Shown piece by piece: positions 1 to 64,000 of a DNA stretch of 64,000 nt. The stretch is taken from the NCBI GenBank assembly GCA_005222965.1, contig NJBG01000001.1, positions 896,167 through 960,166 of the forward strand, written 5' to 3'. A program made the translations under genes and the position numbers. The stretch comes from Candidatus Woesearchaeota archaeon B3_Woes (GTDB lineage Archaea > Nanobdellota > Nanobdellia > Woesearchaeales > B3-WOES). Every line of letters starts with the position of its first letter. Positions within the stretch are counted from its first letter, which is position 1. The notes beneath the pieces were generated by a model. The model had not been told where the DNA came from and did no database searches. It saw only the letters and a program-made list of their open reading frames with translations.

Positions 1-149
1 TTATCATGTTTAACAAAACCAAAAATATCTGGCCAAGAAACACCTATAAACTTAGGATATTTAACAAAAGCATCTGTGAAAGGATCAACATAAATTGGTC
101 TTCCATCAATAGGCCCCCATTTTAATAGTTCTTGTTTTGGATCTATCAT
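1..149 (-). CDS. hypothetical protein (N-terminal part only; runs off window start)
   Basis: Reverse-strand ATG at 147-149 forms an ATGA overlap with the TGA stop (146-148) of the upstream gene. Translation begins MIDPKQELLKWGPIDGRPIYVDPF. Confidence 0.35.
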   Translation of the reverse strand, partial: MIDPKQELLKWGPIDGRPIYVDPFTDAFVKYPKFIGVSWPDIFGFVKHD

Positions 150-1267
150 TTTATCTTCCTAACAATTCCCTTTTCAGCATCTACTTCTACTCTATCTCCA
201 TTCTTTAAGGAACTTGTAACACCTAAAGCTCCTACAATACAAGGAATTCCCAATTCTCTTGAAACAATTGCAGCATGAGATAATAAACCGCCCTCATTTG
301 TTACAATTGCCCCTGCTTTTTGGCAAGCAACCATTAACTCTGGTGATGTTGTTTCAGTAACTAATATATCTCCTTTATTCATTTCCTGAGTAAGTTTTCT
401 GACTTTGTAAAATTCATAACCATGATTAAATAACTTAACTCTGCCTATAACTTTTCCTTTATTCGCTATTGTTCCTTTCAAAACCTTTTTGGATTTTATT
501 TTTGGAACCATTAAATCAATAATATTCTTATAAATATCATTCTGTAATAATATAACTTTCCCTTTTCCACCCTTTAAAATATAAAAATCCCTTCTTTTAT
601 TAAGAGTTTGTTTATCAACAAATTTGCCATCAAACAAACCAATAACCTCATCAGGATCATACTCCACTAAGTCCTCAAAATCAACTGAAAACTGTTTACT
701 TAATATCCTAAGAACTTTATAAATATAAGAATTTGCATCAAAATATACTCTAATAATCTGCTCTTTTCCTGGGTTTTTTAATTTATTAAAATCATCTAAA
801 TTACGCTTTAAAACAGAATTTTTTTTAGCCACTCTAAAGGCCATATCAAGATAAAAAAATTCACATTTAACATAAAGAGAAAGAGTTTTACCAGCATGCT
901 TGAAAAAAGTTTTAACATCATTCTTTTTAATTACCTTCTTTTTAGTAATTTTTTCAAAAAATGGAATTGATTCATCAAAATGTTTTTTATATTCATTTAG
1001 AAATAAAAGAAATTTTTTCTTATTAGAATAAAACTCAACACCATCATTAAGAGTTTTTTCAAGCATATCTTTTTTAAGAAATGCTGTCCACATATTGTCT
1101 TTCCACGTTATTAAGAAATCAATGGTTCTATAATGATACGCAAACATATAAGAAGTAATATAAGGCATTCCTGGACCGCCAAATACTCTTGTATATTGTT
1201 TTGGGTTTACTAATCCCATATTATTATCTTTAAGCCCCCAATAAATATAAACTAAAAGCAAAATCAA
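146..1267 (-). CDS. PEP-utilising enzyme mobile (phosphohistidine swivel) domain protein
   Basis: The C-terminus GGLLSHAAIVSRELGIPCIVG is the canonical PEP-utilisers mobile-domain motif of the PEP synthase / pyruvate phosphate dikinase family. The N-terminal region is unassigned. The true start may be the internal Met (MGLVNPKQ). Confidence 0.55.
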   Translation of the reverse strand: MILLLVYIYWGLKDNNMGLVNPKQYTRVFGGPGMPYITSYMFAYHYRTIDFLITWKDNMWTAFLKKDMLEKTLNDGVEFYSNKKKFLLFLNEYKKHFDESIPFFEKITKKKVIKKNDVKTFFKHAGKTLSLYVKCEFFYLDMAFRVAKKNSVLKRNLDDFNKLKNPGKEQIIRVYFDANSYIYKVLRILSKQFSVDFEDLVEYDPDEVIGLFDGKFVDKQTLNKRRDFYILKGGKGKVILLQNDIYKNIIDLMVPKIKSKKVLKGTIANKGKVIGRVKLFNHGYEFYKVRKLTQEMNKGDILVTETTSPELMVACQKAGAIVTNEGGLLSHAAIVSRELGIPCIVGALGVTSSLKNGDRVEVDAEKGIVRKIK

Positions 1268-2727
1268 GAACCAATAATAACCTTATTTGAATAGCTTCTC
1301 TTCACTTCTCCTTTCTCATCCTTAAACTTAGCTATTGTAGAAGGCAAAGGCAATTTACCCAAAATACTTAATCTTGATTTTACACCATACTTAATAACAG
1401 TTTCTTCTTCTCTATCAAGGTTATTAATAACCCATTTAGCAATAATTCCTCTTTTAGTATGAACAACTTTCTCAGGCTGTAATGTACCAACCCCTTCTTC
1501 TTTATCAAAATCAGCTATATCAGGTATTCTATCAATTATAGAAACATTATCAATAGGTTTTTTAGATCTGTTTTTGATATGCAGAATAACCTTGAAATTA
1601 GTTATTCCACCTTCTGTTTTAACTATATTTTGAACAGATTTTGTTATAATTACAGGACTTCTAAACTTAAAATAGTAAAAAAAGAACACACCAAGAACAA
1701 CCAAAACAATAAACAAAGGAATATAATTAGTTTTAACAACAACATTATAGGTTTCCTGTGAATCTAATTTAACTTTCCACCCAAGATACCTCTTTCCATC
1801 TTCAACAAAAGACTCTGCTTTTGGATTTGTTCTTGTAAATAAAGCCTTGTAAAAAGGACTTTCAAGTTTAGCAAAACCATCAAACTTAGTATTTCCATCA
1901 TTCACAAACATTACTCTGTCATATTTACCTAAAACCCTAAAACTAGGATTATGATTATCCACAACACCACCATACTTTAATACCTCATACCCATATGGCG
2001 CACTCTTAAGCTCATAAATCTTTTTACCATCTTTTGCAATAACATGTATTCTTAGATTATCCTTAATAGGTGGCGTCCTTTTATCTAATAAAACATTAAA
2101 TTTCAGTGTTTTTTTATCACTTCCAGAATCTAAAGGACCTAAAGAACTAATAGTAGATTCCCTTATTGCATCGCTCTTAAGCTCAACAGTTATTTCCTCT
2201 AAATTTTTTGCATTTCTATTCTCGAGCCAAACAGTTACTTCAAATGGTTCTCTTGGATCAATCTTCTCAGGAACCTTTCCGCTAATACTAACAGCAGGAA
2301 TATTACCCAAAGAAACAACATTTACAATAATATCATTCTTAAACAACTCTCCACTATCTTCATGCTTTATATTTATTCTTAGAGCATACCTTCCAATTCC
2401 AACACCTATTGGTTTTGCAACAAGCAAAACCTCTCTTATTGATTCAGGATATACTTTTACATTATAATCTGAAACAGGTCTTGTCTTAATAAACCACTCC
2501 ACATATGGTGCTGCTGGTTTTATAGTAAAGACCTCAATAGAGTTTCTAGGATTAGTAATTTTTATCTTGAATTCAGCATTTTCTGAAAAATCAATTTTAT
2601 CTTTTATAACACTTAACTCAACTTCAAAAGGGGGTTCTACAACTGTCTCATTCTGAGAATAAACAACACTAGAAAAAATTACTAAAAATGTAAAAATAAG
2701 CATTATTCTACTCATATATATCCCCAC
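1264..2727 (-). CDS. secreted/surface protein with signal peptide and C-terminal TM anchor
   Basis: Hydrophobic N-terminus (MLIFTFLVIFSSVVYS), long beta-rich ectodomain, and a single C-terminal TM helix (IPLFIVLVVLGVFFFYYF). Start overlaps the upstream stop. Confidence 0.4.
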   Translation of the reverse strand: MGIYMSRIMLIFTFLVIFSSVVYSQNETVVEPPFEVELSVIKDKIDFSENAEFKIKITNPRNSIEVFTIKPAAPYVEWFIKTRPVSDYNVKVYPESIREVLLVAKPIGVGIGRYALRINIKHEDSGELFKNDIIVNVVSLGNIPAVSISGKVPEKIDPREPFEVTVWLENRNAKNLEEITVELKSDAIRESTISSLGPLDSGSDKKTLKFNVLLDKRTPPIKDNLRIHVIAKDGKKIYELKSAPYGYEVLKYGGVVDNHNPSFRVLGKYDRVMFVNDGNTKFDGFAKLESPFYKALFTRTNPKAESFVEDGKRYLGWKVKLDSQETYNVVVKTNYIPLFIVLVVLGVFFFYYFKFRSPVIITKSVQNIVKTEGGITNFKVILHIKNRSKKPIDNVSIIDRIPDIADFDKEEGVGTLQPEKVVHTKRGIIAKWVINNLDREEETVIKYGVKSRLSILGKLPLPSTIAKFKDEKGEVKRSYSNKVIIGS

Positions 2728-2779
2728 CTCTATACTTTAACCTATATTAAATAACATCTATATATAAATTTTGCTATAA

Positions 2780-3232
2780 CTAACTAACCCTAATAACTCC
2801 ATGCATGTATGTAAAAACACCATCATTAAAATAATAAGTGCCTTTTTCATCAAAAGTATAACTAAAATTCTCAAAAGGCTCTATCCGAGAACTATAAAAC
2901 CTTTTATTAGCAGATCTCTCATAAACCAAATAATTCCTATTAGGATCACTATTAACCCAAAAAACAGTTGTTCCAACAGGAATATCCAATTCACTAGGAG
3001 AATATTTAGTATCTTTAATATCAATAATCCTAAAATCCTGTTCTGGTTCTTCTATTAGAGCAGGCATTTCCTCAATAATCTCTTTTGCGTTTCTTCCACT
3101 ACCCCACATAGCTTCTACATCCACAACCTTTTCCCCATTAATATCTTTTAAACCAATATAAGAACCAAAACCAAAGAACAATAGAACAAACACTACCATA
3201 AGCACTACATCAACCTCTTTTTTTATTCGCAT
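2780..3232 (-). CDS. membrane-anchored cupredoxin-like domain protein (no Cu ligands)
   Basis: N-terminal TM helix. The C-terminal beta pattern (IPVGTTVFWVN ... FSYTF ... GVIRVS) resembles plastocyanin-like folds but lacks the Cys/His copper ligands. Paralogous to 11893..12354. Confidence 0.4.
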   Translation of the reverse strand: MRIKKEVDVVLMVVFVLLFFGFGSYIGLKDINGEKVVDVEAMWGSGRNAKEIIEEMPALIEEPEQDFRIIDIKDTKYSPSELDIPVGTTVFWVNSDPNRNYLVYERSANKRFYSSRIEPFENFSYTFDEKGTYYFNDGVFTYMHGVIRVS

Positions 3233-3250
3233 TACACATATAACAACAAA

Positions 3251-3274
3251 ACAACTATATAAACTTTATCCAAA
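3251..3274. repeat. 24-nt exact direct repeat acaactatataaactttatccaaa, copy 1 (TATA-box-like)
   Basis: Exact 24-mer also at 4435..4458. Contains tatataaa. Copy 1 lies 26-32 bp upstream of the reverse-strand ATG at 3232. Confidence 0.7.
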
Positions 3275-3490
3275 ACACAAACCCCAATTTGATTTATAGG
3301 AATGTTTATATAATATATATTCATTACTATCTATTATGGTAGAAACTATCAAGAAAACATTTGATTCTGTACTTCTTTTTTGTAGTGAACAGCCTACACC
3401 AACACCGGCACAGTAAGTGCCATCATTGTTCTGATATCTGAATTTATTCTTTAGAACTGAATATTCTTTAAATCAATGGAGGTAAACAAA

Positions 3491-3571
3491 ATGGAACTAG
3501 AAAAACGAATAGAAAATGAATATAAAGGGGGACAAACTCTCGGGAACACCGATGGTTGTATTCCTTGTTAA
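3491..3571 (+). CDS. candidate small ORF (26 aa, MELEKRIENEYKGGQTLGNTDGCIPC)
   Basis: Preceded by GGAGGT, a 7-nt spacer and ATG. The 17-mer ggaggtaaacaaaatgg is repeated exactly at 33346. Overlaps the start of the next gene in another frame. No homology call possible. Confidence 0.2.
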   Translation: MELEKRIENEYKGGQTLGNTDGCIPC

Positions 3572-4352
3572 GACTATAGGCATAATTGGAGCAGGTTGTC
3601 TTGGACAAGAAGTAATTGATGCACTTTATAACAAAGGACATAGGAACATTATCGCTACGCGTCGCAACCAGGATAAACTAAGATCATTAGGTGAAAAGTA
3701 CCAAGGAATCCAGACGAGTTCTGATAATAATTATGCTGCTAAGGAATCTGATGTGCTGATTCTAGCTGTAAAACCCCCATTGATTGATACTGTCTCCAAA
3801 GAGATAAGTTACTATACTAGTAACAAGCTTGTTATTTCATTAGCAGCTGCAAGAACCATTGAACAAATAGAATATGCGTTTAGTGATGAGTCTGCACGAG
3901 TTGCTCGTGTGATAACAGGACTGTTTGTAGCCGAAGAAGTTGCTGCTTACACACTAAGCAATAGATGCATAAATGAAGATGAAAGTGCAATTAGATACAT
4001 CTTTGGCCAAGATGCTAGATCTATAGAAGAAAATCTTCTTGCACATCGTACATTTATTGCTTGCGACACAGGTTTGATACCTAAATCTATTGGAGAGAAA
4101 ATGCAAGAACTAGAAAGATTAGGTATTAGTAAAGAAGAATCTAGATTGTTCTATGCTGCAACACTTCATGCAATAGCTAACCACCTAAGTGAAGGCATAA
4201 GTGGAGAAGAAATTTACGAGGCAGTAGGGGGAAAAGGTAGTTTTACTCAAAAACTAGGAAATGAACAAGAAGGAATTTACAGACTACAACAAAAACAAGT
4301 TACTGAAACAGTAAATGCTTGTTTAGGGAGGAAAGAAAATGGAAGAGATTAG
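3552..4352 (+). CDS. pyrroline-5-carboxylate reductase-like / F420-dependent NADP oxidoreductase family (Rossmann fold)
   Basis: N-terminal IGIIGAGCLG dinucleotide-binding motif, then ESDVLILAVKP, both typical of the ProC family. The 3516 start in the ORF track is probably too far upstream. GC content is visibly higher than the neighbours. Confidence 0.55.
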   Translation: MVVFLVKTIGIIGAGCLGQEVIDALYNKGHRNIIATRRNQDKLRSLGEKYQGIQTSSDNNYAAKESDVLILAVKPPLIDTVSKEISYYTSNKLVISLAAARTIEQIEYAFSDESARVARVITGLFVAEEVAAYTLSNRCINEDESAIRYIFGQDARSIEENLLAHRTFIACDTGLIPKSIGEKMQELERLGISKEESRLFYAATLHAIANHLSEGISGEEIYEAVGGKGSFTQKLGNEQEGIYRLQQKQVTETVNACLGRKENGRD

Positions 4353-4434
4353 CTATTGAGAATTTCAGAAAAGTTGAATTAAGAAAAAGAATCAATGTAA
4401 TGTTGCCACTCATTTAAATACACAAAAGAGGCAT

Positions 4435-4458
4435 ACAACTATATAAACTTTATCCAAA
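4435..4458. repeat. 24-nt exact direct repeat, copy 2
   Basis: Identical to 3251..3274. Followed by a purine-rich 110-nt intergenic stretch. Confidence 0.7.
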
Positions 4459-4581
4459 CAATACCCTTTTTGTTAAACTCCTGTTAGTTGCCTTGAGCCG
4501 AAGGAGAAAGCGCAGTAGGGTTGAGGAAAACGAAGTTTTCGTGCCTAAAATTAAAAACTTGCGACCTAGCCGTTGATTTAT

Positions 4582-5694
4582 TCAAACCCTTTCTTGAATA
4601 ATTAATTTTAGTTCATTAACAATGAGATTTATTAGTTCTTTTGATTTTATCTCATTTATCTTTTTTCTAGGGTTCCAGTCTATTCCAGGATTGGTATTCC
4701 CTTCAATAAAATATAAATTTCCATTATTACTTCGCATAAAATCCAAAGCGTACAGAGAATGTTTTAAATTCAATTTTGCTTCTAATTTTTTAATTATTTT
4801 TCTGGTCATAGTTAGAACGTCTTTATGTATTGTTTTTATGGACATGTAAACCAAATTTCCACCCTGGTGTTCATTGCATTTAAAATTCCCTTTTCTTGCA
4901 ATTCTTATATATGTCTGTATAATTTTATTGTTTAGTATTATAACTCTCAAATCAATAAGTCCATGATATTTTCCAATACTAAAACCCTTATTGCAATTAA
5001 TAAATGGTTGGAGTATGTAAGATAATATTTTTCCACTTTTTTTGTCTAATTCATAGTGTTTCATGATATCTTTAAAGCCAAATTTATCAAAATCTACTTT
5101 ATATATGTTAAAGCCACCTGCACCTGTTTTATCTTTTATTATATAACTATCATTAAAATCAGCTCTATATCTATACCTTTTTAATAATTTATCCAAATTG
5201 GTTTTAGCTAGAATTATTTTTCGTTTTGAAGAGTTAATTATTTCTACTGTAGGTATTGCAAATTCTTTAAAATGTTTATAGGTATTTAATTTATTCTGGA
5301 AAATATCTTTTATTTTTTCATTATTAAACGTATAAACAGATTTGGAAGATGTGAGCAATTTTAATTTATTTTTTTGTTTGATAGTAAAAGGAGTGAATTT
5401 ATCAAAAAGGACTCGGGAATATGCTTTACCATAATTTCTAACCCATTCTTTATCATATGTCCAAAAACTCTGAAAAAGACCAGATCCAATAATATCTTTG
5501 GATGTTGCAAAAGCGGCCTTAATGCCCATTTTTTTGCATCTTAATAAAAAATAAAGATAGCTATCATTGTAACCCCCTCGCCTGTCTTTGAATGAAAAAG
5601 GGAATTTTTCTCTATATTGCTTATCTCTTGCACTATTTGCAAAAGATTCTGAGTAAATTATAATTGCATCATACTGCTTTATTTTAATATCCAT
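4582..5694 (-). CDS. ATP-grasp domain protein (YheC/D- or RimK-like)
   Basis: Motifs YIIKDKTGAGGFNIYKV, DLRVIILNNKII and LYFIEGNTNPG match the ATP-grasp nucleotide-binding core. Confidence 0.45.
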   Translation of the reverse strand: MDIKIKQYDAIIIYSESFANSARDKQYREKFPFSFKDRRGGYNDSYLYFLLRCKKMGIKAAFATSKDIIGSGLFQSFWTYDKEWVRNYGKAYSRVLFDKFTPFTIKQKNKLKLLTSSKSVYTFNNEKIKDIFQNKLNTYKHFKEFAIPTVEIINSSKRKIILAKTNLDKLLKRYRYRADFNDSYIIKDKTGAGGFNIYKVDFDKFGFKDIMKHYELDKKSGKILSYILQPFINCNKGFSIGKYHGLIDLRVIILNNKIIQTYIRIARKGNFKCNEHQGGNLVYMSIKTIHKDVLTMTRKIIKKLEAKLNLKHSLYALDFMRSNNGNLYFIEGNTNPGIDWNPRKKINEIKSKELINLIVNELKLIIQERV

Positions 5695-5902
5695 ACCTAT
5701 CCTAACTTATATTATTTCATAACTGTAGATAAATCTTTCGATGTAATTGATATGTAATCACATAAGTCGGAGGGGTCTCCTTATAATATTTGCACGAAAA
5801 TTGAATATAACACCTATTAACGAAGTAAATTCTTTCCCCAGAGCTAATTATAATACTGTAAAACCGTAATATTTATATAGTCATTGTATATACAATAGCA
5901 AT

Positions 5903-6163
5903 ATGGTAACCGAAATGATAACTGTCAAGCTGGATGATAAATTTTTAGGAGATATAGATTCAGTTGTAAAAAAGGAAGGCTACCAAAATAGAACAGAGTT
6001 TATTAGAAATGCTCTAAGAGAGAAAGTTGAGGAAATCAGGCTTAAAAAAGCCATGATAGAACTAGCTCATATAAAAGGGGCAGCAAAGAAGAAAGTATCT
6101 GGTAATGATTACGAAAAAGTAAGAATGAAGGCTTTTGAAGAAATCTCCAAGAAACTTAAATGA
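5903..6163 (+). CDS. ribbon-helix-helix (CopG-like) DNA-binding protein
   Basis: N-terminal beta strand plus RTEFIRNALREKV is an RHH signature. 86 aa. Confidence 0.5.
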   Translation: MVTEMITVKLDDKFLGDIDSVVKKEGYQNRTEFIRNALREKVEEIRLKKAMIELAHIKGAAKKKVSGNDYEKVRMKAFEEISKKLK

Positions 6164-6572
6164 TGTCTTCAGGTTTATTATGCTCTGAGATATCTTCCAG
6201 TTCTCTGAAATGTTTATCTCTAGTTATGAGAATAAAGTTATTATCTCTTGCCAGGATAGCATGAAGTACATCTCCTGGTGGAATATCTCGTTCATTAGAT
6301 ATCTTCTTTGCTTCATCACGTTGCTCAGCTGTTGCAACAACTTTCTCTATAATTTTCTCAAATGGTTTCATCATGCCATTAATCTCTGCAATTGAGTAAT
6401 TCATCTCTAATTCTCTTATTAGGAGATAAGATATGATTAAATTATGGTTCTTTGCTTTAATTAGAGAGAATAATTTAAGGGCAAAATCTCCAAGAGGTTC
6501 ATTATTATAGCCTTTTCTATCCTCATAGATATCCATCCAGATTGAAGTATCAATATAATATTTTTCTGCCAT
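6156..6572 (-). CDS. PIN-domain protein (VapC-like nuclease)
   Basis: YIDTSIW acidic residue at the N-terminus and ITRDKHF near the C-terminus, consistent with a PIN fold. Convergent with the RHH gene (8-nt 3' overlap), so not an obvious same-strand TA operon. Confidence 0.5.
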   Translation of the reverse strand: MAEKYYIDTSIWMDIYEDRKGYNNEPLGDFALKLFSLIKAKNHNLIISYLLIRELEMNYSIAEINGMMKPFEKIIEKVVATAEQRDEAKKISNERDIPPGDVLHAILARDNNFILITRDKHFRELEDISEHNKPEDII

Positions 6573-6757
6573 TTTAATTATTAAAATATATTACTTTTAT
6601 ATAATTTGCTAATAAATTTAATGGTTAAAAATTAAAAGGGTTGCTTGAGTAATATTTCTTATAACATCTGACCCTGTTACCTATTAAACAAAGCAAATTC
6701 TTTTTATAGAAGATTTCTTATCCAAAAATTTAAATACAAAGCTATCAACCTAAACAT

Positions 6758-7528
6758 ATGCAGAAAAACACCCAAACAAACGAGCAAATACATGAAATAT
6801 TGTTTGAAAAAGACGATGTAACATGGCAGTCTATAATCTATGAACTAGTAAAATCAGAAAAGATTGACCCATGGGACATTGACATAAACAAATTAACACA
6901 AAAATACATAGAAGTAGTTAAACAATTAAAAGAATTTGATTTTAGTATATCTGGAAAAATTCTATTAGCATCAGCTATTTTACTAAGAATAAAATCAAAC
7001 AAACTAGTTGGAGAAGATCTAGACGAATTTGACAGAATAATTGCAGGCCAGCAAGATGAAGATTTCTTTGAAGATGATTTTAATGAAGCATTAACTAACA
7101 GAGAAGAAGGACCACAAACTTTAATCCCAAGACTACCTCAACCAAGAAAAAGAAAGGTTTCTATATATGACCTAATGGGAGCACTAGAAAAAGCATTAGA
7201 AGTAAAACAAAGAAGAGTAGTAAGAGATATACCTTCTTTTGATATTGAACTACCAAAGAAAAAATCAAATATAAGCCTGACAATGCAAAGCCTATACCTA
7301 AAAATAAGAAAATTCTTTGTTACAGGAAACAAAGAATTAACATTTTCAAAACTAATTCCTTCTGAAACAAAAGAAGATAAGGTTTTAACACTAATACCAT
7401 TATTACATCTATCAAACAAAAACCAGGTAAATCTTACACAAAAAGAGCATTTCGGCGAAATACTAATAAATCTTAAGACAAATCAGGACATAAACAAAGA
7501 ATTAGCAGAAGTAAACACTAACTCTTAA
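6758..7528 (+). CDS. scpA: segregation and condensation protein A (ScpA kleisin)
   Basis: WDIDINKLTQKYIEVVKQLKEFDFSISGKILLASAILLRIKS matches the ScpA N-terminal motif. Length 256 aa. Confidence 0.55.
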   Translation: MQKNTQTNEQIHEILFEKDDVTWQSIIYELVKSEKIDPWDIDINKLTQKYIEVVKQLKEFDFSISGKILLASAILLRIKSNKLVGEDLDEFDRIIAGQQDEDFFEDDFNEALTNREEGPQTLIPRLPQPRKRKVSIYDLMGALEKALEVKQRRVVRDIPSFDIELPKKKSNISLTMQSLYLKIRKFFVTGNKELTFSKLIPSETKEDKVLTLIPLLHLSNKNQVNLTQKEHFGEILINLKTNQDINKELAEVNTNS

Positions 7529-7573
7529 ATCCAAAGCTTTTTAAACAGTTTTCATATTCTCTGTTAAGTTAAA

Positions 7574-8002
7574 ATGACTGAAGAAAAGAACAAGGAAAAG
7601 GAAGCAAAAGCACAGGAGCTCTATATGCAGTTGAATACAATGAATCAACAAATGGTAGAGTTACAAAAGCAAATACAAACTATGGAAGAAACAATATTCG
7701 AAGTAAACGAATCTAAAAAAGGATTAGATGATGTTTCTAAATCAGAAAAAGGCAAAGAAATACTTGTTCCTATTATTTCTGGAATATTTGCAAAAGCAGA
7801 ACTAAAAGAACCAAAAGAATTCATAGTAAATGTTGGTTCAAATACAGCAGTTGTAAAATCAATCGAAGATGTTCAAAAGATTCTAGACAAACAACTAACA
7901 GAAATGCAAAAAACCCAAAATACTTTTGTTGATAGTTTAACTCAATTAACAGTTGAAGCAAAAAAAGCTGAAAAAGGACTTAAAGAGCTTATTGAAAAAT
8001 AA
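7574..8002 (+). CDS. pfdA: prefoldin alpha subunit
   Basis: 142-aa coiled-coil protein with central beta-hairpin segments. Lies immediately upstream of ftsY, the conserved archaeal pfdA-ftsY arrangement. Confidence 0.5.
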   Translation: MTEEKNKEKEAKAQELYMQLNTMNQQMVELQKQIQTMEETIFEVNESKKGLDDVSKSEKGKEILVPIISGIFAKAELKEPKEFIVNVGSNTAVVKSIEDVQKILDKQLTEMQKTQNTFVDSLTQLTVEAKKAEKGLKELIEK

Positions 8003-8003
8003 A

Positions 8004-9230
8004 ATGTTTAATAGTTTAAAAGAAAAATTAAAGAAAGCAATTTCTAGATTTTCTAAAAAAGTTGATGAAATAGAAGAACCTGTAGAAGAAGTTAAAGAAA
8101 AGCCAAAGCCAGTTGAGAAAAAACCTATTCAAAAACCTAAAAAAGAGAAAAAAGAAAAAGCAATTAAAAAAAAGAAAGAAGAAGTAAAAGAAGAAAAGCC
8201 AAAACCTGTTATTGAAAAACCGAAAGAAGAACCAATTGTTGAAGAACCTAAAAAAGAGAAAAAATCATTCTTTGGATTTAAGAAAAAGAAAGAAAAACCA
8301 ATCGAAGAAAAGAAAGAAGAACCAATTATTGAAGAACCTAAAGAAGAAAAACCTGTTGAAGAAGAAAAAAAAGGAATCTTCAAAAAAATAACAACAAAGA
8401 AAATAGATCAAGAACAATTTGAAAAATTATTCTGGGAACTGGAATTGGCTCTAATGGAAAATAATGTTGCTATAGAAATCATAGATAAAATTAAACAAGA
8501 TCTAAAACAAAATCTTGTTGATAAACCTCTAACAAGAACAAAAATAGATGAAACAATTAAAAATACTCTGAAAAATTCTATAAAAGAAATATTAGAAGTC
8601 GATAAAATAAATTTACTTGAAAAAATAAAAGAAAAAAAACCCTATGTAATCTGTTTTGTTGGTATAAATGGTTCTGGTAAAACAACAACAATCGCAAGAA
8701 TAGCACATCTTTTACAAAAAAATAATATAAGCAGTGTAATGGCTGCTTCAGATACATTCAGAGCAGCAGCAATCGACCAAATACAACATCACGCAGATAA
8801 ATTAAATGTCAAATTAATTAAACAAGATTATGGATCAGACCCAGCAGCAGTCGCTTTTGATGCAATTAAACATGCAGAATCAAAAAACATAGATGTTGTT
8901 CTAATTGATACAGCAGGAAGAATGCATTCTAATGCTAATTTACTGGATGAAATGAAGAAAATAATTAGAGTTGCAAAACCAGATATGAAAATTTTTGTTG
9001 GAGAATCAATAACAGGGAATGATTGTACTGAACAAGCTAAAAAATTCAACCAAGCAATTGAAATTGATGGAATCATACTAACCAAAGCAGATGTTGATGA
9101 AAAAGGAGGGGCTGCATTATCTGTTAGTTATATAACCAAAAAACCAATCTTGTACATAGGAACAGGCCAAGGATACAATGATTTAAAAGAATTCTCTTCA
9201 GACACTATTCTAGATAATCTAGGACTTTAA
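8004..9230 (+). CDS. ftsY: signal recognition particle receptor FtsY
   Basis: N-terminus MFNSLKEKLKKAI, a Lys/Glu-rich acidic linker, and the SRP GTPase motifs GINGSGKTTT, DTAGR and TKADVDEKGG. The ATG at 8004 sits right after the prefoldin stop. Confidence 0.85.
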   Translation: MFNSLKEKLKKAISRFSKKVDEIEEPVEEVKEKPKPVEKKPIQKPKKEKKEKAIKKKKEEVKEEKPKPVIEKPKEEPIVEEPKKEKKSFFGFKKKKEKPIEEKKEEPIIEEPKEEKPVEEEKKGIFKKITTKKIDQEQFEKLFWELELALMENNVAIEIIDKIKQDLKQNLVDKPLTRTKIDETIKNTLKNSIKEILEVDKINLLEKIKEKKPYVICFVGINGSGKTTTIARIAHLLQKNNISSVMAASDTFRAAAIDQIQHHADKLNVKLIKQDYGSDPAAVAFDAIKHAESKNIDVVLIDTAGRMHSNANLLDEMKKIIRVAKPDMKIFVGESITGNDCTEQAKKFNQAIEIDGIILTKADVDEKGGAALSVSYITKKPILYIGTGQGYNDLKEFSSDTILDNLGL

Positions 9231-9348
9231 ATACTTCGTTTAATAGTTGTTAAATACAATTGAGAAAAAGGCCTTATCTGTTTTTAAGTCACTTCATAGT
9301 GGTAAAAAATAGCAAGATATATATATTAGTTATTGAATTGATCAGTAT

Positions 9349-9855
9349 ATGTTAATAGATACACTCACAGAACCAATGTCAGTAGGAGATAGATGGACTA
9401 TTGAAACTGACAGGAAAAAATCTAAGGAAATGGCAGACGCCCATAAACTTTTCTATGAAGATTTAGTTAATGAAGGTCTATATCATCCAGATACAAAAAT
9501 TTCCATTGTTGTAAAAGATTTTGAAAGAGTACAAAAATTTCAAGTATATGCTTTAGAAGCACATATGCCAGATTTGATCCAAATTCCAGACGAAAAAGAA
9601 ATCCTTGCATTAGATGTTAAAACTGACTTGTATAAATTACTATTTCACATGAATCCTAATGTTGAACTAGATGATTTATTGAATCACCCCGTTTTTGAAT
9701 GTTTAGATTCGATTAAGTATGATGAAAAAACAGATAAAATGTATCTAACAACTTTATTATTATTCATGAGAGCTTTCCCACATAAATTTATTCTAGAACA
9801 ACACAAAAAACAAACTGGTGAAGACTTAGTACCTTATCATAGAAGAAGTTTATAA
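9349..9855 (+). CDS. hypothetical protein
   Basis: 168-aa ORF with no recognisable motifs. Confidence 0.35.
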   Translation: MLIDTLTEPMSVGDRWTIETDRKKSKEMADAHKLFYEDLVNEGLYHPDTKISIVVKDFERVQKFQVYALEAHMPDLIQIPDEKEILALDVKTDLYKLLFHMNPNVELDDLLNHPVFECLDSIKYDEKTDKMYLTTLLLFMRAFPHKFILEQHKKQTGEDLVPYHRRSL

Positions 9856-9970
9856 TTAGGCCTTTTTCTCAACTTCTCCCTCACTTCGTTCGGTCGACCA
9901 CGTTGCATTCTCGCCTACGGCTCGGGGGTATTTAACAGGATCCGATGTTATACGAAATCGAAAGAAAGAC

Positions 9971-10552
9971 CTAGAATTTATTTCTATGAATTATTTTATT
10001 TAGTCTTCTTTTCTGAACATGCAAAACATCATCCATTCTATAGTAGCCTGGTTCACTATCTGTTTCCTCTAGAACTGGTTTTTCTGCAGCATATCCTAAT
10101 GAAATAACCAAATCAACAAAATAATCACTTGAAACACCAAGCACATTATGGATATCTTCTTTTTCAACAGCACCCATCATACATACTCCAATATTATTTT
10201 CATATGCCACTAAAGCAATATTTTGAGCTGCTATACCCACATCATATTTATAAGATTCTCTAGAACCGGTTTTTACAATAATAATAATTAAAGCAGTTGG
10301 CTCAAAACCCTTTTTTGCTTTTTTATCACCTGAAATCTCTCCACCAAAATCAATTAAAGGAAATATTTTTTCCAAAACTGATTTATCATCAATAATAATA
10401 TACTCTAATGGCTGAGAATTTCTTGCAGAAGAACTTACTCTTGCACAATCAACAAATTTTTCCAACAATTTATAGTCTATTTTATCTTGTTTAAACAACC
10501 TTGTTGTTCTTTTATGTCTTATTGATTCCTCAATCATCTTACAAAAAATCAC
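9971..10552 (-). CDS. nitroreductase-family protein
   Basis: NADH/FMN nitroreductase-like core (ARVSSSARNSQP ... LIIIIVKTG ... GIAAQNIALVAYENNIGVCMMG). Confidence 0.6.
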   Translation of the reverse strand: MIFCKMIEESIRHKRTTRLFKQDKIDYKLLEKFVDCARVSSSARNSQPLEYIIIDDKSVLEKIFPLIDFGGEISGDKKAKKGFEPTALIIIIVKTGSRESYKYDVGIAAQNIALVAYENNIGVCMMGAVEKEDIHNVLGVSSDYFVDLVISLGYAAEKPVLEETDSEPGYYRMDDVLHVQKRRLNKIIHRNKF

Positions 10553-11801
10553 TCAAACCCTTTTGCTGTTTTTTTACTTCTACTTCTTCAACAACTCTAT
10601 CTTTTTCTGAAAAAACAGGAACACCATACTCACCATCATAACCAGGAAGAACTTCAATTTCACCTTTCCTATTTTTAATAATCATCTCAGCTAGTTTAGC
10701 ACCAACTACCTTCTCAAGTTCTTCTTCAGGAACATGAAGTAAAACATTTAACTCAGTATTAAATTTACTCATCAGACTATTAAACACATCCCAAACTGTT
10801 TTTGTTGCAATTCCTTTATTAACCAACTTTGCAATTATCTCTGATAAAGGAATTAATTTCTTAAATTCTTTTGCACCTTCTGGTTTAAAACCAAGTGGCC
10901 TGTCAGCTAACTTTTCAACTCTATGCTCAACACCAATTGTTAATGCCTTGCCGCACTTAGGACACAATTTATTTAATTTTGTAGATTGCTCTGGGCTTAA
11001 ACATACTTTACAATTTCTATGACCATCATAATGATACTTTCCATAAGCAGGATCAACCTCAATTGTTCCTGTTAAACCCTCTTTTGTTCTTAGAGCCTTA
11101 ATCAAATTATTATAAGTCAATTCTTTTAAATCAAATAGAGTTGATTCCCTCCCAATACGCCAAGGCCAAAAAGAATGAGAATCTGAAGAACTTACTAGAG
11201 CAAACCTATCTAATTGTGACAATCTCCAGTTCATTTCAGGATCTGAACTTAAACCAGTCTCTAAAGCATGAATATTCTTTGTCTGATCTTTAAAAGCATC
11301 TTTTATAGAATCAAAACCAGACATACTACCCAACAACCCAAACCAAGGGGTCCATACATGAGCAGGAATTACCTCAATATCTTTACTAATGCTCATCATA
11401 TTTTCAACTAAATCAGGACACGGAATCTTGAATATAGGTCTTCCATCATAATCTATTCTACCTTTCTTGAGAAAATATTCTGTTATTTGATCAACAACAT
11501 CAAAATTAGGAGCCAAAATAACATTATGTACACGCCTGCCTTTACCACTATCAGTATAAATTAGTGAAACTTCTGTTTGTAAAATAAAAGGCATCCCTGT
11601 TTTCGTTTTAAAAATTCCATTCCCATCATCTGTTAATTTTGATTTTAACTCTTTTATCCATTCAGGATGTGTAAAATCTCCTGTTCCTAACAGATTTAAT
11701 CCTTTTACTTTAGACCATTTTTCTAAATTATCTATATCAAGCTGTTTAGAAGTAGCTCTTGAATATTTTGAATGTAAATGCAAGTCAGCTATTATTTCCA
11801 T
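10539..11801 (-). CDS. PHP-domain nuclease with Zn ribbon, endonuclease Q-like
   Basis: N-terminal ADLHLHSKYSRATS is the PHP metal-binding motif. C-terminal CKVCLSPEQS...CPKCGK is a zinc ribbon. Size about 420 aa. This architecture matches archaeal EndoQ. Confidence 0.5.
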   Translation of the reverse strand: MEIIADLHLHSKYSRATSKQLDIDNLEKWSKVKGLNLLGTGDFTHPEWIKELKSKLTDDGNGIFKTKTGMPFILQTEVSLIYTDSGKGRRVHNVILAPNFDVVDQITEYFLKKGRIDYDGRPIFKIPCPDLVENMMSISKDIEVIPAHVWTPWFGLLGSMSGFDSIKDAFKDQTKNIHALETGLSSDPEMNWRLSQLDRFALVSSSDSHSFWPWRIGRESTLFDLKELTYNNLIKALRTKEGLTGTIEVDPAYGKYHYDGHRNCKVCLSPEQSTKLNKLCPKCGKALTIGVEHRVEKLADRPLGFKPEGAKEFKKLIPLSEIIAKLVNKGIATKTVWDVFNSLMSKFNTELNVLLHVPEEELEKVVGAKLAEMIIKNRKGEIEVLPGYDGEYGVPVFSEKDRVVEEVEVKKQQKGLSDFL

Positions 11802-11892
11802 CTAAAACCCCTACAACAACTAGAACAAAGTTATATAAAAACCTTCTCATTATTAAGAAAGTTATTTAAAATCCATTAATATTACACTAAAT

Positions 11893-12354
11893 ATGGAGTA
11901 TTTAGAATTACATATTAGTGAAAGAAATTTTGAAAGATTGATTTTTATCTTTATAATTCTAATTTTAGTTCTTGTTGCTGTTTTTATTCCTTCTAAAAAA
12001 TGTTCTGAGCAAACATGTAAACAACCACAAATTACAGGAGAAACAGTTAAAGCTATTGAAACAAAAACAGTTGTTGAAGAACCAGAAGAACAACCAATAT
12101 ATTATGTAGATATACAAAACTTTCATTTTGCTCCACAAGAACTTATTATTAAAAAAGATTCTATAGTAATATTTGCAAATAAGGAAACAACATTAGTTCA
12201 TAAAATATACGAAGTTAAAGGATTATTTCTAGGACCAAGAATGGAACCAATGGAAACATTTAGTTATACTTTTAATCAAACAGGAAACTTCACCCTATTT
12301 AGTGTCATGGGCAAAGACAAAGGAACTAAAATGGAAATAAGAGTTATTTCATAA
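11893..12354 (+). CDS. membrane-anchored cupredoxin-like domain protein (paralog of 2780..3232)
   Basis: N-terminal TM helix. C-terminus FSYTFNQTGNFTLFSVMGKDKGTKMEIRVIS aligns with FSYTFDEKGTYYFNDGVFTYMHGVIRVS of 2780..3232. Confidence 0.4.
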   Translation: MEYLELHISERNFERLIFIFIILILVLVAVFIPSKKCSEQTCKQPQITGETVKAIETKTVVEEPEEQPIYYVDIQNFHFAPQELIIKKDSIVIFANKETTLVHKIYEVKGLFLGPRMEPMETFSYTFNQTGNFTLFSVMGKDKGTKMEIRVIS

Positions 12355-12738
12355 TGTTTTCATACCATTAACATAACCCATTTTCTCCCAAAAACCTTCT
12401 GCATCAGCTTCTACGCTAATAAGATCCATCTTAGTCATACCAACTCTCCTACAAAACTTAGTTCTTGCATCCTCAAGTTTTCTACCATACCCATTCCCAC
12501 TATCTCTAACAAAAAGCGCACCAGTATCCGACACCCTTGTTGCAAAATCTAATACAAAAGAATAGTGCAAACCATGATCTGGTAAAAAATACAAACATTC
12601 AACACATCCTACTCCTTGTTGTGCTTTTACAACTATAGACTCATCTTGGATTGGTAATCCTTGTTCTGAAAAAAATTCTAGCATAAGATGCTCTAATTCA
12701 TCAACATCATATCCACTATCTTCTAATAACCAACCCAT
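12349..12738 (-). CDS. GNAT-family N-acetyltransferase (probable)
   Basis: Size and the motif VRDSGNGYGRKLEDARTKFCRRVG resemble the GNAT motif A region. Confidence 0.4.
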   Translation of the reverse strand: MGWLLEDSGYDVDELEHLMLEFFSEQGLPIQDESIVVKAQQGVGCVECLYFLPDHGLHYSFVLDFATRVSDTGALFVRDSGNGYGRKLEDARTKFCRRVGMTKMDLISVEADAEGFWEKMGYVNGMKTL

Positions 12739-12813
12739 TTTATTAATGAAATATCGCTTCTATTTAAATTATTTATGTAAAAATTTATATAATCTGTAAA
12801 AATTCCAATAACT

Positions 12814-13446
12814 ATGGTTTACAAAGCAGTTATTTTTGATCTTGATGGAACACTGGTTCATACTAAACCAGAATACAGATACAAGATAATAGGACAAACA
12901 CTTAAAGAACTGGGTACTTCTTCTTCTGATCATCATATCGACAGATTCTGGTTTGAAACAAGAAGAGATGAAATCATAAAAAATCATTTCAAATTAGATC
13001 CTGAATTATTCTGGGAAATTTACAGAAAAAACGAAATACCAGAACTAAGAGAAAAATTTACAGAATTATATAAGGATATTGATTTTATAAGAGAATTAAA
13101 ACAAAAAGGCTTCAAAATAGGAATAGTTACAGGTGCACCATCTCATATTGCACATGTTGAAATTAATATGTTAGGAAAAGAAAACTTTGATGAGATTATA
13201 ATAACTAATAGGGAAAACAGAGTAGAATACAAACCCCATCCTCAGGGATTATTAGAATGCTTAAATAAGTTAAAAGTTAAAAAAGAAGAAGCAATCTATG
13301 TTGGAAACTCTGATGAAGATGTACTAACAGCAAAAAACGCAGAAGTATTTGACGTTTTATTAAACAGAGGAGAACATATCTTCCCAGAAATAAATCCCAC
13401 ATTAACTATCCAATCTTTATACGAATTAAGAAAACTACTTACTTAA
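12814..13446 (+). CDS. HAD-superfamily hydrolase, subfamily IA
   Basis: Motif I FDLDGTLVHT at the N-terminus. GNSDEDVLTAKNAE (motif IV) near the C-terminus. Confidence 0.75.
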   Translation: MVYKAVIFDLDGTLVHTKPEYRYKIIGQTLKELGTSSSDHHIDRFWFETRRDEIIKNHFKLDPELFWEIYRKNEIPELREKFTELYKDIDFIRELKQKGFKIGIVTGAPSHIAHVEINMLGKENFDEIIITNRENRVEYKPHPQGLLECLNKLKVKKEEAIYVGNSDEDVLTAKNAEVFDVLLNRGEHIFPEINPTLTIQSLYELRKLLT

Positions 13447-13491
13447 GAAAAGTAAATAACATTTAAATACTAATAGATTGACAATATTCCT

Positions 13492-13767
13492 ATGTTACAT
13501 AAAAGAAAAATAAGCCTATTTGAAAAAATACTACTACTGGTATGTATTTTAGTAATAATCACCGGATATTTCTTTGTTTATGGAATGGTTGCTAAAAAAG
13601 GCCTTAGTTGGGATGCTCTACAAACAACCTTTTTATGGCTGATACTAATTGTAACATTAATTCTGGCAATAATAAACGAAAACACAAAAGAAGAGCTTAA
13701 GATTATCAACTCTAATCAAGCAAAAGAAATAAAACTATTAAGAGAAGATTTAGCAAGAAAAAGATAA
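13492..13767 (+). CDS. small membrane protein
   Basis: Two predicted TM helices. 91 aa. Confidence 0.3.
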   Translation: MLHKRKISLFEKILLLVCILVIITGYFFVYGMVAKKGLSWDALQTTFLWLILIVTLILAIINENTKEELKIINSNQAKEIKLLREDLARKR

Positions 13768-14040
13768 TTACTTGCGATAAGAAATCTTTAAAAAAACCTT
13801 TTCAATTTTCTTTCTATATAATATACCAACAAACAAGCTATGCCATATAATATATATAACCAAACTAAAGATTATAGGTAATCCATCCTTTACAGGGCTT
13901 AACATAAGACCTTCCTGAGCAACCTCAACTGTTTTACTAGTAAAAGATAGAACAAAAACCATAACCAAAGCCAATAAAGGTGGCAAAGATAAGAAAAAAC
14001 CATAAACCTTCTTTCTCTTTTGAGCAAGATTCCCTTTCAT
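13768..14040 (-). CDS. small membrane protein
   Basis: Two predicted TM helices. 90 aa. Confidence 0.3.
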   Translation of the reverse strand: MKGNLAQKRKKVYGFFLSLPPLLALVMVFVLSFTSKTVEVAQEGLMLSPVKDGLPIIFSLVIYIIWHSLFVGILYRKKIEKVFLKISYRK

Positions 14041-14134
14041 AAAATACCTTAATATAACTTAATATTTAAGTATTTCTGTGTTAAAACAGTTAAATTTATA
14101 AGGGAGGAATTATACTTCAACTACCTGATATAAC

Positions 14135-14323
14135 ATGGGAAGAATAAAAACACAGCAAATTAAGAGAGTAACCAAGCAATTAATGAAAGAGCATGGTAAC
14201 GAATTTAAGAAAGATTTCAGTGAAAACAAGAAACTAGTAAGGGATTTTGTAGACGTAAAATCAAAAAAACTAAGAAACACTATTGCAGGTTATGTTACTA
14301 GATTGACAAAGACAAGAGAATAA
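14135..14323 (+). CDS. rps17e: 30S ribosomal protein S17e
   Basis: MGRIKTQQIKRVTKQLMKEHGNEFKKDF is the canonical S17e N-terminus. 62 aa. Confidence 0.85.
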   Translation: MGRIKTQQIKRVTKQLMKEHGNEFKKDFSENKKLVRDFVDVKSKKLRNTIAGYVTRLTKTRE

Positions 14324-14344
14324 ACAACAGACGGGGTGAAGTAA

Positions 14345-14626
14345 ATGGGAGACGACACCACAATTTTTATTGGGAACAAGTCTTTTATGAACTATGTGAC
14401 TGGAGTTGTACTACAATTTACAACAAAAGGAGCAAAAGAAGTATCAGTGAAGGCAAGAGGAAAGTTTATTTCCAGAGCAGTAGATGTAGCAGAAGTGGCA
14501 GTGAAGAGATTTTTAGTAGACCAGATACAAGTAAAAGACATAAAAATTGATTCAGAAGATTTCAAGAACAAAGAGGGAAAACAAGTAAGAGTGTCTACTA
14601 TCGATGTAGTTCTTGAAAAGAAATAA
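14345..14626 (+). CDS. albA: Alba DNA/RNA-binding protein
   Basis: 93 aa. IFIGNKSFMNYVTGVVLQF...AKEVSVKARGKFISRAVDVAEV matches the Alba fold signature. Confidence 0.8.
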   Translation: MGDDTTIFIGNKSFMNYVTGVVLQFTTKGAKEVSVKARGKFISRAVDVAEVAVKRFLVDQIQVKDIKIDSEDFKNKEGKQVRVSTIDVVLEKK

Positions 14627-14775
14627 AAGGATAAAAAATGCAGAAACTGGAAATGTATAAAGTGGAACAGAGTTACTTACAGAGATTTTGGTACTATGTA
14701 AAAGAAAACATACGATTTCTAAAATTTTAATTTTTTACATTAAATTTATATATTCATAAATTTATATTTCTGAAT

Positions 14776-14850
14776 GGGCCTATAGCATAACCTGGATTAG
14801 TGCTTCCGGCTTCGGACCGGCGGATGGGGGTTCAAATCCTCCTAGGCCCA
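14776..14850 (+). tRNA. tRNA-Arg (anticodon TCG)
   Basis: Cloverleaf: acceptor GGGCCTA/TAGGCCC, T-arm GGGGG-TTCAAAT-CCTCC, anticodon stem CCGG/CCGG with loop CTTCGGA. Hand-folded, and one stem mismatch leaves the anticodon call less certain. Confidence 0.65.
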
Positions 14851-14920
14851 TTAAAACATCAGAAGGCATCAAAATTGATGGAATTGGAAACATAATAAAA
14901 ATAGAAAATTTAAATTACCT

Positions 14921-15616
14921 TTATTCAAAGAGATTCCTTCCACAATTAAACTCTTTCCACCCATCTCTCAAAGCAGCAGCACAGGGCTGTACTGATAAGA
15001 ATTCTCCTTTACAATACCAATTCTGGTATTTTCTATTCTTAGCTTCTTTTGATGGAAGAAAATGTTTTATTCGAACTGGAGCCTGCATGATTATTTCTAA
15101 AGATAAATTAAGACCTTCATCTCCTCCATATATATTTCCTTCATATTCAACTCCTTCAACTTCAAATAATCTGGGGTTCATCATATCATATTCATTTATT
15201 AATTGTACCCCATTTGGATAAATAATCCTGAAAGCAAAATCATAACCCCAAACCGGATACGTGACTCTCATATCTTCTTCAATAGATTCAACCATAACTT
15301 CATAATCTTCATGAGTTAATAGTTCATCAGCATCTAATACTAAAACTCTTTTAGTTTTAACTTTTGAAAGAGAATAATTTCTAGATTGAGCAAAATTATC
15401 CCACTCTCTGTGAAAAACTCCTAAATGAGGATATTCCTTATCTAAACTAGATAATATATCTTTTGTACCATCAATTGATCCTGTATCTACAATTACAGCA
15501 GCTTCTACATGAGGAAGAGTAGCTCTTAGAAACCTTTCAATTCCACCTGCCGGATTCATAGCTTCATCTCTAATAATTGCTGCTAATGTAGTTTCAGGTA
15601 ATATGGCATATTCCAT
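14921..15616 (-). CDS. family 2 glycosyltransferase
   Basis: VIVDTGSIDGT nucleotide-sugar binding motif and LVLDADE (DxD) motif. Locally higher GC. Confidence 0.65.
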   Translation of the reverse strand: MEYAILPETTLAAIIRDEAMNPAGGIERFLRATLPHVEAAVIVDTGSIDGTKDILSSLDKEYPHLGVFHREWDNFAQSRNYSLSKVKTKRVLVLDADELLTHEDYEVMVESIEEDMRVTYPVWGYDFAFRIIYPNGVQLINEYDMMNPRLFEVEGVEYEGNIYGGDEGLNLSLEIIMQAPVRIKHFLPSKEAKNRKYQNWYCKGEFLSVQPCAAALRDGWKEFNCGRNLFE

Positions 15617-15722
15617 AAGAGAAACAGGCTTATTAATATTTATAAATCTTTTGATTTGTAACTACTATTACATAACAAATATAGAAACATTTATAAAGAA
15701 CAACTCCTTCTTAATCAAAACA

Positions 15723-16109
15723 ATGGATGCAAAATTAATAGAAGAATTAAGGGAACATCATGTAATGCCTCTTGAATTAGATACAACATTACAGGATTTC
15801 TATACAAAATGTGGTGTCGATTGGACTCAAGTAGAAACTCATTTCTCACCAGGAGCACCTAAGGAACAAATAGATTTACATGAACAAACAGAAGATATGG
15901 TAAGGGGTTTATATAAGTTAGAATTTGAAGGACAAGAAGGAACTCCAGAATATCAAAGACTTGAAACACAAATTAAAGAACTATTACAAGGATTAAAACG
16001 GTCACAAATATGTAGGTACTCAAATAATCTGACTCGTATAATAAACACCCTACCTGCTGAAACAGGAACAGGTGGATATGTAAGAGACTCCAGAGCTATG
16101 AACCCATAA
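15723..16109 (+). CDS. hypothetical protein
   Basis: ORF starting MDAKLIEELREHH. The upstream part of the ORF-track entry overlaps the GT2 gene and is probably not coding. Higher GC. Confidence 0.35.
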   Translation: MDAKLIEELREHHVMPLELDTTLQDFYTKCGVDWTQVETHFSPGAPKEQIDLHEQTEDMVRGLYKLEFEGQEGTPEYQRLETQIKELLQGLKRSQICRYSNNLTRIINTLPAETGTGGYVRDSRAMNP

Positions 16110-16121
16110 GATTTCTAAAAT

Positions 16122-18851
16122 TTATCTAAGAGCTCCTAGAACTTCTCCTAGCTTATCAAAATTAGTGCCAAATCCAATCCAATCCTGTTTATTCATAGAA
16201 TCAAGTATCTGATCATAATAAATTGAAGCTTCTTTAATCAAATCCTTTTGAGATACACCTTCTACAACAACCTTTTTACTAACTGCTTTGCCAAACAAGG
16301 CTTCTAAGGCCAGATCAAAACTCTCTTCCATTACAACTCTTTCACCATCCGAAACTAAAATTCTTTTAAGTTGAGGAAGTTGTCCTTGCTCTGATTGTAT
16401 ATACAAAGGCTCAATATATAGAAGACTATTATCAATTGGAATTACAAGTAAATTCCCTCTTGTAACTTGCGAACCCTGCTGTGACCACAAGGTAATTTGC
16501 TGGGATATCTCAGAATCCTGATCAAACTTAGCTTCTATCTGTAAAGGACCATAAATTAACTTATCTTTTGGAAATTTATACAATATCAACTTGCCATAAT
16601 TTGAACCATCTGAACGTGCAGCCATCCATGCAACCATATTATCTTTTTTAATTGGAGTAAAAGTAGTCATTAAAACAAATTCTTCTTCAGTTTCACCAGG
16701 CAATTTCATTATAATATAATAAGGATCTACTTTTACCTGCTGACCAACACCATAAATCTCATGAGGAATCTGCCATGCATCTTCTTTATTATAGAAAACA
16801 GATATATCATCCATATGATATGTATTATAAATACTTGATTGTATTCTAAACAAATCCTCTGGATATCTTATATGTTTCTTAAGATCCAAAGGCATTGAAT
16901 CAATCAATCTAAACTGTTTTGGGAATATCTTAGCATATGTAATAATTAAAGGATCCGAAGTATCAATAATATAATATGTAATATCCCCATTATATGCATC
17001 AACAACTATTTTCACAGAATTACGTATGTAATTTATAGAACTCTGCTTCTCTGAATAAGGGAAATTTCCAGATAGAGTATATCCATCTACAATCCAAACC
17101 AAACTTCCATTATGCAGAACCAAATAAGGATCATCATCCAACCCTATAAATGGAGTAATCTTAGAAATTCTTTCTATTATGTTTCTTCTGAACATAATTT
17201 TACTGTCAGATGTTATATCAGATGATAAAAGAAGTTTAACATCTTTGAATTTAAAAGCCATTAGGAATTTTTTCATAGTAGAATCTAACCCAACTCCTCC
17301 TCCACCATCATAATTTATGTACTCATTAGTATTCCCTTTTGGATAATCAAATTCATTGGCTTTAGTATTTACTAAAACAAAACCATTATACTTTTCTCCA
17401 TAATATATCTGCGGTTTATCAATTTTTATATTTAAATCATCAACAGTATAGATGGGGGGAATATCTTTTATAAAGAAATTAGGCAAACCCTCCTTTGTTA
17501 CTGAATTTACAGGACTCATTACAACTCCAAATCCATGAGTATAAACCATGTGAATATTAACCCAGGTCTTGGCATTCTGTATAATCTGATTTTGATCTAA
17601 TTCCCTAGGTGCTAGCATAACTTGTGTATACTTTCCATTAATATCATACCTATCAATATCAATTCCAGAAAGGTCATAGTATAATCTTATTTCCTGAGTT
17701 TGTTTATAGGTTTTTACTAATGGCCTCCAATCCAAAATCCTTACATTATCAATTGTTTTAGAAGCCTTAGATAATTTATCAGAAGTTAAATCCATCTCAA
17801 CAGAAAAATCCTTTTCTTCAACATCAGATAATCCATAAGCCATTCTAGTAAATTTAATATTGTTTTCAATATACGGCCTTTCTAAATTTATTTCATTTGG
17901 TGTAACAATAAAAGACTGTACTAATCCAGGAATTATTGTTGGACCAACAAATCCAAATATAAGATAGATCAAAACAACATAACCAAGTATATGTCTTTTC
18001 TTAAGCTGTTTTGAGAAAAACAACATCCAACCAACAAAAACTAATGCAACAACTATTGCCAAGATCATTAAAATCCTAATAATTGGAAGATAAGCAACAA
18101 CATCTGCATAACCTGCTCCTACAACAATGCCTTGTTTAGAATACATAACTGAAAATAATGTAAGATAATGCTTAATAGCAAGTAAAATAAAAATTAAACA
18201 ACCCAAAACAGTTAAATGAATAGTTGAGTTTGCTTTGAATTTTGATAAAACATCTTTGAAATCAAATGAAGGAGAAGAAGGTACTGGTGCTTCAAAATCA
18301 TGTTTCCCATCTGTCTGCCTAAAATTTATTGGTTTAGTTCCTAAAATAAATGATTGTAAGTAATCAAACAAAACCAAAAGGGTTGTAATCATAACACAAG
18401 CCATAACAAATAACCACAATACTGAAAAAAATGGAAGTGAAAAAATATAAAAAGAGACATCTTTCAAAAATATAGGATCCTTTATTGCAAAAGGAACCTG
18501 ATTAAGATACTGCAGTAACAAAAACCACTGTGAAGAAACAGTTATACCAACAAAAAAAGATAGGATACTAACAATCTTTAATTTAGTCTTAAAAGAAATA
18601 ATTTTCTTCTTAGCTTCACTAAATTTCGAAGATATCCATAAATTAAATAGAGCAAAGAAAAAAAACACAAAACCACCAACAAAAAACAAAAATACTTTTG
18701 ATTTAAGACTTATTAAAAAAATAGAAGAAAAACCCAACATATCAAACCACAAATAATCAGTCAAAAGACCAACCAAACCACTGATAAATAAAAAGAACAG
18801 GATTAATACTGTAATTACAACATTTAACACCCAATTTTTTTTATTAGCCAC
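16122..18851 (-). CDS. UPF0182-family large membrane protein
   Basis: 909 aa. N-terminal block of about 7 TM helices followed by a large soluble domain, the architecture and size of the UPF0182/COG1615 family. Confidence 0.55.
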   Translation of the reverse strand: MANKKNWVLNVVITVLILFFLFISGLVGLLTDYLWFDMLGFSSIFLISLKSKVFLFFVGGFVFFFFALFNLWISSKFSEAKKKIISFKTKLKIVSILSFFVGITVSSQWFLLLQYLNQVPFAIKDPIFLKDVSFYIFSLPFFSVLWLFVMACVMITTLLVLFDYLQSFILGTKPINFRQTDGKHDFEAPVPSSPSFDFKDVLSKFKANSTIHLTVLGCLIFILLAIKHYLTLFSVMYSKQGIVVGAGYADVVAYLPIIRILMILAIVVALVFVGWMLFFSKQLKKRHILGYVVLIYLIFGFVGPTIIPGLVQSFIVTPNEINLERPYIENNIKFTRMAYGLSDVEEKDFSVEMDLTSDKLSKASKTIDNVRILDWRPLVKTYKQTQEIRLYYDLSGIDIDRYDINGKYTQVMLAPRELDQNQIIQNAKTWVNIHMVYTHGFGVVMSPVNSVTKEGLPNFFIKDIPPIYTVDDLNIKIDKPQIYYGEKYNGFVLVNTKANEFDYPKGNTNEYINYDGGGGVGLDSTMKKFLMAFKFKDVKLLLSSDITSDSKIMFRRNIIERISKITPFIGLDDDPYLVLHNGSLVWIVDGYTLSGNFPYSEKQSSINYIRNSVKIVVDAYNGDITYYIIDTSDPLIITYAKIFPKQFRLIDSMPLDLKKHIRYPEDLFRIQSSIYNTYHMDDISVFYNKEDAWQIPHEIYGVGQQVKVDPYYIIMKLPGETEEEFVLMTTFTPIKKDNMVAWMAARSDGSNYGKLILYKFPKDKLIYGPLQIEAKFDQDSEISQQITLWSQQGSQVTRGNLLVIPIDNSLLYIEPLYIQSEQGQLPQLKRILVSDGERVVMEESFDLALEALFGKAVSKKVVVEGVSQKDLIKEASIYYDQILDSMNKQDWIGFGTNFDKLGEVLGALR

Positions 18852-18886
18852 AGAACTAAAATATATGTAATCTTTTTAAACCTTTC

Positions 18887-19951
18887 CTAAAATTTCAAAG
18901 GTTTGCCATCAATCTTTATCAGAGGATTCTTAAAAACCTGATCATAATGAATTATTGTCTTGTTTTTGCCGCCAAACCAATAATTAGAGCCAATAGCAAC
19001 ATGTGCAGTTCCATAAGCCTTCTCATCAACAATAGTAGCTCCAATTATTTTTGCTTTAGGATTTGTACCAATCCCAAACTCAGCCAAATATCTAATTCTT
19101 TCAGGATATTTTGCTCTATCCTCTGCCTGTTTTAGACTTTCATCTAATAATTTAGCTTCTTCATCACCTTTTATTGCAACAACTTTATTATCCTCAATTA
19201 TCAAAATAATTGGTTTTTGTATCAAAACAGCATCTTCTGTATTACGAGAACTTCCGTCGATAACAACCTTTCCATTTATATTATATGGTGCAAAATAAAC
19301 TTCTCCTGCTGGCAAATTTCCACCCATCCCGAATTTTACATACTTTCCATCAGCACTTCTAACATCAACGTTTTTCAAATCAATTGTTAAATCAGTACCA
19401 ATACGGGTAGTTACTTTCATAACTTTACCAGAAGCAATCTTATGTTTAAGCAATTTATCATCTTTCTGTACTTTTGAATAATCTACAGATAAAGCAGTTA
19501 TAACACCTTTAACCATAAAAGTATCTATTGAACTTAAACTGATAGTAGATGCAAACTTATGATTATGAGTAGTACAAAACTTCCTAAAACTTTTACCAAC
19601 ATGATCCATCATACCAATCTTTCCAGACATATTAACAATTATTGTACTGTTTATTGGCATATCAAATAATTTCTTAACAATCTTTGTTTCAGCCTTATCT
19701 AACCCTCTTTTAGGTTCTTGTAAAACAAGATCAACATCTAATTTAAGCTCTTTTGCTGCTAAATAATAAGAAGCAGTCAACAAAGGAGCAACCCTTCTTG
19801 TAGGATAACCAACATCACCAACCAACAAAACCTTTTCTTTACCAACATTCAAACATTGTTTAAGAACTTTAGCAAAATAACCTGAATATTTTTTAGCTAG
19901 GTTAAGAATATCCTCGCGTTCTAACCATTCTAGAAACTCTTTTTCTTCCAT
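18887..19951 (-). CDS. M29-family aminopeptidase (AmpS/aminopeptidase T-like)
   Basis: 354 aa. C-terminal AHVAIGSNYWFGGKNKTIIHYD resembles the M29 metal-binding region. Confidence 0.5.
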   Translation of the reverse strand: MEEKEFLEWLEREDILNLAKKYSGYFAKVLKQCLNVGKEKVLLVGDVGYPTRRVAPLLTASYYLAAKELKLDVDLVLQEPKRGLDKAETKIVKKLFDMPINSTIIVNMSGKIGMMDHVGKSFRKFCTTHNHKFASTISLSSIDTFMVKGVITALSVDYSKVQKDDKLLKHKIASGKVMKVTTRIGTDLTIDLKNVDVRSADGKYVKFGMGGNLPAGEVYFAPYNINGKVVIDGSSRNTEDAVLIQKPIILIIEDNKVVAIKGDEEAKLLDESLKQAEDRAKYPERIRYLAEFGIGTNPKAKIIGATIVDEKAYGTAHVAIGSNYWFGGKNKTIIHYDQVFKNPLIKIDGKPLKF

Positions 19952-20010
19952 AATATAATTTAAATATTATTATTATTAAACTTTTCTTTTTTTTAGAATA
20001 ATTAAATAAA

Positions 20011-20382
20011 TTATAGCTTCTTTTTGATCTTTCCTGTTAAAGAAAAATCTTTGATTTTCTTAGGTTTATGTAAAAATACATTGTATCCTTTTTCATTGTA
20101 TCGCGGAATGAGATGCCAATGTACATGACATGTTTCATCCATATATATCAAATATACTTTTTTAATTTTTAATGTTTTTATCAACACATTTCTGATATCA
20201 TCAACTTTATTCATTAAGTACTTATAATCTTTTTTTGATAATAGATGCAAATCTTTAATTGATTTTTTCCAGACAACCACAGTATGACCTTTTACAATTG
20301 GAAAGTTAGCAAGACACACATACAATTTCTTATCTTCATAGATAATGGCATCTTTAAATGGTTTAGGTAAATCAGGTTTCAT
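20011..20382 (-). CDS. HIT-family hydrolase
   Basis: HVHWHLIP histidine triad (HxHxHxx). 123 aa. Confidence 0.55.
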   Translation of the reverse strand: MKPDLPKPFKDAIIYEDKKLYVCLANFPIVKGHTVVVWKKSIKDLHLLSKKDYKYLMNKVDDIRNVLIKTLKIKKVYLIYMDETCHVHWHLIPRYNEKGYNVFLHKPKKIKDFSLTGKIKKKL

Positions 20383-20457
20383 AAATTTATTATAGAAAAG
20401 ATGTTTATAAAATTATCTATATATTAAAATTGTTCATAAATTACTTTTAAAACATAA

Positions 20458-21018
20458 TTATTCTAAACTTAAGAAATCCATTGTTGGTTTATATCCTTCT
20501 TGCAACCAATATCTTGATCTATCTAACATTATATCTGATTCATCTTTATACTGTTGTTTAACACCATCAACCAACAGACGTAGAAACTGATTAAAATTAT
20601 TAGCTACAACCATAGTCTCTCTTGAATCATGAGCTGTATTTAAAACACGTCCTTGCATAATTAGATATTCTGAATTAACATCAATCGTAATTGGATCACC
20701 ATTATCAGATGCTATCTCAACAACATCATCACAACCCTCAATCTCTTTTCCACTTTCTGGATTTGTATCATATAATAAGAGATGTTCTTCCAGTTCACTT
20801 ATACTATGAAAATATATATCTGAAATCTCAGCTCCATTTGAAAATCTTAAAAAAGCTAGATAATCATCTGATATTTCACTCCCTTTTACGGCATATTCCC
20901 TCTTAAGAGATTCTATTTCTTCTTCGCTTGCACCAGTATTAAATTTAATATCTTCTCTTTCTGTTTCAAGTTTTCGAAGCTCTGAAAAAATATCATCAAT
21001 TGAACTATTTTTTACCAT
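20458..21018 (-). CDS. hypothetical acidic protein
   Basis: 186-aa acidic ORF with no recognised motif. Confidence 0.35.
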   Translation of the reverse strand: MVKNSSIDDIFSELRKLETEREDIKFNTGASEEEIESLKREYAVKGSEISDDYLAFLRFSNGAEISDIYFHSISELEEHLLLYDTNPESGKEIEGCDDVVEIASDNGDPITIDVNSEYLIMQGRVLNTAHDSRETMVVANNFNQFLRLLVDGVKQQYKDESDIMLDRSRYWLQEGYKPTMDFLSLE

Positions 21019-21142
21019 GTTATTAAGTATAAAAAGACTAATATATAAATCTTTCGTTTTGTTATTACTTATTAGTAGATATTAAATTTATAAAAACGAA
21101 AAAACAATAAATTTAAATATCCAATAATTAATAAAGAACTAT

Positions 21143-21532
21143 ATGGGTATATTCAACATTGTCAAAAAAAAGAGGCCTTTAGAAGAAACAGAAGATTTTG
21201 AAAGAGATATTCATTCTATAGTAGACTTCTTAGCTCATGTAGGAAGAGACGTAAAAGATCTTTACGAACTAGTCGCTAAAGTAAAAAAAGCAAGAGCAAA
21301 AGAAAGATCAGAAGTTGATGGCAAAAAACAAATCAAACTGTTAGAAGAAGAAATAAAGGCATGGGACAAATTCCTTGAAATGTTTGTTATGTTTGATAGA
21401 GACATAGACATAACAGGCGAAAGAGTAAAAAAGATTTCTCAAATTCTAAAAGAAGAAGCAAAAACAATGAAAATAGACCAAGACTTACTAAAAAAAATCA
21501 ACAAAAAAAGAGAATGGGTCTTTAATTGGTAA
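21143..21532 (+). CDS. hypothetical coiled-coil protein
   Basis: 129-aa ORF, Lys/Glu-rich helical. Confidence 0.35.
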   Translation: MGIFNIVKKKRPLEETEDFERDIHSIVDFLAHVGRDVKDLYELVAKVKKARAKERSEVDGKKQIKLLEEEIKAWDKFLEMFVMFDRDIDITGERVKKISQILKEEAKTMKIDQDLLKKINKKREWVFNW

Positions 21533-21569
21533 CCAATAATCTTTTATACTTCTAAACTACTCCCTCATC

Positions 21570-23489
21570 ATGGAAACAAAAGTACCTGCACTAAAAAAAT
21601 TCCTAGAGGAAGTTAAAAGTTATAATCCAAAAGCAGACTTTAAAATAATTGAAAAAGCATTCAATCTATCAAAAAAAGCCCACAAAGGCCAAAAAAGAGC
21701 ATCAGGCAAACCCTACTTCTCTCATCCAATTGCAGTTGGAAGAACACTAATGGATCTTAATGTAGATTCTGCCACAATATGCGCATCTCTTTTACATGAT
21801 GTTATAGAAGATACAAAAATAACATATGAACAACTATCAAAAGAATTCAATAAAGAAATAGCAAATATTGTTGATGGCTTAACTCATATAGAAAAGATAA
21901 AATTTCAAAGCAGGGAAGAATATACTAATAAAAATATAAGAAAAGTTTTGCTAGCATCATCTAAAGATATTAGAATAATCTTAATCAAGTTAGCAGACAG
22001 GCTCCACAACATGCAAACCCTAAAATACATAAATCAAGGGAATCAAAAAAGGATAGCTAGAATAACTTTAGATATATTTGCACCGATTGCTGAAAAATTA
22101 GGATTATGGACTATTAAAGGAGAATTAGAAGACCTTTCATTAAAATTCCTAGAACCAAAAACATACGAATCTCTTAAAAAGAAGATTGGTGAAAAAAGAA
22201 CAAAAAGAGAACAACAAACAATAGAGATTGTTAACCTAATCCAAAAAGAACTTGAACACAACCATATAAAAGCAAAAACATTTGGAAGAGCAAAATATTT
22301 CTACAGCATCTACAAAAAGATGACGAAAAAGGATAAGAGATTTGATGAAATATTCGATTTAATTGGTATCAGAATAATTACTTCTAATGAAAGAGAGTGT
22401 TACGCAGCATTAAATTTAGTGCATAATCTATGGCCTCACAAAAAAACACAACTCAAAGATTATATAAAATACCCAAAAGACAACGGCTATCAATCAATGC
22501 ACACAACCGTCTATGGTCCTTATAATAAAGTACTGGAAATCCAGATAAGAGATCTTAAAATGCATTATGAAGCAGAAGGAGGTATTGCTGCTCATTGGAG
22601 ATATGCTGGAACAGAAAGAGACAAAGAATTTGACAGGCGTATCCAATGGTTTAAACAAGCAATAGAATGGAGAAGGTTTTCAAAAAACGCAAAAGAGTTT
22701 ATAGAAAACCTTAAAATGGATTTTTATGAAAACGAAATAATAATATTAACACCAAAAGGAGATCCTATTCCATTAAAAGAAGGCTCAACACCTTTGGATT
22801 TTGCTTACGAACTTCACACTTCAATCGGAAATCATTGTTCTGCAGCTATTGTAAATGGAAAAGCAGTTCCATTAGACTATAAATTAAAGAGCGGCCAAGT
22901 AGTTAACATAATAACCAAAGAAAAAGCCCACCCCTCTAGCTCATGGCTTAATATTGTCCAGACAAATCGTGCAAAATCCAAAATAAGAAGTTCTCTTGGA
23001 CTTACAATGAAGAGAAGCAAAATCACAATACCCTCTTTTGAAGAATCAAGCATAGCTCATAAATTACAGCTTAAAGATCCAACAATAAAAGCCAAAATAA
23101 AAATTGCAAGGTGCTGTAATCCTAGACTAAACGACCCTGTGATGGGTTACAAATACAACCACAACATAATAATTGTACACAATATAGAATGTCCTCAGAT
23201 GTCTGTTTTTGATAAAACAAAAAGAGTAAATGTTTTTTGGAAAATTAAGGAAACAGAAATAGATTCTAACACATTTAGAATAAAAGTTACTGACAGGGTT
23301 GGATTATTATCAGAAATACTTAATCTTTTCTCACAATATGGTCTTAAATTAGAATCTGTAACAACAAAAATATCCAAGAAAAGAGTTTTTTTTATAATTA
23401 AGATAAAGAAAATAAATCCAAAAACTTCAAAAGAAATCTTCACAAGACTTAAAACAATACCAAATGTCTTAGATATCTTCTTTGTCTAG
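21570..23489 (+). CDS. long RelA/SpoT homolog (HD hydrolase + (p)ppGpp synthetase + TGS + ACT)
   Basis: HD motif (SHPIAVG...LLHDVIEDT). Synthetase motifs (FGRAKYFYSIYKKM, DLIGIRIITS, YQSMHTTV). TGS region (IILTPKGDPIPLKEGSTPLDFAYELHT). C-terminal ACT-like segment. 639 aa. The last 73 bp of the gene are duplicated at 27301..27376. Confidence 0.85.
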   Translation: METKVPALKKFLEEVKSYNPKADFKIIEKAFNLSKKAHKGQKRASGKPYFSHPIAVGRTLMDLNVDSATICASLLHDVIEDTKITYEQLSKEFNKEIANIVDGLTHIEKIKFQSREEYTNKNIRKVLLASSKDIRIILIKLADRLHNMQTLKYINQGNQKRIARITLDIFAPIAEKLGLWTIKGELEDLSLKFLEPKTYESLKKKIGEKRTKREQQTIEIVNLIQKELEHNHIKAKTFGRAKYFYSIYKKMTKKDKRFDEIFDLIGIRIITSNERECYAALNLVHNLWPHKKTQLKDYIKYPKDNGYQSMHTTVYGPYNKVLEIQIRDLKMHYEAEGGIAAHWRYAGTERDKEFDRRIQWFKQAIEWRRFSKNAKEFIENLKMDFYENEIIILTPKGDPIPLKEGSTPLDFAYELHTSIGNHCSAAIVNGKAVPLDYKLKSGQVVNIITKEKAHPSSSWLNIVQTNRAKSKIRSSLGLTMKRSKITIPSFEESSIAHKLQLKDPTIKAKIKIARCCNPRLNDPVMGYKYNHNIIIVHNIECPQMSVFDKTKRVNVFWKIKETEIDSNTFRIKVTDRVGLLSEILNLFSQYGLKLESVTTKISKKRVFFIIKIKKINPKTSKEIFTRLKTIPNVLDIFFV

Positions 23490-23492
23490 TTT
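23417..23492. repeat. 76-bp direct repeat, left copy (covers the 3' end and stop codon of the RSH gene)
   Basis: tccaaaaacttcaaaagaaatcttcacaagacttaaaacaataccaaatgtcttagatatcttctttgtctagttt. Identical to 27301..27376 apart from one A/G mismatch. Confidence 0.85.
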
Positions 23493-23618
23493 TATCATTA
23501 TATTCAATAATATAACCTTTAACACATTCTTTCCCGAATAATTCTATGTAGAGATGTTGTGTTGATTTAATTTTTCATCAACTTCTTCATATTTATTCAC
23601 AACTCAGTTTTTTGCCTT

Positions 23619-24953
23619 TTAAATACTAAAGTACAAACTTGTTTTCGCTATTCCTGTTTTGATTAATGCATCGTATAGTTTCTGATGTTCTATGTCTCCT
23701 ATCTGTGTTGCTATCTCTAATGCTTTTTCGTATTTCATTTCTTCCTGAAATGCAGTCATTGCTTGTGGTAAGTATTTGTCTTCTCCGGTTATTTCTAGTG
23801 CTTGAAGAAGAAATTCACCCTTATTTCTGTCAGGTTTCGTTTGCCTTTTTTCTTTAGATACGACTACATCAACCGCTTCGATAACTTTACTTTTGTACCC
23901 ATTGCTAATTAACTTTTCAGCATCTGTTAAGAAACGCTCAGCAAGTGAGTCAGTATACTTCATAAAAATACGTTCTGACAAATGTGTTGCAGAAATTATA
24001 AGTTCATACAAGCTATTTTGTACATCATCTTTTTTCCTTTCCTCTACTGTCTGCACATCTATTTCTAACTCTAAATGCTTAAGACAGTGTATCTTATCAT
24101 AACTGCTTACATCATTGTTTACATTGTCTATTCCTTCTTGTGCTATTTTATTAGCATATTCTGGATGAATATTTTTAGCAAAGAAAATTGCCTTGGTATA
24201 AGGGTTAGTATATTGGCCGTCGTTGATTATTTCTTGTGTGTGTTTAATAACTTTTTTTTCAACCCATTTTCTGTTTGTTGGATTTGTTTTGATTCCTATT
24301 AGAGCCTCTCTCAAGTGTGCTAAATAAGACTGCCTTTTTGTTGGTTCTGCTATGAGAGATTCGTAAATTTCTTTGAATAAAGTTACTGCTTTTTTATCTG
24401 CATTTATTCTTTTGTATCCTTGTGCAACTGTGCTGAGAGAAGCTCTAAAAATTTGTCTTTCATCTTGTGCATCGATTTCGTTTGATAAAGATAAAGTGTT
24501 TGCTTTTTCTTTGATGTTTTTAACAACCTTATCAATTGTGTCTTCAGAAGTTGTCCCTCGAAGAACTTTTTCAAAATCATGATCAAACCCATTGATGACT
24601 GTGTTGGAAATGTATGTGTACATTTCTTCAGCACGTTTAGGGTCAATGTTCATTATCCGATCCGCTTCTATTTCCGCAAATGTTAAATATTCTCTTTTTG
24701 GATTCTCATCTTCAATCATAAGATCAATTATTTCTGAGAACTCAGAGTCTTGCTGGAAGCCTTGTACGTCCATAGATACAGAACTTGTTGTGTGCTTCGT
24801 TATTATTTCTCCTGCAAATGCTATCAGAAATCTTTCTCTTTCAGACATATAACCCCACCCTCCACAATCTAGGTTGTGTTGTGTGTTGTCTAATTGTGCT
24901 GTTATTTCTGCTAATGTTAATGTTTGTTCTTCTTGTGTTTGATTTGTTTCCAT
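23619..24953 (-). CDS. alpha-helical repeat protein of unknown function (island paralog A)
   Basis: 444 aa. Its N-terminal 23 aa (METNQTQEEQTLTLAEITAQLDN) and 5' leader are near-identical at the DNA level to those of 24977..26209. Confidence 0.5.
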   Translation of the reverse strand: METNQTQEEQTLTLAEITAQLDNTQHNLDCGGWGYMSERERFLIAFAGEIITKHTTSSVSMDVQGFQQDSEFSEIIDLMIEDENPKREYLTFAEIEADRIMNIDPKRAEEMYTYISNTVINGFDHDFEKVLRGTTSEDTIDKVVKNIKEKANTLSLSNEIDAQDERQIFRASLSTVAQGYKRINADKKAVTLFKEIYESLIAEPTKRQSYLAHLREALIGIKTNPTNRKWVEKKVIKHTQEIINDGQYTNPYTKAIFFAKNIHPEYANKIAQEGIDNVNNDVSSYDKIHCLKHLELEIDVQTVEERKKDDVQNSLYELIISATHLSERIFMKYTDSLAERFLTDAEKLISNGYKSKVIEAVDVVVSKEKRQTKPDRNKGEFLLQALEITGEDKYLPQAMTAFQEEMKYEKALEIATQIGDIEHQKLYDALIKTGIAKTSLYFSI

Positions 24954-24976
24954 TTTTTATTCACTTTCCATGTTTA

Positions 24977-26209
24977 TTACTCTAGCTTCAAGTACGCATC
25001 TATTGACCTGAATATCTGTTTTTGTTTTTTATTTCCAGCTTCTGTTGCAAGTATTGTTAATTCGTCATATTGACCATGTCTTTTGAAAGCGGATATTGCT
25101 TTGTCAAGGTAGTTCTCTCCTCCTAGCAATCTATGTACTTGAAGAAAACGTTCTCCTTCTTGTTCGCTAATCTCTGATTGTTTCATTTCTTCTTTATAGG
25201 TAATCGCTTCAGTGATAGCGTTTTCTGCTTCTTCAGCAAATCCTTTTTCTACTAGTTTTTCAATTGCATACCAGAAAGATAACTCTTTCGATGCATCTCC
25301 TCCCGCAGCGTATTCTTCATCTAAAAACGCGAAAGAGACATCTTCTTTAACTGTTGTCCGGTAATCATCAAGTCTTTGTTTTTCAACATGATTTTTTGTT
25401 TGCTCATCAGGTTCCATGTCAAGTATTTTGTATAGAGTGTGTTTTTCAGAATAGTTATTAGAATTTCTTATTCCTTCTTTGGCCATAGTTCTGGCAAGTT
25501 GTTGATCATATCCTTTAGCAGCATTAAACGCTTGTAAATATTCTTTATTCTCAAAATGTTCATTAGCTTTTGCTATTGCTAATATTTTCAATTTTTCGTT
25601 TGCTTTTTTCGTGCTTGTTCCATTAGCATTTAACTTTACTATTCTTAATAGATCGTCTGTTTCTTCATATAATTCGACTGCTTTTCTTGGATTGCCTAGT
25701 TTGTTATATTTGCTGGCTGCAGAACGAAGTATTTTAGTAAATTGTTCTTCCCCTAGCATTTGTTCTTTATCTCTTGCAATGCTAAGCGCTTGTTCGAGTA
25801 TTCTTTCAGATTTAGTGGACAAAATTACATTGTCTAGATAATTCAATTCTTCGCCTGTGCTTTCTGAGATTTTATCAAGCATAAACTTATACATCTCGCT
25901 TACTCGTTCAGGATTGTGTTTCTCTGACTCATATGCTTCAACGTGTGCAACTTCTAGATGGTGCCTGCTTATTCCTTTTTCATGTAGGATAAAATTTATA
26001 AGTGAACTTTTCTCATCTTCAGATAATCTTCCTCTTTTATCATGAAGATTAATTAAGAAACTTTCCTTTTCAGTTAAGTCTTCAACAGTCTGATAATGTG
26101 ACCTAAGAGTTTTTAGAGGTGCTTGAAAACCTCTTGTTTCATTATCTAGTTGTGCTACTATTTCTTTTAGTGTTAATGTTTGTTCTTCTTGTGTTTGATT
26201 TGTTTTCAT
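24977..26209 (-). CDS. alpha-helical repeat protein of unknown function (island paralog B)
   Basis: 410 aa. Shares the N-terminus MKTNQTQEEQTLTLKEIVAQLDN and the upstream ttttttattcac leader with paralog A. The C-terminal regions are only distantly similar. Confidence 0.5.
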   Translation of the reverse strand: MKTNQTQEEQTLTLKEIVAQLDNETRGFQAPLKTLRSHYQTVEDLTEKESFLINLHDKRGRLSEDEKSSLINFILHEKGISRHHLEVAHVEAYESEKHNPERVSEMYKFMLDKISESTGEELNYLDNVILSTKSERILEQALSIARDKEQMLGEEQFTKILRSAASKYNKLGNPRKAVELYEETDDLLRIVKLNANGTSTKKANEKLKILAIAKANEHFENKEYLQAFNAAKGYDQQLARTMAKEGIRNSNNYSEKHTLYKILDMEPDEQTKNHVEKQRLDDYRTTVKEDVSFAFLDEEYAAGGDASKELSFWYAIEKLVEKGFAEEAENAITEAITYKEEMKQSEISEQEGERFLQVHRLLGGENYLDKAISAFKRHGQYDELTILATEAGNKKQKQIFRSIDAYLKLE

Positions 26210-26340
26210 TTTTTATTCACCTTTTAATTTTTATTTACTTATTAGTAGTTAAAGTATTTCAACAATTATATAAAACTTTTCATTGATTTTTTTACTATTT
26301 AACCACAAAGTATATAAATACAACCAGATTAGTAGATATT

Positions 26341-27300
26341 ATGCTTATAAAACTAGATAAGAAAGATCGAAGAATACTCTACCATCTAGATTTAAACAGC
26401 AGGCAGACCTACAACCAGATAGCAAAGAAAGTAGGACTCAGTAGAGAAGTCATACAATATAGGATAAAGCAACTAGAAAAAAGAGGCGTAATCAGAGGCT
26501 ACCAGACACTAATTGATGTCACTAAGCTTGGCTATCTTAATTGCAGATTCTTCATAAAGTTCCAGAGAGATTCTCCTGAGCAGGAAAAAGAAATAATAGA
26601 GTACTACAAGCAACATCCAAATTTCTGGTGGGTTGACAGCATCGATGGATTCAGGGATCTAGGAATTGCCTGCTGGGTAAAAAACATCTACGAGTTCCAT
26701 GATATAAAAGAAGATTTAGTCAAAAGATTTGGAAACTTCATTCATGATTTTAACATGGCAATCTACTCGAAGTTTTATATCTACAAAAGAACTTATTTGC
26801 TGGATGATAAAATAGAACTTCCTCCTGTAAAAACAATGTTCTCGCAGGAAAAGGCAAAGTTTGACGATAAGGATATCGAACTCTTAAGATTAATAGCTCC
26901 AAATGCAAGAATGAGTTCAGTAGATCTTTCACAACAAACAGGAATAAGTGTTACAAACATCAACTACAGAATAAAGAAGTTGATTGAAAGGAAAATAATA
27001 GTTGAGTTCAGAGTGATAATTGATCTAAAGAAAATAGGTTATTACTGGTATAAGATAGAGTTCCAACTGGAAGACTTAAACATAAAAAAAGGATTGTTAG
27101 AATACTCTCACAAACACAAAAACATTATCTACGCGTATGAAACAATAAGCGAAAACGACATAGAAATAGAGCTTGAAGTGCAGAGTTATGAAGAGTTCAG
27201 AGAGATACTTGATGATATCAGAAAAACATTCGGCAAAGACATAAAGAAATATCATCACTTATTATGGTATAAGGAGCACAAGTTCCTGTTTATGCCATAA
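26341..27300 (+). CDS. tandem (duplicated) Lrp/AsnC-family transcriptional regulator
   Basis: Two successive HTH_AsnC-like segments (DRRILYHLDLNSRQTYNQIAKKVGLSREVIQYRIKQLEKRGVI and DIELLRLIAPNARMSSVDLSQQTGISVTNINYRIKKLIERKII). Each is followed by a RAM-like beta-alpha-beta domain. Confidence 0.7.
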   Translation: MLIKLDKKDRRILYHLDLNSRQTYNQIAKKVGLSREVIQYRIKQLEKRGVIRGYQTLIDVTKLGYLNCRFFIKFQRDSPEQEKEIIEYYKQHPNFWWVDSIDGFRDLGIACWVKNIYEFHDIKEDLVKRFGNFIHDFNMAIYSKFYIYKRTYLLDDKIELPPVKTMFSQEKAKFDDKDIELLRLIAPNARMSSVDLSQQTGISVTNINYRIKKLIERKIIVEFRVIIDLKKIGYYWYKIEFQLEDLNIKKGLLEYSHKHKNIIYAYETISENDIEIELEVQSYEEFREILDDIRKTFGKDIKKYHHLLWYKEHKFLFMP

Positions 27301-27376
27301 TCCAAAAACTTCAAAAGAAATCTTCACAAGACTTAAAGCAATACCAAATGTCTTAGATATCTTCTTTGTCTAGTTT
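27301..27376. repeat. 76-bp direct repeat, right copy (duplicated RSH 3' end)
   Basis: Single mismatch to 23417..23492. Contains an in-frame copy of the RSH C-terminal codons and stop, with no upstream gene body. Confidence 0.85.
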
Positions 27377-27421
27377 ATAAAAACATTTAAATACATTCTT
27401 CTACAGTAGTAGACTAGTAAA

Positions 27422-30073
27422 ATGCCTGATTACCATACTAAATCAATTGAAGAAACTCTGAAAAACCTGGAAACAAAAGATAAAGGGCTGACTCAGGAAG
27501 AAGCAAACAAAAGATTGATTAGATATGGCCCTAATGAAATAAAAGACACAGAACAAATATCTCCATTAAATATATTTATTTCACAATTCAAAAGCTTTCT
27601 TGTAGCAATCTTATTCATAGCTGTTATAGTTTCATTAATAATAGACCATAAGATTGATGCATTTGTAATAGCAATCATTCTTATCCTAAATGCCATCTTG
27701 GGCTTTGTTCAGGAATATAAAGCAGAAAAATCTATTCAAGCATTAAAAAAACTAGCTTCACAACAGTCAGTAGTACTAAGAGATGGAAAAGAAAAAAAGA
27801 TTAATTCAACAGAACTAGTTCCAGGAGATATCATTATTCTGGAAACAGGAGAAAAGATTCCTGCAGACTCAAGATTAATAGAATCTATAAATCTACACAC
27901 CCAGGAAGCAAGCTTAACAGGAGAATCAACACCAGTAACAAAAGACATAAAAACCTTAAATAAAAAATCACCAGTAGCAGACAGAAAAAACATAGTTTTC
28001 TCAGGAACAATCATAACTGCCGGAAGAGGAAAAGCAGCTGTAATCAGAACAGGAATGGATACTGAAATTGGCAAGATAGCCAAGATGATCCAAAAACAAA
28101 CAACAAAACTAACACCCTTGCAAATAAAATTAAAAAAATTAGGAGAACTACTTGGATTAGCAACAATAATAATCTGCTTTTTAGTTTTCTTCACAGGAAT
28201 CCTAGCGGGAATAGATACAATAACAATGTTCATAACAGCAATATCACTGGCAGTTGCAGCAATTCCAGAAGGATTGCCAGCAGTTGTAACAATTTCTTTG
28301 GCATTAGGAACCCAAAGAATGGTAAAAAGAAACGCACTAATCAGAAAACTGCCTTCTGTTGAAACACTTGGAAGCACCACTGTAATCTGTACTGATAAAA
28401 CAGGAACTCTTACATTAAATCAAATGACTGTTAGAAAACTTTTCATAAACGACAAAACAATTACAGTTACAGGGAGAGGATATGAATCAAAAGGAGAATT
28501 CTACCATAATAAAGAAAAGATTAACATAAAAGAAATTGAATTACTCTTAACAGCAGGAACTCTATGCAACAACGCAAAATTTGTAAACAGAGATATTATA
28601 GGAGATCCAACAGAGGGAAGCTTGGTTGTTAGTGCTGCAAAAGCAGAACTTCTAAAAGAAAAACTTGAAGAACAATACCCAAGAATAGATGAAATAGAAT
28701 TTACATCTGAAAGAAAAAGAATGAGCACACTACACAACATTAAAGGCACAAAAACAATTTATTCTAAAGGCGCTCCAGATGTTTTACTTAATTACTGCAA
28801 TAGGGTATACAAAAATGGAAAAATAAAAAAATTAACACAAGAAGAAAAAGAAAAAATTCTACAAATCAATGAAACATTTGCAAAACAAGCCTTAAGAGTT
28901 TTAGGATTTGCATTCAAACCATCAAACAAACTCGAAGAAAAAAACTTAATATTTATTGGATTACAAGCAATGATTGATCCGCCAAGAGAAGAAGTAAAAA
29001 CAGCAATAGAAAAATGCAAGCAGGCAGGAATAAAGGTTGTAATGATTACAGGAGATTTTAAAGTAACAGCAGAAGCAATTGGCCGTGAGTTAGGAATAAC
29101 AGGCCAGGCAATTGATGGAGCAGAACTAGACAACATCCAAAACCTAAAAGAACACGTTGAAAATATATCTATCTATGCAAGGGTTAATCCATCACACAAA
29201 GTAAAAATTCTTGAAGCTCTAAAAGAAAACAAACATATTGTTGCAATGACTGGAGATGGTGTTAATGATGCTCCTGCAATAAAAAAAGCAGATATAGGAA
29301 TATCAATGGGTATTACTGGAACAGATGTTGCAAAAGAAGCCTCTGATATGATTCTAATTGATGATAATTTTGCTTCAATTGTAAATGCAGTTGAAGAAGG
29401 AAGAGGAATTTATGACAACATAAAGAAATTTGTCCAATACCTCTTATCATCAAATATAGGAGAGATTCTAACAATCTTTGTAGCATTAATCATGGCACCA
29501 TTCTTTGCAAATGCCCTACCTCTAATTGCTCTACAAATCTTATGGATTAACTTAGTTACAGATGGACTACCAGCTCTAGCTCTGGGTGTTGATCCTACTG
29601 AACCACATATCATGAGAAAAAAACCAAGAAACCCAAAAGAAAATATAATCAATAAATCAAGAGCAATAAAAATGATTTTTATAGGTATCATAATGATGGT
29701 AGGTACTCTAGGAATATTTAAAATATACAATCCAAACATAAATTTAGTATATGCACAAACAATAGCATTTACAACCTTAGTCATGTTCCAAATGTTTAAC
29801 GTCTTAAACCTAAGATCAGATCAACATTCCTTATTCAAAATTGGTATTTTCTCAAATATGAAACTAATTATAGCAATTATAATATCAATAGCTCTGCAAT
29901 TACTGGTTGTCTATTCACCATTTATGCAAAACCTATTTAGTACAACAACACTATATCTAAAAGATTGGATATACATACTACTTGTTTCATCATCTGTTTT
30001 AATATTTGGAGAAATCATAAAAATATTTAATAAATTAATAAAAAAAAGAAAAAGAATAAGTCCAATACCTTAA
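27422..30073 (+). CDS. P-type Ca2+-transporting ATPase (P2-type, SERCA/PMCA-like)
   Basis: DKTGTLT phosphorylation motif, TGES, KGAPD, and the MITGDFKVTAEAIGRELGI/TGDGVNDAPAIKKADIGISMG hinge. About 10 TM helices. 883 aa. Confidence 0.85.
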   Translation: MPDYHTKSIEETLKNLETKDKGLTQEEANKRLIRYGPNEIKDTEQISPLNIFISQFKSFLVAILFIAVIVSLIIDHKIDAFVIAIILILNAILGFVQEYKAEKSIQALKKLASQQSVVLRDGKEKKINSTELVPGDIIILETGEKIPADSRLIESINLHTQEASLTGESTPVTKDIKTLNKKSPVADRKNIVFSGTIITAGRGKAAVIRTGMDTEIGKIAKMIQKQTTKLTPLQIKLKKLGELLGLATIIICFLVFFTGILAGIDTITMFITAISLAVAAIPEGLPAVVTISLALGTQRMVKRNALIRKLPSVETLGSTTVICTDKTGTLTLNQMTVRKLFINDKTITVTGRGYESKGEFYHNKEKINIKEIELLLTAGTLCNNAKFVNRDIIGDPTEGSLVVSAAKAELLKEKLEEQYPRIDEIEFTSERKRMSTLHNIKGTKTIYSKGAPDVLLNYCNRVYKNGKIKKLTQEEKEKILQINETFAKQALRVLGFAFKPSNKLEEKNLIFIGLQAMIDPPREEVKTAIEKCKQAGIKVVMITGDFKVTAEAIGRELGITGQAIDGAELDNIQNLKEHVENISIYARVNPSHKVKILEALKENKHIVAMTGDGVNDAPAIKKADIGISMGITGTDVAKEASDMILIDDNFASIVNAVEEGRGIYDNIKKFVQYLLSSNIGEILTIFVALIMAPFFANALPLIALQILWINLVTDGLPALALGVDPTEPHIMRKKPRNPKENIINKSRAIKMIFIGIIMMVGTLGIFKIYNPNINLVYAQTIAFTTLVMFQMFNVLNLRSDQHSLFKIGIFSNMKLIIAIIISIALQLLVVYSPFMQNLFSTTTLYLKDWIYILLVSSSVLIFGEIIKIFNKLIKKRKRISPIP

Positions 30074-30074
30074 A

Positions 30075-31229
30075 CTACTGCTTTAGGACATCAACCTTAT
30101 CTGTTTTTTCCCATGTAAAGTCAGGATCTTCTCTTCCAAAATGACCATATGAAGCTGTTTTTCTGTATATTGGTCTTCTTAAGTCAAGCTGTTCTATTAT
30201 ATCCTTTGGTTTTAATGGAAAATGTTTTTTTATTAATTCAACTATTTTTTCTTCTGGTATCTTGTTTGTTCCAAAAGTATCCACAAAAACACCAGTAGGT
30301 TCTGCCACTCCAATTGCATATGCCAGCTCAACTTCACATCTGTCAGCTAATCCTGCAGCAACAAGATTCTTAGCAATATATCTTGCAGCATAAGTAGCAG
30401 ATCTATCTACTTTTGAAGGATCTTTTCCAGAAAAACACCCACCACCATGTCTTCCCATACCACCATAAGTATCTACAATTATCTTTCTCCCTGTAACTCC
30501 TGTATCTCCTTCTGGTCCGCCTACAACAAACTTTCCTGTTGCATTTATATGGACTTTTGTATTTTCATCAAAATAATCCCCGCAAACAGGTTTAATTACT
30601 TTCTCAAGAATTTCCTTTTTTAATTCATCTTCTGAAATAATCTCTAAATGTTGTTGAGCAATAACAACTGCTTCAACTCTTTTTGGCTTTCCATCTTCAT
30701 ATTCAACAGTAACCTGAGATTTGCCATCAGGTCCTAGATCTTTTATTTCGCCATTTTTTCTTACGTCTGCTAGTTTTCTTGTTAATTTATGAGCCAAACT
30801 TATTGGCAATGGCATTAATTCCTCTGTTTCATTACACGCATAACCAAACATCATTCCCTGGTCTCCTGCGCCTTGTTCTCCAGATGCTCCCTGACCTTCT
30901 GTAACTCCTATAGATATATCAGGTGATTGCTCATGAATAGCAACCCAAACACCAGCATCCTCATAATCAATTCCAAAATCTGGATTAGTATAACCTATAT
31001 CTTTTAACACCTCTCTGACAACCTTTTGAACATCTGCAAAACCTTTTGTTGTTACTTCACCTGCAACATGCACAGATCCAGTTGTTGTTAAACACTCAAT
31101 AGCAACTCTTGATTGAGGGTCTTGTTTATACAATTCATCTAAAATCCCATCAGAAATTTGATCACATACTTTATCTGGATGACCTTCTGTTACTGATTCA
31201 GATGTAAATAAAAAATTTTTTTGTTCCAT
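30075..31229 (-). CDS. metK: S-adenosylmethionine synthetase, bacterial/eukaryotic type
   Basis: [21 protein letters not shown]-terminus, the [12 protein letters not shown] motif, and [17 protein letters not shown]. This is not the archaeal-type MAT family. Confidence 0.9.
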
Positions 31230-31257
31230 TTTAATTCCTCCTTATTTTTTAAAATAT

Positions 31258-31512
31258 TTAAGCAATAGCAACACTAGCAATTGCTACAGCAATTTCAGCA
31301 TTAAATCTCTCGCGAGCTTGATGAAATCTCGCAACTTCCCCTTCAGTTAAATGTTCACATAAACTCTTCACAGCTCTTATTCCATGTTTTGGAAAGTATT
31401 GTACTTTTAATCCTGCCTCTTCTCCAATAAACTTTACTTCAGCACCTATTAAATTATAGCCTGAATCACCAGGCATATTTCCATTATAATCACTTAAATC
31501 AATTGTTGTCAA
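31258..31512 (-). CDS. hypothetical small protein
   Basis: 84-aa ORF immediately upstream of metK on the same strand. Locally GC-richer. No motif recognised. Confidence 0.3.
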   Translation of the reverse strand: MTTIDLSDYNGNMPGDSGYNLIGAEVKFIGEEAGLKVQYFPKHGIRAVKSLCEHLTEGEVARFHQARERFNAEIAVAIASVAIA

Positions 31513-31648
31513 TTTTACCCCTCCATTAAATTAATATTAATCTAATTAACACCCCCATTTATAAACCTTATTGACAAAAATATTCCTATAAGAATATTCT
31601 CAAGGATTTTTTAGTAATCTTTAAATAGTAGTTAAACTACTTTAATTT

Positions 31649-32185
31649 ATGGCTTTTGAAATATCCGAGATAAAACCAATAAGGAAAAAACTAGGAATAA
31701 CACAGTCTGAACTAGCTAAACAAGCAAACATTAGTCAAAGCCTTATTGCTAAAATAGAAGCAGGAACCCTAGATCCAACATATTCAAAAGCAAAAAAGAT
31801 ATTCGAAGTACTTAACTCTCTCTCAAAATCTAAAGAACTAAAAGCAAAAAACATTATGAACAAAAAACTAATATCAATTAATCCAGAGACAAAAATTAAA
31901 AATGCAATAAAAGAGATGCGTAAACATGGAATTTCTCAAATACCTGTGTTAAAAAACAACAATTGTGTAGGTTTAGTATCTGAAACAATAATTCTAAATT
32001 CATTCACAAAAAAAGATATAAGTAAAGTTGAAGATATAATGGGAGATTGCCCCCCTATAATCTCAAAAGACACATCAATAGAAATAGTATCAAATCTTCT
32101 AAAATTTTATCCTATTGTTCTTGTATCTGAAAAAGGAGATCTGCAAGGATTAATAACTAAATCAGATATTCTTAAAGCAATATGA
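31649..32185 (+). CDS. XRE-type HTH plus CBS-pair domain regulator
   Basis: N-terminal HTH (LGITQSELAKQANISQSLIAKIE) followed by two CBS-like repeats (ISQIPVL..., ...VLVSEKGDLQGLITKSDIL). Confidence 0.65.
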   Translation: MAFEISEIKPIRKKLGITQSELAKQANISQSLIAKIEAGTLDPTYSKAKKIFEVLNSLSKSKELKAKNIMNKKLISINPETKIKNAIKEMRKHGISQIPVLKNNNCVGLVSETIILNSFTKKDISKVEDIMGDCPPIISKDTSIEIVSNLLKFYPIVLVSEKGDLQGLITKSDILKAI

Positions 32186-32322
32186 GCTAAGCGAATGCAA
32201 CACATCAGGAACAATAATAAGGACTTTGGCGTTTTTTTGGGTTTGTTTTAAGATTATTTGTCATTTAATAGTGGTTATAAAAGCGAAAGGTTTAAATATT
32301 CTATTTAATTATTCTTTTTAAA

Positions 32323-33156
32323 ATGTTGATAACAAAAGTTGAAGATCAAGTGATTAAACAGGCCAAAGAAGCAACGGAAAATCTGTTAAGTTGTTTAGAT
32401 ATAGATAGGTGGAGAATATTGGATGATTTTGATTGGAATCACTTTAGAGTTATTCCTATAAACGATCCTAGGATTGTAAAGAAGCTTGTAAGAAAAAAAC
32501 CAGGGGAGCATGCAAGAGGAACCCTTGTATTAGAACTTGATAACTTTGGAACCGAGAATGATAGGATTGATTTAGTAGCTAAATTCTGCTATACAGGAGA
32601 AGATAATCCTAAGAATCCTAAAAATTATCAATTATGGTCTGGCAGTGGTTCACGTCTTTATCATCACTTAGATAAGACAATTACATTTTTAAAAAAGATG
32701 GGAATTACTAATATCCCTTTCTATCAACAATTTAATGTTGATACACTTGATAAAAACATCTATCCTACTTTCTATCATTTAGCTGTGGATTTAAGAGAAA
32801 GAGAGAGGTATACCTTATATGATATTGATGAATTTCCATTTGAACAAACATTAAATGGGGAAGACGTCCGAATGGATGTTCAAAGAATTCAAAACACCAT
32901 CATCTCAGCTGTATGTTCTGGTGAATATTATCTTGATGTGGATGACCATCACGGTGCTGAGAAAATGGATAAAGCACATAAAGCAATTGAAAGAATAATG
33001 ATTGGAAGAGTAGACAATTATACAAAGAGGGGAGATGTAGTTATTGGAGATTTAGACCATATTGCATTAAGCGATAGTTCAGGTTGGGATGTCGAAAGTA
33101 AAAAACACACACTAAAAAAAGTAGGATTACAATATACCGGTCCCCAAGCCAAATAA
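32323..33156 (+). CDS. hypothetical protein
   Basis: 277-aa ORF, GC-richer than surroundings. No motif recognised. Confidence 0.35.
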   Translation: MLITKVEDQVIKQAKEATENLLSCLDIDRWRILDDFDWNHFRVIPINDPRIVKKLVRKKPGEHARGTLVLELDNFGTENDRIDLVAKFCYTGEDNPKNPKNYQLWSGSGSRLYHHLDKTITFLKKMGITNIPFYQQFNVDTLDKNIYPTFYHLAVDLRERERYTLYDIDEFPFEQTLNGEDVRMDVQRIQNTIISAVCSGEYYLDVDDHHGAEKMDKAHKAIERIMIGRVDNYTKRGDVVIGDLDHIALSDSSGWDVESKKHTLKKVGLQYTGPQAK

Positions 33157-33361
33157 AAAAACTTTTTCTCGAATAAAATAATATTTTGGGTAACACCCAT
33201 TAAACAAAGTATCCTTCCTTTAGAGTCTGAAAATCAATCGAAAGTTTTTTAAATAAATTCATTTCATAAATCTAGTTAATTTTCATGCAAAGCCACCAAT
33301 ATGAAAAGATATTTAAACTAACAGGTTTCGTTATTTTTCAAATATAAAGGAGGTAAACAAA

Positions 33362-33409
33362 ATGGGATGTGACGGATGTAGTTCAGATGATGATAAAGAT
33401 AAAGATTGA
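33362..33409 (+). CDS. candidate micro-ORF (15 aa, MGCDGCSSDDDKDKD)
   Basis: Preceded by the same 17-mer (ggaggtaaacaaaatgg) as the small ORF at 3491. May well be non-coding. Confidence 0.15.
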   Translation: MGCDGCSSDDDKDKD

Positions 33410-33479
33410 GGCATAGAAACTTTTTTAAATAACATAAAAATGCCTTACATAGACTAAATATGATTTAGTCTATAATAAT

Positions 33480-33782
33480 GAGCCCATAGCTCAGTCTGGA
33501 GAAATAAGCGATTGGACCCAACTTTTAATATTGTTCCAATAATTGCTTTTCTTTGTTGATGAAAGTGTTCTGCATTTTTATCATGAAATGAGCTTGCTTG
33601 TTTCGGGCAATTAGAGCGCCGGTCTTATATGGCCGCTTTCGGTTCAATCTAGGAAAGCCGGAGGTCGGGGATTCAAATCAGCTTAAAAGTCAGCTGGCAC
33701 CTTTGTGGGTTTCGCAACTTTGTTGCTCAAGCCCACTTAGTCAAGTGCTTGGCTTTTAGCTATGAAAGTTCCCTTGGGCTCA
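33480..33782 (+). ncRNA. candidate multi-intron tRNA or structured ncRNA (tRNA-like 5' end, 7-bp terminal complementarity)
   Basis: The 5' end gagcccatagctcagtctgga resembles a tRNA acceptor and D-arm. The 3' end tgggctca is the exact complement of the 5' acceptor plus a discriminator A. A T-stem/loop-like GGGGATTCAAAT lies internally at about 33668. The segment attgg-acccaa...ccaat could be an anticodon arm carrying CCA (Trp). No contiguous cloverleaf is present. Confidence 0.3.
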
Positions 33783-33791
33783 TTTTTAAGT

Positions 33792-33912
33792 GCTCCTATA
33801 GTGTAGCCCGGTCAATCACTCTGCCTTTTCGTGTTGGCAATCAAAGATTCCCAAAATTTTTTGATTCCACCAAAAAAAGGCAGGAACAGGGGTTCGAATC
33901 CCCTTAGGAGCA
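33792..33912 (+). tRNA. tRNA-Glu (anticodon TTC) with 46-nt intron at 37/38
   Basis: Exons give acceptor GCTCCTA/TAGGAGC, anticodon arm CTGCC-TTTTCGA-GGCAG and T-arm AGGGG-TTCGAAT-CCCCT. The intron is tgttggcaat...ccaccaaaaaa, located between loop positions 37 and 38. Confidence 0.75.
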
Positions 33913-33943
33913 TTTACTTTTAGTTCATAAAATAGAATTAAAA

Positions 33944-34228
33944 ATGAAAAAAGATAAAGAACTTTTAAAAATAGAATGGGAAAATCATAAAGTGTATACT
34001 TTTGGATCACTTTCTGCTAGTCTCATTATTGCTTTTGGAGTATTATCAAATCTAAATCAACTCAAGGAGAATTTAATTTCTTTGTCTCTTCTAGTACTTA
34101 GTTTTGTTGTATTTATGATAGCTTTTTTTGTCTCTCTCAAAGCAATGGGATCAACATATAAAGAGTTAAGAAATGTGATAATTAACAGAAAGCCTAAGAA
34201 GAACAAACCTAGAAAAAAGAATTTTTAA
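33944..34228 (+). CDS. small membrane protein
   Basis: Two TM helices and a basic C-terminal tail. 94 aa. Confidence 0.3.
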   Translation: MKKDKELLKIEWENHKVYTFGSLSASLIIAFGVLSNLNQLKENLISLSLLVLSFVVFMIAFFVSLKAMGSTYKELRNVIINRKPKKNKPRKKNF

Positions 34229-34271
34229 GAAAAAATGAGCAAAAGAAGATTAAGATGGTAAGTTTGTCAAA

Positions 34272-34676
34272 ATGAAAAAAACAATTTTGTTAATATTGAT
34301 TTTAAGTATATTTTTGATTAATAGTTGTAACTTAAAAAAAGAAGTTAATAATGTAGATTGTTTATTATTAAATGCCCAAAATTTGGGTATAACTCTTGGT
34401 TTTAAAAATCAACATCCTGATTGTAAAACTCCTCAAATATTGGAATGTAAGAAACAAATTGAAAAGAAAATTAAAGATAGTTGTTTTAGTAAATTGTCTC
34501 TTGATTACTGGGATAGTAATCTTTGTGATTATATAGATGACAGAGATGAATATTGGTATTGTAAAGCTGTTACAAAGTATGGTAAAGGAGCTTGTAGCAA
34601 TATTGAAGATATTGAAAAATTAGAATGGTGTTTAAAAGTAAGTGAAGTAGCAGAAATAGAAGGGTTGATAATATGA
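34272..34676 (+). CDS. Cys-rich secreted/lipoprotein-like protein
   Basis: Signal peptide with LINSC lipobox-like site. 10 Cys in 134 aa. Confidence 0.4.
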   Translation: MKKTILLILILSIFLINSCNLKKEVNNVDCLLLNAQNLGITLGFKNQHPDCKTPQILECKKQIEKKIKDSCFSKLSLDYWDSNLCDYIDDRDEYWYCKAVTKYGKGACSNIEDIEKLEWCLKVSEVAEIEGLII

Positions 34677-34704
34677 AAATAAAAAATAAAGACATTATTT
34701 CCCA

Positions 34705-35331
34705 CTAAAACAATCCTCTAAAGAAATCTATTATTTTTCTGAAAAAACCTTTTTTTGCTGCTTTCTTTTCTTCTACTATTTTATCTTTAGGTATTTCTAC
34801 CATCTTTTGCTCTTCTATTATTACTTCTTTAGAAAAAGTAGTTATTCCTCCTGATGCATCTCTTGCAGTAATCACAACATTAAATGTTCCATTTGTCTTA
34901 TAATCATGTATAACATTAGGTTTATTACTGGCCTTCTCACCATCTCCAAACTCTATTGTATATACAACCATTTCTTTATCCAAATCAGAAACTTCAGCCT
35001 TAAACACAACTTCTGTTTTTCCAGGAGTTGTCAAAACAAACAAATCAACTTCAGGAGGCCGATTAACCTCTATTATATCATCTGCTTCTTTACTAAGGCA
35101 AACACCATCTTCACACTCTGAACAAATCTTCATCTGAGCTTTACAAAAACCATCATGACAAAAATACTCAATCAATTCACCAGGTCTACAGAAATCTGTA
35201 CCTTCATTATCATTATTGTCTTTACAAAACCCTTTTTGTTTGTAGTTTATTCCATTATCATCATCAAAACAAGCAGCATATACAGAAGGAATTAACATTA
35301 TTATCAAAATAAACACAATACCTCTTTTCAT
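34705..35331 (-). CDS. secreted Cys-rich protein with PKD-like domain
   Basis: Signal peptide and a Cys-rich N-terminal module. C-terminal IHDYKTNGTFNVVITARDASGG matches the PKD-domain consensus. Confidence 0.5.
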   Translation of the reverse strand: MKRGIVFILIIMLIPSVYAACFDDDNGINYKQKGFCKDNNDNEGTDFCRPGELIEYFCHDGFCKAQMKICSECEDGVCLSKEADDIIEVNRPPEVDLFVLTTPGKTEVVFKAEVSDLDKEMVVYTIEFGDGEKASNKPNVIHDYKTNGTFNVVITARDASGGITTFSKEVIIEEQKMVEIPKDKIVEEKKAAKKGFFRKIIDFFRGLF

Positions 35332-35405
35332 AACTACATATTATTTTTGATATATTTAAATTTTTGTACTATATATTTATATATCCAAGATTTCTACAAT
35401 ACTAC

Positions 35406-36281
35406 ATGGCCAATATTGATTTCAAAAACAAAATAAAATCTCTACTTAAAGATTTAACACATAAAAAAAATATTATTATTACCAGAAGGGGAAACGCTTC
35501 TATTCTTGAAATAATAAAACTAGCTAAAAATCTAAAAAAAGAAAAAGTTCTTATCCAGGACCAAGGTGGTTGGATAACTTATAAACAATATGCAAATAAA
35601 CTAGGATTAATGTGTATTGAAATAAAAACAGATTATGGATTAACTAATTTAGAAGATCTAGAAAAAAAAGCAGATGGAAAATCAATATTTATTGTAAATT
35701 CATTAACAGGATATTATGCAGATGAAAAAATGGATAAAATCTTAAAAATATGTAATAAAAAACACTGTCTATTAATCAACGATGTTTCTGGTTCTATTGG
35801 ATTAAAACTTGCAAAATATGGAGATATAATGTTAAGCTCTTTTAATCAATGGAAACCAATCAATCTGGGTTTAGGAGGATTTATAGCTTTTGATCAAAAA
35901 ATACCTTCTAATTATGAACTTGTACCCGAAACACAAAAATTAGTTCAAAAATTCTTTGATATAAAAGAATATTTTAATGAATTTGAGGAATATGAATTTA
36001 AAGAAAGAGATTTAAAAAAACTCTATCAAAAAATAAAAGATATTAACAAAAGACACAAGTTTTTCACTAAAAAACATAACCAAATAAAACAAGACCTGAA
36101 AAAACACCAAATAATCCACCCTAAGAAAAAAGGAATAAATGTTATAATAAAATACAATAATGAAGAAGAAAAAAACAAAATAATTAAATACTGTGAAGAT
36201 AATAAACTAGAATATACTGAATGTCCAAGGTATATACGGGTGGATGAACAAGCAATAAGCATTGAGGTAAAGAGGTTATAA
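35406..36281 (+). CDS. PLP-dependent DegT/DnrJ/EryC1-like enzyme (short form, tentative)
   Basis: SSFNQWKPINLGLGGF resembles the SFHxxKxxxxGEGG lysine motif of the DegT aminotransferase family. The protein is only about 290 aa from the MANIDFK start. Confidence 0.35.
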   Translation: MANIDFKNKIKSLLKDLTHKKNIIITRRGNASILEIIKLAKNLKKEKVLIQDQGGWITYKQYANKLGLMCIEIKTDYGLTNLEDLEKKADGKSIFIVNSLTGYYADEKMDKILKICNKKHCLLINDVSGSIGLKLAKYGDIMLSSFNQWKPINLGLGGFIAFDQKIPSNYELVPETQKLVQKFFDIKEYFNEFEEYEFKERDLKKLYQKIKDINKRHKFFTKKHNQIKQDLKKHQIIHPKKKGINVIIKYNNEEEKNKIIKYCEDNKLEYTECPRYIRVDEQAISIEVKRL

Positions 36282-36508
36282 TGGGGAAAATAATTTTAAT
36301 TGTCATAATATTCTTAGTAATTGGGGGCTATCTAATAAAAACAAATCTTAACGCAGATTTTGACGAATCTGGGGATAGGGTCAATTTCATAAAAGAATTT
36401 GCTAGATGGGTCTTCCAATTAGGGAAATCTACAAAAAATACAGTGGGTTACGCAGTATCTCAGGAATGGCTGCCAGAAACTAATAAAACAAATATTACAG
36501 AAAATTAG
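36281..36508 (+). CDS. small membrane protein
   Basis: One N-terminal TM helix. 75 aa. Confidence 0.3.
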   Translation: MGKIILIVIIFLVIGGYLIKTNLNADFDESGDRVNFIKEFARWVFQLGKSTKNTVGYAVSQEWLPETNKTNITEN

Positions 36509-36535
36509 TTAATTCTTTTATTTTTCATTAAAAAA

Positions 36536-36600
36536 CCGAAATATTTATAAATATTGATTATTAATATTAAGAATATCAATAAAATTATTAATATTAATAA
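36536..36600. promoter_or_regulatory. AT-rich imperfect palindrome / repeated tattaatattaa motifs upstream of the AbrB-like gene (candidate operator/promoter)
   Basis: atattgat...atcaata inverted repeat and two copies of attattaatattaa, within 70 bp of the first gene of the MoxR/vWA operon. Confidence 0.3.
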
Positions 36601-36603
36601 TAA

Positions 36604-36873
36604 GGTGCAAAGAAAATAGCTAAAAGTAAGTTTATAGGAAAAGTAAAGATAACCACACAAGGCCAACTAACTTTGCCTTTAGAAGCAAGAAAAGAACTAG
36701 GAATTGACTTAGGAGATGAAGTTTATTGGTACGAAATAGATGGAGTTCTCGTTGTTACAAAAGAATTACTTAGTCAAAAAGATCTAGATAAAACACTAAG
36801 AAATTCCGTAGGAATTTCTGGTGCCAAGAAAATTTCTTCAAAATTTTCTAGGGAAATAAGAGGTAGTAAATAA
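36604..36873 (+). CDS. AbrB/MazE-like SpoVT_AbrB (swapped-hairpin) DNA-binding protein
   Basis: KFIGKVKITTQGQLTLPLEARKELGI matches the AbrB N-domain consensus. The open frame begins at 36604 but has no canonical ATG upstream of TTG 36673, so the start is uncertain. Confidence 0.45.
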   Translation, partial: GAKKIAKSKFIGKVKITTQGQLTLPLEARKELGIDLGDEVYWYEIDGVLVVTKELLSQKDLDKTLRNSVGISGAKKISSKFSREIRGSK

Positions 36874-38630
36874 TGGGTATTGGAAACATATTAGGACTCT
36901 ATGGATTCTTGGTTCTTATCCCTTTTATTCTAATCTACTTATTTAAACCAAAACCAATCGATAAAGCAATACCTTCTTTAATGTTTTTTATCAGAGAACA
37001 AAAACAAAAAAAAGAATTCTCTTTCCTAAAAAGATTACTAACAAACCTACTATTTTTACTACAGTTATTCGCAATACTCGCTCTAGCTTCATCACTTATA
37101 GAACCATTCATAACAGTAACAGAAGATGCAAAATCAGGAAACACAGTTTTAATTATAGATTCATCAGCTTCAATGCAAACTAAAAACAATGGAAATACGA
37201 GATTTGAATTAGCACTAAGTGAAGCAAAAAAAAGAATGCATGGAAAGATTAGTATTGTTTTAGCTTCACTAACTCCTACAATCACTCTGGAAAATGGATT
37301 ACAAAGCGAAGCTTCTAAACATCTCTCAACAGTAATTCCAAAAGAAGCATCTACAAACATCAAAGGATCAATGGATCTAGCAGACGCTTTACTGGAAAAA
37401 ACAAAAGGTAATGTAGTTGTCTTAAGCGACTTTATAACAACAATGGAAAACGATGATCCAATCATCTCTAAAAGATTATTAAACTCAAGGGGAAATTCTG
37501 TTGAATTTGTTAATCTAGCTTCAAAAGCAAACAACCTTGGATTTGTTGATTTAAATATCCAAAAGGATTTTACAGAAGCGTATATAAAGAATTTTAATGA
37601 AGAAGAAAAAGCAATAACAATATCCTTAATAAAAAATAAAGAGACAATAACAAAAAAAGATCTAACAATAAATCCAAGATCAAAAGAAAAAATTGTTTTT
37701 GAAACTTTACCAGGATTATCAACTCTAAAAATCTCTCCAGATGACGATTTAAAAGTAGACAATATTGTATATCTAAGTTCCCCTTTAAAAGACAACATAA
37801 ATATCTTATTAATAACTAACACAATACCAAAAGCACTAAAAAATGCCTTAGAAGCAGCCAAATACATAACAGTTGAAATAGCAGAACCACCTATCATCCC
37901 GGATATTGATCATGATGTTGTAATTGTAAGCAATGTAAACAAAGACGAACTGCTTCCTGGAACATTTAACGACATCAAAAGATATGTTGAAAAAGGAGGA
38001 AACCTAATAATAACATCCCAAGAAGGAATAGCACAACTAGATACATTAGATCTGCTGCCTGTCAACATAATAGGCATGGGTGAACAATCAAACACAATAA
38101 TCTCATCACAAAACGAAATAACAAAAGATATTGAATTTGGAGTAGTTAAAAGATATATTGTTGCAACACCTTTCAAAGATGCTATGTCTTTCCTAAATAC
38201 AGAAGATGAGTCAAGCTTAATAGCCTATAAATCATATCAAAACGGAAAAATCATCTACTATGGTTTATTTGATGATGAAAATGATTTTAAATTTAGCCCA
38301 GACTACCCCATCTTCTGGAACAACCTAATCAACTTTATGCTTGACACAGAAGATATCAATGATTATAATTTTAAGATTGGAGAAAGAACACTAGTCGATA
38401 AAGCAGGATTCTATAAAGAGGATAGCAAACAAGTTGCTTACAATCTTTTAGATGAAGCAGAAAGCGAGGTTAGCAAAGATCCTTTGCTATTTTCAAAAGA
38501 GTATTCTGATTTTGTAGAAAAAAATGTTAAAGAAAACATTGACAAAGATCTCACAATGATTTTGTTAATCCTAGCATGTTTAATACTAATATTTGAAGTA
38601 GCCTATATAAAATTCAGAGGTGATTTATGA
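36873..38630 (+). CDS. BatA-like membrane protein with von Willebrand factor A domain
   Basis: N-terminal double TM helix (aerotolerance BatA_N-like). vWA MIDAS motif VLIIDSSASM. 585 aa. Translationally coupled to the next gene. Confidence 0.65.
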   Translation: MGIGNILGLYGFLVLIPFILIYLFKPKPIDKAIPSLMFFIREQKQKKEFSFLKRLLTNLLFLLQLFAILALASSLIEPFITVTEDAKSGNTVLIIDSSASMQTKNNGNTRFELALSEAKKRMHGKISIVLASLTPTITLENGLQSEASKHLSTVIPKEASTNIKGSMDLADALLEKTKGNVVVLSDFITTMENDDPIISKRLLNSRGNSVEFVNLASKANNLGFVDLNIQKDFTEAYIKNFNEEEKAITISLIKNKETITKKDLTINPRSKEKIVFETLPGLSTLKISPDDDLKVDNIVYLSSPLKDNINILLITNTIPKALKNALEAAKYITVEIAEPPIIPDIDHDVVIVSNVNKDELLPGTFNDIKRYVEKGGNLIITSQEGIAQLDTLDLLPVNIIGMGEQSNTIISSQNEITKDIEFGVVKRYIVATPFKDAMSFLNTEDESSLIAYKSYQNGKIIYYGLFDDENDFKFSPDYPIFWNNLINFMLDTEDINDYNFKIGERTLVDKAGFYKEDSKQVAYNLLDEAESEVSKDPLLFSKEYSDFVEKNVKENIDKDLTMILLILACLILIFEVAYIKFRGDL

Positions 38631-41020
38631 AATTTTTTATTGAATACCCTTTTGTATTGGCTTTAATCATCCCTGTAATCATAGCTTTGATAATCTTAAT
38701 AAATAGAACATTTATCAAATTTAATAATGAACAGGAAAAAAGAGAATATAACAGAGCCCATAAAGGAAAAAGAATATTCATAACAATAACAAGATCCTTA
38801 ATAGCTTTATACCTCCTGATTGCTCTATCTTCTCCATACACTCTAAAAGAAGATGTTGTAAAAGGAGATTATTCACTTAAGATATTGGTTGATAATTCAA
38901 CAAGCATGAGTCTATTTGACAATAGTGTTGTCAATGAGGTATTTAATAGTGTTAAAGAAAAAATACCAGTTACAAAAATGCCTATTGCATCAGGAACATC
39001 ATCTCCAATAGGAAACGCAATAATAAATAATATGCATGGGGATGATAATATACTTCTCATATCAGATGGCCAGAATAACAAAGGCAAAGAACTGGCAAGT
39101 GTTATGTTTTTTGCTAATCTCCTAAACACATCTATAAGCGCTGTTAATGTTAATCCGATAAATGATGATTATTCTGTTGTAATAGAAGGCCCTTCAGAAG
39201 CAATAATGGGAACTGAAAATGAATTTTATATTAGAATTAACAAAGCAGGAAACCCTCCTGCTTATGACATCTCTGCAAAAGTTGATGAAAGACCAGTAAA
39301 TCTAGAAAAAATAGAAAACAATCTATTTAAATTTTCAAAACAATTATCAGAAGGATATCATAAAATAACAGCAACAATAGATACTAATGATTTCTTTAAA
39401 GAAAATAATGTTTACTATAAAACACTGCATGTTTTACCTAAACCAAATGTTTTGTATGTAACTGAAAAAGATTCTAAATTCTTAGATATGCTCAAACCAG
39501 TATATACAATAAATAAAAAAACATCTCTTCCAAACGATTTAAGTGAATATGCCTCCATTATAATAGATGATATTGAAGCCAGTAAACTAAACTCAAAAAC
39601 AGAATTACTAAGTGATTATGTAATAGAAGGAGGAGGATTATTTGTTATAGGGGGAGAAAACGCATTTGATAAAGGAGATTACTCAAACTCTTTATTTGAA
39701 ACAATTCTACCTGTTAAGGTTGGTGAAGCCGGATTTGGTGGTGAATTAGTCACAAGCATAGTAATTGTTCTGGATATCTCAGAAAGCACTGGTCAGGATT
39801 TTAGCAGAAGAAATTCTGAAAGCAAAGTTGATGTTGAAAAATCACTTGCTCTAGAAATAATAAAAGGATTAAGCCTATATGATAAAGTAGGAATAGTTGC
39901 ATTTAATCACGCAGCATACCAAATTTCACCTTTAGGAGTTTTAGGTGAAGTAGAAACAAACATAACAAGCAAGATATCCAAACTACACGATTCAGGAGGA
40001 ACATATGTATTTTCAGGATTAAAAAAAGCACAGTACATGTTAGAGAGTTCATTAGGCAGCAAAAATATCATTTTAATATCAGATGGAGTTGATAGTATTC
40101 CATCTCAATCTCTTGCTCTATCAAAAGAGTTTGCAGAAAAAAACATAAAGCTCTACACAGTAGGGGTTGGAGAGGCCACAAATAGAGCATTTCTGCAAAC
40201 TCTTGCTATTGAAACAGGAGCAGAATATTTTGAACCAACAGAATCACAAAAACTACATATAATATTTTCAAAACAACAAGATCTTCCACCACAAAAAGTT
40301 AAATCATTAGTATTATTCAACAATAATCATTTTATCACAAAAAACCTTGATATAATCGCTGAAGTTAGTGGATTTAACTATGTTGTAAAAAAATCATCAT
40401 CCCAAATGATTGTTTCAATGGGAGATGGAAAACCCATAATAACAGTATGGAGATATGGTCTAGGAAGGGTTGTTGCACTATCAACAGATGATGGAGAAAA
40501 ATGGTCTTCAGAATTACTAAGCAAATCAAATTCAAAACTATTAGTAAGATCTCTTAATTGGGCAATAGGAGATCCTCAAAAGAATTTACCATTCTATACA
40601 AGAGTTAAAGATACTTATTTAGGAGACACATCACAAATAATTGTTAAAAGTGATAAAAAACCTGTTTCAGAAAAACTTAAATTTGAAAAAACAGATGAAA
40701 ACAAATACATATCACACTTTACTCCATCTGAAACAGGATATGAAGAATTTTTCAACACAATAATGGCTGTTAACTATCCTCTTGAATACAAAGATATAGG
40801 ATTTAACAAAGAACTTAGAGATTTAATAGAAATCACTGGTGGAAAAATGTTTGATTCTTCTGATGCAAACGAGATTGTTAAATTTATCAAAAACACAAGC
40901 CTAAGAAAAAAATCAACACCACATTATATAAGATGGCCTTTCATCATAGTTGCATTATCAATACTAATACTAGAGATATTTATAAGAAAGATAATTGAAT
41001 CAAGAAGGAGGGGAAAATGA
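38627..41020 (+). CDS. large membrane-anchored protein with two vWA-like domains (BatB-like)
   Basis: N-terminal TM helices. MIDAS-like LKILVDNSTSMS and VIVLDISESTG...GGTYVFSGL...IILISDGVDS. C-terminal TM helix. 797 aa. Confidence 0.6.
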   Translation: MKFFIEYPFVLALIIPVIIALIILINRTFIKFNNEQEKREYNRAHKGKRIFITITRSLIALYLLIALSSPYTLKEDVVKGDYSLKILVDNSTSMSLFDNSVVNEVFNSVKEKIPVTKMPIASGTSSPIGNAIINNMHGDDNILLISDGQNNKGKELASVMFFANLLNTSISAVNVNPINDDYSVVIEGPSEAIMGTENEFYIRINKAGNPPAYDISAKVDERPVNLEKIENNLFKFSKQLSEGYHKITATIDTNDFFKENNVYYKTLHVLPKPNVLYVTEKDSKFLDMLKPVYTINKKTSLPNDLSEYASIIIDDIEASKLNSKTELLSDYVIEGGGLFVIGGENAFDKGDYSNSLFETILPVKVGEAGFGGELVTSIVIVLDISESTGQDFSRRNSESKVDVEKSLALEIIKGLSLYDKVGIVAFNHAAYQISPLGVLGEVETNITSKISKLHDSGGTYVFSGLKKAQYMLESSLGSKNIILISDGVDSIPSQSLALSKEFAEKNIKLYTVGVGEATNRAFLQTLAIETGAEYFEPTESQKLHIIFSKQQDLPPQKVKSLVLFNNNHFITKNLDIIAEVSGFNYVVKKSSSQMIVSMGDGKPIITVWRYGLGRVVALSTDDGEKWSSELLSKSNSKLLVRSLNWAIGDPQKNLPFYTRVKDTYLGDTSQIIVKSDKKPVSEKLKFEKTDENKYISHFTPSETGYEEFFNTIMAVNYPLEYKDIGFNKELRDLIEITGGKMFDSSDANEIVKFIKNTSLRKKSTPHYIRWPFIIVALSILILEIFIRKIIESRRRGK

Positions 41021-41481
41021 AACAAAACATAAACTTTGGTTTGTTAATATTAATAATAGCAATCTTAATCTCTTTTAGCGGAGCTGTCGTCTATTATCAA
41101 ACCACCTTCAAAGACCTATCAACAGAATATAAAACAAAAATGAGCGAACTACAAAAAGTAACATCTACTCTATTGGAGAAAAAGGCAGAATTAGCAGAAA
41201 CAAGCGCAAAACAAGAAAGCCTTACTGAAAAATATACAGACATAAAAGGGGAAAAAGAAGAATTAGAAGATGATATAGGTGCTCTGGAAAACGAATTATC
41301 ATCTAAAAAAGCAGAACTGCTTGATACAAAAGAAACATTAAGAACATCTCAAGATCAAGTTTTAAGCCTGCAAGGAGATATTGAAGATTACAAAGATGAT
41401 ATAGCTCGTTATAAAGGCGATGTAAATGATCTATGCGATTATATATATAGCCAGGGGTTATCCCATGCTGAGTGTGATTAA
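41017..41481 (+). CDS. membrane-anchored coiled-coil protein
   Basis: N-terminal TM helix followed by a long Glu/Lys heptad-like region. 154 aa. Confidence 0.4.
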   Translation: MKQNINFGLLILIIAILISFSGAVVYYQTTFKDLSTEYKTKMSELQKVTSTLLEKKAELAETSAKQESLTEKYTDIKGEKEELEDDIGALENELSSKKAELLDTKETLRTSQDQVLSLQGDIEDYKDDIARYKGDVNDLCDYIYSQGLSHAECD

Positions 41482-41536
41482 ACAATGAAAATCAATGAAA
41501 ATAAAATTTTCAAGATTTCCATTTTAATAAACTAAA

Positions 41537-42529
41537 ATGAAAAGACCAATAAAATTAGATTTAGGATTTATGAAGATTGAACATCATATAAAACCAACTC
41601 AAACTAAACCTAAATTCATTAAAATAGAACATCATAAAGAACCATACAAACCTAATCTCGAATCTAATATAAATATAAATGTTTTACCTAAATCTATGCA
41701 TCATCTCATAAAGAAGGAAAGAATAATCAAACCAAAACACAAACCAACAAGATTCTCAAAACTAATTAAAGAAATAAAAACACTCTTTGACAACATAATA
41801 ATATTTAACTCTCTACTTATGTTCATAATATTATTTTTAGCTGGTTTTATTATTTTAATGATTCTTAACCTAAACAAACTATTCGCTCTTGTAATCCCTT
41901 TTATTTACCTCATAATAACATTGTTCATAAAACTAAAAGAAAATCAATATCTAAAAGTAGAAAAAAAATTCCCTAATCTCAACGAAAAGATCAGAACAGC
42001 TGCCGACAACTTATATGTTGAAAACCCAGTTGTTGATGAATTAAGACATGAAGTATCCCATGACTTAAGGGGTGTGGATTATGCAAGTTTTTTCAAAGGC
42101 AAATCAACTTCCTATAAAATATTCTTTATCATCTTACTATGTTTTGGTGTAATTTTCTTAGCTAAATATGATATTGATTTCAAGCTTAATTTTGAAAGGG
42201 TATTTGGTTTTATTGAAGGTAGAGGAGAAGGAAACTCAACAGGTATTATTTCAGATATAATAAGTGCCACAACAACCGGCCCTGATGAAGATATATTTGG
42301 AGAAGAGTATCTGGCAGAACTAGGAAACGATCAAATAACGATTAGTATGAATAAAGTAGGATATGAAATAAATATGGATGATGTTAGAGATCCATCTCAA
42401 ACAGAGTTTGAAGATAGTTTATTCCCACCAGACATGGGATTGGAAAAAGCCCAAGTCTATATCCAAAAAGACTTAGAAGAACATAAAGAATTAGTTAAAA
42501 ATTACTTTAAAAATATGGCCCAAAGTTAA
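41537..42529 (+). CDS. membrane protein of unknown function
   Basis: Basic N-terminal tail and three central TM helices. 330 aa. Confidence 0.35.
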   Translation: MKRPIKLDLGFMKIEHHIKPTQTKPKFIKIEHHKEPYKPNLESNININVLPKSMHHLIKKERIIKPKHKPTRFSKLIKEIKTLFDNIIIFNSLLMFIILFLAGFIILMILNLNKLFALVIPFIYLIITLFIKLKENQYLKVEKKFPNLNEKIRTAADNLYVENPVVDELRHEVSHDLRGVDYASFFKGKSTSYKIFFIILLCFGVIFLAKYDIDFKLNFERVFGFIEGRGEGNSTGIISDIISATTTGPDEDIFGEEYLAELGNDQITISMNKVGYEINMDDVRDPSQTEFEDSLFPPDMGLEKAQVYIQKDLEEHKELVKNYFKNMAQS

Positions 42530-44425
42530 ATGAAAACAGAAAATCAAATCAAAATAATAGCATATGTTGCTTTAATAGGAGTTATAACTATTTGGACAGT
42601 CATACTTGGCTCTTTGTTTGGATATATAGACAATAGAATTACAGGATTTGCTGTAGGAGATGGTAATGAAAGCAATGAAACAATAGATTGTAACAACAAC
42701 AGCATATGCGACGGAAATGAAACAATATTAACATGCCCATCTGATTGTAATACCACTAACGAAACTACCTGTAACAATAATAGCATATGTGATGGCAATG
42801 AAACAATATTAACATGTCCATCAGATTGTAATACAACCAACACAACAACATGTAATAATAACGGCACATGCGATACCAATGAAACATTTGAAACATGCCC
42901 ATCAGATTGTGTAGAGACCTGTACACCAGAAGAACAAAGAGATTGTGGAATAGAAGAAGGAATATGTATTACAGGTATTCAAACGTGTTATGAGAATGGA
43001 ACATGGGGAAGTTGCAATGGTTCAATCGAGCCCATGAATGAAACATGCAATGAATTAGATGATGATTGCGATGGAAAAGTAGATGAAGGATATGACTGGA
43101 ATAACAATAGCATAATTGATGATAATGAAACATTCGATTATGATGATGACGGATACTTCCCAAGAACAACCATCTATTTTAATCTATCATGCAGTAGTTA
43201 TTCTGAATATGATTGTAATGATACCAATTCAAGTATACATCCTAATGCACCTGAAATAGAAAATAATGTAGATGATGATTGTGATAGAGAGATAGATGAA
43301 ATAATATGGAATATAACCACAACCCATAAAATTAATCTAGGATATATAAAAAGAAACGGAACAAAAGCCTATCTGCGTGTAGGAGATTGGGCTGTCTTTA
43401 GCTACAAAAAACTTTATGGTACTCTTCTTTATGGAAAAATAGAACTAACAACACTTTCCTCAGCAGGAATTGGAATGACCTTCTCTGTTATCAAAGGAAT
43501 AAATATTAATGTTCTACCAGAAACAAATATGATAATTGGAGAATCAAAACAATATGATATGGATAACGATGGTAAAAATGATATTTCTATTAAATTAGAA
43601 GAAATACAATCTGATTTTAAAGCATACTTGATGATAAAAGATGTTTCAGAATACATCATGCCAACTTGCAATGATAATGGTGTTTGTGATGAAGGAGAAA
43701 CAGCAGCAAACTGCCCAGTAGATTGTTTAGTAATAAATTACTGCAATGAAAATGGAACTTGTGATGCAAACGAAACAATTGAAAACTGTCCAGAAGATTG
43801 CAAAGTAATTGAAGAGAAAAAAGCACCACCACCAGAACCAGTAGAAGAAGAACCTACTCAAGATTGGACATGTAATGATAATAATGTTTGTGAAGCATGG
43901 GAAACAAAACAGGACTGTCCATCTGATTGTAAAAAAGGTCCTATGCAATATATCCTTCTTGGTTTAATAACAACAAGTTTAATGCTATTAGTATTAGGAG
44001 GAATATTAATTAAAACCAAAAACCCCTATGGAATTAACAAAAAACTACAAAAAAACCTTGTTCAATCTATTAATAAAGGGTATGACTTAAACAATATCAA
44101 TTACTATCTAACTACCAAAAAACTTAAACAACCAAAGATAAAAAAAGCACTCAAATACGCATCTGATTTCATGGCTCTCAAAAGAGCAGTTATATTCTAC
44201 CTAAAACAAACTCATGATGAAAAGAAAGTAAAAAAGATGTGTATCAAAAATAAATGGTCTAAAAAACTAACAAATGATGTTTTTGACACTATTAAAATTC
44301 AACCAAAACCAGTTGTTCCTCAAAAAAAGATTGTTCCTTTTCAGCAAAAAAAGTTTATCAATCCCCCAAAAGGAAAAACAGCTCCTAAAACTGAAATTCA
44401 AAAAACCAAACTAAAAAAACTATAA
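42530..44425 (+). CDS. secreted Cys-rich glycoprotein-like protein with six 4-Cys 20-aa modules plus PF11617-like metal-binding motifs and a C-terminal TM anchor
   Basis: Signal/TM helix at the N-terminus. Six copies of C-N-[ND]-N-x-x-C-[DE]-x-x-E-T-x-x-x-C-P-x-D-C, two of them protein-identical but synonymously diverged. DCNDTNSSIHPNAPEIENNVDDDCD matches the putative metal-binding motif family. Many N-x-T sequons. TM helix near residue 480 and a basic cytoplasmic tail. Confidence 0.5.
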   Translation: MKTENQIKIIAYVALIGVITIWTVILGSLFGYIDNRITGFAVGDGNESNETIDCNNNSICDGNETILTCPSDCNTTNETTCNNNSICDGNETILTCPSDCNTTNTTTCNNNGTCDTNETFETCPSDCVETCTPEEQRDCGIEEGICITGIQTCYENGTWGSCNGSIEPMNETCNELDDDCDGKVDEGYDWNNNSIIDDNETFDYDDDGYFPRTTIYFNLSCSSYSEYDCNDTNSSIHPNAPEIENNVDDDCDREIDEIIWNITTTHKINLGYIKRNGTKAYLRVGDWAVFSYKKLYGTLLYGKIELTTLSSAGIGMTFSVIKGININVLPETNMIIGESKQYDMDNDGKNDISIKLEEIQSDFKAYLMIKDVSEYIMPTCNDNGVCDEGETAANCPVDCLVINYCNENGTCDANETIENCPEDCKVIEEKKAPPPEPVEEEPTQDWTCNDNNVCEAWETKQDCPSDCKKGPMQYILLGLITTSLMLLVLGGILIKTKNPYGINKKLQKNLVQSINKGYDLNNINYYLTTKKLKQPKIKKALKYASDFMALKRAVIFYLKQTHDEKKVKKMCIKNKWSKKLTNDVFDTIKIQPKPVVPQKKIVPFQQKKFINPPKGKTAPKTEIQKTKLKKL

Positions 44426-44445
44426 ATAAAAAAGAGGTGAGTATA

Positions 44446-45381
44446 ATGAGAGGATATAAAGATGTTTTTGAAAATTTACATAAGGAAATTGGCAAGGTTG
44501 TTGTAGGACAGAGCGAAGCAATTGAGCAGACACTTATAGCAATGCTTTGTAATGGCAACGCTTTATTAGAAGGGTATCCTGGTCTTGCAAAAACACTGGC
44601 AGTGAGGACTTTATCTCAGATAATGAGTCTAAAGTTCAGCAGAATACAAAATACACCAGACTTAATGCCTTCTGATATTACAGGAACATACATAATTGAA
44701 GAAGTATCTGGAAAAAGAAGCTTTAAGTTTCAACCAGGGCCAGTATTTGCTAATGTTGTTTTAGCAGATGAAATAAACAGAGCAACACCAAAAACACAAT
44801 CTGCTCTATTAGAAGCAATGCAGGAAAAACAAGTTACAGTTGGCAATGAAACATACAAATTAGATGAACCCTTTTTTGTTCTAGCTACTCAAAACCCAAT
44901 TGAACAAGAAGGAACATATCCTTTACCAGAAGCGCAATCAGATAGATTTCTACTAAAGATTAATGTTGGCTATCCAACCAAAGATGAAGAATCTAAGATT
45001 GTAGACAGGTTTACTTCTGAAGAAAGAAATGTTAAATTAAGGGAATTGCTCAACAAAACTAATATTATCTCAATGCAGCAACATGTAAGACAGGTTCCTA
45101 TTGCAAATGACATAAAAAAGAGAGTATTAGATATAGTTACATCAACAAGAGAAAATAAAAATCTTATACAATATGGGGCTTCACCAAGAGCATCAATTGG
45201 ATTAATACTAGCAGCAAAAGCAAGAGCCTTGATTAATGGCAGAAATCACGTTAGTAATGAAGACGTGAATATTATGGCTTACCCTGTTTTAAGGCATAGG
45301 ATAATCTTAAACTTCGAAGCAGAAAGAAAAGGATTGTCTCCAGATAACGCTATAAAACACATTTTAGATCATGTAAAATAA
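44446..45381 (+). CDS. MoxR-family AAA+ ATPase
   Basis: Walker A GYPGLAKT, Walker B VVLADEINRA and sensor regions typical of MoxR. The preferred start is ATG 44446, after an agaggtga SD-like sequence. Confidence 0.85.
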   Translation: MRGYKDVFENLHKEIGKVVVGQSEAIEQTLIAMLCNGNALLEGYPGLAKTLAVRTLSQIMSLKFSRIQNTPDLMPSDITGTYIIEEVSGKRSFKFQPGPVFANVVLADEINRATPKTQSALLEAMQEKQVTVGNETYKLDEPFFVLATQNPIEQEGTYPLPEAQSDRFLLKINVGYPTKDEESKIVDRFTSEERNVKLRELLNKTNIISMQQHVRQVPIANDIKKRVLDIVTSTRENKNLIQYGASPRASIGLILAAKARALINGRNHVSNEDVNIMAYPVLRHRIILNFEAERKGLSPDNAIKHILDHVK

Positions 45382-45391
45382 AAGAGGTAGA

Positions 45392-46948
45392 ATGAAGTAT
45401 AGTCCTTTAGAGAAAAAAGTAGAGAGAATTACTAAAAAGAATAAAATTCCTATAACTATAGTTACTTTTATCCTTCTTGTTGGACTGTTTATTGTTTATA
45501 ATTACAAACCCTCTGAAGAAAGTATAGAAAGGGAGTTTCTTGCACCACCAATAACTAATAAAACTTTTATGTTTAAAGAAGGGATCATATCAAATAATCT
45601 TTTTATTGAATTTAATATAACTCTTGAAGAAACAGGGATATATAGAATTAATGCAGAATTAAAAGATAATGAAGATAACATATTTTATCCTACTGGATCT
45701 AATAAATTTAATCTTAGCTCCGGCGAAAATACAGTCTTTCTTAATTTTAATGCAACTCAACTATACCTAAATAAAATAAATGGGTCTTATGAATTAACAA
45801 GATTAGATATTCAAAGAAAAGACTTTAAAATAAAGCTTAAGAATGTTTATAACACATCTGTTTACAATTATACTGATTTTGAATATATAAAAATATCAAT
45901 TAATCAAACACCAGAAGAATTAATTAACCAAACTCCAGAAGAAACAATCAACCAAACCCCTGAAGAAACCATTAATCAAACACCAGAAGAATTAATTAAC
46001 CAAACTCCAGAAGAAACAATCAACCAAACCCCTGAAGAAACCATTAATCAAACTCCAGAAGAGGTAATAAATAAAACACCTGAAGAAACCATAAACCAAA
46101 CTCCAGAAGAAACAATCAATCAAACACAAGATATCATTAACCAAACAAAAGAAATAATCAACCAAACCATAGAAGAAACAATAAATCAGACAGACAATCA
46201 AACAATAAACCAAACCCCTGAAGAAACCATTAATCAAACACCAGAAGAAACAATAAACAAAACAATCAATGACACAAACAATGAAATAATTGAAGAAATA
46301 AACACTAGAACCATCACCAGCGGTGGAGGAGGAGGGGGAGGTGGAGGAAGCTCTAACACAAAAACATACGCTTTTGGGGAATTAACTTCTCCTATCCAAC
46401 TAAGCTTAATTAGAAACAATATAGTTACATTTTATTTAAAAGAAGAATATCATAAAATTAACGTTATTAAAATAGGAAAAGATTATGTAGAACTAACAAT
46501 AAAATCAGATCCTATAACTGTTTTAGTTTATATAGGCCTAACAAAAAGGTTAGACATTAATAATGACAGGGTAGATGATATATATATAAAATTAAATGAT
46601 ATCAAATCAAGAAAAGCTGAAATTACTATAGGCAGAATTAAGCCAAAAATAAAATTAATATTCTGTAATAATAATGGGGTTTGTGATAAAGGAGAGAACT
46701 CAGCAAACTGCCCTAAAGATTGTCCTAAAGAAAAAGTTATCTCAGAACCAGTAAAAAAAGCACCAAAATATATTGAAAAGATAATATGCGATTATAATGA
46801 AATATGCGATAATGATGAAACCACTATGACATGCCCAACTGATTGTAAAAGAAACTATAAAGACAAGATTATTGTTAGTTTAATAACACTACTTGCAATA
46901 ATTATGATTTGTTTTATTGTTTTTGAGTATAAACATCATCAGGAATAA
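45392..46948 (+). CDS. membrane-anchored repeat protein: NQT octapeptide tandem repeats, poly-Gly, two C-terminal 4-Cys modules
   Basis: N-terminal TM helix. About 25 copies of INQTPEET-like units, each carrying an N-glycosylation sequon. A G9 tract. CNNNGVCDKGENSANCPKDC and CDYNEICDNDETTMTCPTDC modules. C-terminal TM helix. Confidence 0.5.
   Translation: MKYSPLEKKVERITKKNKIPITIVTFILLVGLFIVYNYKPSEESIEREFLAPPITNKTFMFKEGIISNNLFIEFNITLEETGIYRINAELKDNEDNIFYPTGSNKFNLSSGENTVFLNFNATQLYLNKINGSYELTRLDIQRKDFKIKLKNVYNTSVYNYTDFEYIKISINQTPEELINQTPEETINQTPEETINQTPEELINQTPEETINQTPEETINQTPEEVINKTPEETINQTPEETINQTQDIINQTKEIINQTIEETINQTDNQTINQTPEETINQTPEETINKTINDTNNEIIEEINTRTITSGGGGGGGGGSSNTKTYAFGELTSPIQLSLIRNNIVTFYLKEEYHKINVIKIGKDYVELTIKSDPITVLVYIGLTKRLDINNDRVDDIYIKLNDIKSRKAEITIGRIKPKIKLIFCNNNGVCDKGENSANCPKDCPKEKVISEPVKKAPKYIEKIICDYNEICDNDETTMTCPTDCKRNYKDKIIVSLITLLAIIMICFIVFEYKHHQE
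45895..46270 (+). repeat. 24-nt-period tandem repeat array (encodes the INQTPEET units), including an exact 72-nt higher-order duplication
   Basis: aaccaaactccagaagaaacaatcaaccaaacccctgaagaaaccattaatcaaacaccagaagaattaatt occurs twice, at about 45927 and about 45999. Confidence 0.8.
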
Positions 46949-47036
46949 TGAAATATGCCAATAACTTTAAAAACAACAAATGGTCCATAATGTTAATTAA
47001 TGATGTTTTAAACAGCTTTAAAAAAAGAGGCAACAA

Positions 47037-47888
47037 ATGATAGACACATCTTTTTTAGATCATCTAAAGAAATTTAGTCTAATTGTAAACAAAAGAGTAA
47101 CATCTATTTATTCAGGCCAAAAACTATCAACAGCAGCTGGAAGAGGAATAAGCTTTAGAGACCACAGAATCTATTCTTTTGGAGATGACTTTAGATCAAT
47201 TGATTGGAAAGTCTTTGCACGTACAGACGACCTATACATTAAAAATTATGAAGAAGAAAGAAATCTTAGTGTTCATATCCTTGTTGATTATTCTGCTTCA
47301 ATGAATTTTGGAAAACCAAGATCAAAATTTGATTACGCTGCAATGATTGGTGTTGGATTTGCATACTTAGCAATGAAAGATAATGAAAAATTCCAATTTG
47401 CGACATTCTCAGATAAATTAGACCTATTCCAACCTAGAAGGGGAATGCACCAACTAGCATCAATGGTAGATCACCTAAACAATATAAAAATTGAAGGCAA
47501 AACAGACCTATTCAACACTTTATTATCTTATAAAAATTTAATCGGATCAAAATCCCTTATAATAATTATCTCAGATTTGTTATTTGACCCAGAACAGATC
47601 AAAGATTCATTAATAATGTTAGGAAAGCACGATATAAAATTAATCCAGGTTTTAGATAAACAAGAAAGAAACATTAATATGGAAGGAGATTTTAGATTAA
47701 AAGATTCTGAAACAAAAGACGAACTAAGAACTTTTATAAGCCCAAGACTAGTGCAAAACTATAACAAAATGCTGGATGGACATACTGCAAAAATAAAAGA
47801 TATATGCAATGGTTTAGGGGTAGAATTTTATCAAGCAACTTCAAGTACTCCAATCTTTGATACATTTTATGAGGTTCTTAAAAGATGA
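47037..47888 (+). CDS. DUF58-family protein (vWA-like, MoxR partner)
   Basis: GISFRDHRIYSFGDDFRSIDWKVFARTDDLYIKNYEEERNLSVHILVDYSASM is the conserved DUF58 core. Confidence 0.75.
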   Translation: MIDTSFLDHLKKFSLIVNKRVTSIYSGQKLSTAAGRGISFRDHRIYSFGDDFRSIDWKVFARTDDLYIKNYEEERNLSVHILVDYSASMNFGKPRSKFDYAAMIGVGFAYLAMKDNEKFQFATFSDKLDLFQPRRGMHQLASMVDHLNNIKIEGKTDLFNTLLSYKNLIGSKSLIIIISDLLFDPEQIKDSLIMLGKHDIKLIQVLDKQERNINMEGDFRLKDSETKDELRTFISPRLVQNYNKMLDGHTAKIKDICNGLGVEFYQATSSTPIFDTFYEVLKR

Positions 47889-48679
47889 TAACAAAAAAAG
47901 ATATCAAACTTCCAAAACATAAATCAACTTCACATAAAGGACAGAATGGAGAAGTGTTAATCATTGGTGGAAATGAAGATTATATTGGTTGTCTAGCTCT
48001 AGCTGGTTTAGCAGCATTAAGAACAGGAATTGACTGGATTACAATAGCAGCTCCGGAAAAAACAGCATGGGCAATAAGCTGCCTATCTTCAGACTTAATA
48101 ACAAAAAAATGTAAAGGGAAATATTTCACACTAAAAAATTACAAAGAAATAATGGATTTAGTTGAAAAACACGATGCTATCTTAATAGGAAATGGCATTG
48201 GACAAAATAAAGAAACAAAATTATTCATTAAAAAGTTGGTAAAAAATATTAAAAAGCCAAAAGTCATAGATGCAGATGGAATAAAAGCAATCAGCCTAAA
48301 AGAACTAGATAATTCAATACTATGCCCTCATAAAAAAGAATTTGAATTATTACTAAAAAACACAAAAATTAAAGAAAAAAATCTAAAAAAACACATCAAA
48401 AATAATATAATTGTAAGAAAAGGAAAAATAGATCAAATAATAACCAAAACTAAAACATTCCATAATAAAACAGGAAACGAGGCAATGACAAAAGCAGGAA
48501 CAGGAGATGTTTTAGCTGGTCTAGCAGTTGGTTTTTTAGCTCAGGGATTAACTCCAAAACAATCTGCAATAAACGCAGCATATATAAATGGAAAAATGGG
48601 AGATTATTTAAAAAAGAAAAAAGGATACAGCTTTATAGCATCAGATTTAATCCAGGATTATAAAAAATTATTAAAATAA
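47885..48679 (+). CDS. YjeF C-terminal domain protein / ADP-dependent NAD(P)H-hydrate dehydratase-like
   Basis: GGNEDYIGCLALAGLAALRTG, VIDADGI and AGTGDVLAGLAVGFLAQG are YjeF_C (carbohydrate kinase-like) motifs. Confidence 0.65.
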   Translation: MITKKDIKLPKHKSTSHKGQNGEVLIIGGNEDYIGCLALAGLAALRTGIDWITIAAPEKTAWAISCLSSDLITKKCKGKYFTLKNYKEIMDLVEKHDAILIGNGIGQNKETKLFIKKLVKNIKKPKVIDADGIKAISLKELDNSILCPHKKEFELLLKNTKIKEKNLKKHIKNNIIVRKGKIDQIITKTKTFHNKTGNEAMTKAGTGDVLAGLAVGFLAQGLTPKQSAINAAYINGKMGDYLKKKKGYSFIASDLIQDYKKLLK

Positions 48680-48721
48680 GGAAATTTACTAGACCACCAC
48701 TATCCAATACATAAGAAATAA

Positions 48722-48979
48722 ATGAAAAACAAAGAACTATTAGAAAAAACAAACATGCTTAAACCTGTTTTAAGAATTGGAAAAAACGGTTTAACAGAAA
48801 GCGTAATAAAAGAACTAAAAAATCACCTAAAAAAGAAAAAATTAATTAAGGTAAAACTCTTAAAGTCCTTTATACAGAATAAAGACAGGAAAAAAATAGC
48901 AGCAGAATTAGTTGCAAAAACAAATTCAGAAATAATACAACAAGTTGGTTTTGTTGTTGTACTACACAAGGAAAAATAA
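48722..48979 (+). CDS. YhbY/CRS1 (CRM-domain) RNA-binding protein
   Basis: 85 aa. LKPVLRIGKNGLTESVIKELKNHLKKKKLIKVKLL matches the CRM-domain GxxG motif region. Confidence 0.5.
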   Translation: MKNKELLEKTNMLKPVLRIGKNGLTESVIKELKNHLKKKKLIKVKLLKSFIQNKDRKKIAAELVAKTNSEIIQQVGFVVVLHKEK

Positions 48980-48980
48980 A

Positions 48981-50432
48981 ATGGCAGATGATTATTTTAC
49001 AGATATATTAAACTTTGATAAAAAAGCCTATTTTGATAAATATAAAGAAGAAATAATGGAGAAATCCATGAATCAGTATGTATATACTGGTTACCCTGCT
49101 GTTAAAACTCCTGAGCATAGACGTAGAAGCGTATATGAAACCTACACAAAACCAATAGAAGAAACATACTTCTGGATACTCGAACACATGACTACAGGAA
49201 GAGAAGGATTCCCTCTAATTGAAAAAATAACAGATGTTTTTACTGCTGCAGAACAATCCGCATTTTGGGGTCAATCCTCTACAAGATTAGGAGTTCAACA
49301 AGATAAAGTAAGCCAATATTTAGCTACAATAGGCAAGATGGTAAAAGATATGTTTCAGTTGGTGAGGGAATTAAGAATCTTAGATGAAAGAATAGGTTAT
49401 TATGAAGATAGTAATGATAGAAGTAGCAAAAGCAGAGAAAGCGCAGAAATAACACTAAAAGGAATCTATGTAGATATGGCAGAAGGAGGAAGCAAAAACC
49501 CCTCTTCTGTATTTGGTATGGCTCGTGAACTGCAATTTACATCTCTACCAGATCTATTCTTTAGTGTCCATCCTCCTACTTCAAGAGAAGTTGACGAATA
49601 TGTAAACAAACTGGAATTTAATGAAGCTGTTAAAAGAGTTTTAAAGAGAAAATTAAGAAGCTTTATGCAGTGGAAAGAACATACTAGTAAAGAAATCAAA
49701 ACAAGAAAAAAATTTACATTAAAATATATGCGCCAGCACTATGATGTTATCCATATGTATCTTTCATGGATAAGACCTTATCTAAGAAATATCGCAAGAA
49801 TCCTTTCAGAATCAATGGAAAACAAAAAAATAACATCCGCTGATTTAGTTTCAGCATTTGAAGGAAGTTTAATAGAAGTTGAATACATAGTTAGGAGAAT
49901 GCCAAAAAAAAACAAAGATTACTTTGCATGCGTCCTAGCAACATTCATAATGAGAACAAGACCAGATATGTCCTATCACCAAGAAGGATATCGTCATCAA
50001 GGACCATTACATACTGGTAAAATAGAGGTTATAACAAGAAGATATGCATGGACTGAAGAGGATTTTCAAAATTATAAAAAATTAAGAGCAGCAGAAGACT
50101 TTGAAATAATAGGGAGAATTGACAGATCTGTAAAAGAAGCAATGGAAGGATTAGGAAACGAATTACAAAAGTATCTTGAAGAAGCAGGAGAGGAAACAAT
50201 GTTAATGGAAAAGAGAAAAAAAGAACCCAAAAAACAGAAAAAAAAATGGGTTAATAATCTTGTAGGTACATTCATAACTATAAAACCTAAGCAAGAAAAA
50301 CCAAAAAAGAAAACAAAAAAAGATCTTGTAAGAATAGAAAAAGAGAAAAAAGCAGCTGATAAGGCTGGAGCATTCTGCCAGTGGCTTACATATAAAAATT
50401 ATAAAAAATCTCATGGATTCTTATCATGGTAA
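48981..50432 (+). CDS. hypothetical protein with basic Lys-rich C-terminal tail (first gene of a compositionally distinct operon)
   Basis: Probable start MADDYFTDIL immediately after the YhbY stop. 484 aa with no recognised domain. GC-richer codons than neighbouring genes. Confidence 0.4.
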   Translation: MADDYFTDILNFDKKAYFDKYKEEIMEKSMNQYVYTGYPAVKTPEHRRRSVYETYTKPIEETYFWILEHMTTGREGFPLIEKITDVFTAAEQSAFWGQSSTRLGVQQDKVSQYLATIGKMVKDMFQLVRELRILDERIGYYEDSNDRSSKSRESAEITLKGIYVDMAEGGSKNPSSVFGMARELQFTSLPDLFFSVHPPTSREVDEYVNKLEFNEAVKRVLKRKLRSFMQWKEHTSKEIKTRKKFTLKYMRQHYDVIHMYLSWIRPYLRNIARILSESMENKKITSADLVSAFEGSLIEVEYIVRRMPKKNKDYFACVLATFIMRTRPDMSYHQEGYRHQGPLHTGKIEVITRRYAWTEEDFQNYKKLRAAEDFEIIGRIDRSVKEAMEGLGNELQKYLEEAGEETMLMEKRKKEPKKQKKKWVNNLVGTFITIKPKQEKPKKKTKKDLVRIEKEKKAADKAGAFCQWLTYKNYKKSHGFLSW

Positions 50433-50953
50433 AAAAAGAAAACGTTGAAGATGTTAAAAATCTATCTCCTGAAGAAAGGATAAGAAGATTAAAAAGCATT
50501 GAAGAAAAGAACAAACAAGAGATAGAACAAGCTCAAAAATTAATAAAAGAAAGCGAAGAAGAAATCAAGATTGAAGAAAAAATTCAGCAGGTTGAAATAC
50601 CTGATAATAAAGAAGTTAATGTTACTAATTTATTCCAACAAGAAGAAAGTTTAGAAGAAACAGTTGAAAGAGAAAAACCACAAATTAGTGAAGAAGAACT
50701 CAAACAACAACAGGATTATTTGAGAGAACTACCTACCAATCAACTAGAACAAAAAGCAGAATATATCCAGCAAAGAGTTGAAGAAACAGGATATGTAAGT
50801 AATGAACAGAGAAACGAAATAACTAATATGTACCAGGAGTTAAAACAAAGAGAAGATGGACTTAAACAAGGCTCTTATAGATCATCATCACAAAATATAG
50901 AAGAACAAATAAGCATGACAAAAAAAATCTTAGGAGACATGTATAAAAGATGA
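50426..50953 (+). CDS. acidic coiled-coil protein
   Basis: 175-aa Glu/Gln-rich helical ORF. Overlaps its neighbours by 4-7 nt, indicating translational coupling. Confidence 0.4.
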   Translation: MVKKENVEDVKNLSPEERIRRLKSIEEKNKQEIEQAQKLIKESEEEIKIEEKIQQVEIPDNKEVNVTNLFQQEESLEETVEREKPQISEEELKQQQDYLRELPTNQLEQKAEYIQQRVEETGYVSNEQRNEITNMYQELKQREDGLKQGSYRSSSQNIEEQISMTKKILGDMYKR

Positions 50954-53070
50954 TATTCCAAACAGCATATCGTTCTCCAATGGATAGAGAATATAGCGGA
51001 AATAATATACCTGAAGTTAGTCCTGATGCTAATATAGAAGAACCAATCATACCAATACAAGAACTTGGTCAATCTGTTACAGAAGGAAGACAATTTGGAA
51101 CTCTGATTCAAACATCAACAGCAGCTATAAGAGCAGGAGCAGGCCAAATAGAACTACAACCAGGAATGGGTGGAGGCGAAGAACCAGTTGGTGCTGAAAA
51201 TTATGGAAAAGATGCAAGAGAGGCATTAAGAGAATTAGCAAAAGTTAATGAAGTAACATTTAGTTCTGTTCATACCCCCCCTCAAATAGGAAACATGTCA
51301 GGATTTAATCCACAGCAAGGAGGATTTAGTGATGAATATCGTAAAAAAGAGATAGAAGAGGTTAGAGCAGCAATACTTTTTGCAGCAGAAACATCACAAG
51401 GAGGAGCTGTTGTAATTCATACTGGGGAATTCCAAAGACCAATGTTTGATGCTCCTTGGAATAGAGATGGCTTGTTTAAAAGTTATGAAGAGGAGCCAGA
51501 GAGGGCTATAAAACCTCTTGTGGATATAAGAACAGGAAAAACAATCCAGGAAGTTAGAATGAATCAACTTGTTCCAAGAGCTGTCTGGAACAGATATGAA
51601 GAAGGAAATGAATTCTGGGAAAAAAATAATGGTAACTCATATCCAGATGACCAAAAAAATATGGTCAAACCAGGAGATTATATTGATTATGAAGGAAATG
51701 TTGTTGACAGATTCAATAGGGTACCCGTATATGATGAAAAAAATAATACATTTGTTGTTCATAGGGAAAAATGGGGAAATCTTGTTAAAGAAGCAGAAGA
51801 ATTGAATAAAGCAAAAAAAAGAGAATTAGGAAGACCTTTAACAAGAGAAGAAACACTAACACCAGAAGAAGCATTTCTTCATGCTACTACAGAAACACAA
51901 GAAGCAATTGCAAGAGGATGGGCTGGAAATTATGGTTCACACGCAAGAAATTATTTTAGATCTATCAAAAAATATAAAGAAGCACTTAAATTCTACGAAG
52001 AATTAGAAGGAAAAATTCCAGAAGAAGAAATGTGGAAATTAGAAAGACAACATACTGAATTTAATTTACAAGGACTAGGTCTAATACCAATAGAATCAAA
52101 AAGACCAACTGAAATCATAAAGGATGCACTTAGAGATGCAAGAGAGGGCTTTGCGTCTGTAAAAGAGATGGTAACTGGTCAGCTTCAATCAGCAGAAGAT
52201 CAAAAAATACTAAGAGAACACGCTGTTAGCGCTTCCAAATACGCTATGAGACAATCAATGAAAAGCTATGCAGAAGCAGGAATAGAAGCAATGCAACAAA
52301 CTGATAACAACAAATACGCACAAAGAGATATATTTGTAGCTCCTGAAAACATATTTCCTGACATGGGATTTGGAAGCCACCCCCAAGAGCTAAAAGAATT
52401 AGTTCAGAGTGCAAGGAAAAAAATGGTAGAATATCTTACTGAAAAACAAATTGATGATCCTGCTGGAAGCACAAATGGGACAGGAAAAGTTATCAAAGTT
52501 GATAATCCTTATTATACTGGAATGAAGAAAACACAAGCAGAAAAAGAAGCAAAAGATCATATTAAAGCAACACTAGATACACAACATTTAGGAATGTGGT
52601 TTAATAATTTTAAACCAGATCCAGGAGAAACAAGACAACAAAGAAAAAAACGTTTTGATAAGTGGTATATGGAAGAAATTAATGATTTAAGCAAAGCAGA
52701 TATCATAGGAAATATACATTTAGTAGATGCTGTTGGAGGAAGCCATCAGCATTTACCAGCCGGCCAAGGAGATTTACCATTAAAAGAAACTTTAGCTTTA
52801 CTTAAAAAAAATGGTTTTAGAGGTACTATTAATTCAGAAGGGCATGGAGAAGAGAGGTTTGGTCAGGGTAGAATTCTATTAGAAACATGGAGAGAATTTG
52901 GAACACCAATAGCTGGTGTAGGTGGTTATGGTATGCCTGGAATGCCAAGTCAAAACTGGGCCAATGTCTATCATGGCTACTTTGGAAGACCTCATCCCCC
53001 TTATTTTATACATGGAGCCTATTCTCCTTCAAACGACTGGACTCTGTGGAGCGAAGTTCCTATGGAATAA
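50950..53070 (+). CDS. large protein with xylose-isomerase-like TIM-barrel / endonuclease IV-type metal-site signature
   Basis: C-terminal IGNIHLVDAVGGSHQHLPAGQGDLP...SEGHGEE resembles motif 3 of the AP-endonuclease-2/xylose isomerase-like TIM-barrel fold. VTFSSVHTPP and GGAVVIHTGEF near the N-terminus may be the first barrel strands. 706 aa with a roughly 350-aa insertion. Confidence 0.4.
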   Translation: MIFQTAYRSPMDREYSGNNIPEVSPDANIEEPIIPIQELGQSVTEGRQFGTLIQTSTAAIRAGAGQIELQPGMGGGEEPVGAENYGKDAREALRELAKVNEVTFSSVHTPPQIGNMSGFNPQQGGFSDEYRKKEIEEVRAAILFAAETSQGGAVVIHTGEFQRPMFDAPWNRDGLFKSYEEEPERAIKPLVDIRTGKTIQEVRMNQLVPRAVWNRYEEGNEFWEKNNGNSYPDDQKNMVKPGDYIDYEGNVVDRFNRVPVYDEKNNTFVVHREKWGNLVKEAEELNKAKKRELGRPLTREETLTPEEAFLHATTETQEAIARGWAGNYGSHARNYFRSIKKYKEALKFYEELEGKIPEEEMWKLERQHTEFNLQGLGLIPIESKRPTEIIKDALRDAREGFASVKEMVTGQLQSAEDQKILREHAVSASKYAMRQSMKSYAEAGIEAMQQTDNNKYAQRDIFVAPENIFPDMGFGSHPQELKELVQSARKKMVEYLTEKQIDDPAGSTNGTGKVIKVDNPYYTGMKKTQAEKEAKDHIKATLDTQHLGMWFNNFKPDPGETRQQRKKRFDKWYMEEINDLSKADIIGNIHLVDAVGGSHQHLPAGQGDLPLKETLALLKKNGFRGTINSEGHGEERFGQGRILLETWREFGTPIAGVGGYGMPGMPSQNWANVYHGYFGRPHPPYFIHGAYSPSNDWTLWSEVPME

Positions 53071-53074
53071 ATTT

Positions 53075-53620
53075 CTAAGAAAAAGCCATATCATACTTTA
53101 CTTTTACTAACGCATGATTGAATAATCTATAATATTTGAACATATCTCTGGTAGTTGGGTCTACTAGGGTTGTGACAATCTTTAATTTATCTGCATAAAC
53201 CTTTTCCTCAATAACCTTATTAACATCATCTACACTTATGGTTTCTTCAGAAACAAACCTTATTCCTTTTTTCTTATCATTTGGATTATCATCTGGATTA
53301 TACTGACTATAATCCCACTGAATAGCTAATGGTTCTGCTATTTTTCCATACTCTAATTTTGAATAATCCAAACCTTTTTCTTCACCAAGAGCTTCGTACA
53401 TAATCCTGTCTTCTGCAGAAAAATCAACCCTTTCACCAACTCTCCCTTCCAAAGAAGTTTCTTCTTCTAATACTTCAAGAATAGCATCACTTATCTCTTT
53501 TTGACTATCATCCAAAGAACTATCTTCATCTAATTTAGGAGCATCATCTAATAAATCAGTTTGCCCAAATATCACCTCTGGAGAAACACATAAACAATCA
53601 TCAAAACCCGATATATTCAT
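53075..53620 (-). CDS. hypothetical acidic protein
   Basis: 181-aa ORF with no motif. Confidence 0.3.
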   Translation of the reverse strand: MNISGFDDCLCVSPEVIFGQTDLLDDAPKLDEDSSLDDSQKEISDAILEVLEEETSLEGRVGERVDFSAEDRIMYEALGEEKGLDYSKLEYGKIAEPLAIQWDYSQYNPDDNPNDKKKGIRFVSEETISVDDVNKVIEEKVYADKLKIVTTLVDPTTRDMFKYYRLFNHALVKVKYDMAFS

Positions 53621-53665
53621 AAAAATCTAAACATATAAATAATATATAACTTTATTGGTTTAGTA

Positions 53666-54196
53666 ATGCATAAAGATACATTTGAAAACATAAAACAAGA
53701 GTATGATACTTTCTATAAATCATTTCTAAAAAAAGGCAAAATCCCCTACTATGAAACAGAAAAAGGAGTATGGGGAATTTCAGTAGCAGAATATCTCTAC
53801 AAATTCTTTAAAGAAATAAACCTAAAAAAATATAAAAATTTCTTAGACCTAGGCTCAGGTGATGGAAAAGTAGTTTTAATAGCTTCTTTATTCACAAAAG
53901 CAACAGGAATAGAATACGATAAAAAACTATCTGAAAAAAGCATAAAGATAAGAGATAAACTAAAATTAAATGCAAATTTCATACAAGGAGATTTTTTAAA
54001 AGAGAATTTAAGCAAATACGATATAATATTTATTAACCCAGATAAAGGATTCCATAATGAAACAGAAACCAAACTTCTTGAAGAACTAAAAGGAATTCTA
54101 ATTGTTTACAATTTTATTTACCATCCAAGATTTCTTCAAAAAGGAAAAACATATCAGTTTGATCAAACACCAATAACAATCTATACTAAAAACTGA
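53666..54196 (+). CDS. small class I SAM-dependent methyltransferase (probable)
   Basis: LDLGSGDGKVVLIASLF motif I, followed by an acidic residue at the end of strand 2 (IEYD). Confidence 0.5.
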   Translation: MHKDTFENIKQEYDTFYKSFLKKGKIPYYETEKGVWGISVAEYLYKFFKEINLKKYKNFLDLGSGDGKVVLIASLFTKATGIEYDKKLSEKSIKIRDKLKLNANFIQGDFLKENLSKYDIIFINPDKGFHNETETKLLEELKGILIVYNFIYHPRFLQKGKTYQFDQTPITIYTKN

Positions 54197-54260
54197 TACT
54201 TTTATCATTATAAAATAGTCAATAAACTTATTAAAGGTTCTTGCTGGATTAGACACTATA

Positions 54261-55076
54261 ATGAAGTTTAAGATAGAAAAAACCAGGCATCATAATATTT
54301 CTAAGTATAGGCAAGCAGACCTTCGAATAGCTACTGCATTTGGAAACGAAGTATTGAAAGAAGTTAAAGATTATGTTAAAGCAATAGCACTATTTGGTTC
54401 AACAGTTAAAGAAACCAAACCAATTGTAGGTGGAGAAAAAGATATAGATGTTTTAATTATAATTAATGATATCTCAACAAAAATAACACCTGATTTTGTT
54501 GAAGCATACAGAATCATTATAAGAAAACTAGCTCTAAAACACTCAAAAAGACTGCATATAACAACCCTTAAATTCACAAATTTTTGGGAATACATGAGAG
54601 TAGGAGATCCAATTGGAATAAACATGCTAAGAACATCATACCCTTTGTATGACTCTGGTTTTTTTGAACCTTTACAATCTTTACTAAAAAATGGAAGAAT
54701 AAGACCAACTCAGGAAAGTGTTTGGACATACTTTGCAAGAGCACCAACAACTCTAAAAAATTCAAGATGGCATCTATTACAAGCTACCTTAGATTTGTAT
54801 TGGGGGGTCATAGACTCTGCTCACGCTGCCTTAATGGCTGTTGGTGAAATACCACCTTCTCCTGGACACGTTGCAGACCTTATGCATAAAACATTAGTAA
54901 AACATAGATTAACCAAAGCAAAATATGTTGAGACCATGAGAAAATTCTATAATTTATCAAAAATGATTACACACAGACAAATCCAGGAAATAAAAGGCCA
55001 GGAATTTGAAACTTATTATAGTGAAGCAGAAGAATTTATAGAAGAAATGAGAAAACTAATTGAGAAAAAATTCTAA
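54261..55076 (+). CDS. nucleotidyltransferase-domain protein with helical C-terminal (HEPN-like?) domain
   Basis: LFGSTVKETKPIVGGEKDIDVLIII is the minimal NTase G[SG]...D.D signature. The C-terminal half is all-helical. Confidence 0.45.
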   Translation: MKFKIEKTRHHNISKYRQADLRIATAFGNEVLKEVKDYVKAIALFGSTVKETKPIVGGEKDIDVLIIINDISTKITPDFVEAYRIIIRKLALKHSKRLHITTLKFTNFWEYMRVGDPIGINMLRTSYPLYDSGFFEPLQSLLKNGRIRPTQESVWTYFARAPTTLKNSRWHLLQATLDLYWGVIDSAHAALMAVGEIPPSPGHVADLMHKTLVKHRLTKAKYVETMRKFYNLSKMITHRQIQEIKGQEFETYYSEAEEFIEEMRKLIEKKF

Positions 55077-55077
55077 T

Positions 55078-56106
55078 CTATTTTTTTAAAAGAATAACAC
55101 TCACTATCATAATCATTCCAATCAGAATAAAAAGTCCGATTATTGGAATAAAATAAGGAGATTTAGTTGAAGTTTCTATGATTACTGTTGGTATTTCATT
55201 ATCTACTTCTTCATCTGTTGATTCATCAACAACTTCTTCTGTTTCATTTTCAATAACTTCTTCTTCAACAACATCTTCACACTCTTTAATCTCTAAATTA
55301 AGTTTTACCTGATCATCCAATTCATCATTATCAAAATATACATTTAATGTTGTCTCATAAACACCTTCAACTGCAAACTGTTCTTCAAAACTTAATTGTA
55401 TATCTTTTTCATATACAGCATCTTTATCATAATCTTTGCCTAATCTAATATTTGTAAATTTCTCATTTATATTAAGATCACTGTTTCTAACTTCTAAAGC
55501 TATCTCATCTTCATTTCTATCACCAAAATTACGCATCTTAATTTGTAACATTGTTTGTGTTGTACCACAACTTAACACAGCAGGCACAAATTCATACTCT
55601 ACAAACCTTACATCATGTCTTTTCTTTTCAACTTCAATCTGCAAATTCCATAAAATGTTGTATCTTGTATTATTTTCTGCGTTTTTACCTTCAACAGTTA
55701 ATATTATATCATAAATATCACTCTTAATAATATCAGGAATAGTAATTGATAGTGTTTTTGTCTTTTCATCACCAGCATCAATTGCAAATTTATCTGTTCT
55801 TGCTTCAATATCAGCACCATCATCTATATTTTCAACACTTATCTCAATTCTAATAGATTCTATTTCAAATTCCTCATCCGTACTGTTAAACAAATTCTCT
55901 AATTTAACTGAAAATTCTACAACATCACCTGGTTTTGCATTCTTATCTATCTTTGAATCATTTTCTAGGTTAGTATCTGTATTTCCACCAACATCAACAT
56001 CCAAATCAACTATAGCAAGCCCACCTATTTCATTAACAGCAAAAACACTATTGATAGATATAGTAAACAATAAAACAACAAATATTGATAAGATAAATTT
56101 TTTCAT
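55078..56106 (-). CDS. secreted acidic surface protein with C-terminal TM anchor
   Basis: Signal peptide, beta-rich acidic ectodomain, C-terminal TM helix. 342 aa. Confidence 0.4.
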   Translation of the reverse strand: MKKFILSIFVVLLFTISINSVFAVNEIGGLAIVDLDVDVGGNTDTNLENDSKIDKNAKPGDVVEFSVKLENLFNSTDEEFEIESIRIEISVENIDDGADIEARTDKFAIDAGDEKTKTLSITIPDIIKSDIYDIILTVEGKNAENNTRYNILWNLQIEVEKKRHDVRFVEYEFVPAVLSCGTTQTMLQIKMRNFGDRNEDEIALEVRNSDLNINEKFTNIRLGKDYDKDAVYEKDIQLSFEEQFAVEGVYETTLNVYFDNDELDDQVKLNLEIKECEDVVEEEVIENETEEVVDESTDEEVDNEIPTVIIETSTKSPYFIPIIGLFILIGMIMIVSVILLKK

Positions 56107-56190
56107 ATTATAATCCCCTAATACCTGTAATAAAGAACTGATATATAAACCTTATTATTAAAGCTACTTTAGAGTAGTATCTTTATTGAT

Positions 56191-57450
56191 TTAACTCCAC
56201 TTCTCTAAAGCCTTTTTTAATTCTGAATGAGAAATTGCATATTTTTTCAAACTCTTTTTCTTTAATACAGCATCAACAGCCTGTCTTGCTGCTTGTGCAC
56301 CTTTTAAAGTTCCCAGAGGATGGCCATGAATCCCTCCACCCATCTGAATAATTATATTCTTTCCCATCATCTTAATTAAATCAGGAACCATTCCAGGATG
56401 TAATCCACCAGAACAAACAGCAAAAGTTGGTTTTAGATTATACCATCTTTGCTCTAAACAATGAATATTTTTATTTGGCTGTACAATTCTTTCCTCAATC
56501 TCAATCTCACATCCCATAACTTCAGCAGAAGAACCTTCCATTTTTCCAACAACAGTTCCTATATGAAGCTGATCAACACCAACTAATCTAGATAATTTAG
56601 AAATTGTCAGCATTGAAATACCATGTTTAGGATTTCTGGTTAAAGCAGCATGCATTGCTCTGTGAGCATGAATAACCAATCCTAAATTAAGGTTTCTTAT
56701 TGTTTGTACAGCACTCCAACCAGCTGTTAAAATATCAATCATAATGTATCTTCCACCAGATTTCTTTACAAACTCTGCTCTTTTTATCATCTCTTGAGTT
56801 TCAGCAGTTATATTAGGCATGTAAACCTTTTTTTCACCAGTCATATCCTCTGCCTTGTTTCTTGCATCTATTGTATGAATAACCCTGTCTTCAAATCTGT
56901 TAAATGACTGATCTGTTAAATTCTCATCATCTTTTACAACATCACAACCACCAACCCAGGCGTGTTTAGCTACTTGTGCGTGCTCTTTTGCACTTAACCC
57001 AACCTTTGGTTTTACAATTGTTCCAACTAAAGGTCTATTTTTAACTCCTACTATCTTCCTAACACCTTGAATCCCAAAAGCAGGCCCTTTATATTTATCA
57101 ACAATCTTTTTTGGCAGACTTATATCTTCTAATCTCAAATTTTTAAGAAGTTTCATTCCAAAAACATTTCCTGCAACAGCACTTAGTATCTGAGGAATAT
57201 TATCATATTCAAAAAGTTCAGGAGGATAAGCAATTTTTATGTAACTTCCTTTTATTGAAAATACAGTTGGCTTTAATTTTTTAGCAATCTTTGGACTCAT
57301 AGTTACAATACTAGTCCATGTTCCAATAGAAGATTCAGCTGCAATCTGTTCAGCAGCTTCACTCACAGAAATCTTATTTGGTTCAACAAAGTATTCCACA
57401 ATAACATCATCAAGAGAAGGTTTGTATTTAAGATCAATATAATTAAGCAT
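56191..57450 (-). CDS. rbcL: ribulose-1,5-bisphosphate carboxylase/oxygenase large subunit, form III (archaeal type)
   Basis: VKPKVGLS, GGCDVVKDDENLTDQ and the C-terminal GGGIHGHP motifs. 419 aa. No small-subunit gene is adjacent. Confidence 0.9.
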   Translation of the reverse strand: MLNYIDLKYKPSLDDVIVEYFVEPNKISVSEAAEQIAAESSIGTWTSIVTMSPKIAKKLKPTVFSIKGSYIKIAYPPELFEYDNIPQILSAVAGNVFGMKLLKNLRLEDISLPKKIVDKYKGPAFGIQGVRKIVGVKNRPLVGTIVKPKVGLSAKEHAQVAKHAWVGGCDVVKDDENLTDQSFNRFEDRVIHTIDARNKAEDMTGEKKVYMPNITAETQEMIKRAEFVKKSGGRYIMIDILTAGWSAVQTIRNLNLGLVIHAHRAMHAALTRNPKHGISMLTISKLSRLVGVDQLHIGTVVGKMEGSSAEVMGCEIEIEERIVQPNKNIHCLEQRWYNLKPTFAVCSGGLHPGMVPDLIKMMGKNIIIQMGGGIHGHPLGTLKGAQAARQAVDAVLKKKSLKKYAISHSELKKALEKWS

Positions 57451-57653
57451 TCTTCACCTCTTTTTTAATTTTAGTGATTTAAGAGCTATATAAATGTTGC
57501 TAAATTAAGACTATTAAACACTTATTTATCCTCTTGATAGATGTTATACTAAATTGAAAAAGGACAAATTGGTGAATAGGGCAAGAATCTTTGTTACTCT
57601 ATAGAAGATACATAATAGAAACATTTATATCTAATTGTAAGATACTAGTTAAT

Positions 57654-58130
57654 ATGGCAAATATTAGAGTAACTAAAGATGATATTGAAGCATTGGAAGA
57701 TAAAGCAGAGTTAGCATATGAAGTTCTTAAACTTGCAGTAAATGATCCAAGACCTTGGAAATATTCTTCTGCTAAATGTCTTTATGAGAATGACCTTGGA
57801 AATTGTCTTTCAAATTTAGTTAGACCCACAAGGCATGTTGAGTTGCTAAATAAAGGCGGTAAACGAAGTGAAAAAATTGAAAAATTTATTCTACAATATG
57901 TCCTCATGATTTGTACATCATCAGCAAAAGAGGGTGGTTATAAAATAGAAATTACTGAAAATGTTGATGATGGTATGGGCGGTTTAAAAGCCTATATTGA
58001 TGCTGAGGATGATTTAAGTTCTGGAGAGGGCGAAGTTTACAGATTAATTTCTCATAAAGCTTTTGAATTAAGAGATTCAGGAAAACATGCATTAATATTG
58101 AAAGCTATTGAATATGTAAGAGATAAATAA
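57654..58130 (+). CDS. hypothetical protein
   Basis: ORF from MANIRVTKDD. 158 aa. Confidence 0.35.
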   Translation: MANIRVTKDDIEALEDKAELAYEVLKLAVNDPRPWKYSSAKCLYENDLGNCLSNLVRPTRHVELLNKGGKRSEKIEKFILQYVLMICTSSAKEGGYKIEITENVDDGMGGLKAYIDAEDDLSSGEGEVYRLISHKAFELRDSGKHALILKAIEYVRDK

Positions 58131-58200
58131 TTCTCCTGATAAAACAATTTTGCTTTGCAAATAGAAAATATTTTTAAACTAAACCTTTATCTTTATTCTT

Positions 58201-58878
58201 ATGCAAAGAGTTCAAAAATTACTCAGTAACTATGGGTATTGTAGTAGACGAAAAGCTGAAGAATTAATTATAGCTGGAAAAGTAAAAGTAAATAATAAAA
58301 CAATAACAATTGGAGACAAAGCATCAGAAGAGGATAAGATTTCAGTTGATGGAAAAACAGTAAATAAAGAAAAAAAAGTATATTTAATGTTGAATAAACC
58401 AGTAAAATGCGTAACAGCACTTAATGACCCTAACCATACTACTGTTATGAAATATATTAATGTCAAAGAAAGAGTTTTTCCAATTGGAAGATTGGATTTT
58501 TATACTTCTGGATTATTACTTTTAACTAACGATGGAGATTTTGCAAATAATATTATGCATCCACGATATGAAATAAAAAAAACATATCAGGTTGAACTAG
58601 ACAAACCAATAACTAAAGATTCTCTAATTGAAATTGAGAAAGGAATAGACTTAGAAGATGGAAAAACTTCACCTGCAAAAGTAAAAAAAATAAAAGATAA
58701 TATTGTTGAAATTACAATTCATGAAGGAAGAAACAGAATCATTAGAAGAATGGTTAAAAAATTAGGATATAGTGTTAAATCTTTAGAAAGAATAAAAATT
58801 GGGAATTTAAGTCTAGGAACTCTAGACCAAGGAGAATATAGAGAATTAACAAAACAAGAAAAAAATATTTCGTTCTAG
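58201..58878 (+). CDS. S4-domain pseudouridine synthase, RsuA/RluB family
   Basis: N-terminal S4 motif (RVQKLLSNYGYCSRRKAEELI) and the catalytic PIGRLDFYTSGLLLLTNDG aspartate motif. Confidence 0.75.
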   Translation: MQRVQKLLSNYGYCSRRKAEELIIAGKVKVNNKTITIGDKASEEDKISVDGKTVNKEKKVYLMLNKPVKCVTALNDPNHTTVMKYINVKERVFPIGRLDFYTSGLLLLTNDGDFANNIMHPRYEIKKTYQVELDKPITKDSLIEIEKGIDLEDGKTSPAKVKKIKDNIVEITIHEGRNRIIRRMVKKLGYSVKSLERIKIGNLSLGTLDQGEYRELTKQEKNISF

Positions 58879-58906
58879 TTTGTGAAGAACAAACCACTTT
58901 AGAAAT

Positions 58907-60619
58907 CTAATGCCCTTCATGTTTAGGATGTTCATGTCCTCTCTTTTTCTTAGTTCTTAAATTTTCAATATGAGCAACTTTTTCTTTTAGAAATTTATTA
59001 AAACCTAGTCCATACTTTTCAATCAATGTAGAGGCATGACTTCCTCCTAAAAAGTGAGGCATAATTACATAAGTAGCACCTTTATCATATAATTCTAAAG
59101 CCTCATCAATCTGATGAGAAACAACAATTATAATCGCTTTTTTATTAGACTCTCTAATTTTATTAATTAATAAAAGATTTGTATCAAAGTCAGGTATTGT
59201 TGAATATATCATCTTAGCTTTTGAAAAACTCAATTCATTTAATAATTCTGGATCGCTGGCATCACCATATCTGCAATCAATTTTTTCTTTTGCAAGACCC
59301 CTTATTGTTTCTGGGTTATAGTCAATAACCAAAAATTTCTTTTTTATCTTTTTAAAAGATTCTATTAAATCATAACCAATCCGATTGCATCCAAAAAGAA
59401 TAATATCATAGAGGTCACGCTCGTGGTATTTATGTTCATCTACTTTACTTCCTCTTTTTTCAAAAATCTTCAAATATTTTGACAGATAGGGATATATCTT
59501 GTTTGCATAAATTATCATATAACTAGAACCCGCAATAGTTATTAAACCAATGACTGTTACTAATGACAAAATTTCATTTGTTAGATGACCTACTTGAACT
59601 CCTAATGCAACAAGGATTAAAGAGAATTCGCTGATTTGAGCCACAGTTAATCCAGCTAAGAAACTATTCCTTCTTGTATACCCAAGTAACCCCATTAATG
59701 TCATTACTATTATAGGATTTCCAATCAATATGAATATTGAAAGTGCGAGTATAGCAGGAATATACTGATGCATACTTGTAAAAACCATTTGAGAACCCAA
59801 TAATATAAAAAACAGAACAATAAAAAAATCACGTAAAGGTCGCATTCTAGAGCTAATTTCATAGCGATAAGGAGATAAAGATAATGTAACTCCTGCTAAT
59901 AAAGCCCCAATTTCCATTGAAAAATTAAAGTAATGAAAAAGAGAAGCTAATGCCAAACACCAACTAATTGAAAATAATAATAATAATTCTTGGGATTTCG
60001 CAAATAATTTGGTTACTTTTGGCAATATATAAACACCAACTAAAAATAATATTAATAACAAGCCAAATCCTTTCAAAATTATTTCAAAAATTAAAGTAGT
60101 GAAATCAAATCCAGTAGAAATTGACGAAATAACCATCAAAATGAGCATTACAATTAAGTCTTGAACAATTAAAAAACCTATAGCAATTTTCCCATATAAT
60201 GTCCCAATATCATCTTTGTCTGATAAAAGCTTCATAATAATTATAGTGCTACTGAATGCTAAAGCAATAGCAACATATATTGACGTTGTCGTAGAGAAAC
60301 CAAACAATTTACATATAAAAAAACCAATTAAGGAAGTGAATATAACTTGGCCAATTCCAGTAACTGAAGAAACCTTACCTACTTCTTTTATGACCTTAGG
60401 ACTTAAATTTAAACCAACAATAAAAAGAAGTAAAGCTATGCCCATACGTGAGAATATATCTATAGTTTCAGTTGAACTAATAATATTAAGAAAATAAGGT
60501 CCTGCTACTATACCGCTAAGAATATAGCCCACTATTAAAGGTTGTCTTAACAACCTCATCACCCCTGCAATTAGAGTAGTTATTATAATGATTATTCCTA
60601 TTTCAATTAATATTTCCAT
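58907..60619 (-). CDS. monovalent cation:proton antiporter (CPA2, Kef-type) with C-terminal RCK/TrkA-N domain
   Basis: 12-13 TM helices followed by a Rossmann GxGxxG (ILFGCNRIGYDL) RCK domain. 570 aa. Confidence 0.75.
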   Translation of the reverse strand: MEILIEIGIIIIITTLIAGVMRLLRQPLIVGYILSGIVAGPYFLNIISSTETIDIFSRMGIALLLFIVGLNLSPKVIKEVGKVSSVTGIGQVIFTSLIGFFICKLFGFSTTTSIYVAIALAFSSTIIIMKLLSDKDDIGTLYGKIAIGFLIVQDLIVMLILMVISSISTGFDFTTLIFEIILKGFGLLLILFLVGVYILPKVTKLFAKSQELLLLFSISWCLALASLFHYFNFSMEIGALLAGVTLSLSPYRYEISSRMRPLRDFFIVLFFILLGSQMVFTSMHQYIPAILALSIFILIGNPIIVMTLMGLLGYTRRNSFLAGLTVAQISEFSLILVALGVQVGHLTNEILSLVTVIGLITIAGSSYMIIYANKIYPYLSKYLKIFEKRGSKVDEHKYHERDLYDIILFGCNRIGYDLIESFKKIKKKFLVIDYNPETIRGLAKEKIDCRYGDASDPELLNELSFSKAKMIYSTIPDFDTNLLLINKIRESNKKAIIIVVSHQIDEALELYDKGATYVIMPHFLGGSHASTLIEKYGLGFNKFLKEKVAHIENLRTKKKRGHEHPKHEGH

Positions 60620-60891
60620 CTTTTAACTTTTATTTATTCAATAAGCTTATCAAAAATTAAGTAATAATTAGAATTCATATTATTTAAATGTTTTCATGTC
60701 TCACACATAATTTATTAAAATGGTTCCTTAGATTATTTTTCCATGTAATCCAGACGACACCAAAACCCCCAAAACAGCAGATACAGGCCTTCTACCTCTT
60801 GTTTTCAACCAAAAGCTTTATAAAGAATGCAACACTATTTTATACTATAATCTTACTAATTTTATACTCAAAAATTAGCCAAATTAGATAA

Positions 60892-62799
<1,908 letters not shown>

Positions 62800-62855
62800 T
62801 TTCCTCGCCAATTCCGAAACCTTTTTAAATACCCCACTTATCCAAAACATATCAA

Positions 62856-63596
62856 ATGGCAGACGTAAAATCAAAAAAGAAAAAATTTGTGCAGATAATA
62901 GCACCTAGACAATTTCATGAACAAGTCATAGGAGAAAGTTTAGTGGCTGATCCTAGATTACTTCTTGGAAGAAAAATAAAAGTAAATATGATGAGTCTAA
63001 CAGACAATCCAAAAAATCAAAACATTCAGATCAAATTCCACATTAATAATCTAAAAGGAGAAAATGTTTCAGCTGAAATAATTGGTTTTACTCTTTTACC
63101 AGCTTTTGTAAAAAGACTTGTTAGAAAAGATAAAAAAAGAGTTGATGATTGCTTTAAAGCACAAACAAGCGACAATAAAAAACTTACATTAAAAACTTTC
63201 TTATTAACACTAAACAAAACATCTAAATCTGTTTTAAAAGCATTAAGAAAACAGACACAAGAAACTCTAAAAGATAAAGTTAGTAAAATCTCTTATGATG
63301 AATTACTTAAGGAACTTTTCTCACATCAATTACAAAACGAAACAAGAAAAAAATTAGGAAAAGTATATCCTTTAAGACAATGTGAAATAAGAGATTTACA
63401 AGTTATTTCTGAGAAAAAACATGATGATGAAGAACAAGTCAAAGTAGAAAAACCAGCTCAGAAACAAGAAGAAAAAACTCCTAAAAAAGAAGAAAAGCCA
63501 AAGGAAGAAACAAAAGCAGAGAAAAAAGAAGCAAAACCTGAAGAAAAGCCTAAAGAAAAACCAAAAGAGGAAAAAAATGCCAAAACCGACAATTGA
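62856..63596 (+). CDS. rps3ae: 30S ribosomal protein S3Ae (S1e) with Lys/Glu/Pro-rich C-terminal extension
   Basis: N-terminus KKKKFVQIIAPRQFHEQVIGESLVADPRLLLGRKIKV matches the S3Ae core. A 60-aa low-complexity KPEEK tail follows. Confidence 0.7.
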   Translation: MADVKSKKKKFVQIIAPRQFHEQVIGESLVADPRLLLGRKIKVNMMSLTDNPKNQNIQIKFHINNLKGENVSAEIIGFTLLPAFVKRLVRKDKKRVDDCFKAQTSDNKKLTLKTFLLTLNKTSKSVLKALRKQTQETLKDKVSKISYDELLKELFSHQLQNETRKKLGKVYPLRQCEIRDLQVISEKKHDDEEQVKVEKPAQKQEEKTPKKEEKPKEETKAEKKEAKPEEKPKEKPKEEKNAKTDN

Positions 63597-63759
63597 TTAT
63601 AAAAAATGCACAAACTGCGGAACATGCATAGAAGTTTGTCCTGTAGATGTTTATGAAAAAAAAGGCGATAAAACAGTTGTAGCAAAACCAGATGATTGTA
63701 TTGGTTGTAAAGCCTGTGAAGTTCAGTGCCCTGAAAAAGCAATCACTGTTGAAGATTAA
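63577..63759 (+). CDS. 2x[4Fe-4S] ferredoxin
   Basis: CTNCGTCIEVCP and CIGCKACEVQCP cluster motifs. 60 aa. The 5' end overlaps the S3Ae tail by 20 nt. Confidence 0.75.
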   Translation: MPKPTIDYKKCTNCGTCIEVCPVDVYEKKGDKTVVAKPDDCIGCKACEVQCPEKAITVED

Positions 63760-63807
63760 TTCTTTCTAAATCTTTATAAATAAGATATATTTATTTGACA
63801 CTACTCC

Positions 63808-63880
63808 AGTCCCTTAGTGTAGTGGTCAAGCATAAATGGTTCTGGGCCATTTGACGGCAGTTCAAATCTGCCAGGGACTA
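63808..63880 (+). tRNA. tRNA-Gln (anticodon CTG)
   Basis: Acceptor AGTCCCT/AGGGACT, anticodon arm AATGG-TTCTGGG-CCATT, T-arm GGCAG-TTCAAAT-CTGCC. No intron. Confidence 0.7.
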
Positions 63881-64000
63881 TATTTATAAACTCTTAAAAC
63901 AATATAAACAATATGAAACTAATAGCGCAGGGAGCAGAAGCAAAATTATATCAGGATAAATCTAATCTAATTAAAGACAGGATTAAAAAGAGTTATAGAA

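Follow-up and report, generated by a model that had tools for sequence, protein, structure and literature searches.

Archaeal elements of the SSV and pNOB8 types encode tyrosine recombinases and insert within the 3′ portion of genes for tRNAs or proteins, with att duplications of tens of bases. Tycheposon-derived islands, found in marine cyanobacteria, are cargo-only modules flanked by repeated partial target genes; they adjoin recombinase-encoding elements, and several att repeats occur in arrays. Transposons, IS elements, and casposons are marked by duplications of about 2 to 15 bp, terminal inverted repeats, and a transposase or Cas1. Some CIMEs occupy the 3′ ends of protein-coding genes, fda among them. 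As a class, CIMEs are decayed ICE or IME remnants that kept attL and attR and lost their integration and transfer genes, and they are best known in Streptococcus (PMC5704250).

We analyzed a 64-kb window (i.e., the whole stretch of DNA under consideration) from Candidatus Woesearchaeota archaeon B3_Woes, a DPANN archaeon, in which three genes lie between two copies of the 3′ end of a stringent-response gene. This target gene (21570..23489, plus strand) is intact and encodes a long RSH (Rel-type (p)ppGpp synthetase/hydrolase) of 639 aa. It carries the Pfam domains HD_4, RelA_SpoT, TGS, and ACT in one protein, as is characteristic of long RSHs, and scored 634 bits against NCBIfam TIGR00691 (cut-off 499). 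The closest orthologs among metagenome relatives, those of L023, L024, and L025, were 83%, 74%, and 69% identical, respectively.

The direct repeat is 78 nt long, with copies at 23415-23492 and 27299-27376 that are identical at 77 of 78 positions and bracket 3,806 bp of DNA. The initial annotation had described a 76-bp repeat with one mismatch that included the last 73 bp of the RSH gene; the single mismatch and the downstream recurrence of the RSH end with its stop codon were both borne out, and the lengths required revision. Copy 1 (attL-like, plus strand) comprises the last 75 nt of RSH, including the stop codon, followed by 3 nt. Copy 2 (attR-like, plus strand) is a non-coding RSH 3′ fragment that begins within the TAA stop codon of the adjoining Lrp gene, with a 2-nt overlap, and is out of frame with that open reading frame (ORF). 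The junction microhomology amounts to only 2 nt, the AA of this TAA and the AA of AATCC. Both repeat edges are sharp, with similarity absent outside either end, and inverted repeats were not found at the ends of the insert.

Had the repeat been a multi-copy dispersed sequence, as the initial annotation recognized, an insertion would have been called into question; only two copies of the 78-mer were found in the 64 kb, even when up to three mismatches were permitted, and none of 100 dinucleotide shuffles contained any match to the repeat. Intragenic tandem arrays aside, no other long direct repeat is dispersed in the window. Tandem accretion, which might have left a third or internal att copy, was considered and rejected, since blastn-short gave no additional match, complete or partial, of more than 16 nt in the window. 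RNA or DNA structure within the repeat was likewise rejected, its fold being non-significant (z = -1.1).

The sole mismatch, at repeat position 40, is an A at 23454 in the functional RSH gene (ACA, Thr) and a G at 27338 in copy 2 (GCA). The corresponding 78 nt of the L023 RSH gene are just 77% identical, versus 99% between the two window copies, which argues that copy 2 derived from the RSH gene of the B3_Woes lineage itself. The comparison supports a recent duplication whose source was the RSH 3′ end of the lineage itself. At the mismatch, copy 2 has the same state as the L023 gene and the functional window gene has the other; the shared GCA, a single site, fits weakly with an attL whose distal part came from incoming DNA.

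We weighed the possibility that the block had been wrongly joined at a short shared sequence during assembly. The source is a metagenome-assembled genome in a single 1,000,545-bp contig, and exact-protein look-ups gave no second assembly of the same strain to confirm the junctions. However, the two copies differ centrally and share exact words of only 39 and 38 nt, both junctions join unique sequence, and both flanks are collinear with L023; moreover, a chimeric join would not make a gene-fragment copy abutting the stop codon of a complete ORF. We regard such an artefact as very improbable.

Past copy 2, the native spacer between RSH and the next gene (45 nt, 27377..27421, plus strand) opens with a TATA-like box, TTTATAAAAA, which begins at the repeat edge and is a putative promoter for the P-type cation ATPase downstream. 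The first 6 nt past the copy 2 stop codon (TTTATA) agree with the flank of the L023 RSH gene; the flank of copy 1 does not. The ATPase gene (27422..30073, plus strand; Pfam E1-E2_ATPase and Cation_ATPase_N/C) serves as the right syntenic anchor and is 74% identical to its L023 counterpart, which lies downstream of RSH and a Kef-type transporter gene. At the other side, the inner end of the insert consists of 126 non-coding nt (23493..23618) that are downstream of a 444-aa gene, hold no ORF, and have no similarity to the native downstream flank of RSH.

These boundaries could be read as the remnant of a larger duplication, in which much or all of RSH was duplicated as the block arrived or moved, and deletion later shortened copy 2 as far as the Lrp stop codon, so that only 78 nt remained ahead of the ATPase promoter. 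In support, copy 2 is delimited on one side by the Lrp stop codon and on the other by the ATPase TATA-like box, each a functional boundary, and the genome is tightly packed with short intergenic spacers. Nevertheless, at least two events would be needed within the time of one substitution in 78 nt, the end of copy 1 at 3 nt past the RSH stop would go unexplained, and no further RSH-derived debris was found in the window. We consider this scenario improbable.

The gene order in L023 is p129-RSH-[Kef]-ATPase-MetK (p129 being 78% identical to its window counterpart), so that the order of the flanks is kept with neither cargo nor repeat. Compared with this closest syntenic relative, gene order thus marks the segment as an insertion. 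The initial annotation had anticipated an empty site with RSH directly followed by the ATPase; L023 provides a locus without cargo or repeat, with the Kef-type transporter in the slot rather than direct adjacency. In the window, the Kef-type gene is at 58907..60619 on the minus strand, 31 kb off and inverted. A double inversion linking this relocation to the insert was rejected, as it leaves the RSH fragment directly upstream of the ATPase unexplained.

Other changes of gene order were seen nearby. A HIT+SUKH pair is inserted between M29 and p129 in the window, a position held by a different gene in L034, and in more distant relatives RSH adjoins Alba, AA-kinase, and ProRS. The other indels examined, the window's HIT+SUKH pair and the Kef gene of L023, have no flanking duplication, and the duplication is therefore specific to the cargo insertion. 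Analogous duplications beside the RSH or Lrp orthologs of relatives were not found. Exact-protein look-ups with RSH, h444 (the 444-aa cargo protein), the ATPase, and MetK gave no strain-level empty site, and no RSH more than 50% identical was present among GTDB representatives. A second instance of the cargo module was not found in the collections searched.

The cargo consists of a two-gene minus-strand operon of near-orphan alpha-solenoid paralogs and a divergent tandem Lrp/AsnC regulator, matching the two divergently oriented modules first annotated here. The regulator gene (26341..27300, plus strand) is full length and encodes 319 aa with two wHTH modules; Pfam HTH_24 and HTH_AsnC each matched two stretches of the protein, and PF01037, present in some homologs, was below threshold. 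In the tandem form of these feast/famine regulators, an effector (RAM-like) domain follows each AsnC-type wHTH module. In DPANN archaea, 245 homologs were identified, each about 319 aa long, the best with 76-77% identity. Within the divergent promoter region (26210..26340), the ~100 nt nearest the Lrp gene are kept among Lrp orthologs, and the upstream regions of the L044, L045, and L047 orthologs share ATATAAAAC ... TTTACTATTTAACCA ... TATATAAATA ... ATTAGTA..ATG. The regulator is thus a member of a chromosomal family that, like its promoter, is conserved in DPANN archaea, and it is atypical as cargo of a selfish element. The neighbors of the Lrp orthologs had no counterpart in the window.

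The Lrp protein probably controls the helical operon. A 14-mer, ATTAGTAGATATTA, at 21071 and 26328 was considered as an Lrp operator and rejected, since chance alone should produce exact 14-mer pairs in sequence as AT-rich as this; it was also not kept upstream of p129 in L023 or L034.

The first gene of the operon, h410 (24977..26209, minus strand), encodes an orphan predicted alpha-solenoid of 410 aa, and the second, h444 (23619..24953, minus strand), its 444-aa orphan paralog, predicted to be all-alpha. The two proteins are 26% identical (E 5e-30). The genes share a conserved 5′ segment, which in h444 (24886..24967, minus strand) comprises 14 nt upstream and the first 22 codons and matches the 5′ end of h410 (26142-26223) at 89% identity; the N-termini of the pair read METNQTQEEQTLTLAEITAQLDN and MKTNQTQEEQTLTLKEIVAQLDN. 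No family was assigned to either protein from Pfam, PHROGs, PADLOC, NCBIfam, or PDB sequences at E values up to 10. The only database match of h444 was to itself (CEE44_04970 of Ca. Woesearchaeota archaeon B3_Woes), and the helical proteins had one distant relative among 1.84 billion representatives. The h410 model (pLDDT 71) resembled only generic designed helical repeats and VPS35, HAT, TPR, or Sel1 proteins, and the single-sequence AF2 model of h444 (pLDDT 50) was too poor for use.

Composition separated the regulator from its surroundings. The insert had been described as GC-richer than its flanks, which holds weakly overall (0.329 versus 0.306, among the highest 5% of windows of equal size); the k-mer comparison proposed alongside placed its tetranucleotide distance in the top 2.5%. 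The main signal came from the Lrp gene, which had a GC3 of 0.401 (z = 6.8); the 52 other ORFs average 0.189 ± 0.031 and reach at most 0.254. This gene was also the worst fit to the codon usage of the window (z = -3.2) and was better fitted by the codon tables of L044 and L047, relatives with 36-38% GC; Lrp orthologs elsewhere follow the GC3 of their own genomes. The regulator gene, at least, is strongly foreign in codon signature. The foreign-like DNA directly adjoins the repeat, and the Lrp stop codon extends into copy 2. The helical genes had host-like codon usage (z of 0.8 and 2.1). Intragenomic translocation of a native Lrp block had been considered because both family and promoter are conserved, and was downgraded for the Lrp gene on account of its GC3.

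The absence of an integrase, transposase, or mobilization gene from the insert, stated in the initial annotation, was confirmed for the three cargo proteins with Pfam, PHROGs, PADLOC, and NCBIfam, and neither a transposase nor Cas1 was found. Across the 64-kb window, Pfam detected a recombinase or transposase family in 0 of 48 ORFs. The insert had no virus, plasmid, or conjugative hallmark genes (replication, capsid, or transfer), its PHROG matches being wHTH-only, and its three ORFs fill it, with no space for pseudogene debris. Searches of IMG/VR with the paralog profile, a degenerate repeat pattern, an exact repeat 30-mer, and the Lrp protein returned nothing, and blastn of the whole island gave no match in PLSDB or INPHARED. 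No attP-like match was present in viral contigs, and neither IMG/VR, PLSDB, and INPHARED nor the RSH loci of relatives yielded an element that carries the 78-mer or related cargo.

The reading we tentatively prefer, at somewhat less than even odds, is a Campbell-type integration of circular DNA bearing the RSH 3′ end, which would have left a CIME-like island without an integrase. In this scheme, a three-gene, 3.8-kb module, in which the tandem Lrp/AsnC regulator has a conserved promoter of its own and the orphan alpha-solenoid paralogs form the divergent operon, would have been inserted recently and in a single event at the extreme 3′ end of RSH on the Woesearchaeote chromosome. We infer a circular intermediate carrying a 78-bp copy of the lineage's RSH 3′ end, which would have crossed over with the identical chromosomal sequence. 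The presumed recombination could have been catalyzed by a site-specific recombinase not, or no longer, encoded on the island, or by host homologous recombination. Such a crossover would leave RSH intact (copy 1), a displaced 78-nt RSH fragment (copy 2) in front of an ATPase that retained its native promoter, and attL/attR-like direct repeats around the cargo. The island would be immobile on its own, and could be lost, or mobilized in trans, through recombination between its repeats.

Campbell-type integration is favored because the repeat stops 3 nt past the RSH stop codon. Just past the stop is where the copy brought by an element to restore its target gene typically ends, whereas a random staggered break has no reason to end there. 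It is further favored by the two-copy, 77/78 repeat that 0 of 100 shuffles matched, by the same flanking genes in L023 with no cargo and no repeat, by the foreign codon usage of the Lrp gene and foreign-like DNA abutting the repeat exactly, and by the other indels of the lineage being free of flanking duplication. Islands with attL and attR and without integration genes are, in addition, a described class (PMC5704250).

Against Campbell-type integration stand the 48 ORFs without a recombinase, the missing hallmark genes and cognate element, the single instance of the module, and the chromosomal character of the regulator family. The element would also need to have taken up the RSH end of this lineage in particular, yet its Lrp gene looks foreign. 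Moreover, the codon usage of the helical genes is host-like, and the relocation of Kef indicates that the slot was also altered by ordinary rearrangement. The initial annotation's call of site-specific integration was thus sustained as an insertion relative to L023 at a duplicated RSH 3′ end, with a sharp and recent copy of that end and foreign regulator codons. Its reading of the repeats as recombinase att sites was not: the 64 kb gave no recombinase match, and the viral, plasmid, and phage collections held neither an attP nor a cognate element. As the slot also changes through ordinary gene-order flux, a repair or rearrangement origin has to be weighed as well.

The main rival is that linear DNA, acquired or relocated, was caught at the RSH/ATPase junction, where a fork had stalled or a staggered break had formed, with fill-in or template switching copying 78 nt of target to both sides and no mobile element involved; the insertion would then be a further case of the rapid gene-order flux of the lineage. 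Identity of 99% between the copies would be automatic if the target was copied, with no assumption of element uptake; the L023 RSH end is just 77% identical. The 2-nt junction microhomology, the absence of a recombinase, inverted terminal repeats, and mobile-element genes, the repeated rearrangement of the neighborhood (Kef, HIT+SUKH, L034, and Alba, AA-kinase, or ProRS beside distant RSH genes), and the conserved chromosomal family of the regulator all agree with a repair event. However, we know of no prokaryotic insertion or end-joining pathway that produces target duplications of ~78 bp, the other examinable indels of the lineage have no duplication, and two boundaries as precise as 3 nt past the RSH stop and exactly the Lrp stop would be rare from random breaks. 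We judge this explanation unlikely, though more probable than the other alternatives. That DPANN archaea have a recombinase-independent mode of insertion that copies tens of target bases to both sides is, in our view, more doubtful; such a route may use host replication and repair machinery or Campbell recombination at very short homology. The initial annotation had raised a new kind of insertion, which is possible, with no positive support; as no enzyme able to move it is encoded within, the locus looks like a stranded or passively moved island rather than a mobile element of a novel type.

To our knowledge, gene gain in DPANN archaea, which have small genomes and few recognizable mobile elements, is poorly documented. 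The locus offers a clean, datable example, with one substitution in 78 nt since insertion. A foreign-codon regulator and two lineage-specific genes would have arrived together at the RSH end, and neither neighbor was damaged. Genuine att sites would imply that Woesearchaeota harbor an undiscovered integrase-bearing element targeting the RSH gene; if the repeats are something else, the implication would be an insertion mechanism with unusually long target duplications. If the recombinase-independent route holds, reduced genomes would be able to slot regulator-plus-operon modules between essential genes without disruption, and the 78-nt duplication would be its first recognized footprint. The practical value is modest, that of a case study rather than a new system.

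Compared with described systems, the locus shares with transposons, IS elements, and casposons a target sequence directly duplicated on both sides of the insert, and differs from them in the 78-nt length of the duplication and the absence of inverted repeats and of a transposase or Cas1. As in tycheposon-derived islands, partial copies of the target-gene end bound the cargo and the module has no recombinase; the B3_Woes repeat, however, has exactly two copies, and the surrounding 64 kb gave no recombinase match. The direct duplication of a gene 3′ end around foreign-looking DNA, with a repeat length in the usual range, resembles SSV- and pNOB8-type integration. Unlike those elements, the island has no integrase, either whole or split into N- and C-terminal parts at its ends, and no virus or plasmid hallmarks, and the B3_Woes target is the protein-coding RSH gene rather than a tRNA gene. 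Of the features that define a site-specifically integrated element, the gene-end repeat is present, and the element's own recombinase and hallmark genes are absent.

CIMEs offer the other close comparison. The island differs from them in having a DPANN host, a 78-nt repeat from the gene of its own lineage, and a cargo of a chromosomal-family regulator and two orphans, and in that neither decayed mobile-element genes or pseudogenes nor a cognate integrase-bearing element for the B3_Woes site were found. If the repeats are taken, by assumption, as att sites, it has the defining CIME arrangement of attL and attR kept without integration or transfer genes. Like CIMEs, it is a small island, and its flanking direct repeats contain the 3′ terminus of a conserved protein-coding gene; the target gene is intact, no recombinase or transfer gene was found inside, and the island could likewise be lost or mobilized via its repeats.

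The 3' end of the RelA/SpoT-homolog (RSH) gene is duplicated around the insert, and this duplication is real. A direct repeat of 78 nt occupies positions 23415-23492 and 27299-27376, with 77 of its 78 positions identical and sharp edges at both copies, which bears out the initial annotation of the feature; the coordinates given there were correct except at the left end, which fell two bases short. The sole mismatch, at position 40 of the repeat, is an A in copy 1 (23454) and a G in copy 2 (27338). Copy 1, on the plus strand, comprises the last 75 nt of RSH, including the stop codon, plus three further bases. Copy 2 does not code for protein: its first two bases are the final two of the Lrp gene's TAA stop, it is out of frame with that ORF, and it lies 45 nt from the start of the P-type ATPase gene at 27422. 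Dispersal of the repeat in many copies, which would have spoken against insertion, was not seen: the 64 kb hold just two copies at ≤3 mismatches, blastn-short found no further fragments >16 nt, and there were no other long dispersed repeats within the window. None of 100 dinucleotide-preserving shuffles matched the 78-mer, and no terminal inverted repeats were found at the insert.

The 3,806-bp insert is filled by three ORFs with spacers of 126, 23, and 131 nt and has no room for gene remnants. Two paralogous genes, h444 (23619..24953) and h410 (24977..26209), lie on the minus strand, and the tandem Lrp/AsnC regulator gene (26341..27300) lies on the plus strand. NCBI lists two of the cargo proteins as CEE44_04970 and CEE44_04980, from a 1,000,545-bp contig of Candidatus Woesearchaeota archaeon B3_Woes. 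As first reported, no mobilization gene lies inside the insert (Pfam, PHROGs, PADLOC, and NCBIfam), and recombinase or transposase families were absent from the cargo and from the 48 ORFs scanned across the window.

The insert had also been described as GC-richer than its flanks. Overall, the rise is slight (0.329 versus 0.306, top 5% of same-size windows; tetranucleotide distance in the top 2.5%), and the strong signal lies instead in the codon usage of the Lrp gene, which we regard as decisive on whether the DNA is foreign or native. Its GC3 of 0.401 (z = 6.8) makes it the strongest codon-usage outlier of the whole 64 kb, the 52 other ORFs having a GC3 of 0.189 ± 0.031 (maximum, 0.254). It is also the poorest fit to the synonymous codon table of the window (z = -3.2), and its codons fit the tables of two relatives' contigs, L044 (36% GC) and L047 (38% GC), better. 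High GC3 extends to the final Lrp codons, so that foreign-looking DNA directly abuts the repeat. A gene-family trait was rejected as the source of the high GC3 on the basis of the ortholog on contig L045 (GC3 of 0.175 in a 31% GC genome), as was an expression effect, given the low GC3 of ribosomal protein S3Ae, MetK, and RuBisCO here. Codon usage in the two helical genes is host-like (GC3 of 0.215 and 0.255); hypothetical genes of L044 likewise have low GC3, so the helical genes and Lrp may share a single donor.

The Lrp gene encodes 319 aa with two AsnC-type winged-helix modules. Its family forms 245 clusters in DPANN archaea (Woese-, Pace-, Nano-, and Micrarchaeota; best identity, 76-77%), nearly all of about 319 aa, and the gene is therefore complete, with no truncation at the junction. 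It is apparently the sole family member on the 1.0-Mb contig among the best 120 homologs listed. The roughly 100 nt preceding the start codon are conserved in orthologs. The divergent neighbor varies: L045 has a small ORF there, and L044 and L047 have radical-SAM/SPASM genes. Judging from other Lrp/AsnC regulators, this one probably governs the helical operon transcribed away from it. In several relatives (L044, 6753-8960; L047, 5586-8960), one or two radical-SAM/SPASM genes face away from the tandem Lrp, a pairing that recalls NirDL/AhbAB-type Lrp-like proteins adjoining radical-SAM enzymes; the window protein weakly matched Pfam NirdL-like_HTH and NCBIfam AhbA. An exact 14-mer, ATTAGTAGATATTA, occurs at 26328-26341, directly before the Lrp start codon, and at 21071-21084, at the edge of a window-specific HIT-SUKH segment upstream of p129 (the gene neighboring RSH) and RSH, and the related TTACTTATTAGTAG occurs at 21063 and 26232. 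The shared 14-mer is probably chance in AT-rich DNA, although it could be an operator common to both loci.

The paralogs h410 and h444 share 26% identity (E = 5e-30). Their first 23 residues plus 14 nt upstream form an 82-nt segment of 89% identity (h444, 24886-24967; h410, 26142-26223), which encodes an almost identical N terminus, M-x-TNQTQEEQTLTL-x-EI-x-AQLDN, and contains a GGTGA-like ribosome-binding site in its upstream 14 nt. Synonymous changes account for four of the nine nucleotide differences, a pattern suggestive of selection on the N-terminal peptide rather than very recent gene conversion. This N terminus is predicted to be disordered except for one helix. No family matches were found in Pfam, PHROGs, PADLOC, NCBIfam, or PDB sequences; among 5.8 billion proteins, a word-indexed search returned only the query itself, and a profile of both proteins against 1.84 billion representatives yielded one further relative (253 aa, on a 3.3-kb contig with unremarkable neighbors). 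The AlphaFold model of h410 is an alpha-solenoid (pLDDT 71, core above 80) whose structural matches are limited to designed helical repeats, VPS35, and HAT/TPR/Sel1 proteins, in keeping with the original "helical repeat" label.

The nearest relative with conserved flanks, L023 (SDBS01013172.1; RSH 83%, p129 78%, and ATPase 74% identical), has the order M29 peptidase (-), p129, RSH, a Kef-type Na+/H+ exchanger with a TrkA_N domain (3004-4722), ATPase, and MetK (-). Cargo and repeat are both absent there, indicating that the block is lineage specific, but L023 does not offer the clean empty site expected, with RSH directly followed by the ATPase gene, since Kef occupies the slot. The window ortholog of Kef (58907..60619, minus strand; 75% identical) sits inverted, 31 kb away, between pseudouridine synthase and GyrB; in codon usage, only two genes are more atypical than this one (z = -2.0). 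HIT-family and SUKH/SMI1-family genes (20011-21018) separate M29 from p129 in the window and are absent from L023, where M29 and p129 are adjacent; contig L034 carries a different gene in this slot (about 660 bp, with two H-x-[TS] motifs), which looks like a 2H phosphoesterase. In more distant relatives (RSH 69-74% identity), RSH lies between Alba and AA-kinase/ProRS. These varying neighbors indicate that gene order near RSH is fluid in the clade. No flanking duplication accompanies the HIT-SUKH insertion, and the 78-nt duplication is confined to the single cargo event, being absent from the other indels and the relatives' RSH/Lrp loci examined. An assembly artifact is highly improbable: the mismatch between the copies is a central one, L023 is collinear with the flanks, and the junction coincides exactly with the end of a complete ORF.

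In the relatives L023, L024, and L025, the corresponding 78 nt have identities of only 77%, 67%, and 54%, respectively, so copy 2 must derive from an own-lineage RSH. We tentatively favor Campbell-type recombination, in which circular DNA carrying the 78-mer would have recombined with the chromosomal RSH end through a recombinase acting in trans or since lost, or through host homologous recombination. Such a crossover would account for the end of the duplication three bases past the RSH stop, for the preservation of both RSH and the ATPase promoter, for the restriction of a duplication to this event, and, at a single site, for the presence of the non-ancestral base in the functional copy of the mismatch. 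No related element or attP was found in IMG/VR, PLSDB, or INPHARED. Break repair or template switching, with a copy of the target made on either side of the captured DNA, would give 99% identity without an element having earlier captured the own-lineage RSH end, and matches the general flux in gene order; it is nevertheless rather unlikely, as both precise boundaries become chance and the duplication is far longer than known insertion pathways give. To our knowledge, none yields one this long. That a larger duplication was later trimmed by deletion seems improbable.

The RSH gene itself (21570..23489, plus strand) is intact and encodes a long RSH of 639 aa that combines HD, synthetase, TGS, and ACT domains. 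Going by source names, full-length bifunctional-type proteins with these domains appear to be common across assemblies of Woese-, Pace-, and Nanoarchaeia, sharing about 50% identity with the window protein. The window RSH, ATPase, and MetK proteins were not found in the protein and gene-position collections, where neighboring same-genome proteins are present. A 121-nt Rfam tRNA match (33792-33912), uncalled by ARAGORN in bacterial mode, fits an intron-containing archaeal tRNA and, together with archaeal housekeeping genes including S3Ae, Alba, S17e, FtsY, ScpA, RuBisCO, and GyrB, is consistent with a DPANN archaeon. Within a BatA/VWA/MoxR/DUF58 cluster, ORF 45392..46948 carries a tandem array in which a 24-nt unit recurs about 12 times or more (45843-46311), and ORF 42530..44425, with its MopE-like metal-binding motif, carries three 81-nt Cys-rich repeats (42689-42931); both resemble repetitive surface or secreted proteins.

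The locus neatly illustrates how a DPANN genome has recently gained genes beside a conserved one. It does not belong among the transposons, IS elements, or casposons. As in integrase-less att-flanked islands, the repeats include the target gene end and recombination genes are lacking; as to membership in those classes, no cognate integrase-bearing element was found (IMG/VR, PLSDB, and INPHARED) and the L023 slot holds Kef. CIMEs are bacterial elements that keep attL and attR after losing their integration genes (PMC5704250), and the Campbell-type product here would correspond to a CIME. Most likely, the locus represents a known type of structure: it works in the manner of an integrase-less island flanked by att sites, be it a CIME, a decayed integrated element of archaea, or a tycheposon-type cargo-only module.

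What the first reader, a model, noticed from the sequence alone, without database searches (positions are those of the whole stretch)
21570..23489. Full-length bifunctional-type RelA/SpoT homolog in an apparently archaeal genome
The protein carries HD hydrolase, synthetase, TGS and ACT regions, the complete long-RSH architecture. The surrounding genes are unmistakably archaeal. Long RSH enzymes are characteristic of bacteria and plastids and are rare in archaea, so this is probably a horizontally acquired alarmone system. The gene's 3' end serves as the insertion site described above.
Basis: partly seen in the sequence, partly recalled or inferred. Interest (0 to 1): 0.55.

Follow-up and report, generated by a model that had tools for sequence, protein, structure and literature searches.

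The report
Woesearchaeal Rel-type ppGpp enzyme gene
This is an intact bacterial-style alarmone (ppGpp) synthetase/hydrolase gene in a DPANN archaeon (Woesearchaeota B3_Woes); it is real and not an assembly artefact, but this gene family in these archaea, and its bacterial origin, are already published.

Summary
The ORF at 21570-23489 (+, 639 aa) is confirmed. It carries HD, RelA_SpoT, TGS, zinc-finger/RIS and ACT domains and scores above the curated RelA/SpoT cutoff. All hydrolase and synthetase catalytic residues are present and invariant in 120 archaeal homologues. dN/dS against the closest relative is 0.10.

The window comes from a 1.0-Mb contig of Ca. Woesearchaeota archaeon B3_Woes, where the gene is deposited as a "hypothetical protein". 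Chimerism is excluded: composition is host-like, and the same neighbours are linked to RSH in independent assemblies that also carry S8e, S17e, Alba and eIF2-gamma.

The archaeal proteins form one clade (100/100 bootstrap) nested among bacterial Rel. This points to an old transfer, not a recent one.

"Rare in archaea" holds only outside DPANN. A 2021 paper reports RelA/SpoT of predicted bacterial origin in 41.7% of Woesearchaeota. "Complete architecture" is nearly right: the alpha-helical domain between TGS and zinc finger is cut from 103-124 residues to about 43 across the family.

The insertion remark is correct. A 78-nt direct repeat brackets 3.9 kb, and the closest relative shows the empty site. 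No integrase is present.

The finding is known biology with modest added detail.

The parts
21570..23489 (+). Long RSH (Rel-type) gene, 639 aa; deposited as TKJ17843.1 'hypothetical protein CEE44_04965'
   Evidence: ORF. Pfam and NCBIfam hits. Exact look-up. dN/dS 0.10 against L029.
21657..22109 (+). HD (p)ppGpp hydrolase domain, residues 30-180. R43, H52, H76-D77, E80-D81, D143 and N147 are all present.
   Evidence: Pfam HD_4. The listed residues are invariant in 120 archaeal homologues, except D81, which is D in 86 of 120 and E in 28. dN/dS 0.08.
22284..22610 (+). (p)ppGpp synthetase domain, residues 239-347. G239, R240, K242, S246, K250, D263, R268, K296-D297, K303, Y307, H311, E323, Q325 and R327 are present. 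The RXKD motif reads QLKD (294-297).
   Evidence: Pfam RelA_SpoT. Residue table. Invariant columns. dN/dS 0.055.
22737..22916 (+). TGS domain, residues 390-449, with invariant H416. This residue aligns with the His of B. subtilis Rel 'YRIHSEIGN', which to my recollection is the tRNA-CCA-sensing H420, equivalent to E. coli RelA H432.
   Evidence: Pfam TGS. PDB alignment. Invariance.
22950..23099 (+). Truncated alpha-helical (AH) linker, residues ~461-510. It has two short helices (466-476, 489-496) and a disordered stretch (483-488).
   Evidence: Alignment gap against bacterial proteins. Linker is 43 residues against 103-124. AF2 secondary structure and pLDDT. M. smegmatis Rel residues 547-661 correspond to query 476-510.
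23100..23249 (+). Zinc-finger / ribosome-intersubunit (ZFD/RIS) domain, residues 511-560, with C515, C516, H537 and C541
   Evidence: Precomputed PF28438 RelA_RIS on homologues. Conservation. Alignment to M. smegmatis Rel 661-791.
23265..23486 (+). ACT/RRM domain, residues 566-638
   Evidence: Pfam ACT and ACT_4. AF2 beta-alpha-beta-beta-alpha-beta elements. dN/dS 0.23.
21143..21532 (+). 129-aa coiled-coil protein of unknown function, 37 nt upstream of RSH and probably co-transcribed. The same adjacency occurs in the closest relative, L029.
   Evidence: ORF. L029 gene order. 60% identical orthologue in L025.
23415..23492 (+). Proximal copy of the 78-nt direct repeat (attL-like). It covers the last 25 codons of RSH, the stop codon and 3 further nt.
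   Evidence: the repeat finder family D1. Sequence.
23493..27298 (.). Inserted segment absent from relative L029. It holds two near-ORFan paralogues (23619-24953 and 24977-26209, both on the - strand) and a double-wHTH Lrp/AsnC-like regulator (26341-27300, +). No recombinase gene is present.
   Evidence: Empty site. Pfam and PHROGs. ORFan status. The wHTH protein is widely conserved in DPANN.
27299..27376 (+). Distal copy of the 78-nt repeat (attR-like), 77/78 identical to the proximal copy. It is followed by the native RSH downstream flank (27377-27422).
   Evidence: Its single difference (G, encoding Ala) is the state found in the closest homologues.

Best explanation
The gene encodes a functional Rel-type bifunctional long RSH of the DPANN archaeon Ca. 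Woesearchaeota B3_Woes.

Shown here:
- It belongs to a large monophyletic clade of ~640-aa archaeal RSHs that branches among bacterial Rel/SpoT.
- Both active sites and the TGS, zinc-finger and ACT domains are conserved and under purifying selection.
- The gene has host-like composition and sits in a native archaeal chromosome.
- The alpha-helical domain is truncated in every member of the clade examined.

Inferred from established knowledge of bacterial Rel:
- The SYN domain transfers pyrophosphate from ATP to GDP/GTP to make (p)ppGpp.
- The HD domain hydrolyses (p)ppGpp back, using Mn2+.
- The C-terminal region switches between the two activities.

The invariant TGS histidine and zinc-finger ligands make sensing of uncharged tRNA, probably on the archaeal ribosome, the most likely trigger. 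The short AH linker may be an adaptation to that ribosome. Downstream targets are unknown; conserved GTPases and purine-salvage enzymes are the obvious candidates.

The bacterial ancestor gene entered an early Woese-/Nanoarchaeal lineage and has been inherited vertically since. Later, 3.9 kb of DNA recombined into the gene's last 78 nt without disrupting it.

Confidence by step: family membership and archaeal residence ~0.95; both activities retained ~0.7; tRNA/ribosome-dependent control ~0.4.
For: Domains and curated cutoff. Catalytic and sensor residues are invariant in 120 homologues. AF2 model and Foldseek matches to RelA, Rel and SpoT. 45% identity to B. subtilis Rel over the NTD+TGS, with gap-free catalytic motifs. 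dN/dS is 0.10 overall and 0.055-0.30 per domain. The archaeal clade has 100/100 NJ bootstrap support. Relatives' genes are flanked by LSM, S8e, S17e, Alba, eIF2-gamma and archaeal ProRS. The 129-aa and M29 neighbours are shared with L025 and L029. A single 1.0-Mb Woesearchaeota contig holds the gene. GC3 is 0.23 against 0.15-0.21 in host genes. PMC8407392 independently reports the family and its bacterial origin.
Against: [quoted passage not shown] The AH domain, which in bacterial RelA/Rel spans between TGS and the zinc finger on the ribosome, is mostly missing, so bacterial-style ribosome docking is not assured. The first residue of the RXKD motif is Q here and in P0001, whereas it is R in 96 of 120 homologues; the effect is unknown. 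The tree uses only 13 bacterial references and NJ, so the donor is unresolved and the single-transfer inference is provisional. The closest bacterial sequence, a Bacillota MAG, is 50.5% identical.
Confidence: 0.75

Rival explanations
1. The enzyme is SpoT-like and ribosome-independent. It is bifunctional, but its C-terminal domains serve only for auto-inhibition or for binding a metabolite or protein ligand (for example amino acids at the ACT/RRM domain). Loss of the AH domain would then reflect loss of ribosome docking after transfer into an archaeon.
For: The AH truncation is family-wide. The AF2 model superposes best on the compact full-length SpoT structure 7QPR, with TM 0.53 against 0.42 for ribosome-bound RelA. 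Archaeal ribosomes lack some bacterial contact partners (own knowledge). Elusimicrobial RSHs have lost everything after TGS, which shows the CTD is evolutionarily dispensable in some lineages.
Against: The TGS histidine needed for tRNA-CCA recognition and all four zinc-finger ligands are invariant in 120 proteins. TGS and ZFD have low dN/dS, 0.07 and 0.09, as expected if the tRNA/ribosome contacts are still used. AF2 tends to predict compact apo states in any case.
Confidence: 0.3
2. The enzyme is monofunctional or a pseudo-enzyme. Only one of the two activities, or neither, survives in the archaeal host, despite conserved motifs.
For: The RXKD motif is altered to QLKD in this protein and in P0001. 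[quoted passage not shown] Motif conservation is necessary but not sufficient for activity.
Against: Every catalytic residue of both sites is present and invariant. The HD and SYN domains have the lowest dN/dS in the protein, 0.08 and 0.055. A hydrolase alone would have no substrate in a cell that makes no alarmone.
Confidence: 0.1
3. The gene is bacterial DNA wrongly joined to an archaeal contig, through a chimeric assembly or binning error.
For: The nearest characterised homologues are bacterial. The window holds several other bacterial-type genes: MetK, GyrB, an RluF-like synthase and UPF0182.
Against: GC is a uniform ~0.30 and GC3 is host-like. The gene lies 20-40 kb inside a 1.0-Mb contig with archaeal markers. 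Orthologues of RSH and of its neighbours (129-aa protein, M29 peptidase) are linked in independent assemblies from ENA, JGI and Logan, next to S8e, S17e, Alba and eIF2-gamma. The archaeal clade is distinct from all sampled bacteria.
Confidence: 0.02

Closest known systems
DPANN RelA/SpoT homologues already in the literature and GenBank. Examples are 'GTP pyrophosphokinase [archaeon GW2011_AR15]' AJF61895.1 (= P0107) and the survey in PMC8407392.
   Same: Same clade, same ~640-aa architecture and 47-51% identity. The bacterial origin is already inferred in print.
   Different: This particular protein is deposited as 'hypothetical protein'. The published work reports presence/absence and LGT only. 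In the papers I could read I found no description of the AH truncation, no residue-level analysis and no biochemistry.
Bacterial bifunctional Rel (B. subtilis Rel 6YXA, S. aureus Rel 7OIW, S. equisimilis Rel 1VJ7, M. smegmatis Rel 8FR8)
   Same: HD, SYN, TGS, ZFD and ACT are in the same order. Identity is 43-45% over NTD+TGS. All catalytic residues are present, with a K-D (bifunctional-type) rather than D-D (RelA-type) motif.
   Different: About 65-80 residues of the alpha-helical domain are missing. The host is an archaeon with an archaeal ribosome. The first motif residue is Q instead of R.
E. coli RelA and SpoT
   Same: Same superfamily and overall fold.
   Different: Scores fall below both equivalog cutoffs: SpoT 488.7 against 947, RelA 376.5 against 728. 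Identity is 34% to RelA and 41% to SpoT. Judging from the alignment, RelA only aligns from residue 59 on, which is consistent with its degenerate HD domain, whereas the HD domain here is intact.
Genomic islands and integrative elements that target the 3' end of a conserved gene and regenerate it (classically tRNA genes)
   Same: A 78-nt, 77/78-identical direct repeat includes the gene's 3' end and stop codon. The gene stays intact. A relative carries the empty site.
   Different: There is no integrase or recombinase gene and no viral or plasmid homologues. One of the three cargo genes is a conserved chromosomal DPANN regulator.

Membership tests
Long RSH (RelA/SpoT family, TIGR00691) | Whole-protein score above the curated family cutoff | tested here: met
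   633.8 bits against a cutoff of 499.2
Long RSH, bifunctional Rel type | HD hydrolase domain with catalytic R, H, HD, ED, D and N residues | tested here: met
   R43, H52, H76, D77, E80, D81, D143 and N147 are present. All are invariant in 120 homologues except D81, which is D or E in 114 of 120.
Long RSH, bifunctional Rel type | Synthetase domain with catalytic G-R-x-K, D264, Y308, H312, E323 and Q325 equivalents | tested here: met
   G239, R240, K242, D263, Y307, H311, E323 and Q325 are all present and invariant.
Long RSH, bifunctional Rel type | Basic RXKD motif (bifunctional) rather than acidic EXDD (RelA) | tested here: inconclusive
   The query has QLKD. K and D are invariant in the clade, and the first residue is R in 96 of 120. 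Two Anaerolineales references have EFDD.
Long RSH | TGS domain with the conserved histidine used for tRNA 3'-CCA recognition | tested here: met
   Pfam TGS, E 5e-21. H416 is invariant and aligns with the B. subtilis Rel His in 'YRIHSEIGN'.
Long RSH | Alpha-helical (AH) domain between TGS and ZFD/RIS | tested here: not met
   43 residues between the I472 and C516 anchors, against 103-124 in six bacterial proteins; the range in 120 archaeal proteins is 36-55. Only two short helices appear in the AF2 model.
Long RSH | Zinc-finger / RIS domain with Cys and His ligands | tested here: met
   C515 (119 of 120), and C516, H537 and C541 invariant. PF28438 RelA_RIS is recorded on homologues.
Long RSH | C-terminal ACT/RRM domain | tested here: met
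   Pfam ACT 29.8 bits and ACT_4 27.6 bits, both just above the cutoff of 27. Beta-alpha-beta-beta-alpha-beta fold in the AF2 model.
Long RSH | (p)ppGpp synthesis and hydrolysis activity; activation by ribosome plus deacylated tRNA | not testable with these tools
   Requires enzyme assays. No archaeal (p)ppGpp has been reported.
Proteobacterial SpoT (NF008303) / RelA (NF008124) equivalogs | Score above the equivalog cutoff | tested here: not met
   488.7 against 947, and 376.5 against 728
Horizontally acquired gene of bacterial origin | The archaeal sequences are nested within bacterial diversity, and the family is absent from most other archaea | tested here: inconclusive
   The archaeal clade is monophyletic (100/100) and branches among 13 bacterial references, but this is NJ with sparse sampling and an arbitrary root. 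The literature agrees.
Site-specific integrative element | Flanking direct repeats that include the target gene's 3' end, and an empty site in a relative | tested here: met
   78-nt repeat, 77/78 identical. L029 runs from the RSH stop straight into the post-attR flank.
Site-specific integrative element | An element-encoded integrase or recombinase | tested here: not met
   No Pfam or PHROG recombinase hit in any ORF of 30 aa or more. The cargo consists of ORFans plus a wHTH regulator.

The most novel reading that the evidence does not exclude
DPANN archaea run a true stringent response. In this reading, the AH-truncated Rel docks on the archaeal ribosome, reads uncharged tRNA through its invariant TGS histidine and zinc finger, and makes (p)ppGpp. 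That would overturn the current review-level view that (p)ppGpp plays no role in archaea. The shortened linker would be the adaptation that made a bacterial ribosome sensor work on an archaeal ribosome. A secondary possibility is that the RSH 3' end is the attachment site of an integrase-less DPANN mobile element carrying ORFan genes.
Probability: 0.3. Interest if true: 0.7.

Novelty: new member of a known kind. Interest (0 to 1): 0.35.

Why it matters
Reviews of archaeal second messengers as late as 2023 still state that (p)ppGpp has not been described in archaea and that the enzymes are rare. Genome surveys, in contrast, show a conserved, selected, catalytically intact long RSH in a large fraction of DPANN archaea.

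This gene is a clean, full-length, well-contextualised representative. It could be synthesised and assayed to test directly whether any archaeon makes the alarmone, and whether a bacterial ribosome-dependent sensor can work with an archaeal ribosome. The family-wide loss of the AH domain gives a specific structural hypothesis to test.

As a genome-scan finding, however, it re-discovers something already published and already annotated in many sister genomes.

Tried and rejected
- **Exact look-up of the RSH product in the contig index** found nothing, and the same was true for P0128. That genome is not in the index. The protein is in the protein collection but was mis-clustered under a 48-aa representative, which is why the homology search topped out at 84%.
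- **The genome-contig scan** used query-specific peptide patterns. It caught only bacterial RSHs (Elusimicrobia, Bacillota, Anaerolineales, Ignavibacteria) and no Woesearchaeota. These served as an outgroup, not as evidence on taxonomy.
- **Chimerism or contamination** was considered and rejected (see rival 4).
- **Recent HGT** was rejected on host-like GC3, low dN/dS and clade-wide distribution.
- **The cargo as a virus or plasmid** found no support. The two ORFans have no PHROG hits, there is no related viral contig, and the att core has no match in IMG/VR. A profile search of 1.84 billion representatives gave one distant 253-aa hit in an ordinary chromosomal context.
- **The idea that wHTH plus an ORFan-like gene form a conserved module** was rejected. 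The 253-aa gene next to wHTH in L033 is unrelated to P0151.
- **The idea that wHTH was simply displaced from beside ScpA** stays unresolved. ScpA is orthologous to the L034 gene, the other neighbour is not, and L033 shows a third context.
- **Two sources could not be retrieved**: Rinke et al. 2013, which to my recollection first noted SpoT/(p)ppGpp genes in DPANN single-cell genomes, and the supplementary tables of the PNAS 2020 RSH classification.
- **A first bootstrap run timed out** and was redone with a faster distance routine.
Full report
**Observation**

The window has one uninterrupted ORF at exactly 21570..23489 on the + strand, 639 aa. Pfam finds four domains:
- HD_4 at residues 30-180, E 1e-43
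- RelA_SpoT at 239-347, E 1e-38
- TGS at 390-449, E 5e-21
- ACT/ACT_4 at 568-636

NCBIfam's RelA/SpoT subfamily model TIGR00691 scores 633.8 bits against a curated cutoff of 499.2. The proteobacterial SpoT and RelA equivalog models fall far below their cutoffs. An AlphaFold2 model built on 121 family sequences is confident (mean pLDDT 89.5, pTM 0.84). Its best Foldseek matches in the PDB are ribosome-bound RelA (5IQR), B. subtilis Rel (6YXA) and full-length SpoT (7QPR).

**Organism**

Pfam annotation of the neighbours was at first not clearly archaeal. Three features then settled the question:
- ribosomal protein S3ae at 62856-63596 (E 2e-43)
- a tRNA with a ~49-nt insertion in the anticodon loop at 33792-33912
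- a type III RuBisCO

Exact look-ups gave the final answer. Nine of ten tested window proteins, from 18.9 kb to 63.6 kb, are entries of 'Candidatus Woesearchaeota archaeon B3_Woes', all on one 1,000,545-bp contig. The RSH itself is TKJ17843.1, deposited as 'hypothetical protein CEE44_04965'.

**Is the assembly chimeric?**

No, on four grounds:
- GC content is uniform at about 0.30.
- The RSH's GC3 (0.23) sits with the host genes (0.15-0.21).
- In independent assemblies from JGI, ENA and Logan, RSH orthologues of 69-74% identity lie beside LSM, ribosomal S8e and S17e, Alba and archaeal-type ProRS, with eIF2-gamma and an S-layer protein also present on the L025/L026 contigs.
- The two genes that flank RSH in the window have orthologues within ~5 kb of RSH in L025: the 129-aa coiled-coil protein (60% identity) and the M29 peptidase (73%). 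The closest relative, L029, has the same 129aa-RSH adjacency.

**Is it an enzyme or a relic?**

I aligned the protein with 120 archaeal homologues and with bacterial references.

- Hydrolase residues R43, H52, H76-D77, E80, D143 and N147 are invariant across the archaeal set; D81 is D in 86 of 120 homologues and E in 28.
- Synthetase residues G239, R240, K242, S246, K250, D263, R268, K296-D297, K303, Y307, H311, E323, Q325 and R327 are likewise invariant.
- The charge motif that separates bifunctional Rel (RXKD) from RelA (EXDD) reads QLKD here. K and D are invariant in the clade. The first residue is R in 96 of 120 proteins and is Q only here and in P0001.
- TGS His416 is invariant. It aligns with the His in B. 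subtilis Rel 'YRIHSEIGN'; to my recollection this is the residue that reads the tRNA 3'-CCA end.
- Zinc-finger ligands C516, H537 and C541 are invariant, and C515 is present in 119 of 120.

Nei-Gojobori dN/dS against the closest relative's DNA (L029, 84% amino-acid identity) is 0.10 overall:

| Region | dN/dS |
|---|---|
| HD | 0.08 |
| SYN | 0.055 |
| TGS | 0.07 |
| ZFD | 0.09 |
| Linker | 0.30 |
| ACT | 0.23 |

The gene is under purifying selection throughout.

**A difference from canonical long RSHs**

The whole archaeal family is short, with a median length of 641 aa. The alignment places the missing residues between TGS and the zinc-finger/RIS domain. Between the conserved anchors I472 and C516 there are:
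- 43 residues in this protein
- 36-55 residues in all 120 archaeal proteins
- 103-124 residues in E. coli RelA, E. coli SpoT and four full-length bacterial MAG proteins

In the M. smegmatis Rel alignment, query 476-510 corresponds to chain residues 547-661. The AF2 model shows only two short helices and a disordered stretch there. I did not find this described in the papers I could read.

**Evolution**

I built a neighbour-joining tree on 451 columns (NTD+TGS). It included 39 archaeal homologues and the query, and 13 bacterial references: E. coli RelA and SpoT, three PDB Rel sequences, and eight MAG proteins.

- All archaeal sequences fall in one clade with 100/100 bootstrap support.
- The query falls in a sub-clade with P0001-P0012, also 100/100.
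- The closest bacterial sequence is a Bacillota MAG at 50.5% identity.
- The mean identity to the other archaeal proteins (P0013 and beyond) is 56.8%.

This fits an old bacterium-to-archaeon transfer followed by vertical descent. Bacterial sampling is sparse and the donor is unresolved.

**What is already known**

- In 2011 the RSH classification stated that archaea lack long RSHs (PMC3153485).
- Many clade members are annotated in GenBank as bifunctional (p)ppGpp synthetase/hydrolase. One is 'GTP pyrophosphokinase [archaeon GW2011_AR15]'.
- From memory, and not verifiable here, Rinke et al. 2013 already noted SpoT-like genes in DPANN single-cell genomes.

The finding therefore re-discovers a published distribution pattern. 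What remains open is function.

**Mechanism**

This part is inferred by homology with bacterial Rel; nothing here was assayed.
- The SYN domain makes (p)ppGpp from ATP and GDP/GTP.
- The HD domain degrades it.
- The C-terminal domains set the balance between the two activities.

Strict conservation of the TGS histidine and the zinc finger makes uncharged-tRNA sensing, probably on the ribosome, the most likely input. I put that at ~0.4. The main rival is a SpoT-like, ribosome-independent regulator (~0.3), for which the AH loss is the main argument.

**The insertion remark**

The repeat finder shows a 78-nt direct repeat. One copy is at 23415-23492: the last 25 codons of RSH, the TAG stop and 3 further nt. 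The other copy is at 27299-27376. They are 77/78 identical.

The closest relative's contig, L029, aligns to the window from 21100 to 23492. Its post-stop flank then continues at 27377-27422, beyond the distal copy, with no similarity to 23493-27298. That is an empty site, so the 3.9 kb in between is a true insertion.

The single repeat difference encodes Thr in the copy attached to the gene and Ala in the distal copy. Ala is the state in the closest homologues. This fits a crossover 5' of that position, with the incoming DNA supplying the last ~13 codons.

The insert carries three genes:
- Two paralogues of 444 and 410 aa. They are 26% identical by BLASTP (30% in the MAFFT alignment) and share 12 of their first 13 residues. 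They are near-ORFans: the only other hit among 1.84 billion representatives has E 1e-12.
- A double-wHTH Lrp/AsnC-type regulator. This is a widely conserved DPANN chromosomal gene, 60-77% identical in many genomes, found in varying contexts. Its GC3 here is atypical at 0.40.

There is no recombinase gene and no viral homologue. Whether this is a decayed integrative element or a DNA circle that recombined through the 78-nt homology cannot be decided with these data.

**Verdict**

The gene is real, intact, archaeal-resident and under selection. It overstates the rarity in this lineage, understates the age of the transfer, and misses the truncated AH domain. Novelty is low, since the family and its origin are published. 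Interest is moderate, because the gene is a good experimental handle on the still-open question of whether any archaeon uses (p)ppGpp.

Noticed in passing
window 23415-23492 and 27299-27376; insert 23493-27298: A 78-nt direct repeat, 77/78 identical, brackets a 3.9-kb insertion at the RSH 3' end. The empty site is seen in relative L029. No integrase is present. The one SNP suggests the incoming DNA supplied the last ~13 codons.
   Followed up: yes
window 23619-24953 (-) and 24977-26209 (-): Two tandem paralogues of 444 and 410 aa (26% identical by BLASTP) share 12 of their first 13 residues (MxTNQTQEEQTLTL) and an 82-nt, 89%-identical DNA stretch over their 5' ends (24886-24967 against 26142-26223). 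They have no Pfam or PHROG hits and are near-ORFans among 1.84 billion representatives. The conserved 5' ends hint at gene conversion or a shared leader or regulatory element.
   Followed up: partly
window 26341-27300 (+): This double-wHTH (2x HTH_24) Lrp/AsnC-like regulator is conserved at 60-77% identity across Woese-, Pace- and Micrarchaeota. Its GC3 is 0.40 against 0.15-0.25 for the other window genes. In relative L034 its orthologue sits directly upstream of ScpA-prefoldin-FtsY, a trio that lies at 6758-9230 in the window without it.
   Followed up: partly
window 21069-21084 and 26326-26341: A shared motif, TTATTAGTAGATATTA (0 and 2 mismatches), sits next to TATA-like TTATAAAA in two divergent promoter regions: SUKH/129aa-RSH and ORFan/wHTH. 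These are the only two matches in the window, and 4 of 100 shuffles reach two. It may be a common regulator site, but the evidence is weak.
   Followed up: partly
window 33792-33912 (+): Rfam finds a tRNA with a ~49-nt insertion in the anticodon-loop region, presumably an archaeal intron. ARAGORN missed it.
   Followed up: partly
window 30075-31229 (-), 60904-62799 (+), 58201-58878 (+), 16122-18851 (-): This Woesearchaeal chromosome carries several other bacterial-type genes: bacterial/eukaryotic-type S-adenosylmethionine synthetase, DNA gyrase B, an RsuA/RluF-family pseudouridine synthase and UPF0182. This fits the heavy cross-domain gene transfer reported for DPANN.
   Followed up: no
window 20458-21018 (-): A SUKH-1 (SMI1/KNR4) family protein lies two genes upstream of RSH. 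This family is usually an immunity protein of polymorphic toxin systems. No toxin gene was seen nearby.
   Followed up: no
window 36873-47888 (+): A long same-strand cluster of BatA/VWA, VWA-GATase1-like, DUF7502, MoxR AAA+ (AAA_3) and DUF58 genes forms a Bat/MoxR-VWA-type module.
   Followed up: no
protein collection, cluster of TKJ17843.1: The 639-aa RSH is clustered under a 48-aa representative, with 36-48-aa fragments named 'zinc transport system substrate-binding protein'. This is a database clustering artefact that hid the exact match from the homology search.
   Followed up: yes
L002, L007, L013, L015, L020 (Elusimicrobia) and L014, L019 (Anaerolineales): Elusimicrobial RSHs end right after TGS, at ~480-505 aa, with no AH, ZFD or ACT. 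The two Anaerolineales RSHs carry the RelA-type EFDD motif.
   Followed up: partly
L023, L025, L030 against the window and L029: In more distant relatives RSH sits between Alba and ProRS, and the 129aa-M29 pair lies 3-5 kb downstream. In B3_Woes and L029 RSH directly follows the 129-aa gene. So a rearrangement moved RSH in the ancestor of this sub-lineage.
   Followed up: partly

Follow-up and report, generated by a model that had tools for sequence, protein, structure and literature searches.

In the vsp, vlp and vsa gene families of Mycoplasma, a conserved 5′ leader and signal peptide precede bodies that are divergent. The bacterial tufA/tufB pair represents another type of partial identity, in which gene conversion or concerted evolution is limited to a segment. 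Caenorhabditis paralogs provide a further example of interlocus gene conversion and concerted evolution confined to a gene segment (PMC3966223). At the protein level, encapsulation peptides are short helical domains that are fused via a disordered linker (PMC12339742, PMC4594438).

Here we consider two tandem archaeal genes, A and B, located within a 64-kb stretch of DNA (the window), which bear comparison with each of these systems. The genes are nearly identical across a 5′ leader and the first codons amid bodies that have diverged, and this local similarity is real, though not extraordinary. The explanation that we prefer, and to which we give about an even chance of being correct, is that tandem duplication, a common constraint on the N-terminal tail and short-tract gene conversion together account for the shared segment.

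Results

Organization of the gene pair

An earlier note on this DNA had described two minus-strand reading frames as tandem paralogs. Both reading frames are present at the positions given there, and they are homologous over their full length:

24977..26209, minus strand: gene A (CEE44_04975), 410 aa, first of the pair; acidic, soluble, all-alpha, TPR-like
23619..24953, minus strand: gene B (CEE44_04970), 444 aa, a diverged paralog of A

Each protein is 100% identical to an NCBI protein of Candidatus Woesearchaeota archaeon B3_Woes. The genes are co-oriented, and because B starts 23 nt past the stop codon of A, it is probably co-transcribed with A; on reading the sequence, neither the spacer nor the 3′ end of A shows a TATA-like box.

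In a full-length BLASTP comparison, A and B are 26% identical (E = 5e-30). Over 366 aligned columns, 99 residues of the bodies are identical (27%), with a nucleotide identity of 47.5%, which agrees with their earlier description as only remotely similar. Synonymous sites in the bodies are saturated (pS 0.70, pN 0.48), and identical residues are encoded by the same codon in 51 of 98 cases, equal to the expectation from codon usage. The codon usage of both genes is native-like.

A shared module at the 5′ ends

The similarity at the 5′ ends is contained in two copies of a module:

26141..26220, minus strand: A copy, consisting of the 11-nt leader GTGAATAAAAA and codons 1-23; near-identical core at 26171-26220
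24885..24964, minus strand: B copy, consisting of the 11-nt leader and codons 1-23; near-identical core at 24915-24964

By DNA alignment the module comprises 80 nt, namely GTGAATAAAAA, the ATG and codons 2-23, while a repeat search recovers the block as 82 nt with 89% identity. Its first 50 nt contain a single difference (AAA or GAA at codon 2), and the claim of some 50 nt of nearly identical leader and N-terminus is thus upheld, with 49 of 50 nt equal in the pairwise alignment; the leader quoted there as ttttttattcac corresponds to GTGAATAAAAAA as read on the plus strand. The two genes agree without exception over a 35-nt core, and the last 30 nt of the module carry eight differences. No match was found in any of 100 dinucleotide shuffles when up to three mismatches were allowed. 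The reading frame is preserved, and four of the nine differences are synonymous. The encoded peptides, M(K/E)TNQTQEEQTLTL(K/A)EI(V/T)AQLDN, conform to the consensus as it was first written, and they are identical at 20 of 23 residues, compared with 27% in the bodies.

The common leader contains a Shine-Dalgarno-like GTGA. In A, the AG that precedes GTGAATAAAAA extends this to AGGTGA, and the B leader has the weaker AGTGA. The similarity begins 11 nt before the ATG; further upstream, the B sequence is the 3′ end of A and is unrelated to the region upstream of A in the DNA alignment. As judged from sequence, the position of this boundary would fit a duplication junction. A candidate for a third, decayed copy, GTGAATAAATATG, lies 18 nt past the B stop codon (23588-23600, minus strand), and was rejected because its local alignment with the two modules is no better than that of shuffles, of which 197 and 262 per 1000 reach the score.

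The two copies are direct repeats, in register and in frame, spaced 1,256 nt apart. Such an arrangement could in principle be a recombination substrate, whereby recombination would excise the 1,256-bp unit and fuse the promoter and N-terminus of A to the body of B as an expression switch, comparable to the conserved 5′ ends found in gene families for variable proteins. The larger cassette described below has a repeat of comparable length (78 nt) at its own borders, in line with this idea; however, neither the cassette nor its surroundings contain a recombinase, the module exists in just two copies, and the deletion would be irreversible, and we consider such a switch very unlikely. It might also be asked whether a chimeric join produced the tandem order or the common 5′ end, given that the source is a metagenome-assembled genome and that chimeric contig ends do occur (an example is given below). 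Against an assembly artifact, the block of 50-80 nt contains nine differences, which a collapsed repeat would not show, true homology of the bodies extends over their full length, and both genes lie inside a contig of ~1 Mb. We regard an artifact as extremely improbable.

Two layers of divergence

From the leader to codon 13, pS is 0 over seven sites, and identical residues have identical codons in 11 of 11 cases, compared with ~50% expected from the genes' own codon usage (P = 6e-4). In codons 14-23, pS is 0.60, against 0.70 in the body, and pN is 0.17, three-fold lower than the 0.48 of the body. The comparison involves two sequences with about seven synonymous sites per sub-segment, at which scale conversion and nucleotide-level selection are inseparable. 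Low synonymous divergence in one block relative to the rest of the paralog alignment, as segmental interlocus gene conversion requires, is present. The pattern from the leader to codon 13 indicates homogenization or constraint at the nucleotide level. For codons 14-23, the pattern fits either protein-level constraint or older conversion, and in this stretch protein-level constraint is inseparable from older conversion combined with ordinary purifying selection. Because codon sharing in the bodies is at expectation and pS there is 0.70, the 5′ identity either arose long after the duplication or reflects constraint on the nucleotides themselves. Gene conversion and selection, the two options originally put forward, were the right pair, and the synonymous sites show signs of both.

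The possibility had also been raised that the N-terminus is ordinary low-complexity sequence. Residues 2-14 are indeed borderline in this respect (entropy 2.13-2.19 bits), but composition cannot explain exact identity at the nucleotide level.

Protein features and predicted fold

Both proteins are acidic, with net charges of -16 (A) and -20 (B), and soluble. There is no transmembrane segment in A, and the maximal Kyte-Doolittle hydropathy over 19 aa is 0.38 for A and 0.80 for B. The first 25 aa of both proteins have a mean hydropathy of -1.0, and neither protein carries a Sec, Tat or class III (pilin-type) signal, there being no hydrophobic h-region and no RR motif; with no 19-aa window above 0.8, the statement that the polar N-terminus is not a Sec signal is correct.

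AlphaFold models contain 23 helices for A (pLDDT 68) and 21 for B (pLDDT 56). In both models, coil is predicted for residues 1-13, followed by a helix over residues 14 to 22-25 that is only moderately amphipathic (hydrophobic moment 0.35-0.49); the linker that follows has low pLDDT, and values remain below 50 up to residue 60-73. Foldseek ranks generic TPR, Sel1 and SNAP folds and designed repeat proteins highest, among them LGN, OGT-TPR and gamma-SNAP, but TM-scores do not exceed 0.28 and no E value is better than 7e-4. The number of helices and the solely generic TPR/Sel1/SNAP character of the matches are in keeping with the view of the bodies as helical repeats. Likewise, neither protein is recognized by motif, as nothing exceeds threshold in Pfam, NCBIfam, PHROGs or PADLOC. 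For A, the sub-threshold Pfam scores at residues 168-183 are 12.5 bits for TPR_7 (cutoff 27.9) and 12.3 for PPR (cutoff 25). A sequence-profile search of the PDB gave no match.

These features bear on whether selection on the protein alone could explain the module. Under such a scenario, a 23-residue docking or targeting peptide would take both paralogs to one partner or compartment, by a logic analogous to that of the encapsulation peptides of bacterial microcompartments, and nucleotide identity would be incidental. The contrast between 20 identical residues of 23 and 27% identity in the bodies speaks for this idea, as do the helix and low-confidence linker predicted in both models and the body-like synonymous but low non-synonymous divergence of codons 14-23. 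On the other hand, the absence of synonymous change in codons 2-13 (P = 6e-4) and the identity of 11 untranslated leader bases are left unexplained, and conservation is highest, indeed perfect, in a low-complexity coil at residues 2-14, which is not the usual product of protein-level selection alone. In addition, a Pfam scan of 29 nearby proteins revealed no shell, cage or partner gene and no match to BMC-H or BMC-P shell proteins, and the peptide is found on no other protein of the window and in none of three public DNA collections (see below). On balance we find it unlikely that protein-level selection is the whole explanation.

Occurrence of the family and of the module

The A/B family has three members among ~15 billion proteins. 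Two word-indexed searches matched only A and B themselves, and an exhaustive profile search of 1.84 billion representatives added one protein (P0003), with no further paralog in the B3_Woes genome. Each of the three proteins is a singleton cluster. P0003 lacks the N-terminus: its contig has a chimeric end, the first 136 nt being positions 364-499 repeated in inverted orientation. No related locus was found in metagenome, genome or viral contigs, and tblastn against plasmids and phages yielded no relative.

The idea that the shared segment is a regulatory or targeting element did not gain support. No stable RNA fold is predicted for the module (z-scores of -0.3 and +1.2), and the region contains no Rfam family. 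The segment occurs on no other gene of the 64-kb window, and the back-translated N-terminal peptide pattern gave 0 matches in GTDB representatives, JGI metagenomes and IMG/VR, sets that do not include the B3_Woes genome itself.

An RNA-level element may nonetheless be envisaged, in which positions -11 to +39 form a translation-initiation or regulatory module, with a Shine-Dalgarno motif, an A-rich unstructured start and possibly a site that a repressor protein or small RNA would bind, that is kept the same in the two genes for joint translation or regulation. The identity starts at the Shine-Dalgarno-like GTGA and peaks between -11 and +39, a span that approximately coincides with the sequence controlling initiation; the segment is unstructured; and a Shine-Dalgarno-like motif precedes just 12 of the 55 reading frames of the window, such that A and B stand out as SD-led. 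However, neither weak structure nor a Shine-Dalgarno motif requires sequence identity in a genome of 30% G+C, there is no Rfam match, conserved fold or nearby complementary sequence, and the block evolves as coding sequence, given four synonymous changes among its nine differences and an intact frame. An RNA element is, in our estimation, quite unlikely to be the main reason for the identity.

Putative promoter region and the inserted cassette

Upstream of A lie a divergent intergenic region and a regulatory gene:

26210..26340, no strand assigned: intergenic region between gene A and the divergent Lrp/AsnC-like gene, with A/T-rich TATA-like boxes identified by reading the sequence
26341..27300, plus strand: fused double Lrp/AsnC-type regulator, 319 aa, with two HTH plus effector-domain units; divergent from A-B

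The TATA-like boxes, TTTTATATAA about 60 nt upstream of the A ATG and GTATATAAATA about 20-30 nt upstream of the regulator ATG, are putative promoters. The region also has two ATTAGTAG motifs. TAGTAG was considered as a general promoter motif and rejected, since its frequency in intergenic DNA shows no enrichment (8 occurrences observed, 5.3 expected). In scans with Pfam and NCBIfam, the regulator matches Pfam HTH_24 and HTH_AsnC in two stretches, and its residues 3-127 and 171-314 match Lrp/FFRP structures in the PDB. Its codon usage is atypical, with a GC3 of 0.40 compared with 0.194 ± 0.042 for 55 reading frames, and it ranks second of 55 in codon-usage distance.

The three genes are bracketed by a direct repeat:

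23415..23492, plus strand: left copy of the 78-nt repeat, made up of the terminal 75 nt of the RelA/SpoT gene (21570..23489) and 3 further nt
27299..27376, plus strand: right copy of the 78-nt repeat, non-coding; starts inside the stop codon of the regulator and ends 45 nt before a P-type ATPase gene

The copies are identical at 77 of 78 positions. B, A and the double Lrp/AsnC regulator constitute a 3.9-kb inserted cassette bracketed by these repeats. The RelA/SpoT gene is intact, its protein having a complete ACT domain with the repeat-borne tail. No integrase or recombinase gene is present in the cassette, which holds only A, B and the Lrp/AsnC-like gene, and none is nearby. Single-crossover integration of a circular fragment would leave the same repeat-bracketed picture.

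Discussion

In the explanation that we prefer, A and B would be descendants of an old tandem duplication, the duplicated unit having started slightly ahead of the ribosome-binding site and ended shortly beyond the stop codon. The two genes would form one operon, transcribed from a promoter located upstream of A and probably controlled by the divergently encoded double Lrp/AsnC regulator. The bodies would then have diverged to synonymous saturation, with the 5′ end being kept for two linked reasons. First, both proteins may need the same N-terminal tail, consisting of a polar, probably disordered 13-mer, a helix from residue 14 to 22-25 and a flexible linker before the TPR-like solenoid; its most plausible role would be that of a tethered peptide, docking onto a partner common to both proteins or into a TPR groove. 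Second, the constraint on the tail would have kept the DNA similar enough for recombination, and short-tract conversion between the copies would have repeatedly re-homogenized the block, the latest tract running from the ribosome-binding site through codon 13. Because the rest of the genes is too diverged to recombine, the block must have stayed similar continuously. As a by-product, both cistrons would possess the same unstructured, A-rich translation-initiation region.

A more adventurous proposal is that the module is a portable 5′ cassette, serving either as a non-canonical export or translocation signal for TPR-like effectors of a DPANN episymbiont or as a recombination site at which alternative protein bodies are exchanged behind a single promoter and N-terminus. 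If true, it would mean a new signal or switch in archaea without a known effector-delivery system, but we regard it as a long shot.

If instead duplication, tail constraint and short-tract conversion are the correct explanation, the pair would provide a clean, small example of a constrained tail that keeps recombination-competent identity between saturated paralogs, and the first 23 residues would be the part of this orphan DPANN protein family most worth testing. The cassette with its 78-nt repeats at the 3′ end of relA/spoT offers a concrete example, in an archaeon with a reduced genome, of a gene insertion that lacks an integrase. Neither the A/B module nor the cassette overturns current understanding.

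The comparison with known systems is instructive at several levels. The Mycoplasma vsp, vlp and vsa genes encode a lipoprotein signal peptide, exist in many copies and switch by recombinases or promoter slippage, whereas A and B are two cytoplasmic proteins with neither a signal peptide nor a recombinase; the likeness is in the arrangement, with tandem paralogs that begin with almost the same 5′ untranslated leader and ~25 N-terminal codons and then diverge in their bodies. With the encapsulation peptides of bacterial microcompartments, A and B may have in common a predicted short terminal helix that is joined to the folded body by a poorly ordered linker and is conserved though the bodies differ. 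They depart from these in that the host is archaeal, the carriers are paralogs rather than unrelated enzymes, the helix is moderately amphipathic, and 13 polar residues precede it.

In their bodies, the models of A and B seem to resemble TPR, Sel1 and SNAP-like alpha-solenoids in being built entirely of helical hairpin repeats, with local TPR-like motifs (G-x4-A-V-x-L-Y at ~168-183 of A and Y-L-x2-A-x2-A-F near the C-terminus). They differ in that no Pfam repeat model reaches threshold, TM-scores are no higher than 0.28 and the family is an orphan of three sequences. The cassette, for its part, differs from att-flanked integrated elements in lacking an integrase, a replication gene and a tRNA target, and in the native-like codon usage of A and B; it is like them in that the insert lies between direct repeats copying the 3′ end of the target gene, and in that one of its three genes has foreign-looking codon usage.

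Finally, although the tract in A and B is only 50-80 nt long and the genes are otherwise too diverged (47.5% nucleotide identity) to recombine, the pair is like described cases of interlocus (ectopic) gene conversion in three respects: synonymous divergence is far lower within a short block than in the remainder of the paralog alignment, the two copies lie side by side in the same orientation, and identity decays toward one edge.

The A and B gene pair

The two tandem paralogues, here called A and B, are annotated as follows.

26209..24977, minus strand: gene A, 410 aa, 100% identical to CEE44_04975
24953..23619, minus strand: gene B, 444 aa, 100% identical to CEE44_04970

Both genes lie in the same orientation, on the minus strand of a 1,000,545-bp contig of Candidatus Woesearchaeota archaeon B3_Woes, with 23 nt between the stop of A and the start of B. 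B lacks an evident promoter, so the two genes, judging from the sequence, probably form a single operon. Their codon usage is typical of the genome (GC3 of 0.21 for A and 0.25 for B), and the proteins are 26% identical across their full length (E 5e-30). Both are acidic, with net charges of -16 (A) and -20 (B), and neither has a transmembrane or hydrophobic signal-like segment.

Searches of Pfam, NCBIfam, PHROGs and PADLOC gave no significant family for either protein, the best match being a sub-threshold TPR_7/PPR hit to residues 168-183 of A, and a PDB sequence-profile search returned nothing. The AlphaFold models are all-helical (A, 23 helices, mean pLDDT 68; B, 21 helices, mean pLDDT 56) and their structural matches are confined to TPR, Sel1, gamma-SNAP and designed repeat proteins of a generic sort, none with a TM-score above 0.28. 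When 1.84 billion representatives were searched exhaustively with a profile, the family came to three members: A, B and P0003, a 253-aa protein (E 1e-12) encoded on the 3.3-kb JGI contig L001. Each of the three is a singleton cluster among ~15 billion proteins, and no further relatives were found in metagenomes, genomes, viral contigs, plasmids or phages. A and B thus belong to an orphan TPR-like family. The reading frame of P0003 extends upstream as far as position 137 of L001, and positions 1-136 repeat positions 364-499 exactly, in inverted orientation. L001 starts with a chimeric fold-back, which cuts the gene call short, and the N-terminus of P0003 is lost for this reason.

A shared block at the 5′ ends

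The earlier note had described nearly identical 5′ ends on otherwise diverged genes, and this was confirmed by alignment of both 5′ regions and by a repeat finder. The identity begins at GTGAATAAAAA, 11 nt ahead of each ATG, and ends at codon 23. Within these 80 nt there are nine differences, of which the first 50 nt contain just one, AAA/GAA in codon 2, and a 35-nt core is exactly identical. Shuffled windows gave no match, even when three mismatches were permitted. The shared block is real and far beyond chance; it could in principle be an assembly artefact, but its short length, its nine differences and its position well within a 1-Mb contig make that explanation very improbable. Upstream of GTGA the two sequences are unrelated, because the region upstream of B is the 3′ end of A.

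Within the window the N-terminal peptide pattern occurs only twice; GTDB representative genomes, JGI metagenomes and IMG/VR contain no instance of it. Querying proteins with the first 55 residues was uninformative, as it did not recover even A and B. As a candidate remnant of a third copy we considered GTGAATAAATATG (23588-23600, minus strand), a lookalike of the leader and ATG located 18 nt past the B stop codon; it opens a 7-codon ORF only and aligns no better than shuffles, and was rejected.

Two layers of divergence

Past codon 23, the alignment has 99 identical residues in 366 and a nucleotide identity of 47.5%, and Nei-Gojobori estimates are 0.70 for pS and 0.48 for pN. The same codon is used at 51 of 98 identical residues, which is the expectation from the codon usage of the genes; synonymous sites in the bodies are therefore saturated. 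Codons 2-13 have identical codons at all 11 informative identical residues (probability 6e-4), with a pS of 0 over 7 sites and a pN of 0.03. The absence of synonymous change implies recent homogenisation of the 5′ 50 nt or constraint on them at the nucleic-acid level. In codons 14-23 there are synonymous differences at four of eight identical residues, giving a body-like pS of 0.60, and the pN of 0.17 is one third of the body value. This segment looks old, yet conserved as protein, although, with such small counts, the pattern would fit an older conversion as well, if ordinary purifying selection came after it. A docking peptide selected purely at the protein level would leave the synonymous and leader identity unexplained, and we consider it rather unlikely as the whole explanation.

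The leaders contain Shine-Dalgarno-like motifs (AGGTGA in A, AGTGA in B); counting any motif of this kind, only 12 of the 55 ORFs of the window have one. The block RNA is A-rich and unstructured (z-scores of -0.3 and +1.2), and Rfam has no family there. An initiation or regulatory module acting at the RNA level is accordingly doubtful, since such a role needs no identity and neither structure nor partner was found. At the protein level, the stretch from residue 2 to 14 (TNQTQEEQTLTL) is polar and of borderline low complexity; its entropy is 2.13-2.19 bits, and among the proteins of the window only 2% of 12-residue segments have so low a value. Both AlphaFold models begin with coil (residues 1-13), continue with a short helix that starts at 14 and ends at 22-25, and are of low confidence from there to ~60-73. 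The amphipathicity of this helix is moderate (hydrophobic moment 0.35-0.49).

A repeat-bounded cassette

The gene pair lies with a divergent regulator between two direct repeats.

23415-23492: 78-nt direct repeat, left copy; the final 75 nt of the RelA/SpoT gene and a further 3 nt
A/regulator intergenic region: 131 nt long, upstream of A, divergent, with TATA-like boxes
26341-27300, divergent from A: regulator, 319 aa, two complete Lrp/AsnC units
27299-27376: 78-nt direct repeat, right copy; non-coding, beginning inside the regulator stop codon

The repeats match at 77 of 78 positions with a period of 3,884 nt, and exactly B, A and the regulator lie between them. Because it is the 3′ end of relA/spoT that is repeated on either side, the three genes were inserted there with relA/spoT left intact, and together they look like a cassette with att-like flanks. 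No integrase was found in the cassette or among the neighbouring genes scanned. Such a structure would result from att-type integration by a recombinase supplied in trans, and also from single-crossover integration of a circular fragment carrying the relA tail. That the shared 5′ block itself serves as a deletion or cassette-switch site is improbable, there being neither a recombinase nor variant evidence.

The codon usage of the regulator is foreign-looking: its GC3 of 0.40 lies ~5 sd above the window mean (0.194 +/- 0.042), and its codon-usage distance is the second largest of 55 ORFs. The adjacent A and B do not share this deviation, so foreign and native genes may be combined in the cassette as a mosaic.

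A 17-nt motif, TTACTTATTAGTAG(A/T)TA, occurs at 21065-21081, in the SUKH/small-gene divergent intergenic region, and at 26235-26251, in the A/regulator intergenic region (16/17 matching). A third ATTAGTAGATAT (26328-26339) immediately precedes the regulator ATG, and these sites account for all three occurrences of ATTAGTAG in the window. The motif could be an operator, with marginal statistics.

Other features of the window

The gene at 21570-23489 encodes a RelA/SpoT homologue of the long type, full-length and with HD, synthetase, TGS and ACT domains. The product of 30075-31229 is an S-adenosylmethionine synthetase of bacterial/eukaryotic type, and that of 20458-21018 an immunity-type protein of SUKH-1 (SMI1/KNR4). 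These three proteins are more typical of bacteria and unexpected in a DPANN archaeon. Two ORFs contain coding tandem repeats. In ORF 45392..46948, a 24-nt unit present at least 12 times (45843-46311) encodes NQT-x-E-E-x-I-like octapeptides with N-x-T sequons; in ORF 42530..44425, whose product has a MopE-type metal-binding Pfam match, three 81-nt units (42689-42931) encode Cys-rich CNNN..C..C..C modules. An Rfam tRNA spanning 121 nt (33792-33912), with no ARAGORN call, is probably an intron-containing archaeal tRNA.

Origin of the shared block

The most economical account, which we hold with moderate confidence, is an old tandem duplication whose bodies became saturated while the 5′ block was kept by a common N-terminal tail together with short-tract gene conversion. 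The duplication unit would have started just upstream of the ribosome binding site, which would explain the sharp 5′ edge of the identity. As the bodies diverged to saturation, the block would have been retained because both proteins used the same tail, and the remaining similarity would have permitted short-tract conversion, the latest reset running from the ribosome binding site through codon 13. The earlier proposal of gene conversion or selection on the N-terminal element was thus a reasonable pair of options, and the synonymous-site pattern supports it in part. The N-terminal tail and the repeat-bounded cassette both offer testable leads. That tandem paralogues are homogenised or constrained over a segment at their 5′ end is a known kind of phenomenon, found here in an orphan TPR-like family.

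Follow-up and report, generated by a model that had tools for sequence, protein, structure and literature searches.

The 303 bases between positions 33480 and 33782 (+) of the window, which is the whole 64-kb stretch of DNA analysed here, very probably form a functional tRNA-Ile(UAU) gene whose four exons are separated by three BHB introns. The source is archaeal and belongs to DPANN (Candidatus Woesearchaeota archaeon B3_Woes); no literature on B3_Woes was found. The window harbors archaeal markers, namely ribosomal protein S3Ae, prefoldin, and an SRP54-type GTPase that is read as FtsY. A RuBisCO large subunit is also encoded in the window. The S3Ae and DegT-like proteins match B3_Woes proteins at 100% identity, on a contig of 1,000,545 bp. 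The decisive evidence for a tRNA gene is comparative and is drawn from the sequences of related loci. Every testable defining feature of a multi-intron tRNA of the BHB type was found at the locus, and the gene is of a known kind.

The three introns are distributed over the arms, one in each arm loop, with one at the canonical and two at non-canonical positions (Table 1). A preliminary description of the locus had anticipated two or three introns of both kinds. The locus starts with GAGCCCATAGCTCAGTCTGG and ends with TTCCCTTGGGCTCA. Its first seven nucleotides, GAGCCCA, are the exact reverse complement of the TGGGCTC that precedes the final A, and the proposal that these tRNA-like ends pair as an acceptor stem holds, as does that of a split T-arm (GGGGA-TTCAAA...T-TCCCT). 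The bases directly 3′ of exon 4 are TTTTTAAGT, and CCA is not encoded. All four exons are colinear and lie on one strand within 303 nt, so that the gene is neither split nor permuted. The GC content of the locus is 43.9%, compared to 30.6% for the whole window. No hidden tRNA beyond the three known ones emerged from a scan of the window for T-arms and acceptors, a viral contig scan gave no match, and an exact look-up of the upstream open reading frame returned no record.

Table 1. Features of the predicted tRNA-Ile(UAU) gene and its surroundings, in window positions (^ marks a predicted cut)
Feature	Position	Strand	Description
TATA-like box	33421-33431	+	TTTTTTAAATA; 49-59 nt upstream of tRNA +1; putative archaeal promoter
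Palindrome	33450-33472	+	tagactaaat-atg-atttagtcta; perfect 10 bp, between TATA-like box and tRNA
Exon 1	33480-33499	+	acceptor 5′ strand, U8 A9, D-stem 5′ strand, D-loop to G19
Intron 1	33500-33610	+	111 nt, D-loop, between G19 and U20
Hairpin I	33507-33547	+	conserved, within intron 1
Hairpin II	33558-33582	+	variable; one strand holds TGATGA
Hairpin III	33585-33604	+	local, within intron 1
Exon 2	33611-33629	+	U20 U20a A21, D-stem 3′ strand, G26, anticodon stem 5′ strand, C32-A37 including UAU
Intron 2	33630-33655	+	26 nt, canonical 37/38 site
Exon 3	33656-33677	+	A38, anticodon stem 3′ strand, variable loop AGGUC, T-stem 5′ GGGGA, T-loop U54-A59
Intron 3	33678-33768	+	91 nt, T-loop 59/60
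Exon 4	33769-33782	+	U60, T-stem 3′ strand UCCCU, acceptor 3′ strand, discriminator A73
tRNA-Glu(UUC)	33792-33912	+	Rfam tRNA 48.4 bits and ARAGORN; 9 nt downstream of tRNA-Ile
tRNA-Glu intron	33832-33877	+	46 nt, canonical
Intron 1 BHB			H = G15 Y16 C17 U17a / GGRC; 5′ bulge G18 G19^W; 3′ bulge A A^Y20
Intron 2 BHB			H = C32 U33 U34 A35 / UARG; 5′ bulge U36 A37^Y; 3′ bulge A A^A38
Intron 3 BHB			H = U54 U55 C56 A57 / UGAA; 5′ bulge A58 A59^N; 3′ bulge A G^U60

Joining the four exons yields the 75-nt sequence GAGCCCATAGCTCAGTCTGGTTAGAGCGCCGGTCTTATAAGCCGGAGGTCGGGGATTCAAATTCCCTTGGGCTCA, in which 21 of 21 cloverleaf stem pairs form and the conserved tRNA bases U8, A14, G18 G19, A21, U33, U54 U55 C56, A58, and A73 can be read from the sequence. 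The spliced T-loop is UUCAAAU. The anticodon arm is CCGGT-CTTATA^A-GCCGG (33619-33629 joined to 33656-33661) with the anticodon UAU (Ile), and its loop without intron 2 (C U U-A-U A A) comprises 7 nt with U33 and A37. The predicted exon–exon junctions are GG^TTAGAGC, CTTATA^AGCCGG, and TTCAAA^TTCCCT. The T-stem of the window lineage contains an A53-U61 pair in place of the near-universal G53-C61, which is present in L023.

ARAGORN identifies the joined exons as tRNA-Ile(tat). The unspliced locus gives no ARAGORN match with the intron mode on or off and no Rfam match at gathering thresholds or E<=10, and it contains no contiguous cloverleaf, as had been stated beforehand. With fixed acceptor ends ARAGORN is permissive: when the same deletions are placed at random, about 10% of the resulting sequences are still called tRNA, and so is every junction shift of ±2 nt; the call alone is weak evidence. 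The stricter cloverleaf score of the real product was reached by 0 of 200,000 random triple deletions, a count that is not a formal p-value.

The splice motifs follow one geometry in all three arms. The four loop bases after the stem pair with four intron bases that are separated from the intron's 3′ end by two positions, giving a 4-bp H helix between two 3-nt bulges, with the predicted cut between bulge bases 2 and 3. In a fixed-register alignment of the 8 distinct close loci then available, which was built on structure and is thus biased towards it, 94.1% of the BHB cells are paired, compared to 26-50% when the partners are slid by 1-3 columns, and the observed percentage paired and the covariation score were reached by 0 of 500 shuffles. 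All three H helices are 100% paired in these 8 loci, which bears out the expectation of BHB motifs at the exon–intron borders. One pair of the intron 1 H helix occurs as U.G and C-G in the alignment and as U-A in the later loci L019 and L023, and one pair of the intron 2 H helix occurs as U.G and U-A. Two-sided changes are found at 4 of 8 pairs in the h′ helix of intron 1 (GAAATAAGC/GCTTGTTTC) and at 4 of 5 pairs in that of intron 3; the h′ helix of intron 2 comprises only 2-3 bp and is 79% paired. The base after G19 can be assigned to intron 1 because it is A or T while the surrounding exon bases are fixed.

The motifs differ in strictness. The BHB of intron 3 is strict except for a mismatch at the first h′ pair. 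That of intron 1 is relaxed on the exon side, where U20a and A21 stay unpaired between the 3′ bulge and the D-stem, and it competes with a 6-bp alternative pairing. Relaxed features of this kind have been described for non-canonical archaeal introns (PMC5829648). The RNA fold of the locus has a minimum free energy (MFE) of −109.3 kcal/mol (z = −4.94 against 100 shuffles). The unconstrained MFE structure is without the BHB conformations: G18 G19 pair with UC beside the intron 1 H helix, and the T-stem register is shifted. A fold that is constrained to the cloverleaf and the three BHBs has −101.6 kcal/mol, which equals the centroid energy and lies 7.7 above the MFE. Applied to intron 3 and to the tRNA-Glu intron, the same bulge cleavage rule yields the sequences of the alleles that naturally have no such intron, for tRNA-Glu that of L002. 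Intronless alleles of introns 1 and 2 were not present among the close loci found, and their junctions are predicted from the BHB rule and conservation.

The search for relatives led to 16 loci, 14 of which include the complete gene; together with the window, the loci represent about eight lineages. A scan of GTDB species genomes with the exon-3 pattern led to one distant homolog, L001. A scan of metagenome contigs gave 17 matches, among them 11 close homologs, of which nine contain the whole gene and two (L005 and L013) are truncated on the 5′ side. Six more loci from three lineages were reached by synteny via a DegT-like gene 1.6 kb downstream. L020, L022, and L024 duplicate L019, L021, and L023, and 12 close full-length loci were analysed alongside the window. 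L006, L009, L010, L011, and L017 were set aside as they look like chance matches within GC-rich coding sequence, and so was L004, which resembles the 3′-terminal part of a different tRNA. The metagenome assemblies that contain several of the homologs are cited in studies of deep-sea sediments, and others appear, by accession prefix, to be marine water-column metagenomes.

For the spliced product, ARAGORN calls tRNA-Ile(tat) in each of the 12 close homologs submitted to it and also in the distant L001. Exon 1 is invariant in the window and 12-13 full-length close loci, except for T/C at position 16. Exon 2 is invariant apart from T/C at its first base, which lies in the D-loop, in L023. Exons 3 and 4 are invariant in 12 loci; in L023 exon 3 reads GGGAG-TTCGAA, and the T-arm is still paired. 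The mean pairwise identity over eight lineages is 97.5% for the exons, 45% for the middle of intron 1, 62% for intron 2, and 47% for intron 3. Intron lengths in the close loci span 109-157 nt (intron 1), 26-49 nt (intron 2), and 0-129 nt (intron 3), and intron 3, when present, has 28-129 nt in the homologs. In the window, intron 3 contains a 54-nt lineage-specific expansion (33698-33751).

Three loci (L002, L003, and L014) are without intron 3. They read GGGGATTCAAATTCCCT, which corresponds exactly to the junction predicted for the window. Over 800 nt of flanking sequence, the identity between L014 and L008, in which intron 3 is present, is about 98%. Similarly, the tRNA region of L002 shares about 98% identity with those of L015 and L018 but contains neither intron 3 nor the tRNA-Glu intron. 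The distant L001 encodes the same tRNA-Ile(UAU) with another intron set (29/30, 37/38, and 59/60) that includes no D-loop intron. Its 29/30 intron (18 nt) has, by reading, a perfect BHB with H = GCGC/GCGC and h′ = UUCC/GGAA, and its uninterrupted D-loop, AGTCTGGCTA, matches the predicted spliced D-loop in length and pattern.

These comparisons bear directly on the alternative that the locus is a decaying tRNA pseudogene or relic, composed of fragments that are no longer spliced to a working tRNA. Such a relic would fit the blindness of the standard finders to the locus, the atypical A53-U61 pair, and the expansion of the introns by lineage-specific insertions. However, the exons are near-invariant where the introns are only 45-62% identical, which points to strong purifying selection on the 75 exon bases; compensatory changes keep the BHB pairings, and intron loss is precise. 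Moreover, AUA is the commonest isoleucine codon in the open reading frames of the window (46.9 per 1000 codons), and a decoder of AUA is therefore indispensable. A relic is accordingly very improbable.

Intron 1 is kept in every close locus with the D-loop region on the contig. Across lineages, identity within the first 60 nt of this intron is 80%, compared to 45-47% for other intron parts. The stem of the conserved core hairpin is AGCGAT/ATTGCT, in which C-G changes to U-A and G.U to A-U between lineages, and the hairpin further includes a 2-3-nt bulge, TGGA/TCCA, and a CC(C/T)AACT stretch (GTCCAACT in L023). A nested BHB in hairpin I, that is, an intron within the intron, was rejected: the 5′ side is a 2x1 internal loop, an AAC/GUU helix is missing, and the 3′ bulge has only 2 nt in the L007 group.

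Four segments of intron 1 co-vary (a, a′int, a2, and a′) and can take on two mutually exclusive pairings. Segment a spans 33501-33509 and segment a2 spans 33585-33592. Segment a′, the 8 nt beside H, pairs with a at the 5′ end of the intron to form the h′ helix of the BHB (8-9 bp with at most 1 mismatch in most close lineages). Alternatively, a′ forms a local hairpin with the adjacent copy a2, which is perfect (8/8) in one set of loci compared. In L023, an insertion displaces the local hairpin and only a long-range GAAAC/GUUUC pairing is left beside H, which argues for a:a′ as the functional helix. Insertion of a mobile element with an 8-9 bp target duplication was considered as the origin of a and a2. 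This origin is weakened by the co-variation of both copies with their partner and by L023, in which pairing with the bases beside H is open to the 5′ copy alone. The repeats are read as alternative pairing partners.

It is conceivable, though rather unlikely, that the conserved core of intron 1 is a functional RNA, for which two options can be differentiated. In cis, intron 1 could set the splicing order or gate the U34/U36 modification of the tRNA-Ile(UAU). Intron-dependent pseudouridylation in yeast and Cyanidioschyzon merolae provides the analogy for this role. In trans, the excised intron could be a stable, probably circular RNA with a function of its own.

A further reading would be a C/D-box guide sRNA inside intron 1. 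The tRNA-Trp intron of Euryarchaeota hosts such a guide, and the TGATGA hexamer that had been noted as resembling a C box is indeed present at 33557-33562. Weak sub-threshold snoRNA-like Rfam matches also occur, but only upstream of the gene, and inside intron 1 no Rfam match is found at E<=10. The resemblance to a C box is lost in the homologs, as the hexamer reads TGATAA in the nearest relatives and is unrelated in other lineages, and it forms one strand of a hairpin that differs in sequence in every lineage. A CTGA D or D′ box at 12-nt spacing and a C′ box are likewise missing. The chance of a C/D guide in this intron is very slight, even below that of a relic.

Hardly any probability falls to a tRNA-Trp with other intron borders, in which the anticodon CCA would be carried by the arm attgg-acccaa...ccaat, as the preliminary description had suggested. 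ATTGGA (33512-33517) does pair with TCCAAT (33535-33540), and the element is conserved. However, the arms enclose 18 nt rather than a 7-nt loop, and the element is in reality a conserved hairpin inside intron 1. The CCA model also leaves the conserved block TTAGAGCGCCGGTCTTATA...AGCCGGAGGTC without explanation, whereas in the tRNA-Ile(UAU) model this block gives the 3′ half of the D-stem, an anticodon stem of 5 bp, and a BHB intron at the canonical 37/38 site. Finally, L001 is without the attgg element, yet encodes the same tRNA-Ile(UAU). A stand-alone structured ncRNA with pairing ends, RNase P-like or SRP-like, would fit the very stable fold and the paired ends but is just as improbable, as no Rfam family including RNase P, SRP, and C/D models matches 33480-33782 (RNase P RNA, SRP RNA, and group I intron models: no match in the window at gathering or in 33300-34000 at E<=10), the four invariant blocks form a cloverleaf while the spacers are variable and dispensable, an exon/intron signature, and whole spacers are missing in some alleles.

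The flanks of the tRNA-Ile(UAU) gene are conserved as well. The block atagaaaNctttttaaa recurs in the close homologs whose upstream sequence reaches so far, and the TATA-like box may act as the promoter. An inverted repeat is found at the place of the palindrome in the close homologs, with paired changes at one position (G-C, G.T, and A-T); L016 and L021 have G-C in place of A-T, and in L023 the repeat is a different hairpin of 7 bp. Downstream, the adjoining tRNA-Glu with its intron, also part of the preliminary description, is confirmed. Intronless alleles of this tRNA-Glu occur in L002, L016, and L019. Both tRNAs are probably co-transcribed. The introns do not resemble each other, the tRNA-Glu intron, or the rest of the window, as only chance 12-mers were obtained. 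The 59/60 introns of tRNA-Ile have only the ...GAAAG^T end in common with that of the L021 tRNA-Glu, and no similarity between introns of different tRNAs was found beyond the BHB requirements.

The architecture, junctions, conserved BHB pairings, anticodon, and AUA usage observed here can be placed into a maturation pathway, in which transcription, cleavage by the archaeal splicing endonuclease (EndA), ligation, CCA addition, aminoacylation, and decoding would proceed as in established archaeal tRNA biology. DPANN EndA has been reported as α4 or other types with an ‘L3’ loop (PMC5829648); neither EndA nor RtcB was found among the open reading frames of the 64-kb window scanned against Pfam. 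The reaction would start with transcription of the precursor from the TATA-like box, probably as a dicistronic RNA with tRNA-Glu behind a 9-nt spacer. In the folded precursor, each arm stem would be lengthened by the 4-bp helix between the loop bases and the 3′ end of the intron of that arm, flanked by two 3-nt bulges. EndA would subsequently make six cuts, each between bulge bases 2 and 3. An RtcB-type ligase would join the four exons, and the introns would be released, probably as circles. End trimming and CCA addition would then lead to the 75-nt tRNA, and the mature tRNA would be charged with isoleucine and read AUA.

To our knowledge, the system of tRNA-Ile2(CAU) and TiaS is missing in ARMAN and Nanoarchaeum equitans. 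No TiaS-like Pfam match was obtained among the open reading frames of the 64-kb window. tRNA-Ile(UAU) is rare in Archaea (PMC6000648, PMC3239211). It is known from N. equitans and K. cryptofilum (PMC6000648) and also from three ARMAN lineages, where it is proposed to replace the TiaS/agmatidine (CAU) system (PMC3239211).

In Archaea, tRNA genes that contain as many as three introns are established, chiefly from Thermoproteales (PMC4033280, PMC8450103), where the multi-intron genes were found with SPLITS and tRNAscan-SE 2.0, according to Sugahara 2007/2008 as cited in these two papers. The Woesearchaeal gene resembles them in the presence of up to three BHB introns including the non-canonical 59/60 site, in the combination of conserved exons with variable introns, and in introns that appear and vanish between close relatives. 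The hosts differ, as Thermoproteales are Crenarchaeota, whereas the present host belongs to the Woesearchaeota within DPANN and has about 30% GC. The non-canonical introns of Thermoproteales are mostly short. In contrast, the D-loop intron described here is long (109-157 nt), is never absent in the clade, and contains a conserved 5′ core.

Multi-intron tRNAs are also reported in ARMAN and N. equitans. The closest DPANN counterpart in kind is the pre-tRNA-Ile(UAU) of ARMAN-2 (Micrarchaeota), which contains a 25-nt canonical intron with a strict hBHBh′ motif (PMC3239211). Both are DPANN tRNA-Ile(UAU) genes with a canonical intron of about 25 nt, and 59/60 introns occur in ARMAN genomes too. The ARMAN-2 gene has been described with one intron, however, whereas the Woesearchaeal gene has three.

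The same isoacceptor is also interrupted in the red alga C. merolae, whose tRNA-Ile(UAU) has three introns in the same three arms; these introns modulate the formation of pseudouridine, and their removal follows a fixed order (PMC9602550). The spread of BHB-type introns over the three arms is thus alike in both genes. Unlike here, the algal host is eukaryotic and its introns are much shorter, and the origin of the two genes is presumably independent. A population-level polymorphism in tRNA gene disruption is known from Caldiarchaeum subterraneum (PMC3293823), and intron transposition from Thermoproteales (Fujishima 2010, as cited in PMC4033280). The Woesearchaeal loci offer a similar case, as near-identical genomes differ by the precise presence of an intron (L008 versus L014; L002 versus L015 and L018). 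They differ in that no similarity between introns of different tRNAs was found here beyond the BHB requirements.

In DPANN including Woesearchaeota, increased tRNA disruption and incomplete predicted tRNA sets have been described, and undetected disrupted genes have been suspected (PMC5829648). Similarly, a 2026 preprint on complete Nanobdellota genomes finds tRNAs missing by tRNAscan-SE in many Woesearchaeales (10.64898/2026.05.13.725050). For annotation, the locus provides a comparatively validated hidden tRNA: owing to its three introns the gene is missed by standard tRNA finders, and the decoder of the commonest isoleucine codon thus escapes ARAGORN and Rfam. Three introns per tRNA are the known maximum, which is reached here outside of Thermoproteales in a DPANN archaeon. 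The near-identical strains with and without an intron supply material on the loss, gain, and expansion of archaeal tRNA introns. The exon patterns and the BHB geometry can serve as a guide for finding the gene in further DPANN genomes. With regard to decoding, the Woesearchaeal lineages sampled use tRNA-Ile(UAU).

The third intron of the tRNA-Ile(UAU) gene, located at T-loop position 59/60, is enlarged by nested hairpin insertions. It is missing (0 nt) in three alleles and measures 28-47 nt in most. In the window, it reaches 91 nt because a 54-nt insert occupies its apical loop, and in L021, a close homolog of the gene, it extends to 129 nt by combining the window's insert with one more. The 54-nt insert has no match elsewhere in the 64-kb window.

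The neighboring tRNA-Glu(UUC) gene is polymorphic in its introns as well. The gene carries a 46-nt canonical intron in the window and no intron in the homologous loci L002, L016, and L019. In L021 it harbors a canonical intron together with a 59/60 T-loop intron, which ends in CGAAAG directly before a T; intron 3 of tRNA-Ile has a junction of this type too. In the close homolog L023, the 5′ part of tRNA-Glu is duplicated: a fragment consisting of GCTCCCATAGTGTAGCC and about 118 nt of unrelated sequence lies directly upstream of the intact gene and appears to be left over from a rearrangement or from a copy that was disrupted.

The T-stem of tRNA-Ile contains an A53-U61 pair in place of G53-C61, which is near-universal in tRNA T-stems and is present in the window's other three tRNAs. 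A53-U61 is common to 12 close loci and the distant homolog L001, and the T-stem of L023 and its duplicate L024 (GGGAG/CTCCC) has G53-C61. L001 lies on a contig with 38% GC (CAZRCV010000014.1) that is titled "uncultured Methanosarcinales archaeon." Its tRNA-Ile(UAU) nevertheless has three introns and shares the unusual T-arm of the Woesearchaeota loci; this MAG contig may carry an incorrect taxonomic label.

A perfect 10-bp palindrome (tagactaaat-atg-atttagtcta) separates the TATA-like box from position +1 of the tRNA, and its structure is kept at the same site in the close homologs for which upstream sequence was available. Changes in it are paired: one position is G-C, G.T, or A-T among these homologs, and A-T is replaced by G-C in L016 and L021. 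L023 has a different 7-bp hairpin instead, and L001 lacks the palindrome. Judging from the spacing to the TATA-like box, transcription would start within the 5′ arm, so the palindrome may act either in the RNA, as a leader hairpin, or in the DNA, as an operator. Directly upstream of the putative promoter region lies a small ORF, MGCDGCSSDDDKDKD*, that is preceded by a GGAGG-like motif; its counterpart in L002 and L003, MGCGDCCSDDDKDKD*, is conserved with changes.

Coordinates of features in the window and in homologous loci
Feature	Sequence	Position	Strand
RelA/SpoT, full-length (HD, RelA_SpoT, TGS, ACT)	window	21570-23489	+
S-adenosylmethionine synthetase (MetK), bacterial/eukaryotic-type	window	30075-31229	-
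Small ORF	window	33362-33409	
Palindrome	window	33450-33472	
tRNA-Ile T-stem	window	33667-33671 / 33770-33774	
Intron 3 insert	window	33698-33751	
tRNA-Glu canonical intron	window	33832-33877	
RuBisCO large subunit	window	56191-57450	-
Gyrase B subunit	window	60904-62799	+
tRNA-Ile(UAU)	L001	~3592-3775	-
Stretch without called genes (~6 kb)	L019	3956-10001	
Stretch without called genes (~6 kb)	L021	2292-8650	
tRNA-Ile intron 3	L021	8655-8783	
tRNA-Glu(UUC)	L021	8926-9070	
tRNA-Glu 5′ fragment	L023	5568-5690	
Stretch without called genes (~6 kb)	L024	2961-9387	

With its genes for RuBisCO, RelA/SpoT, MetK, and gyrase B, the window has a content typical of DPANN genomes that have acquired bacterial-type genes. 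In three other lineages, represented by L019, L021, and L024, stretches without called genes are located immediately upstream of tRNA-Ile, and the one in L019 adjoins a gene for a "23S_rRNA_IVP" protein. These stretches may be rRNA operons; if so, tRNA-Ile(UAU) lies just downstream of the rRNA genes in all three.
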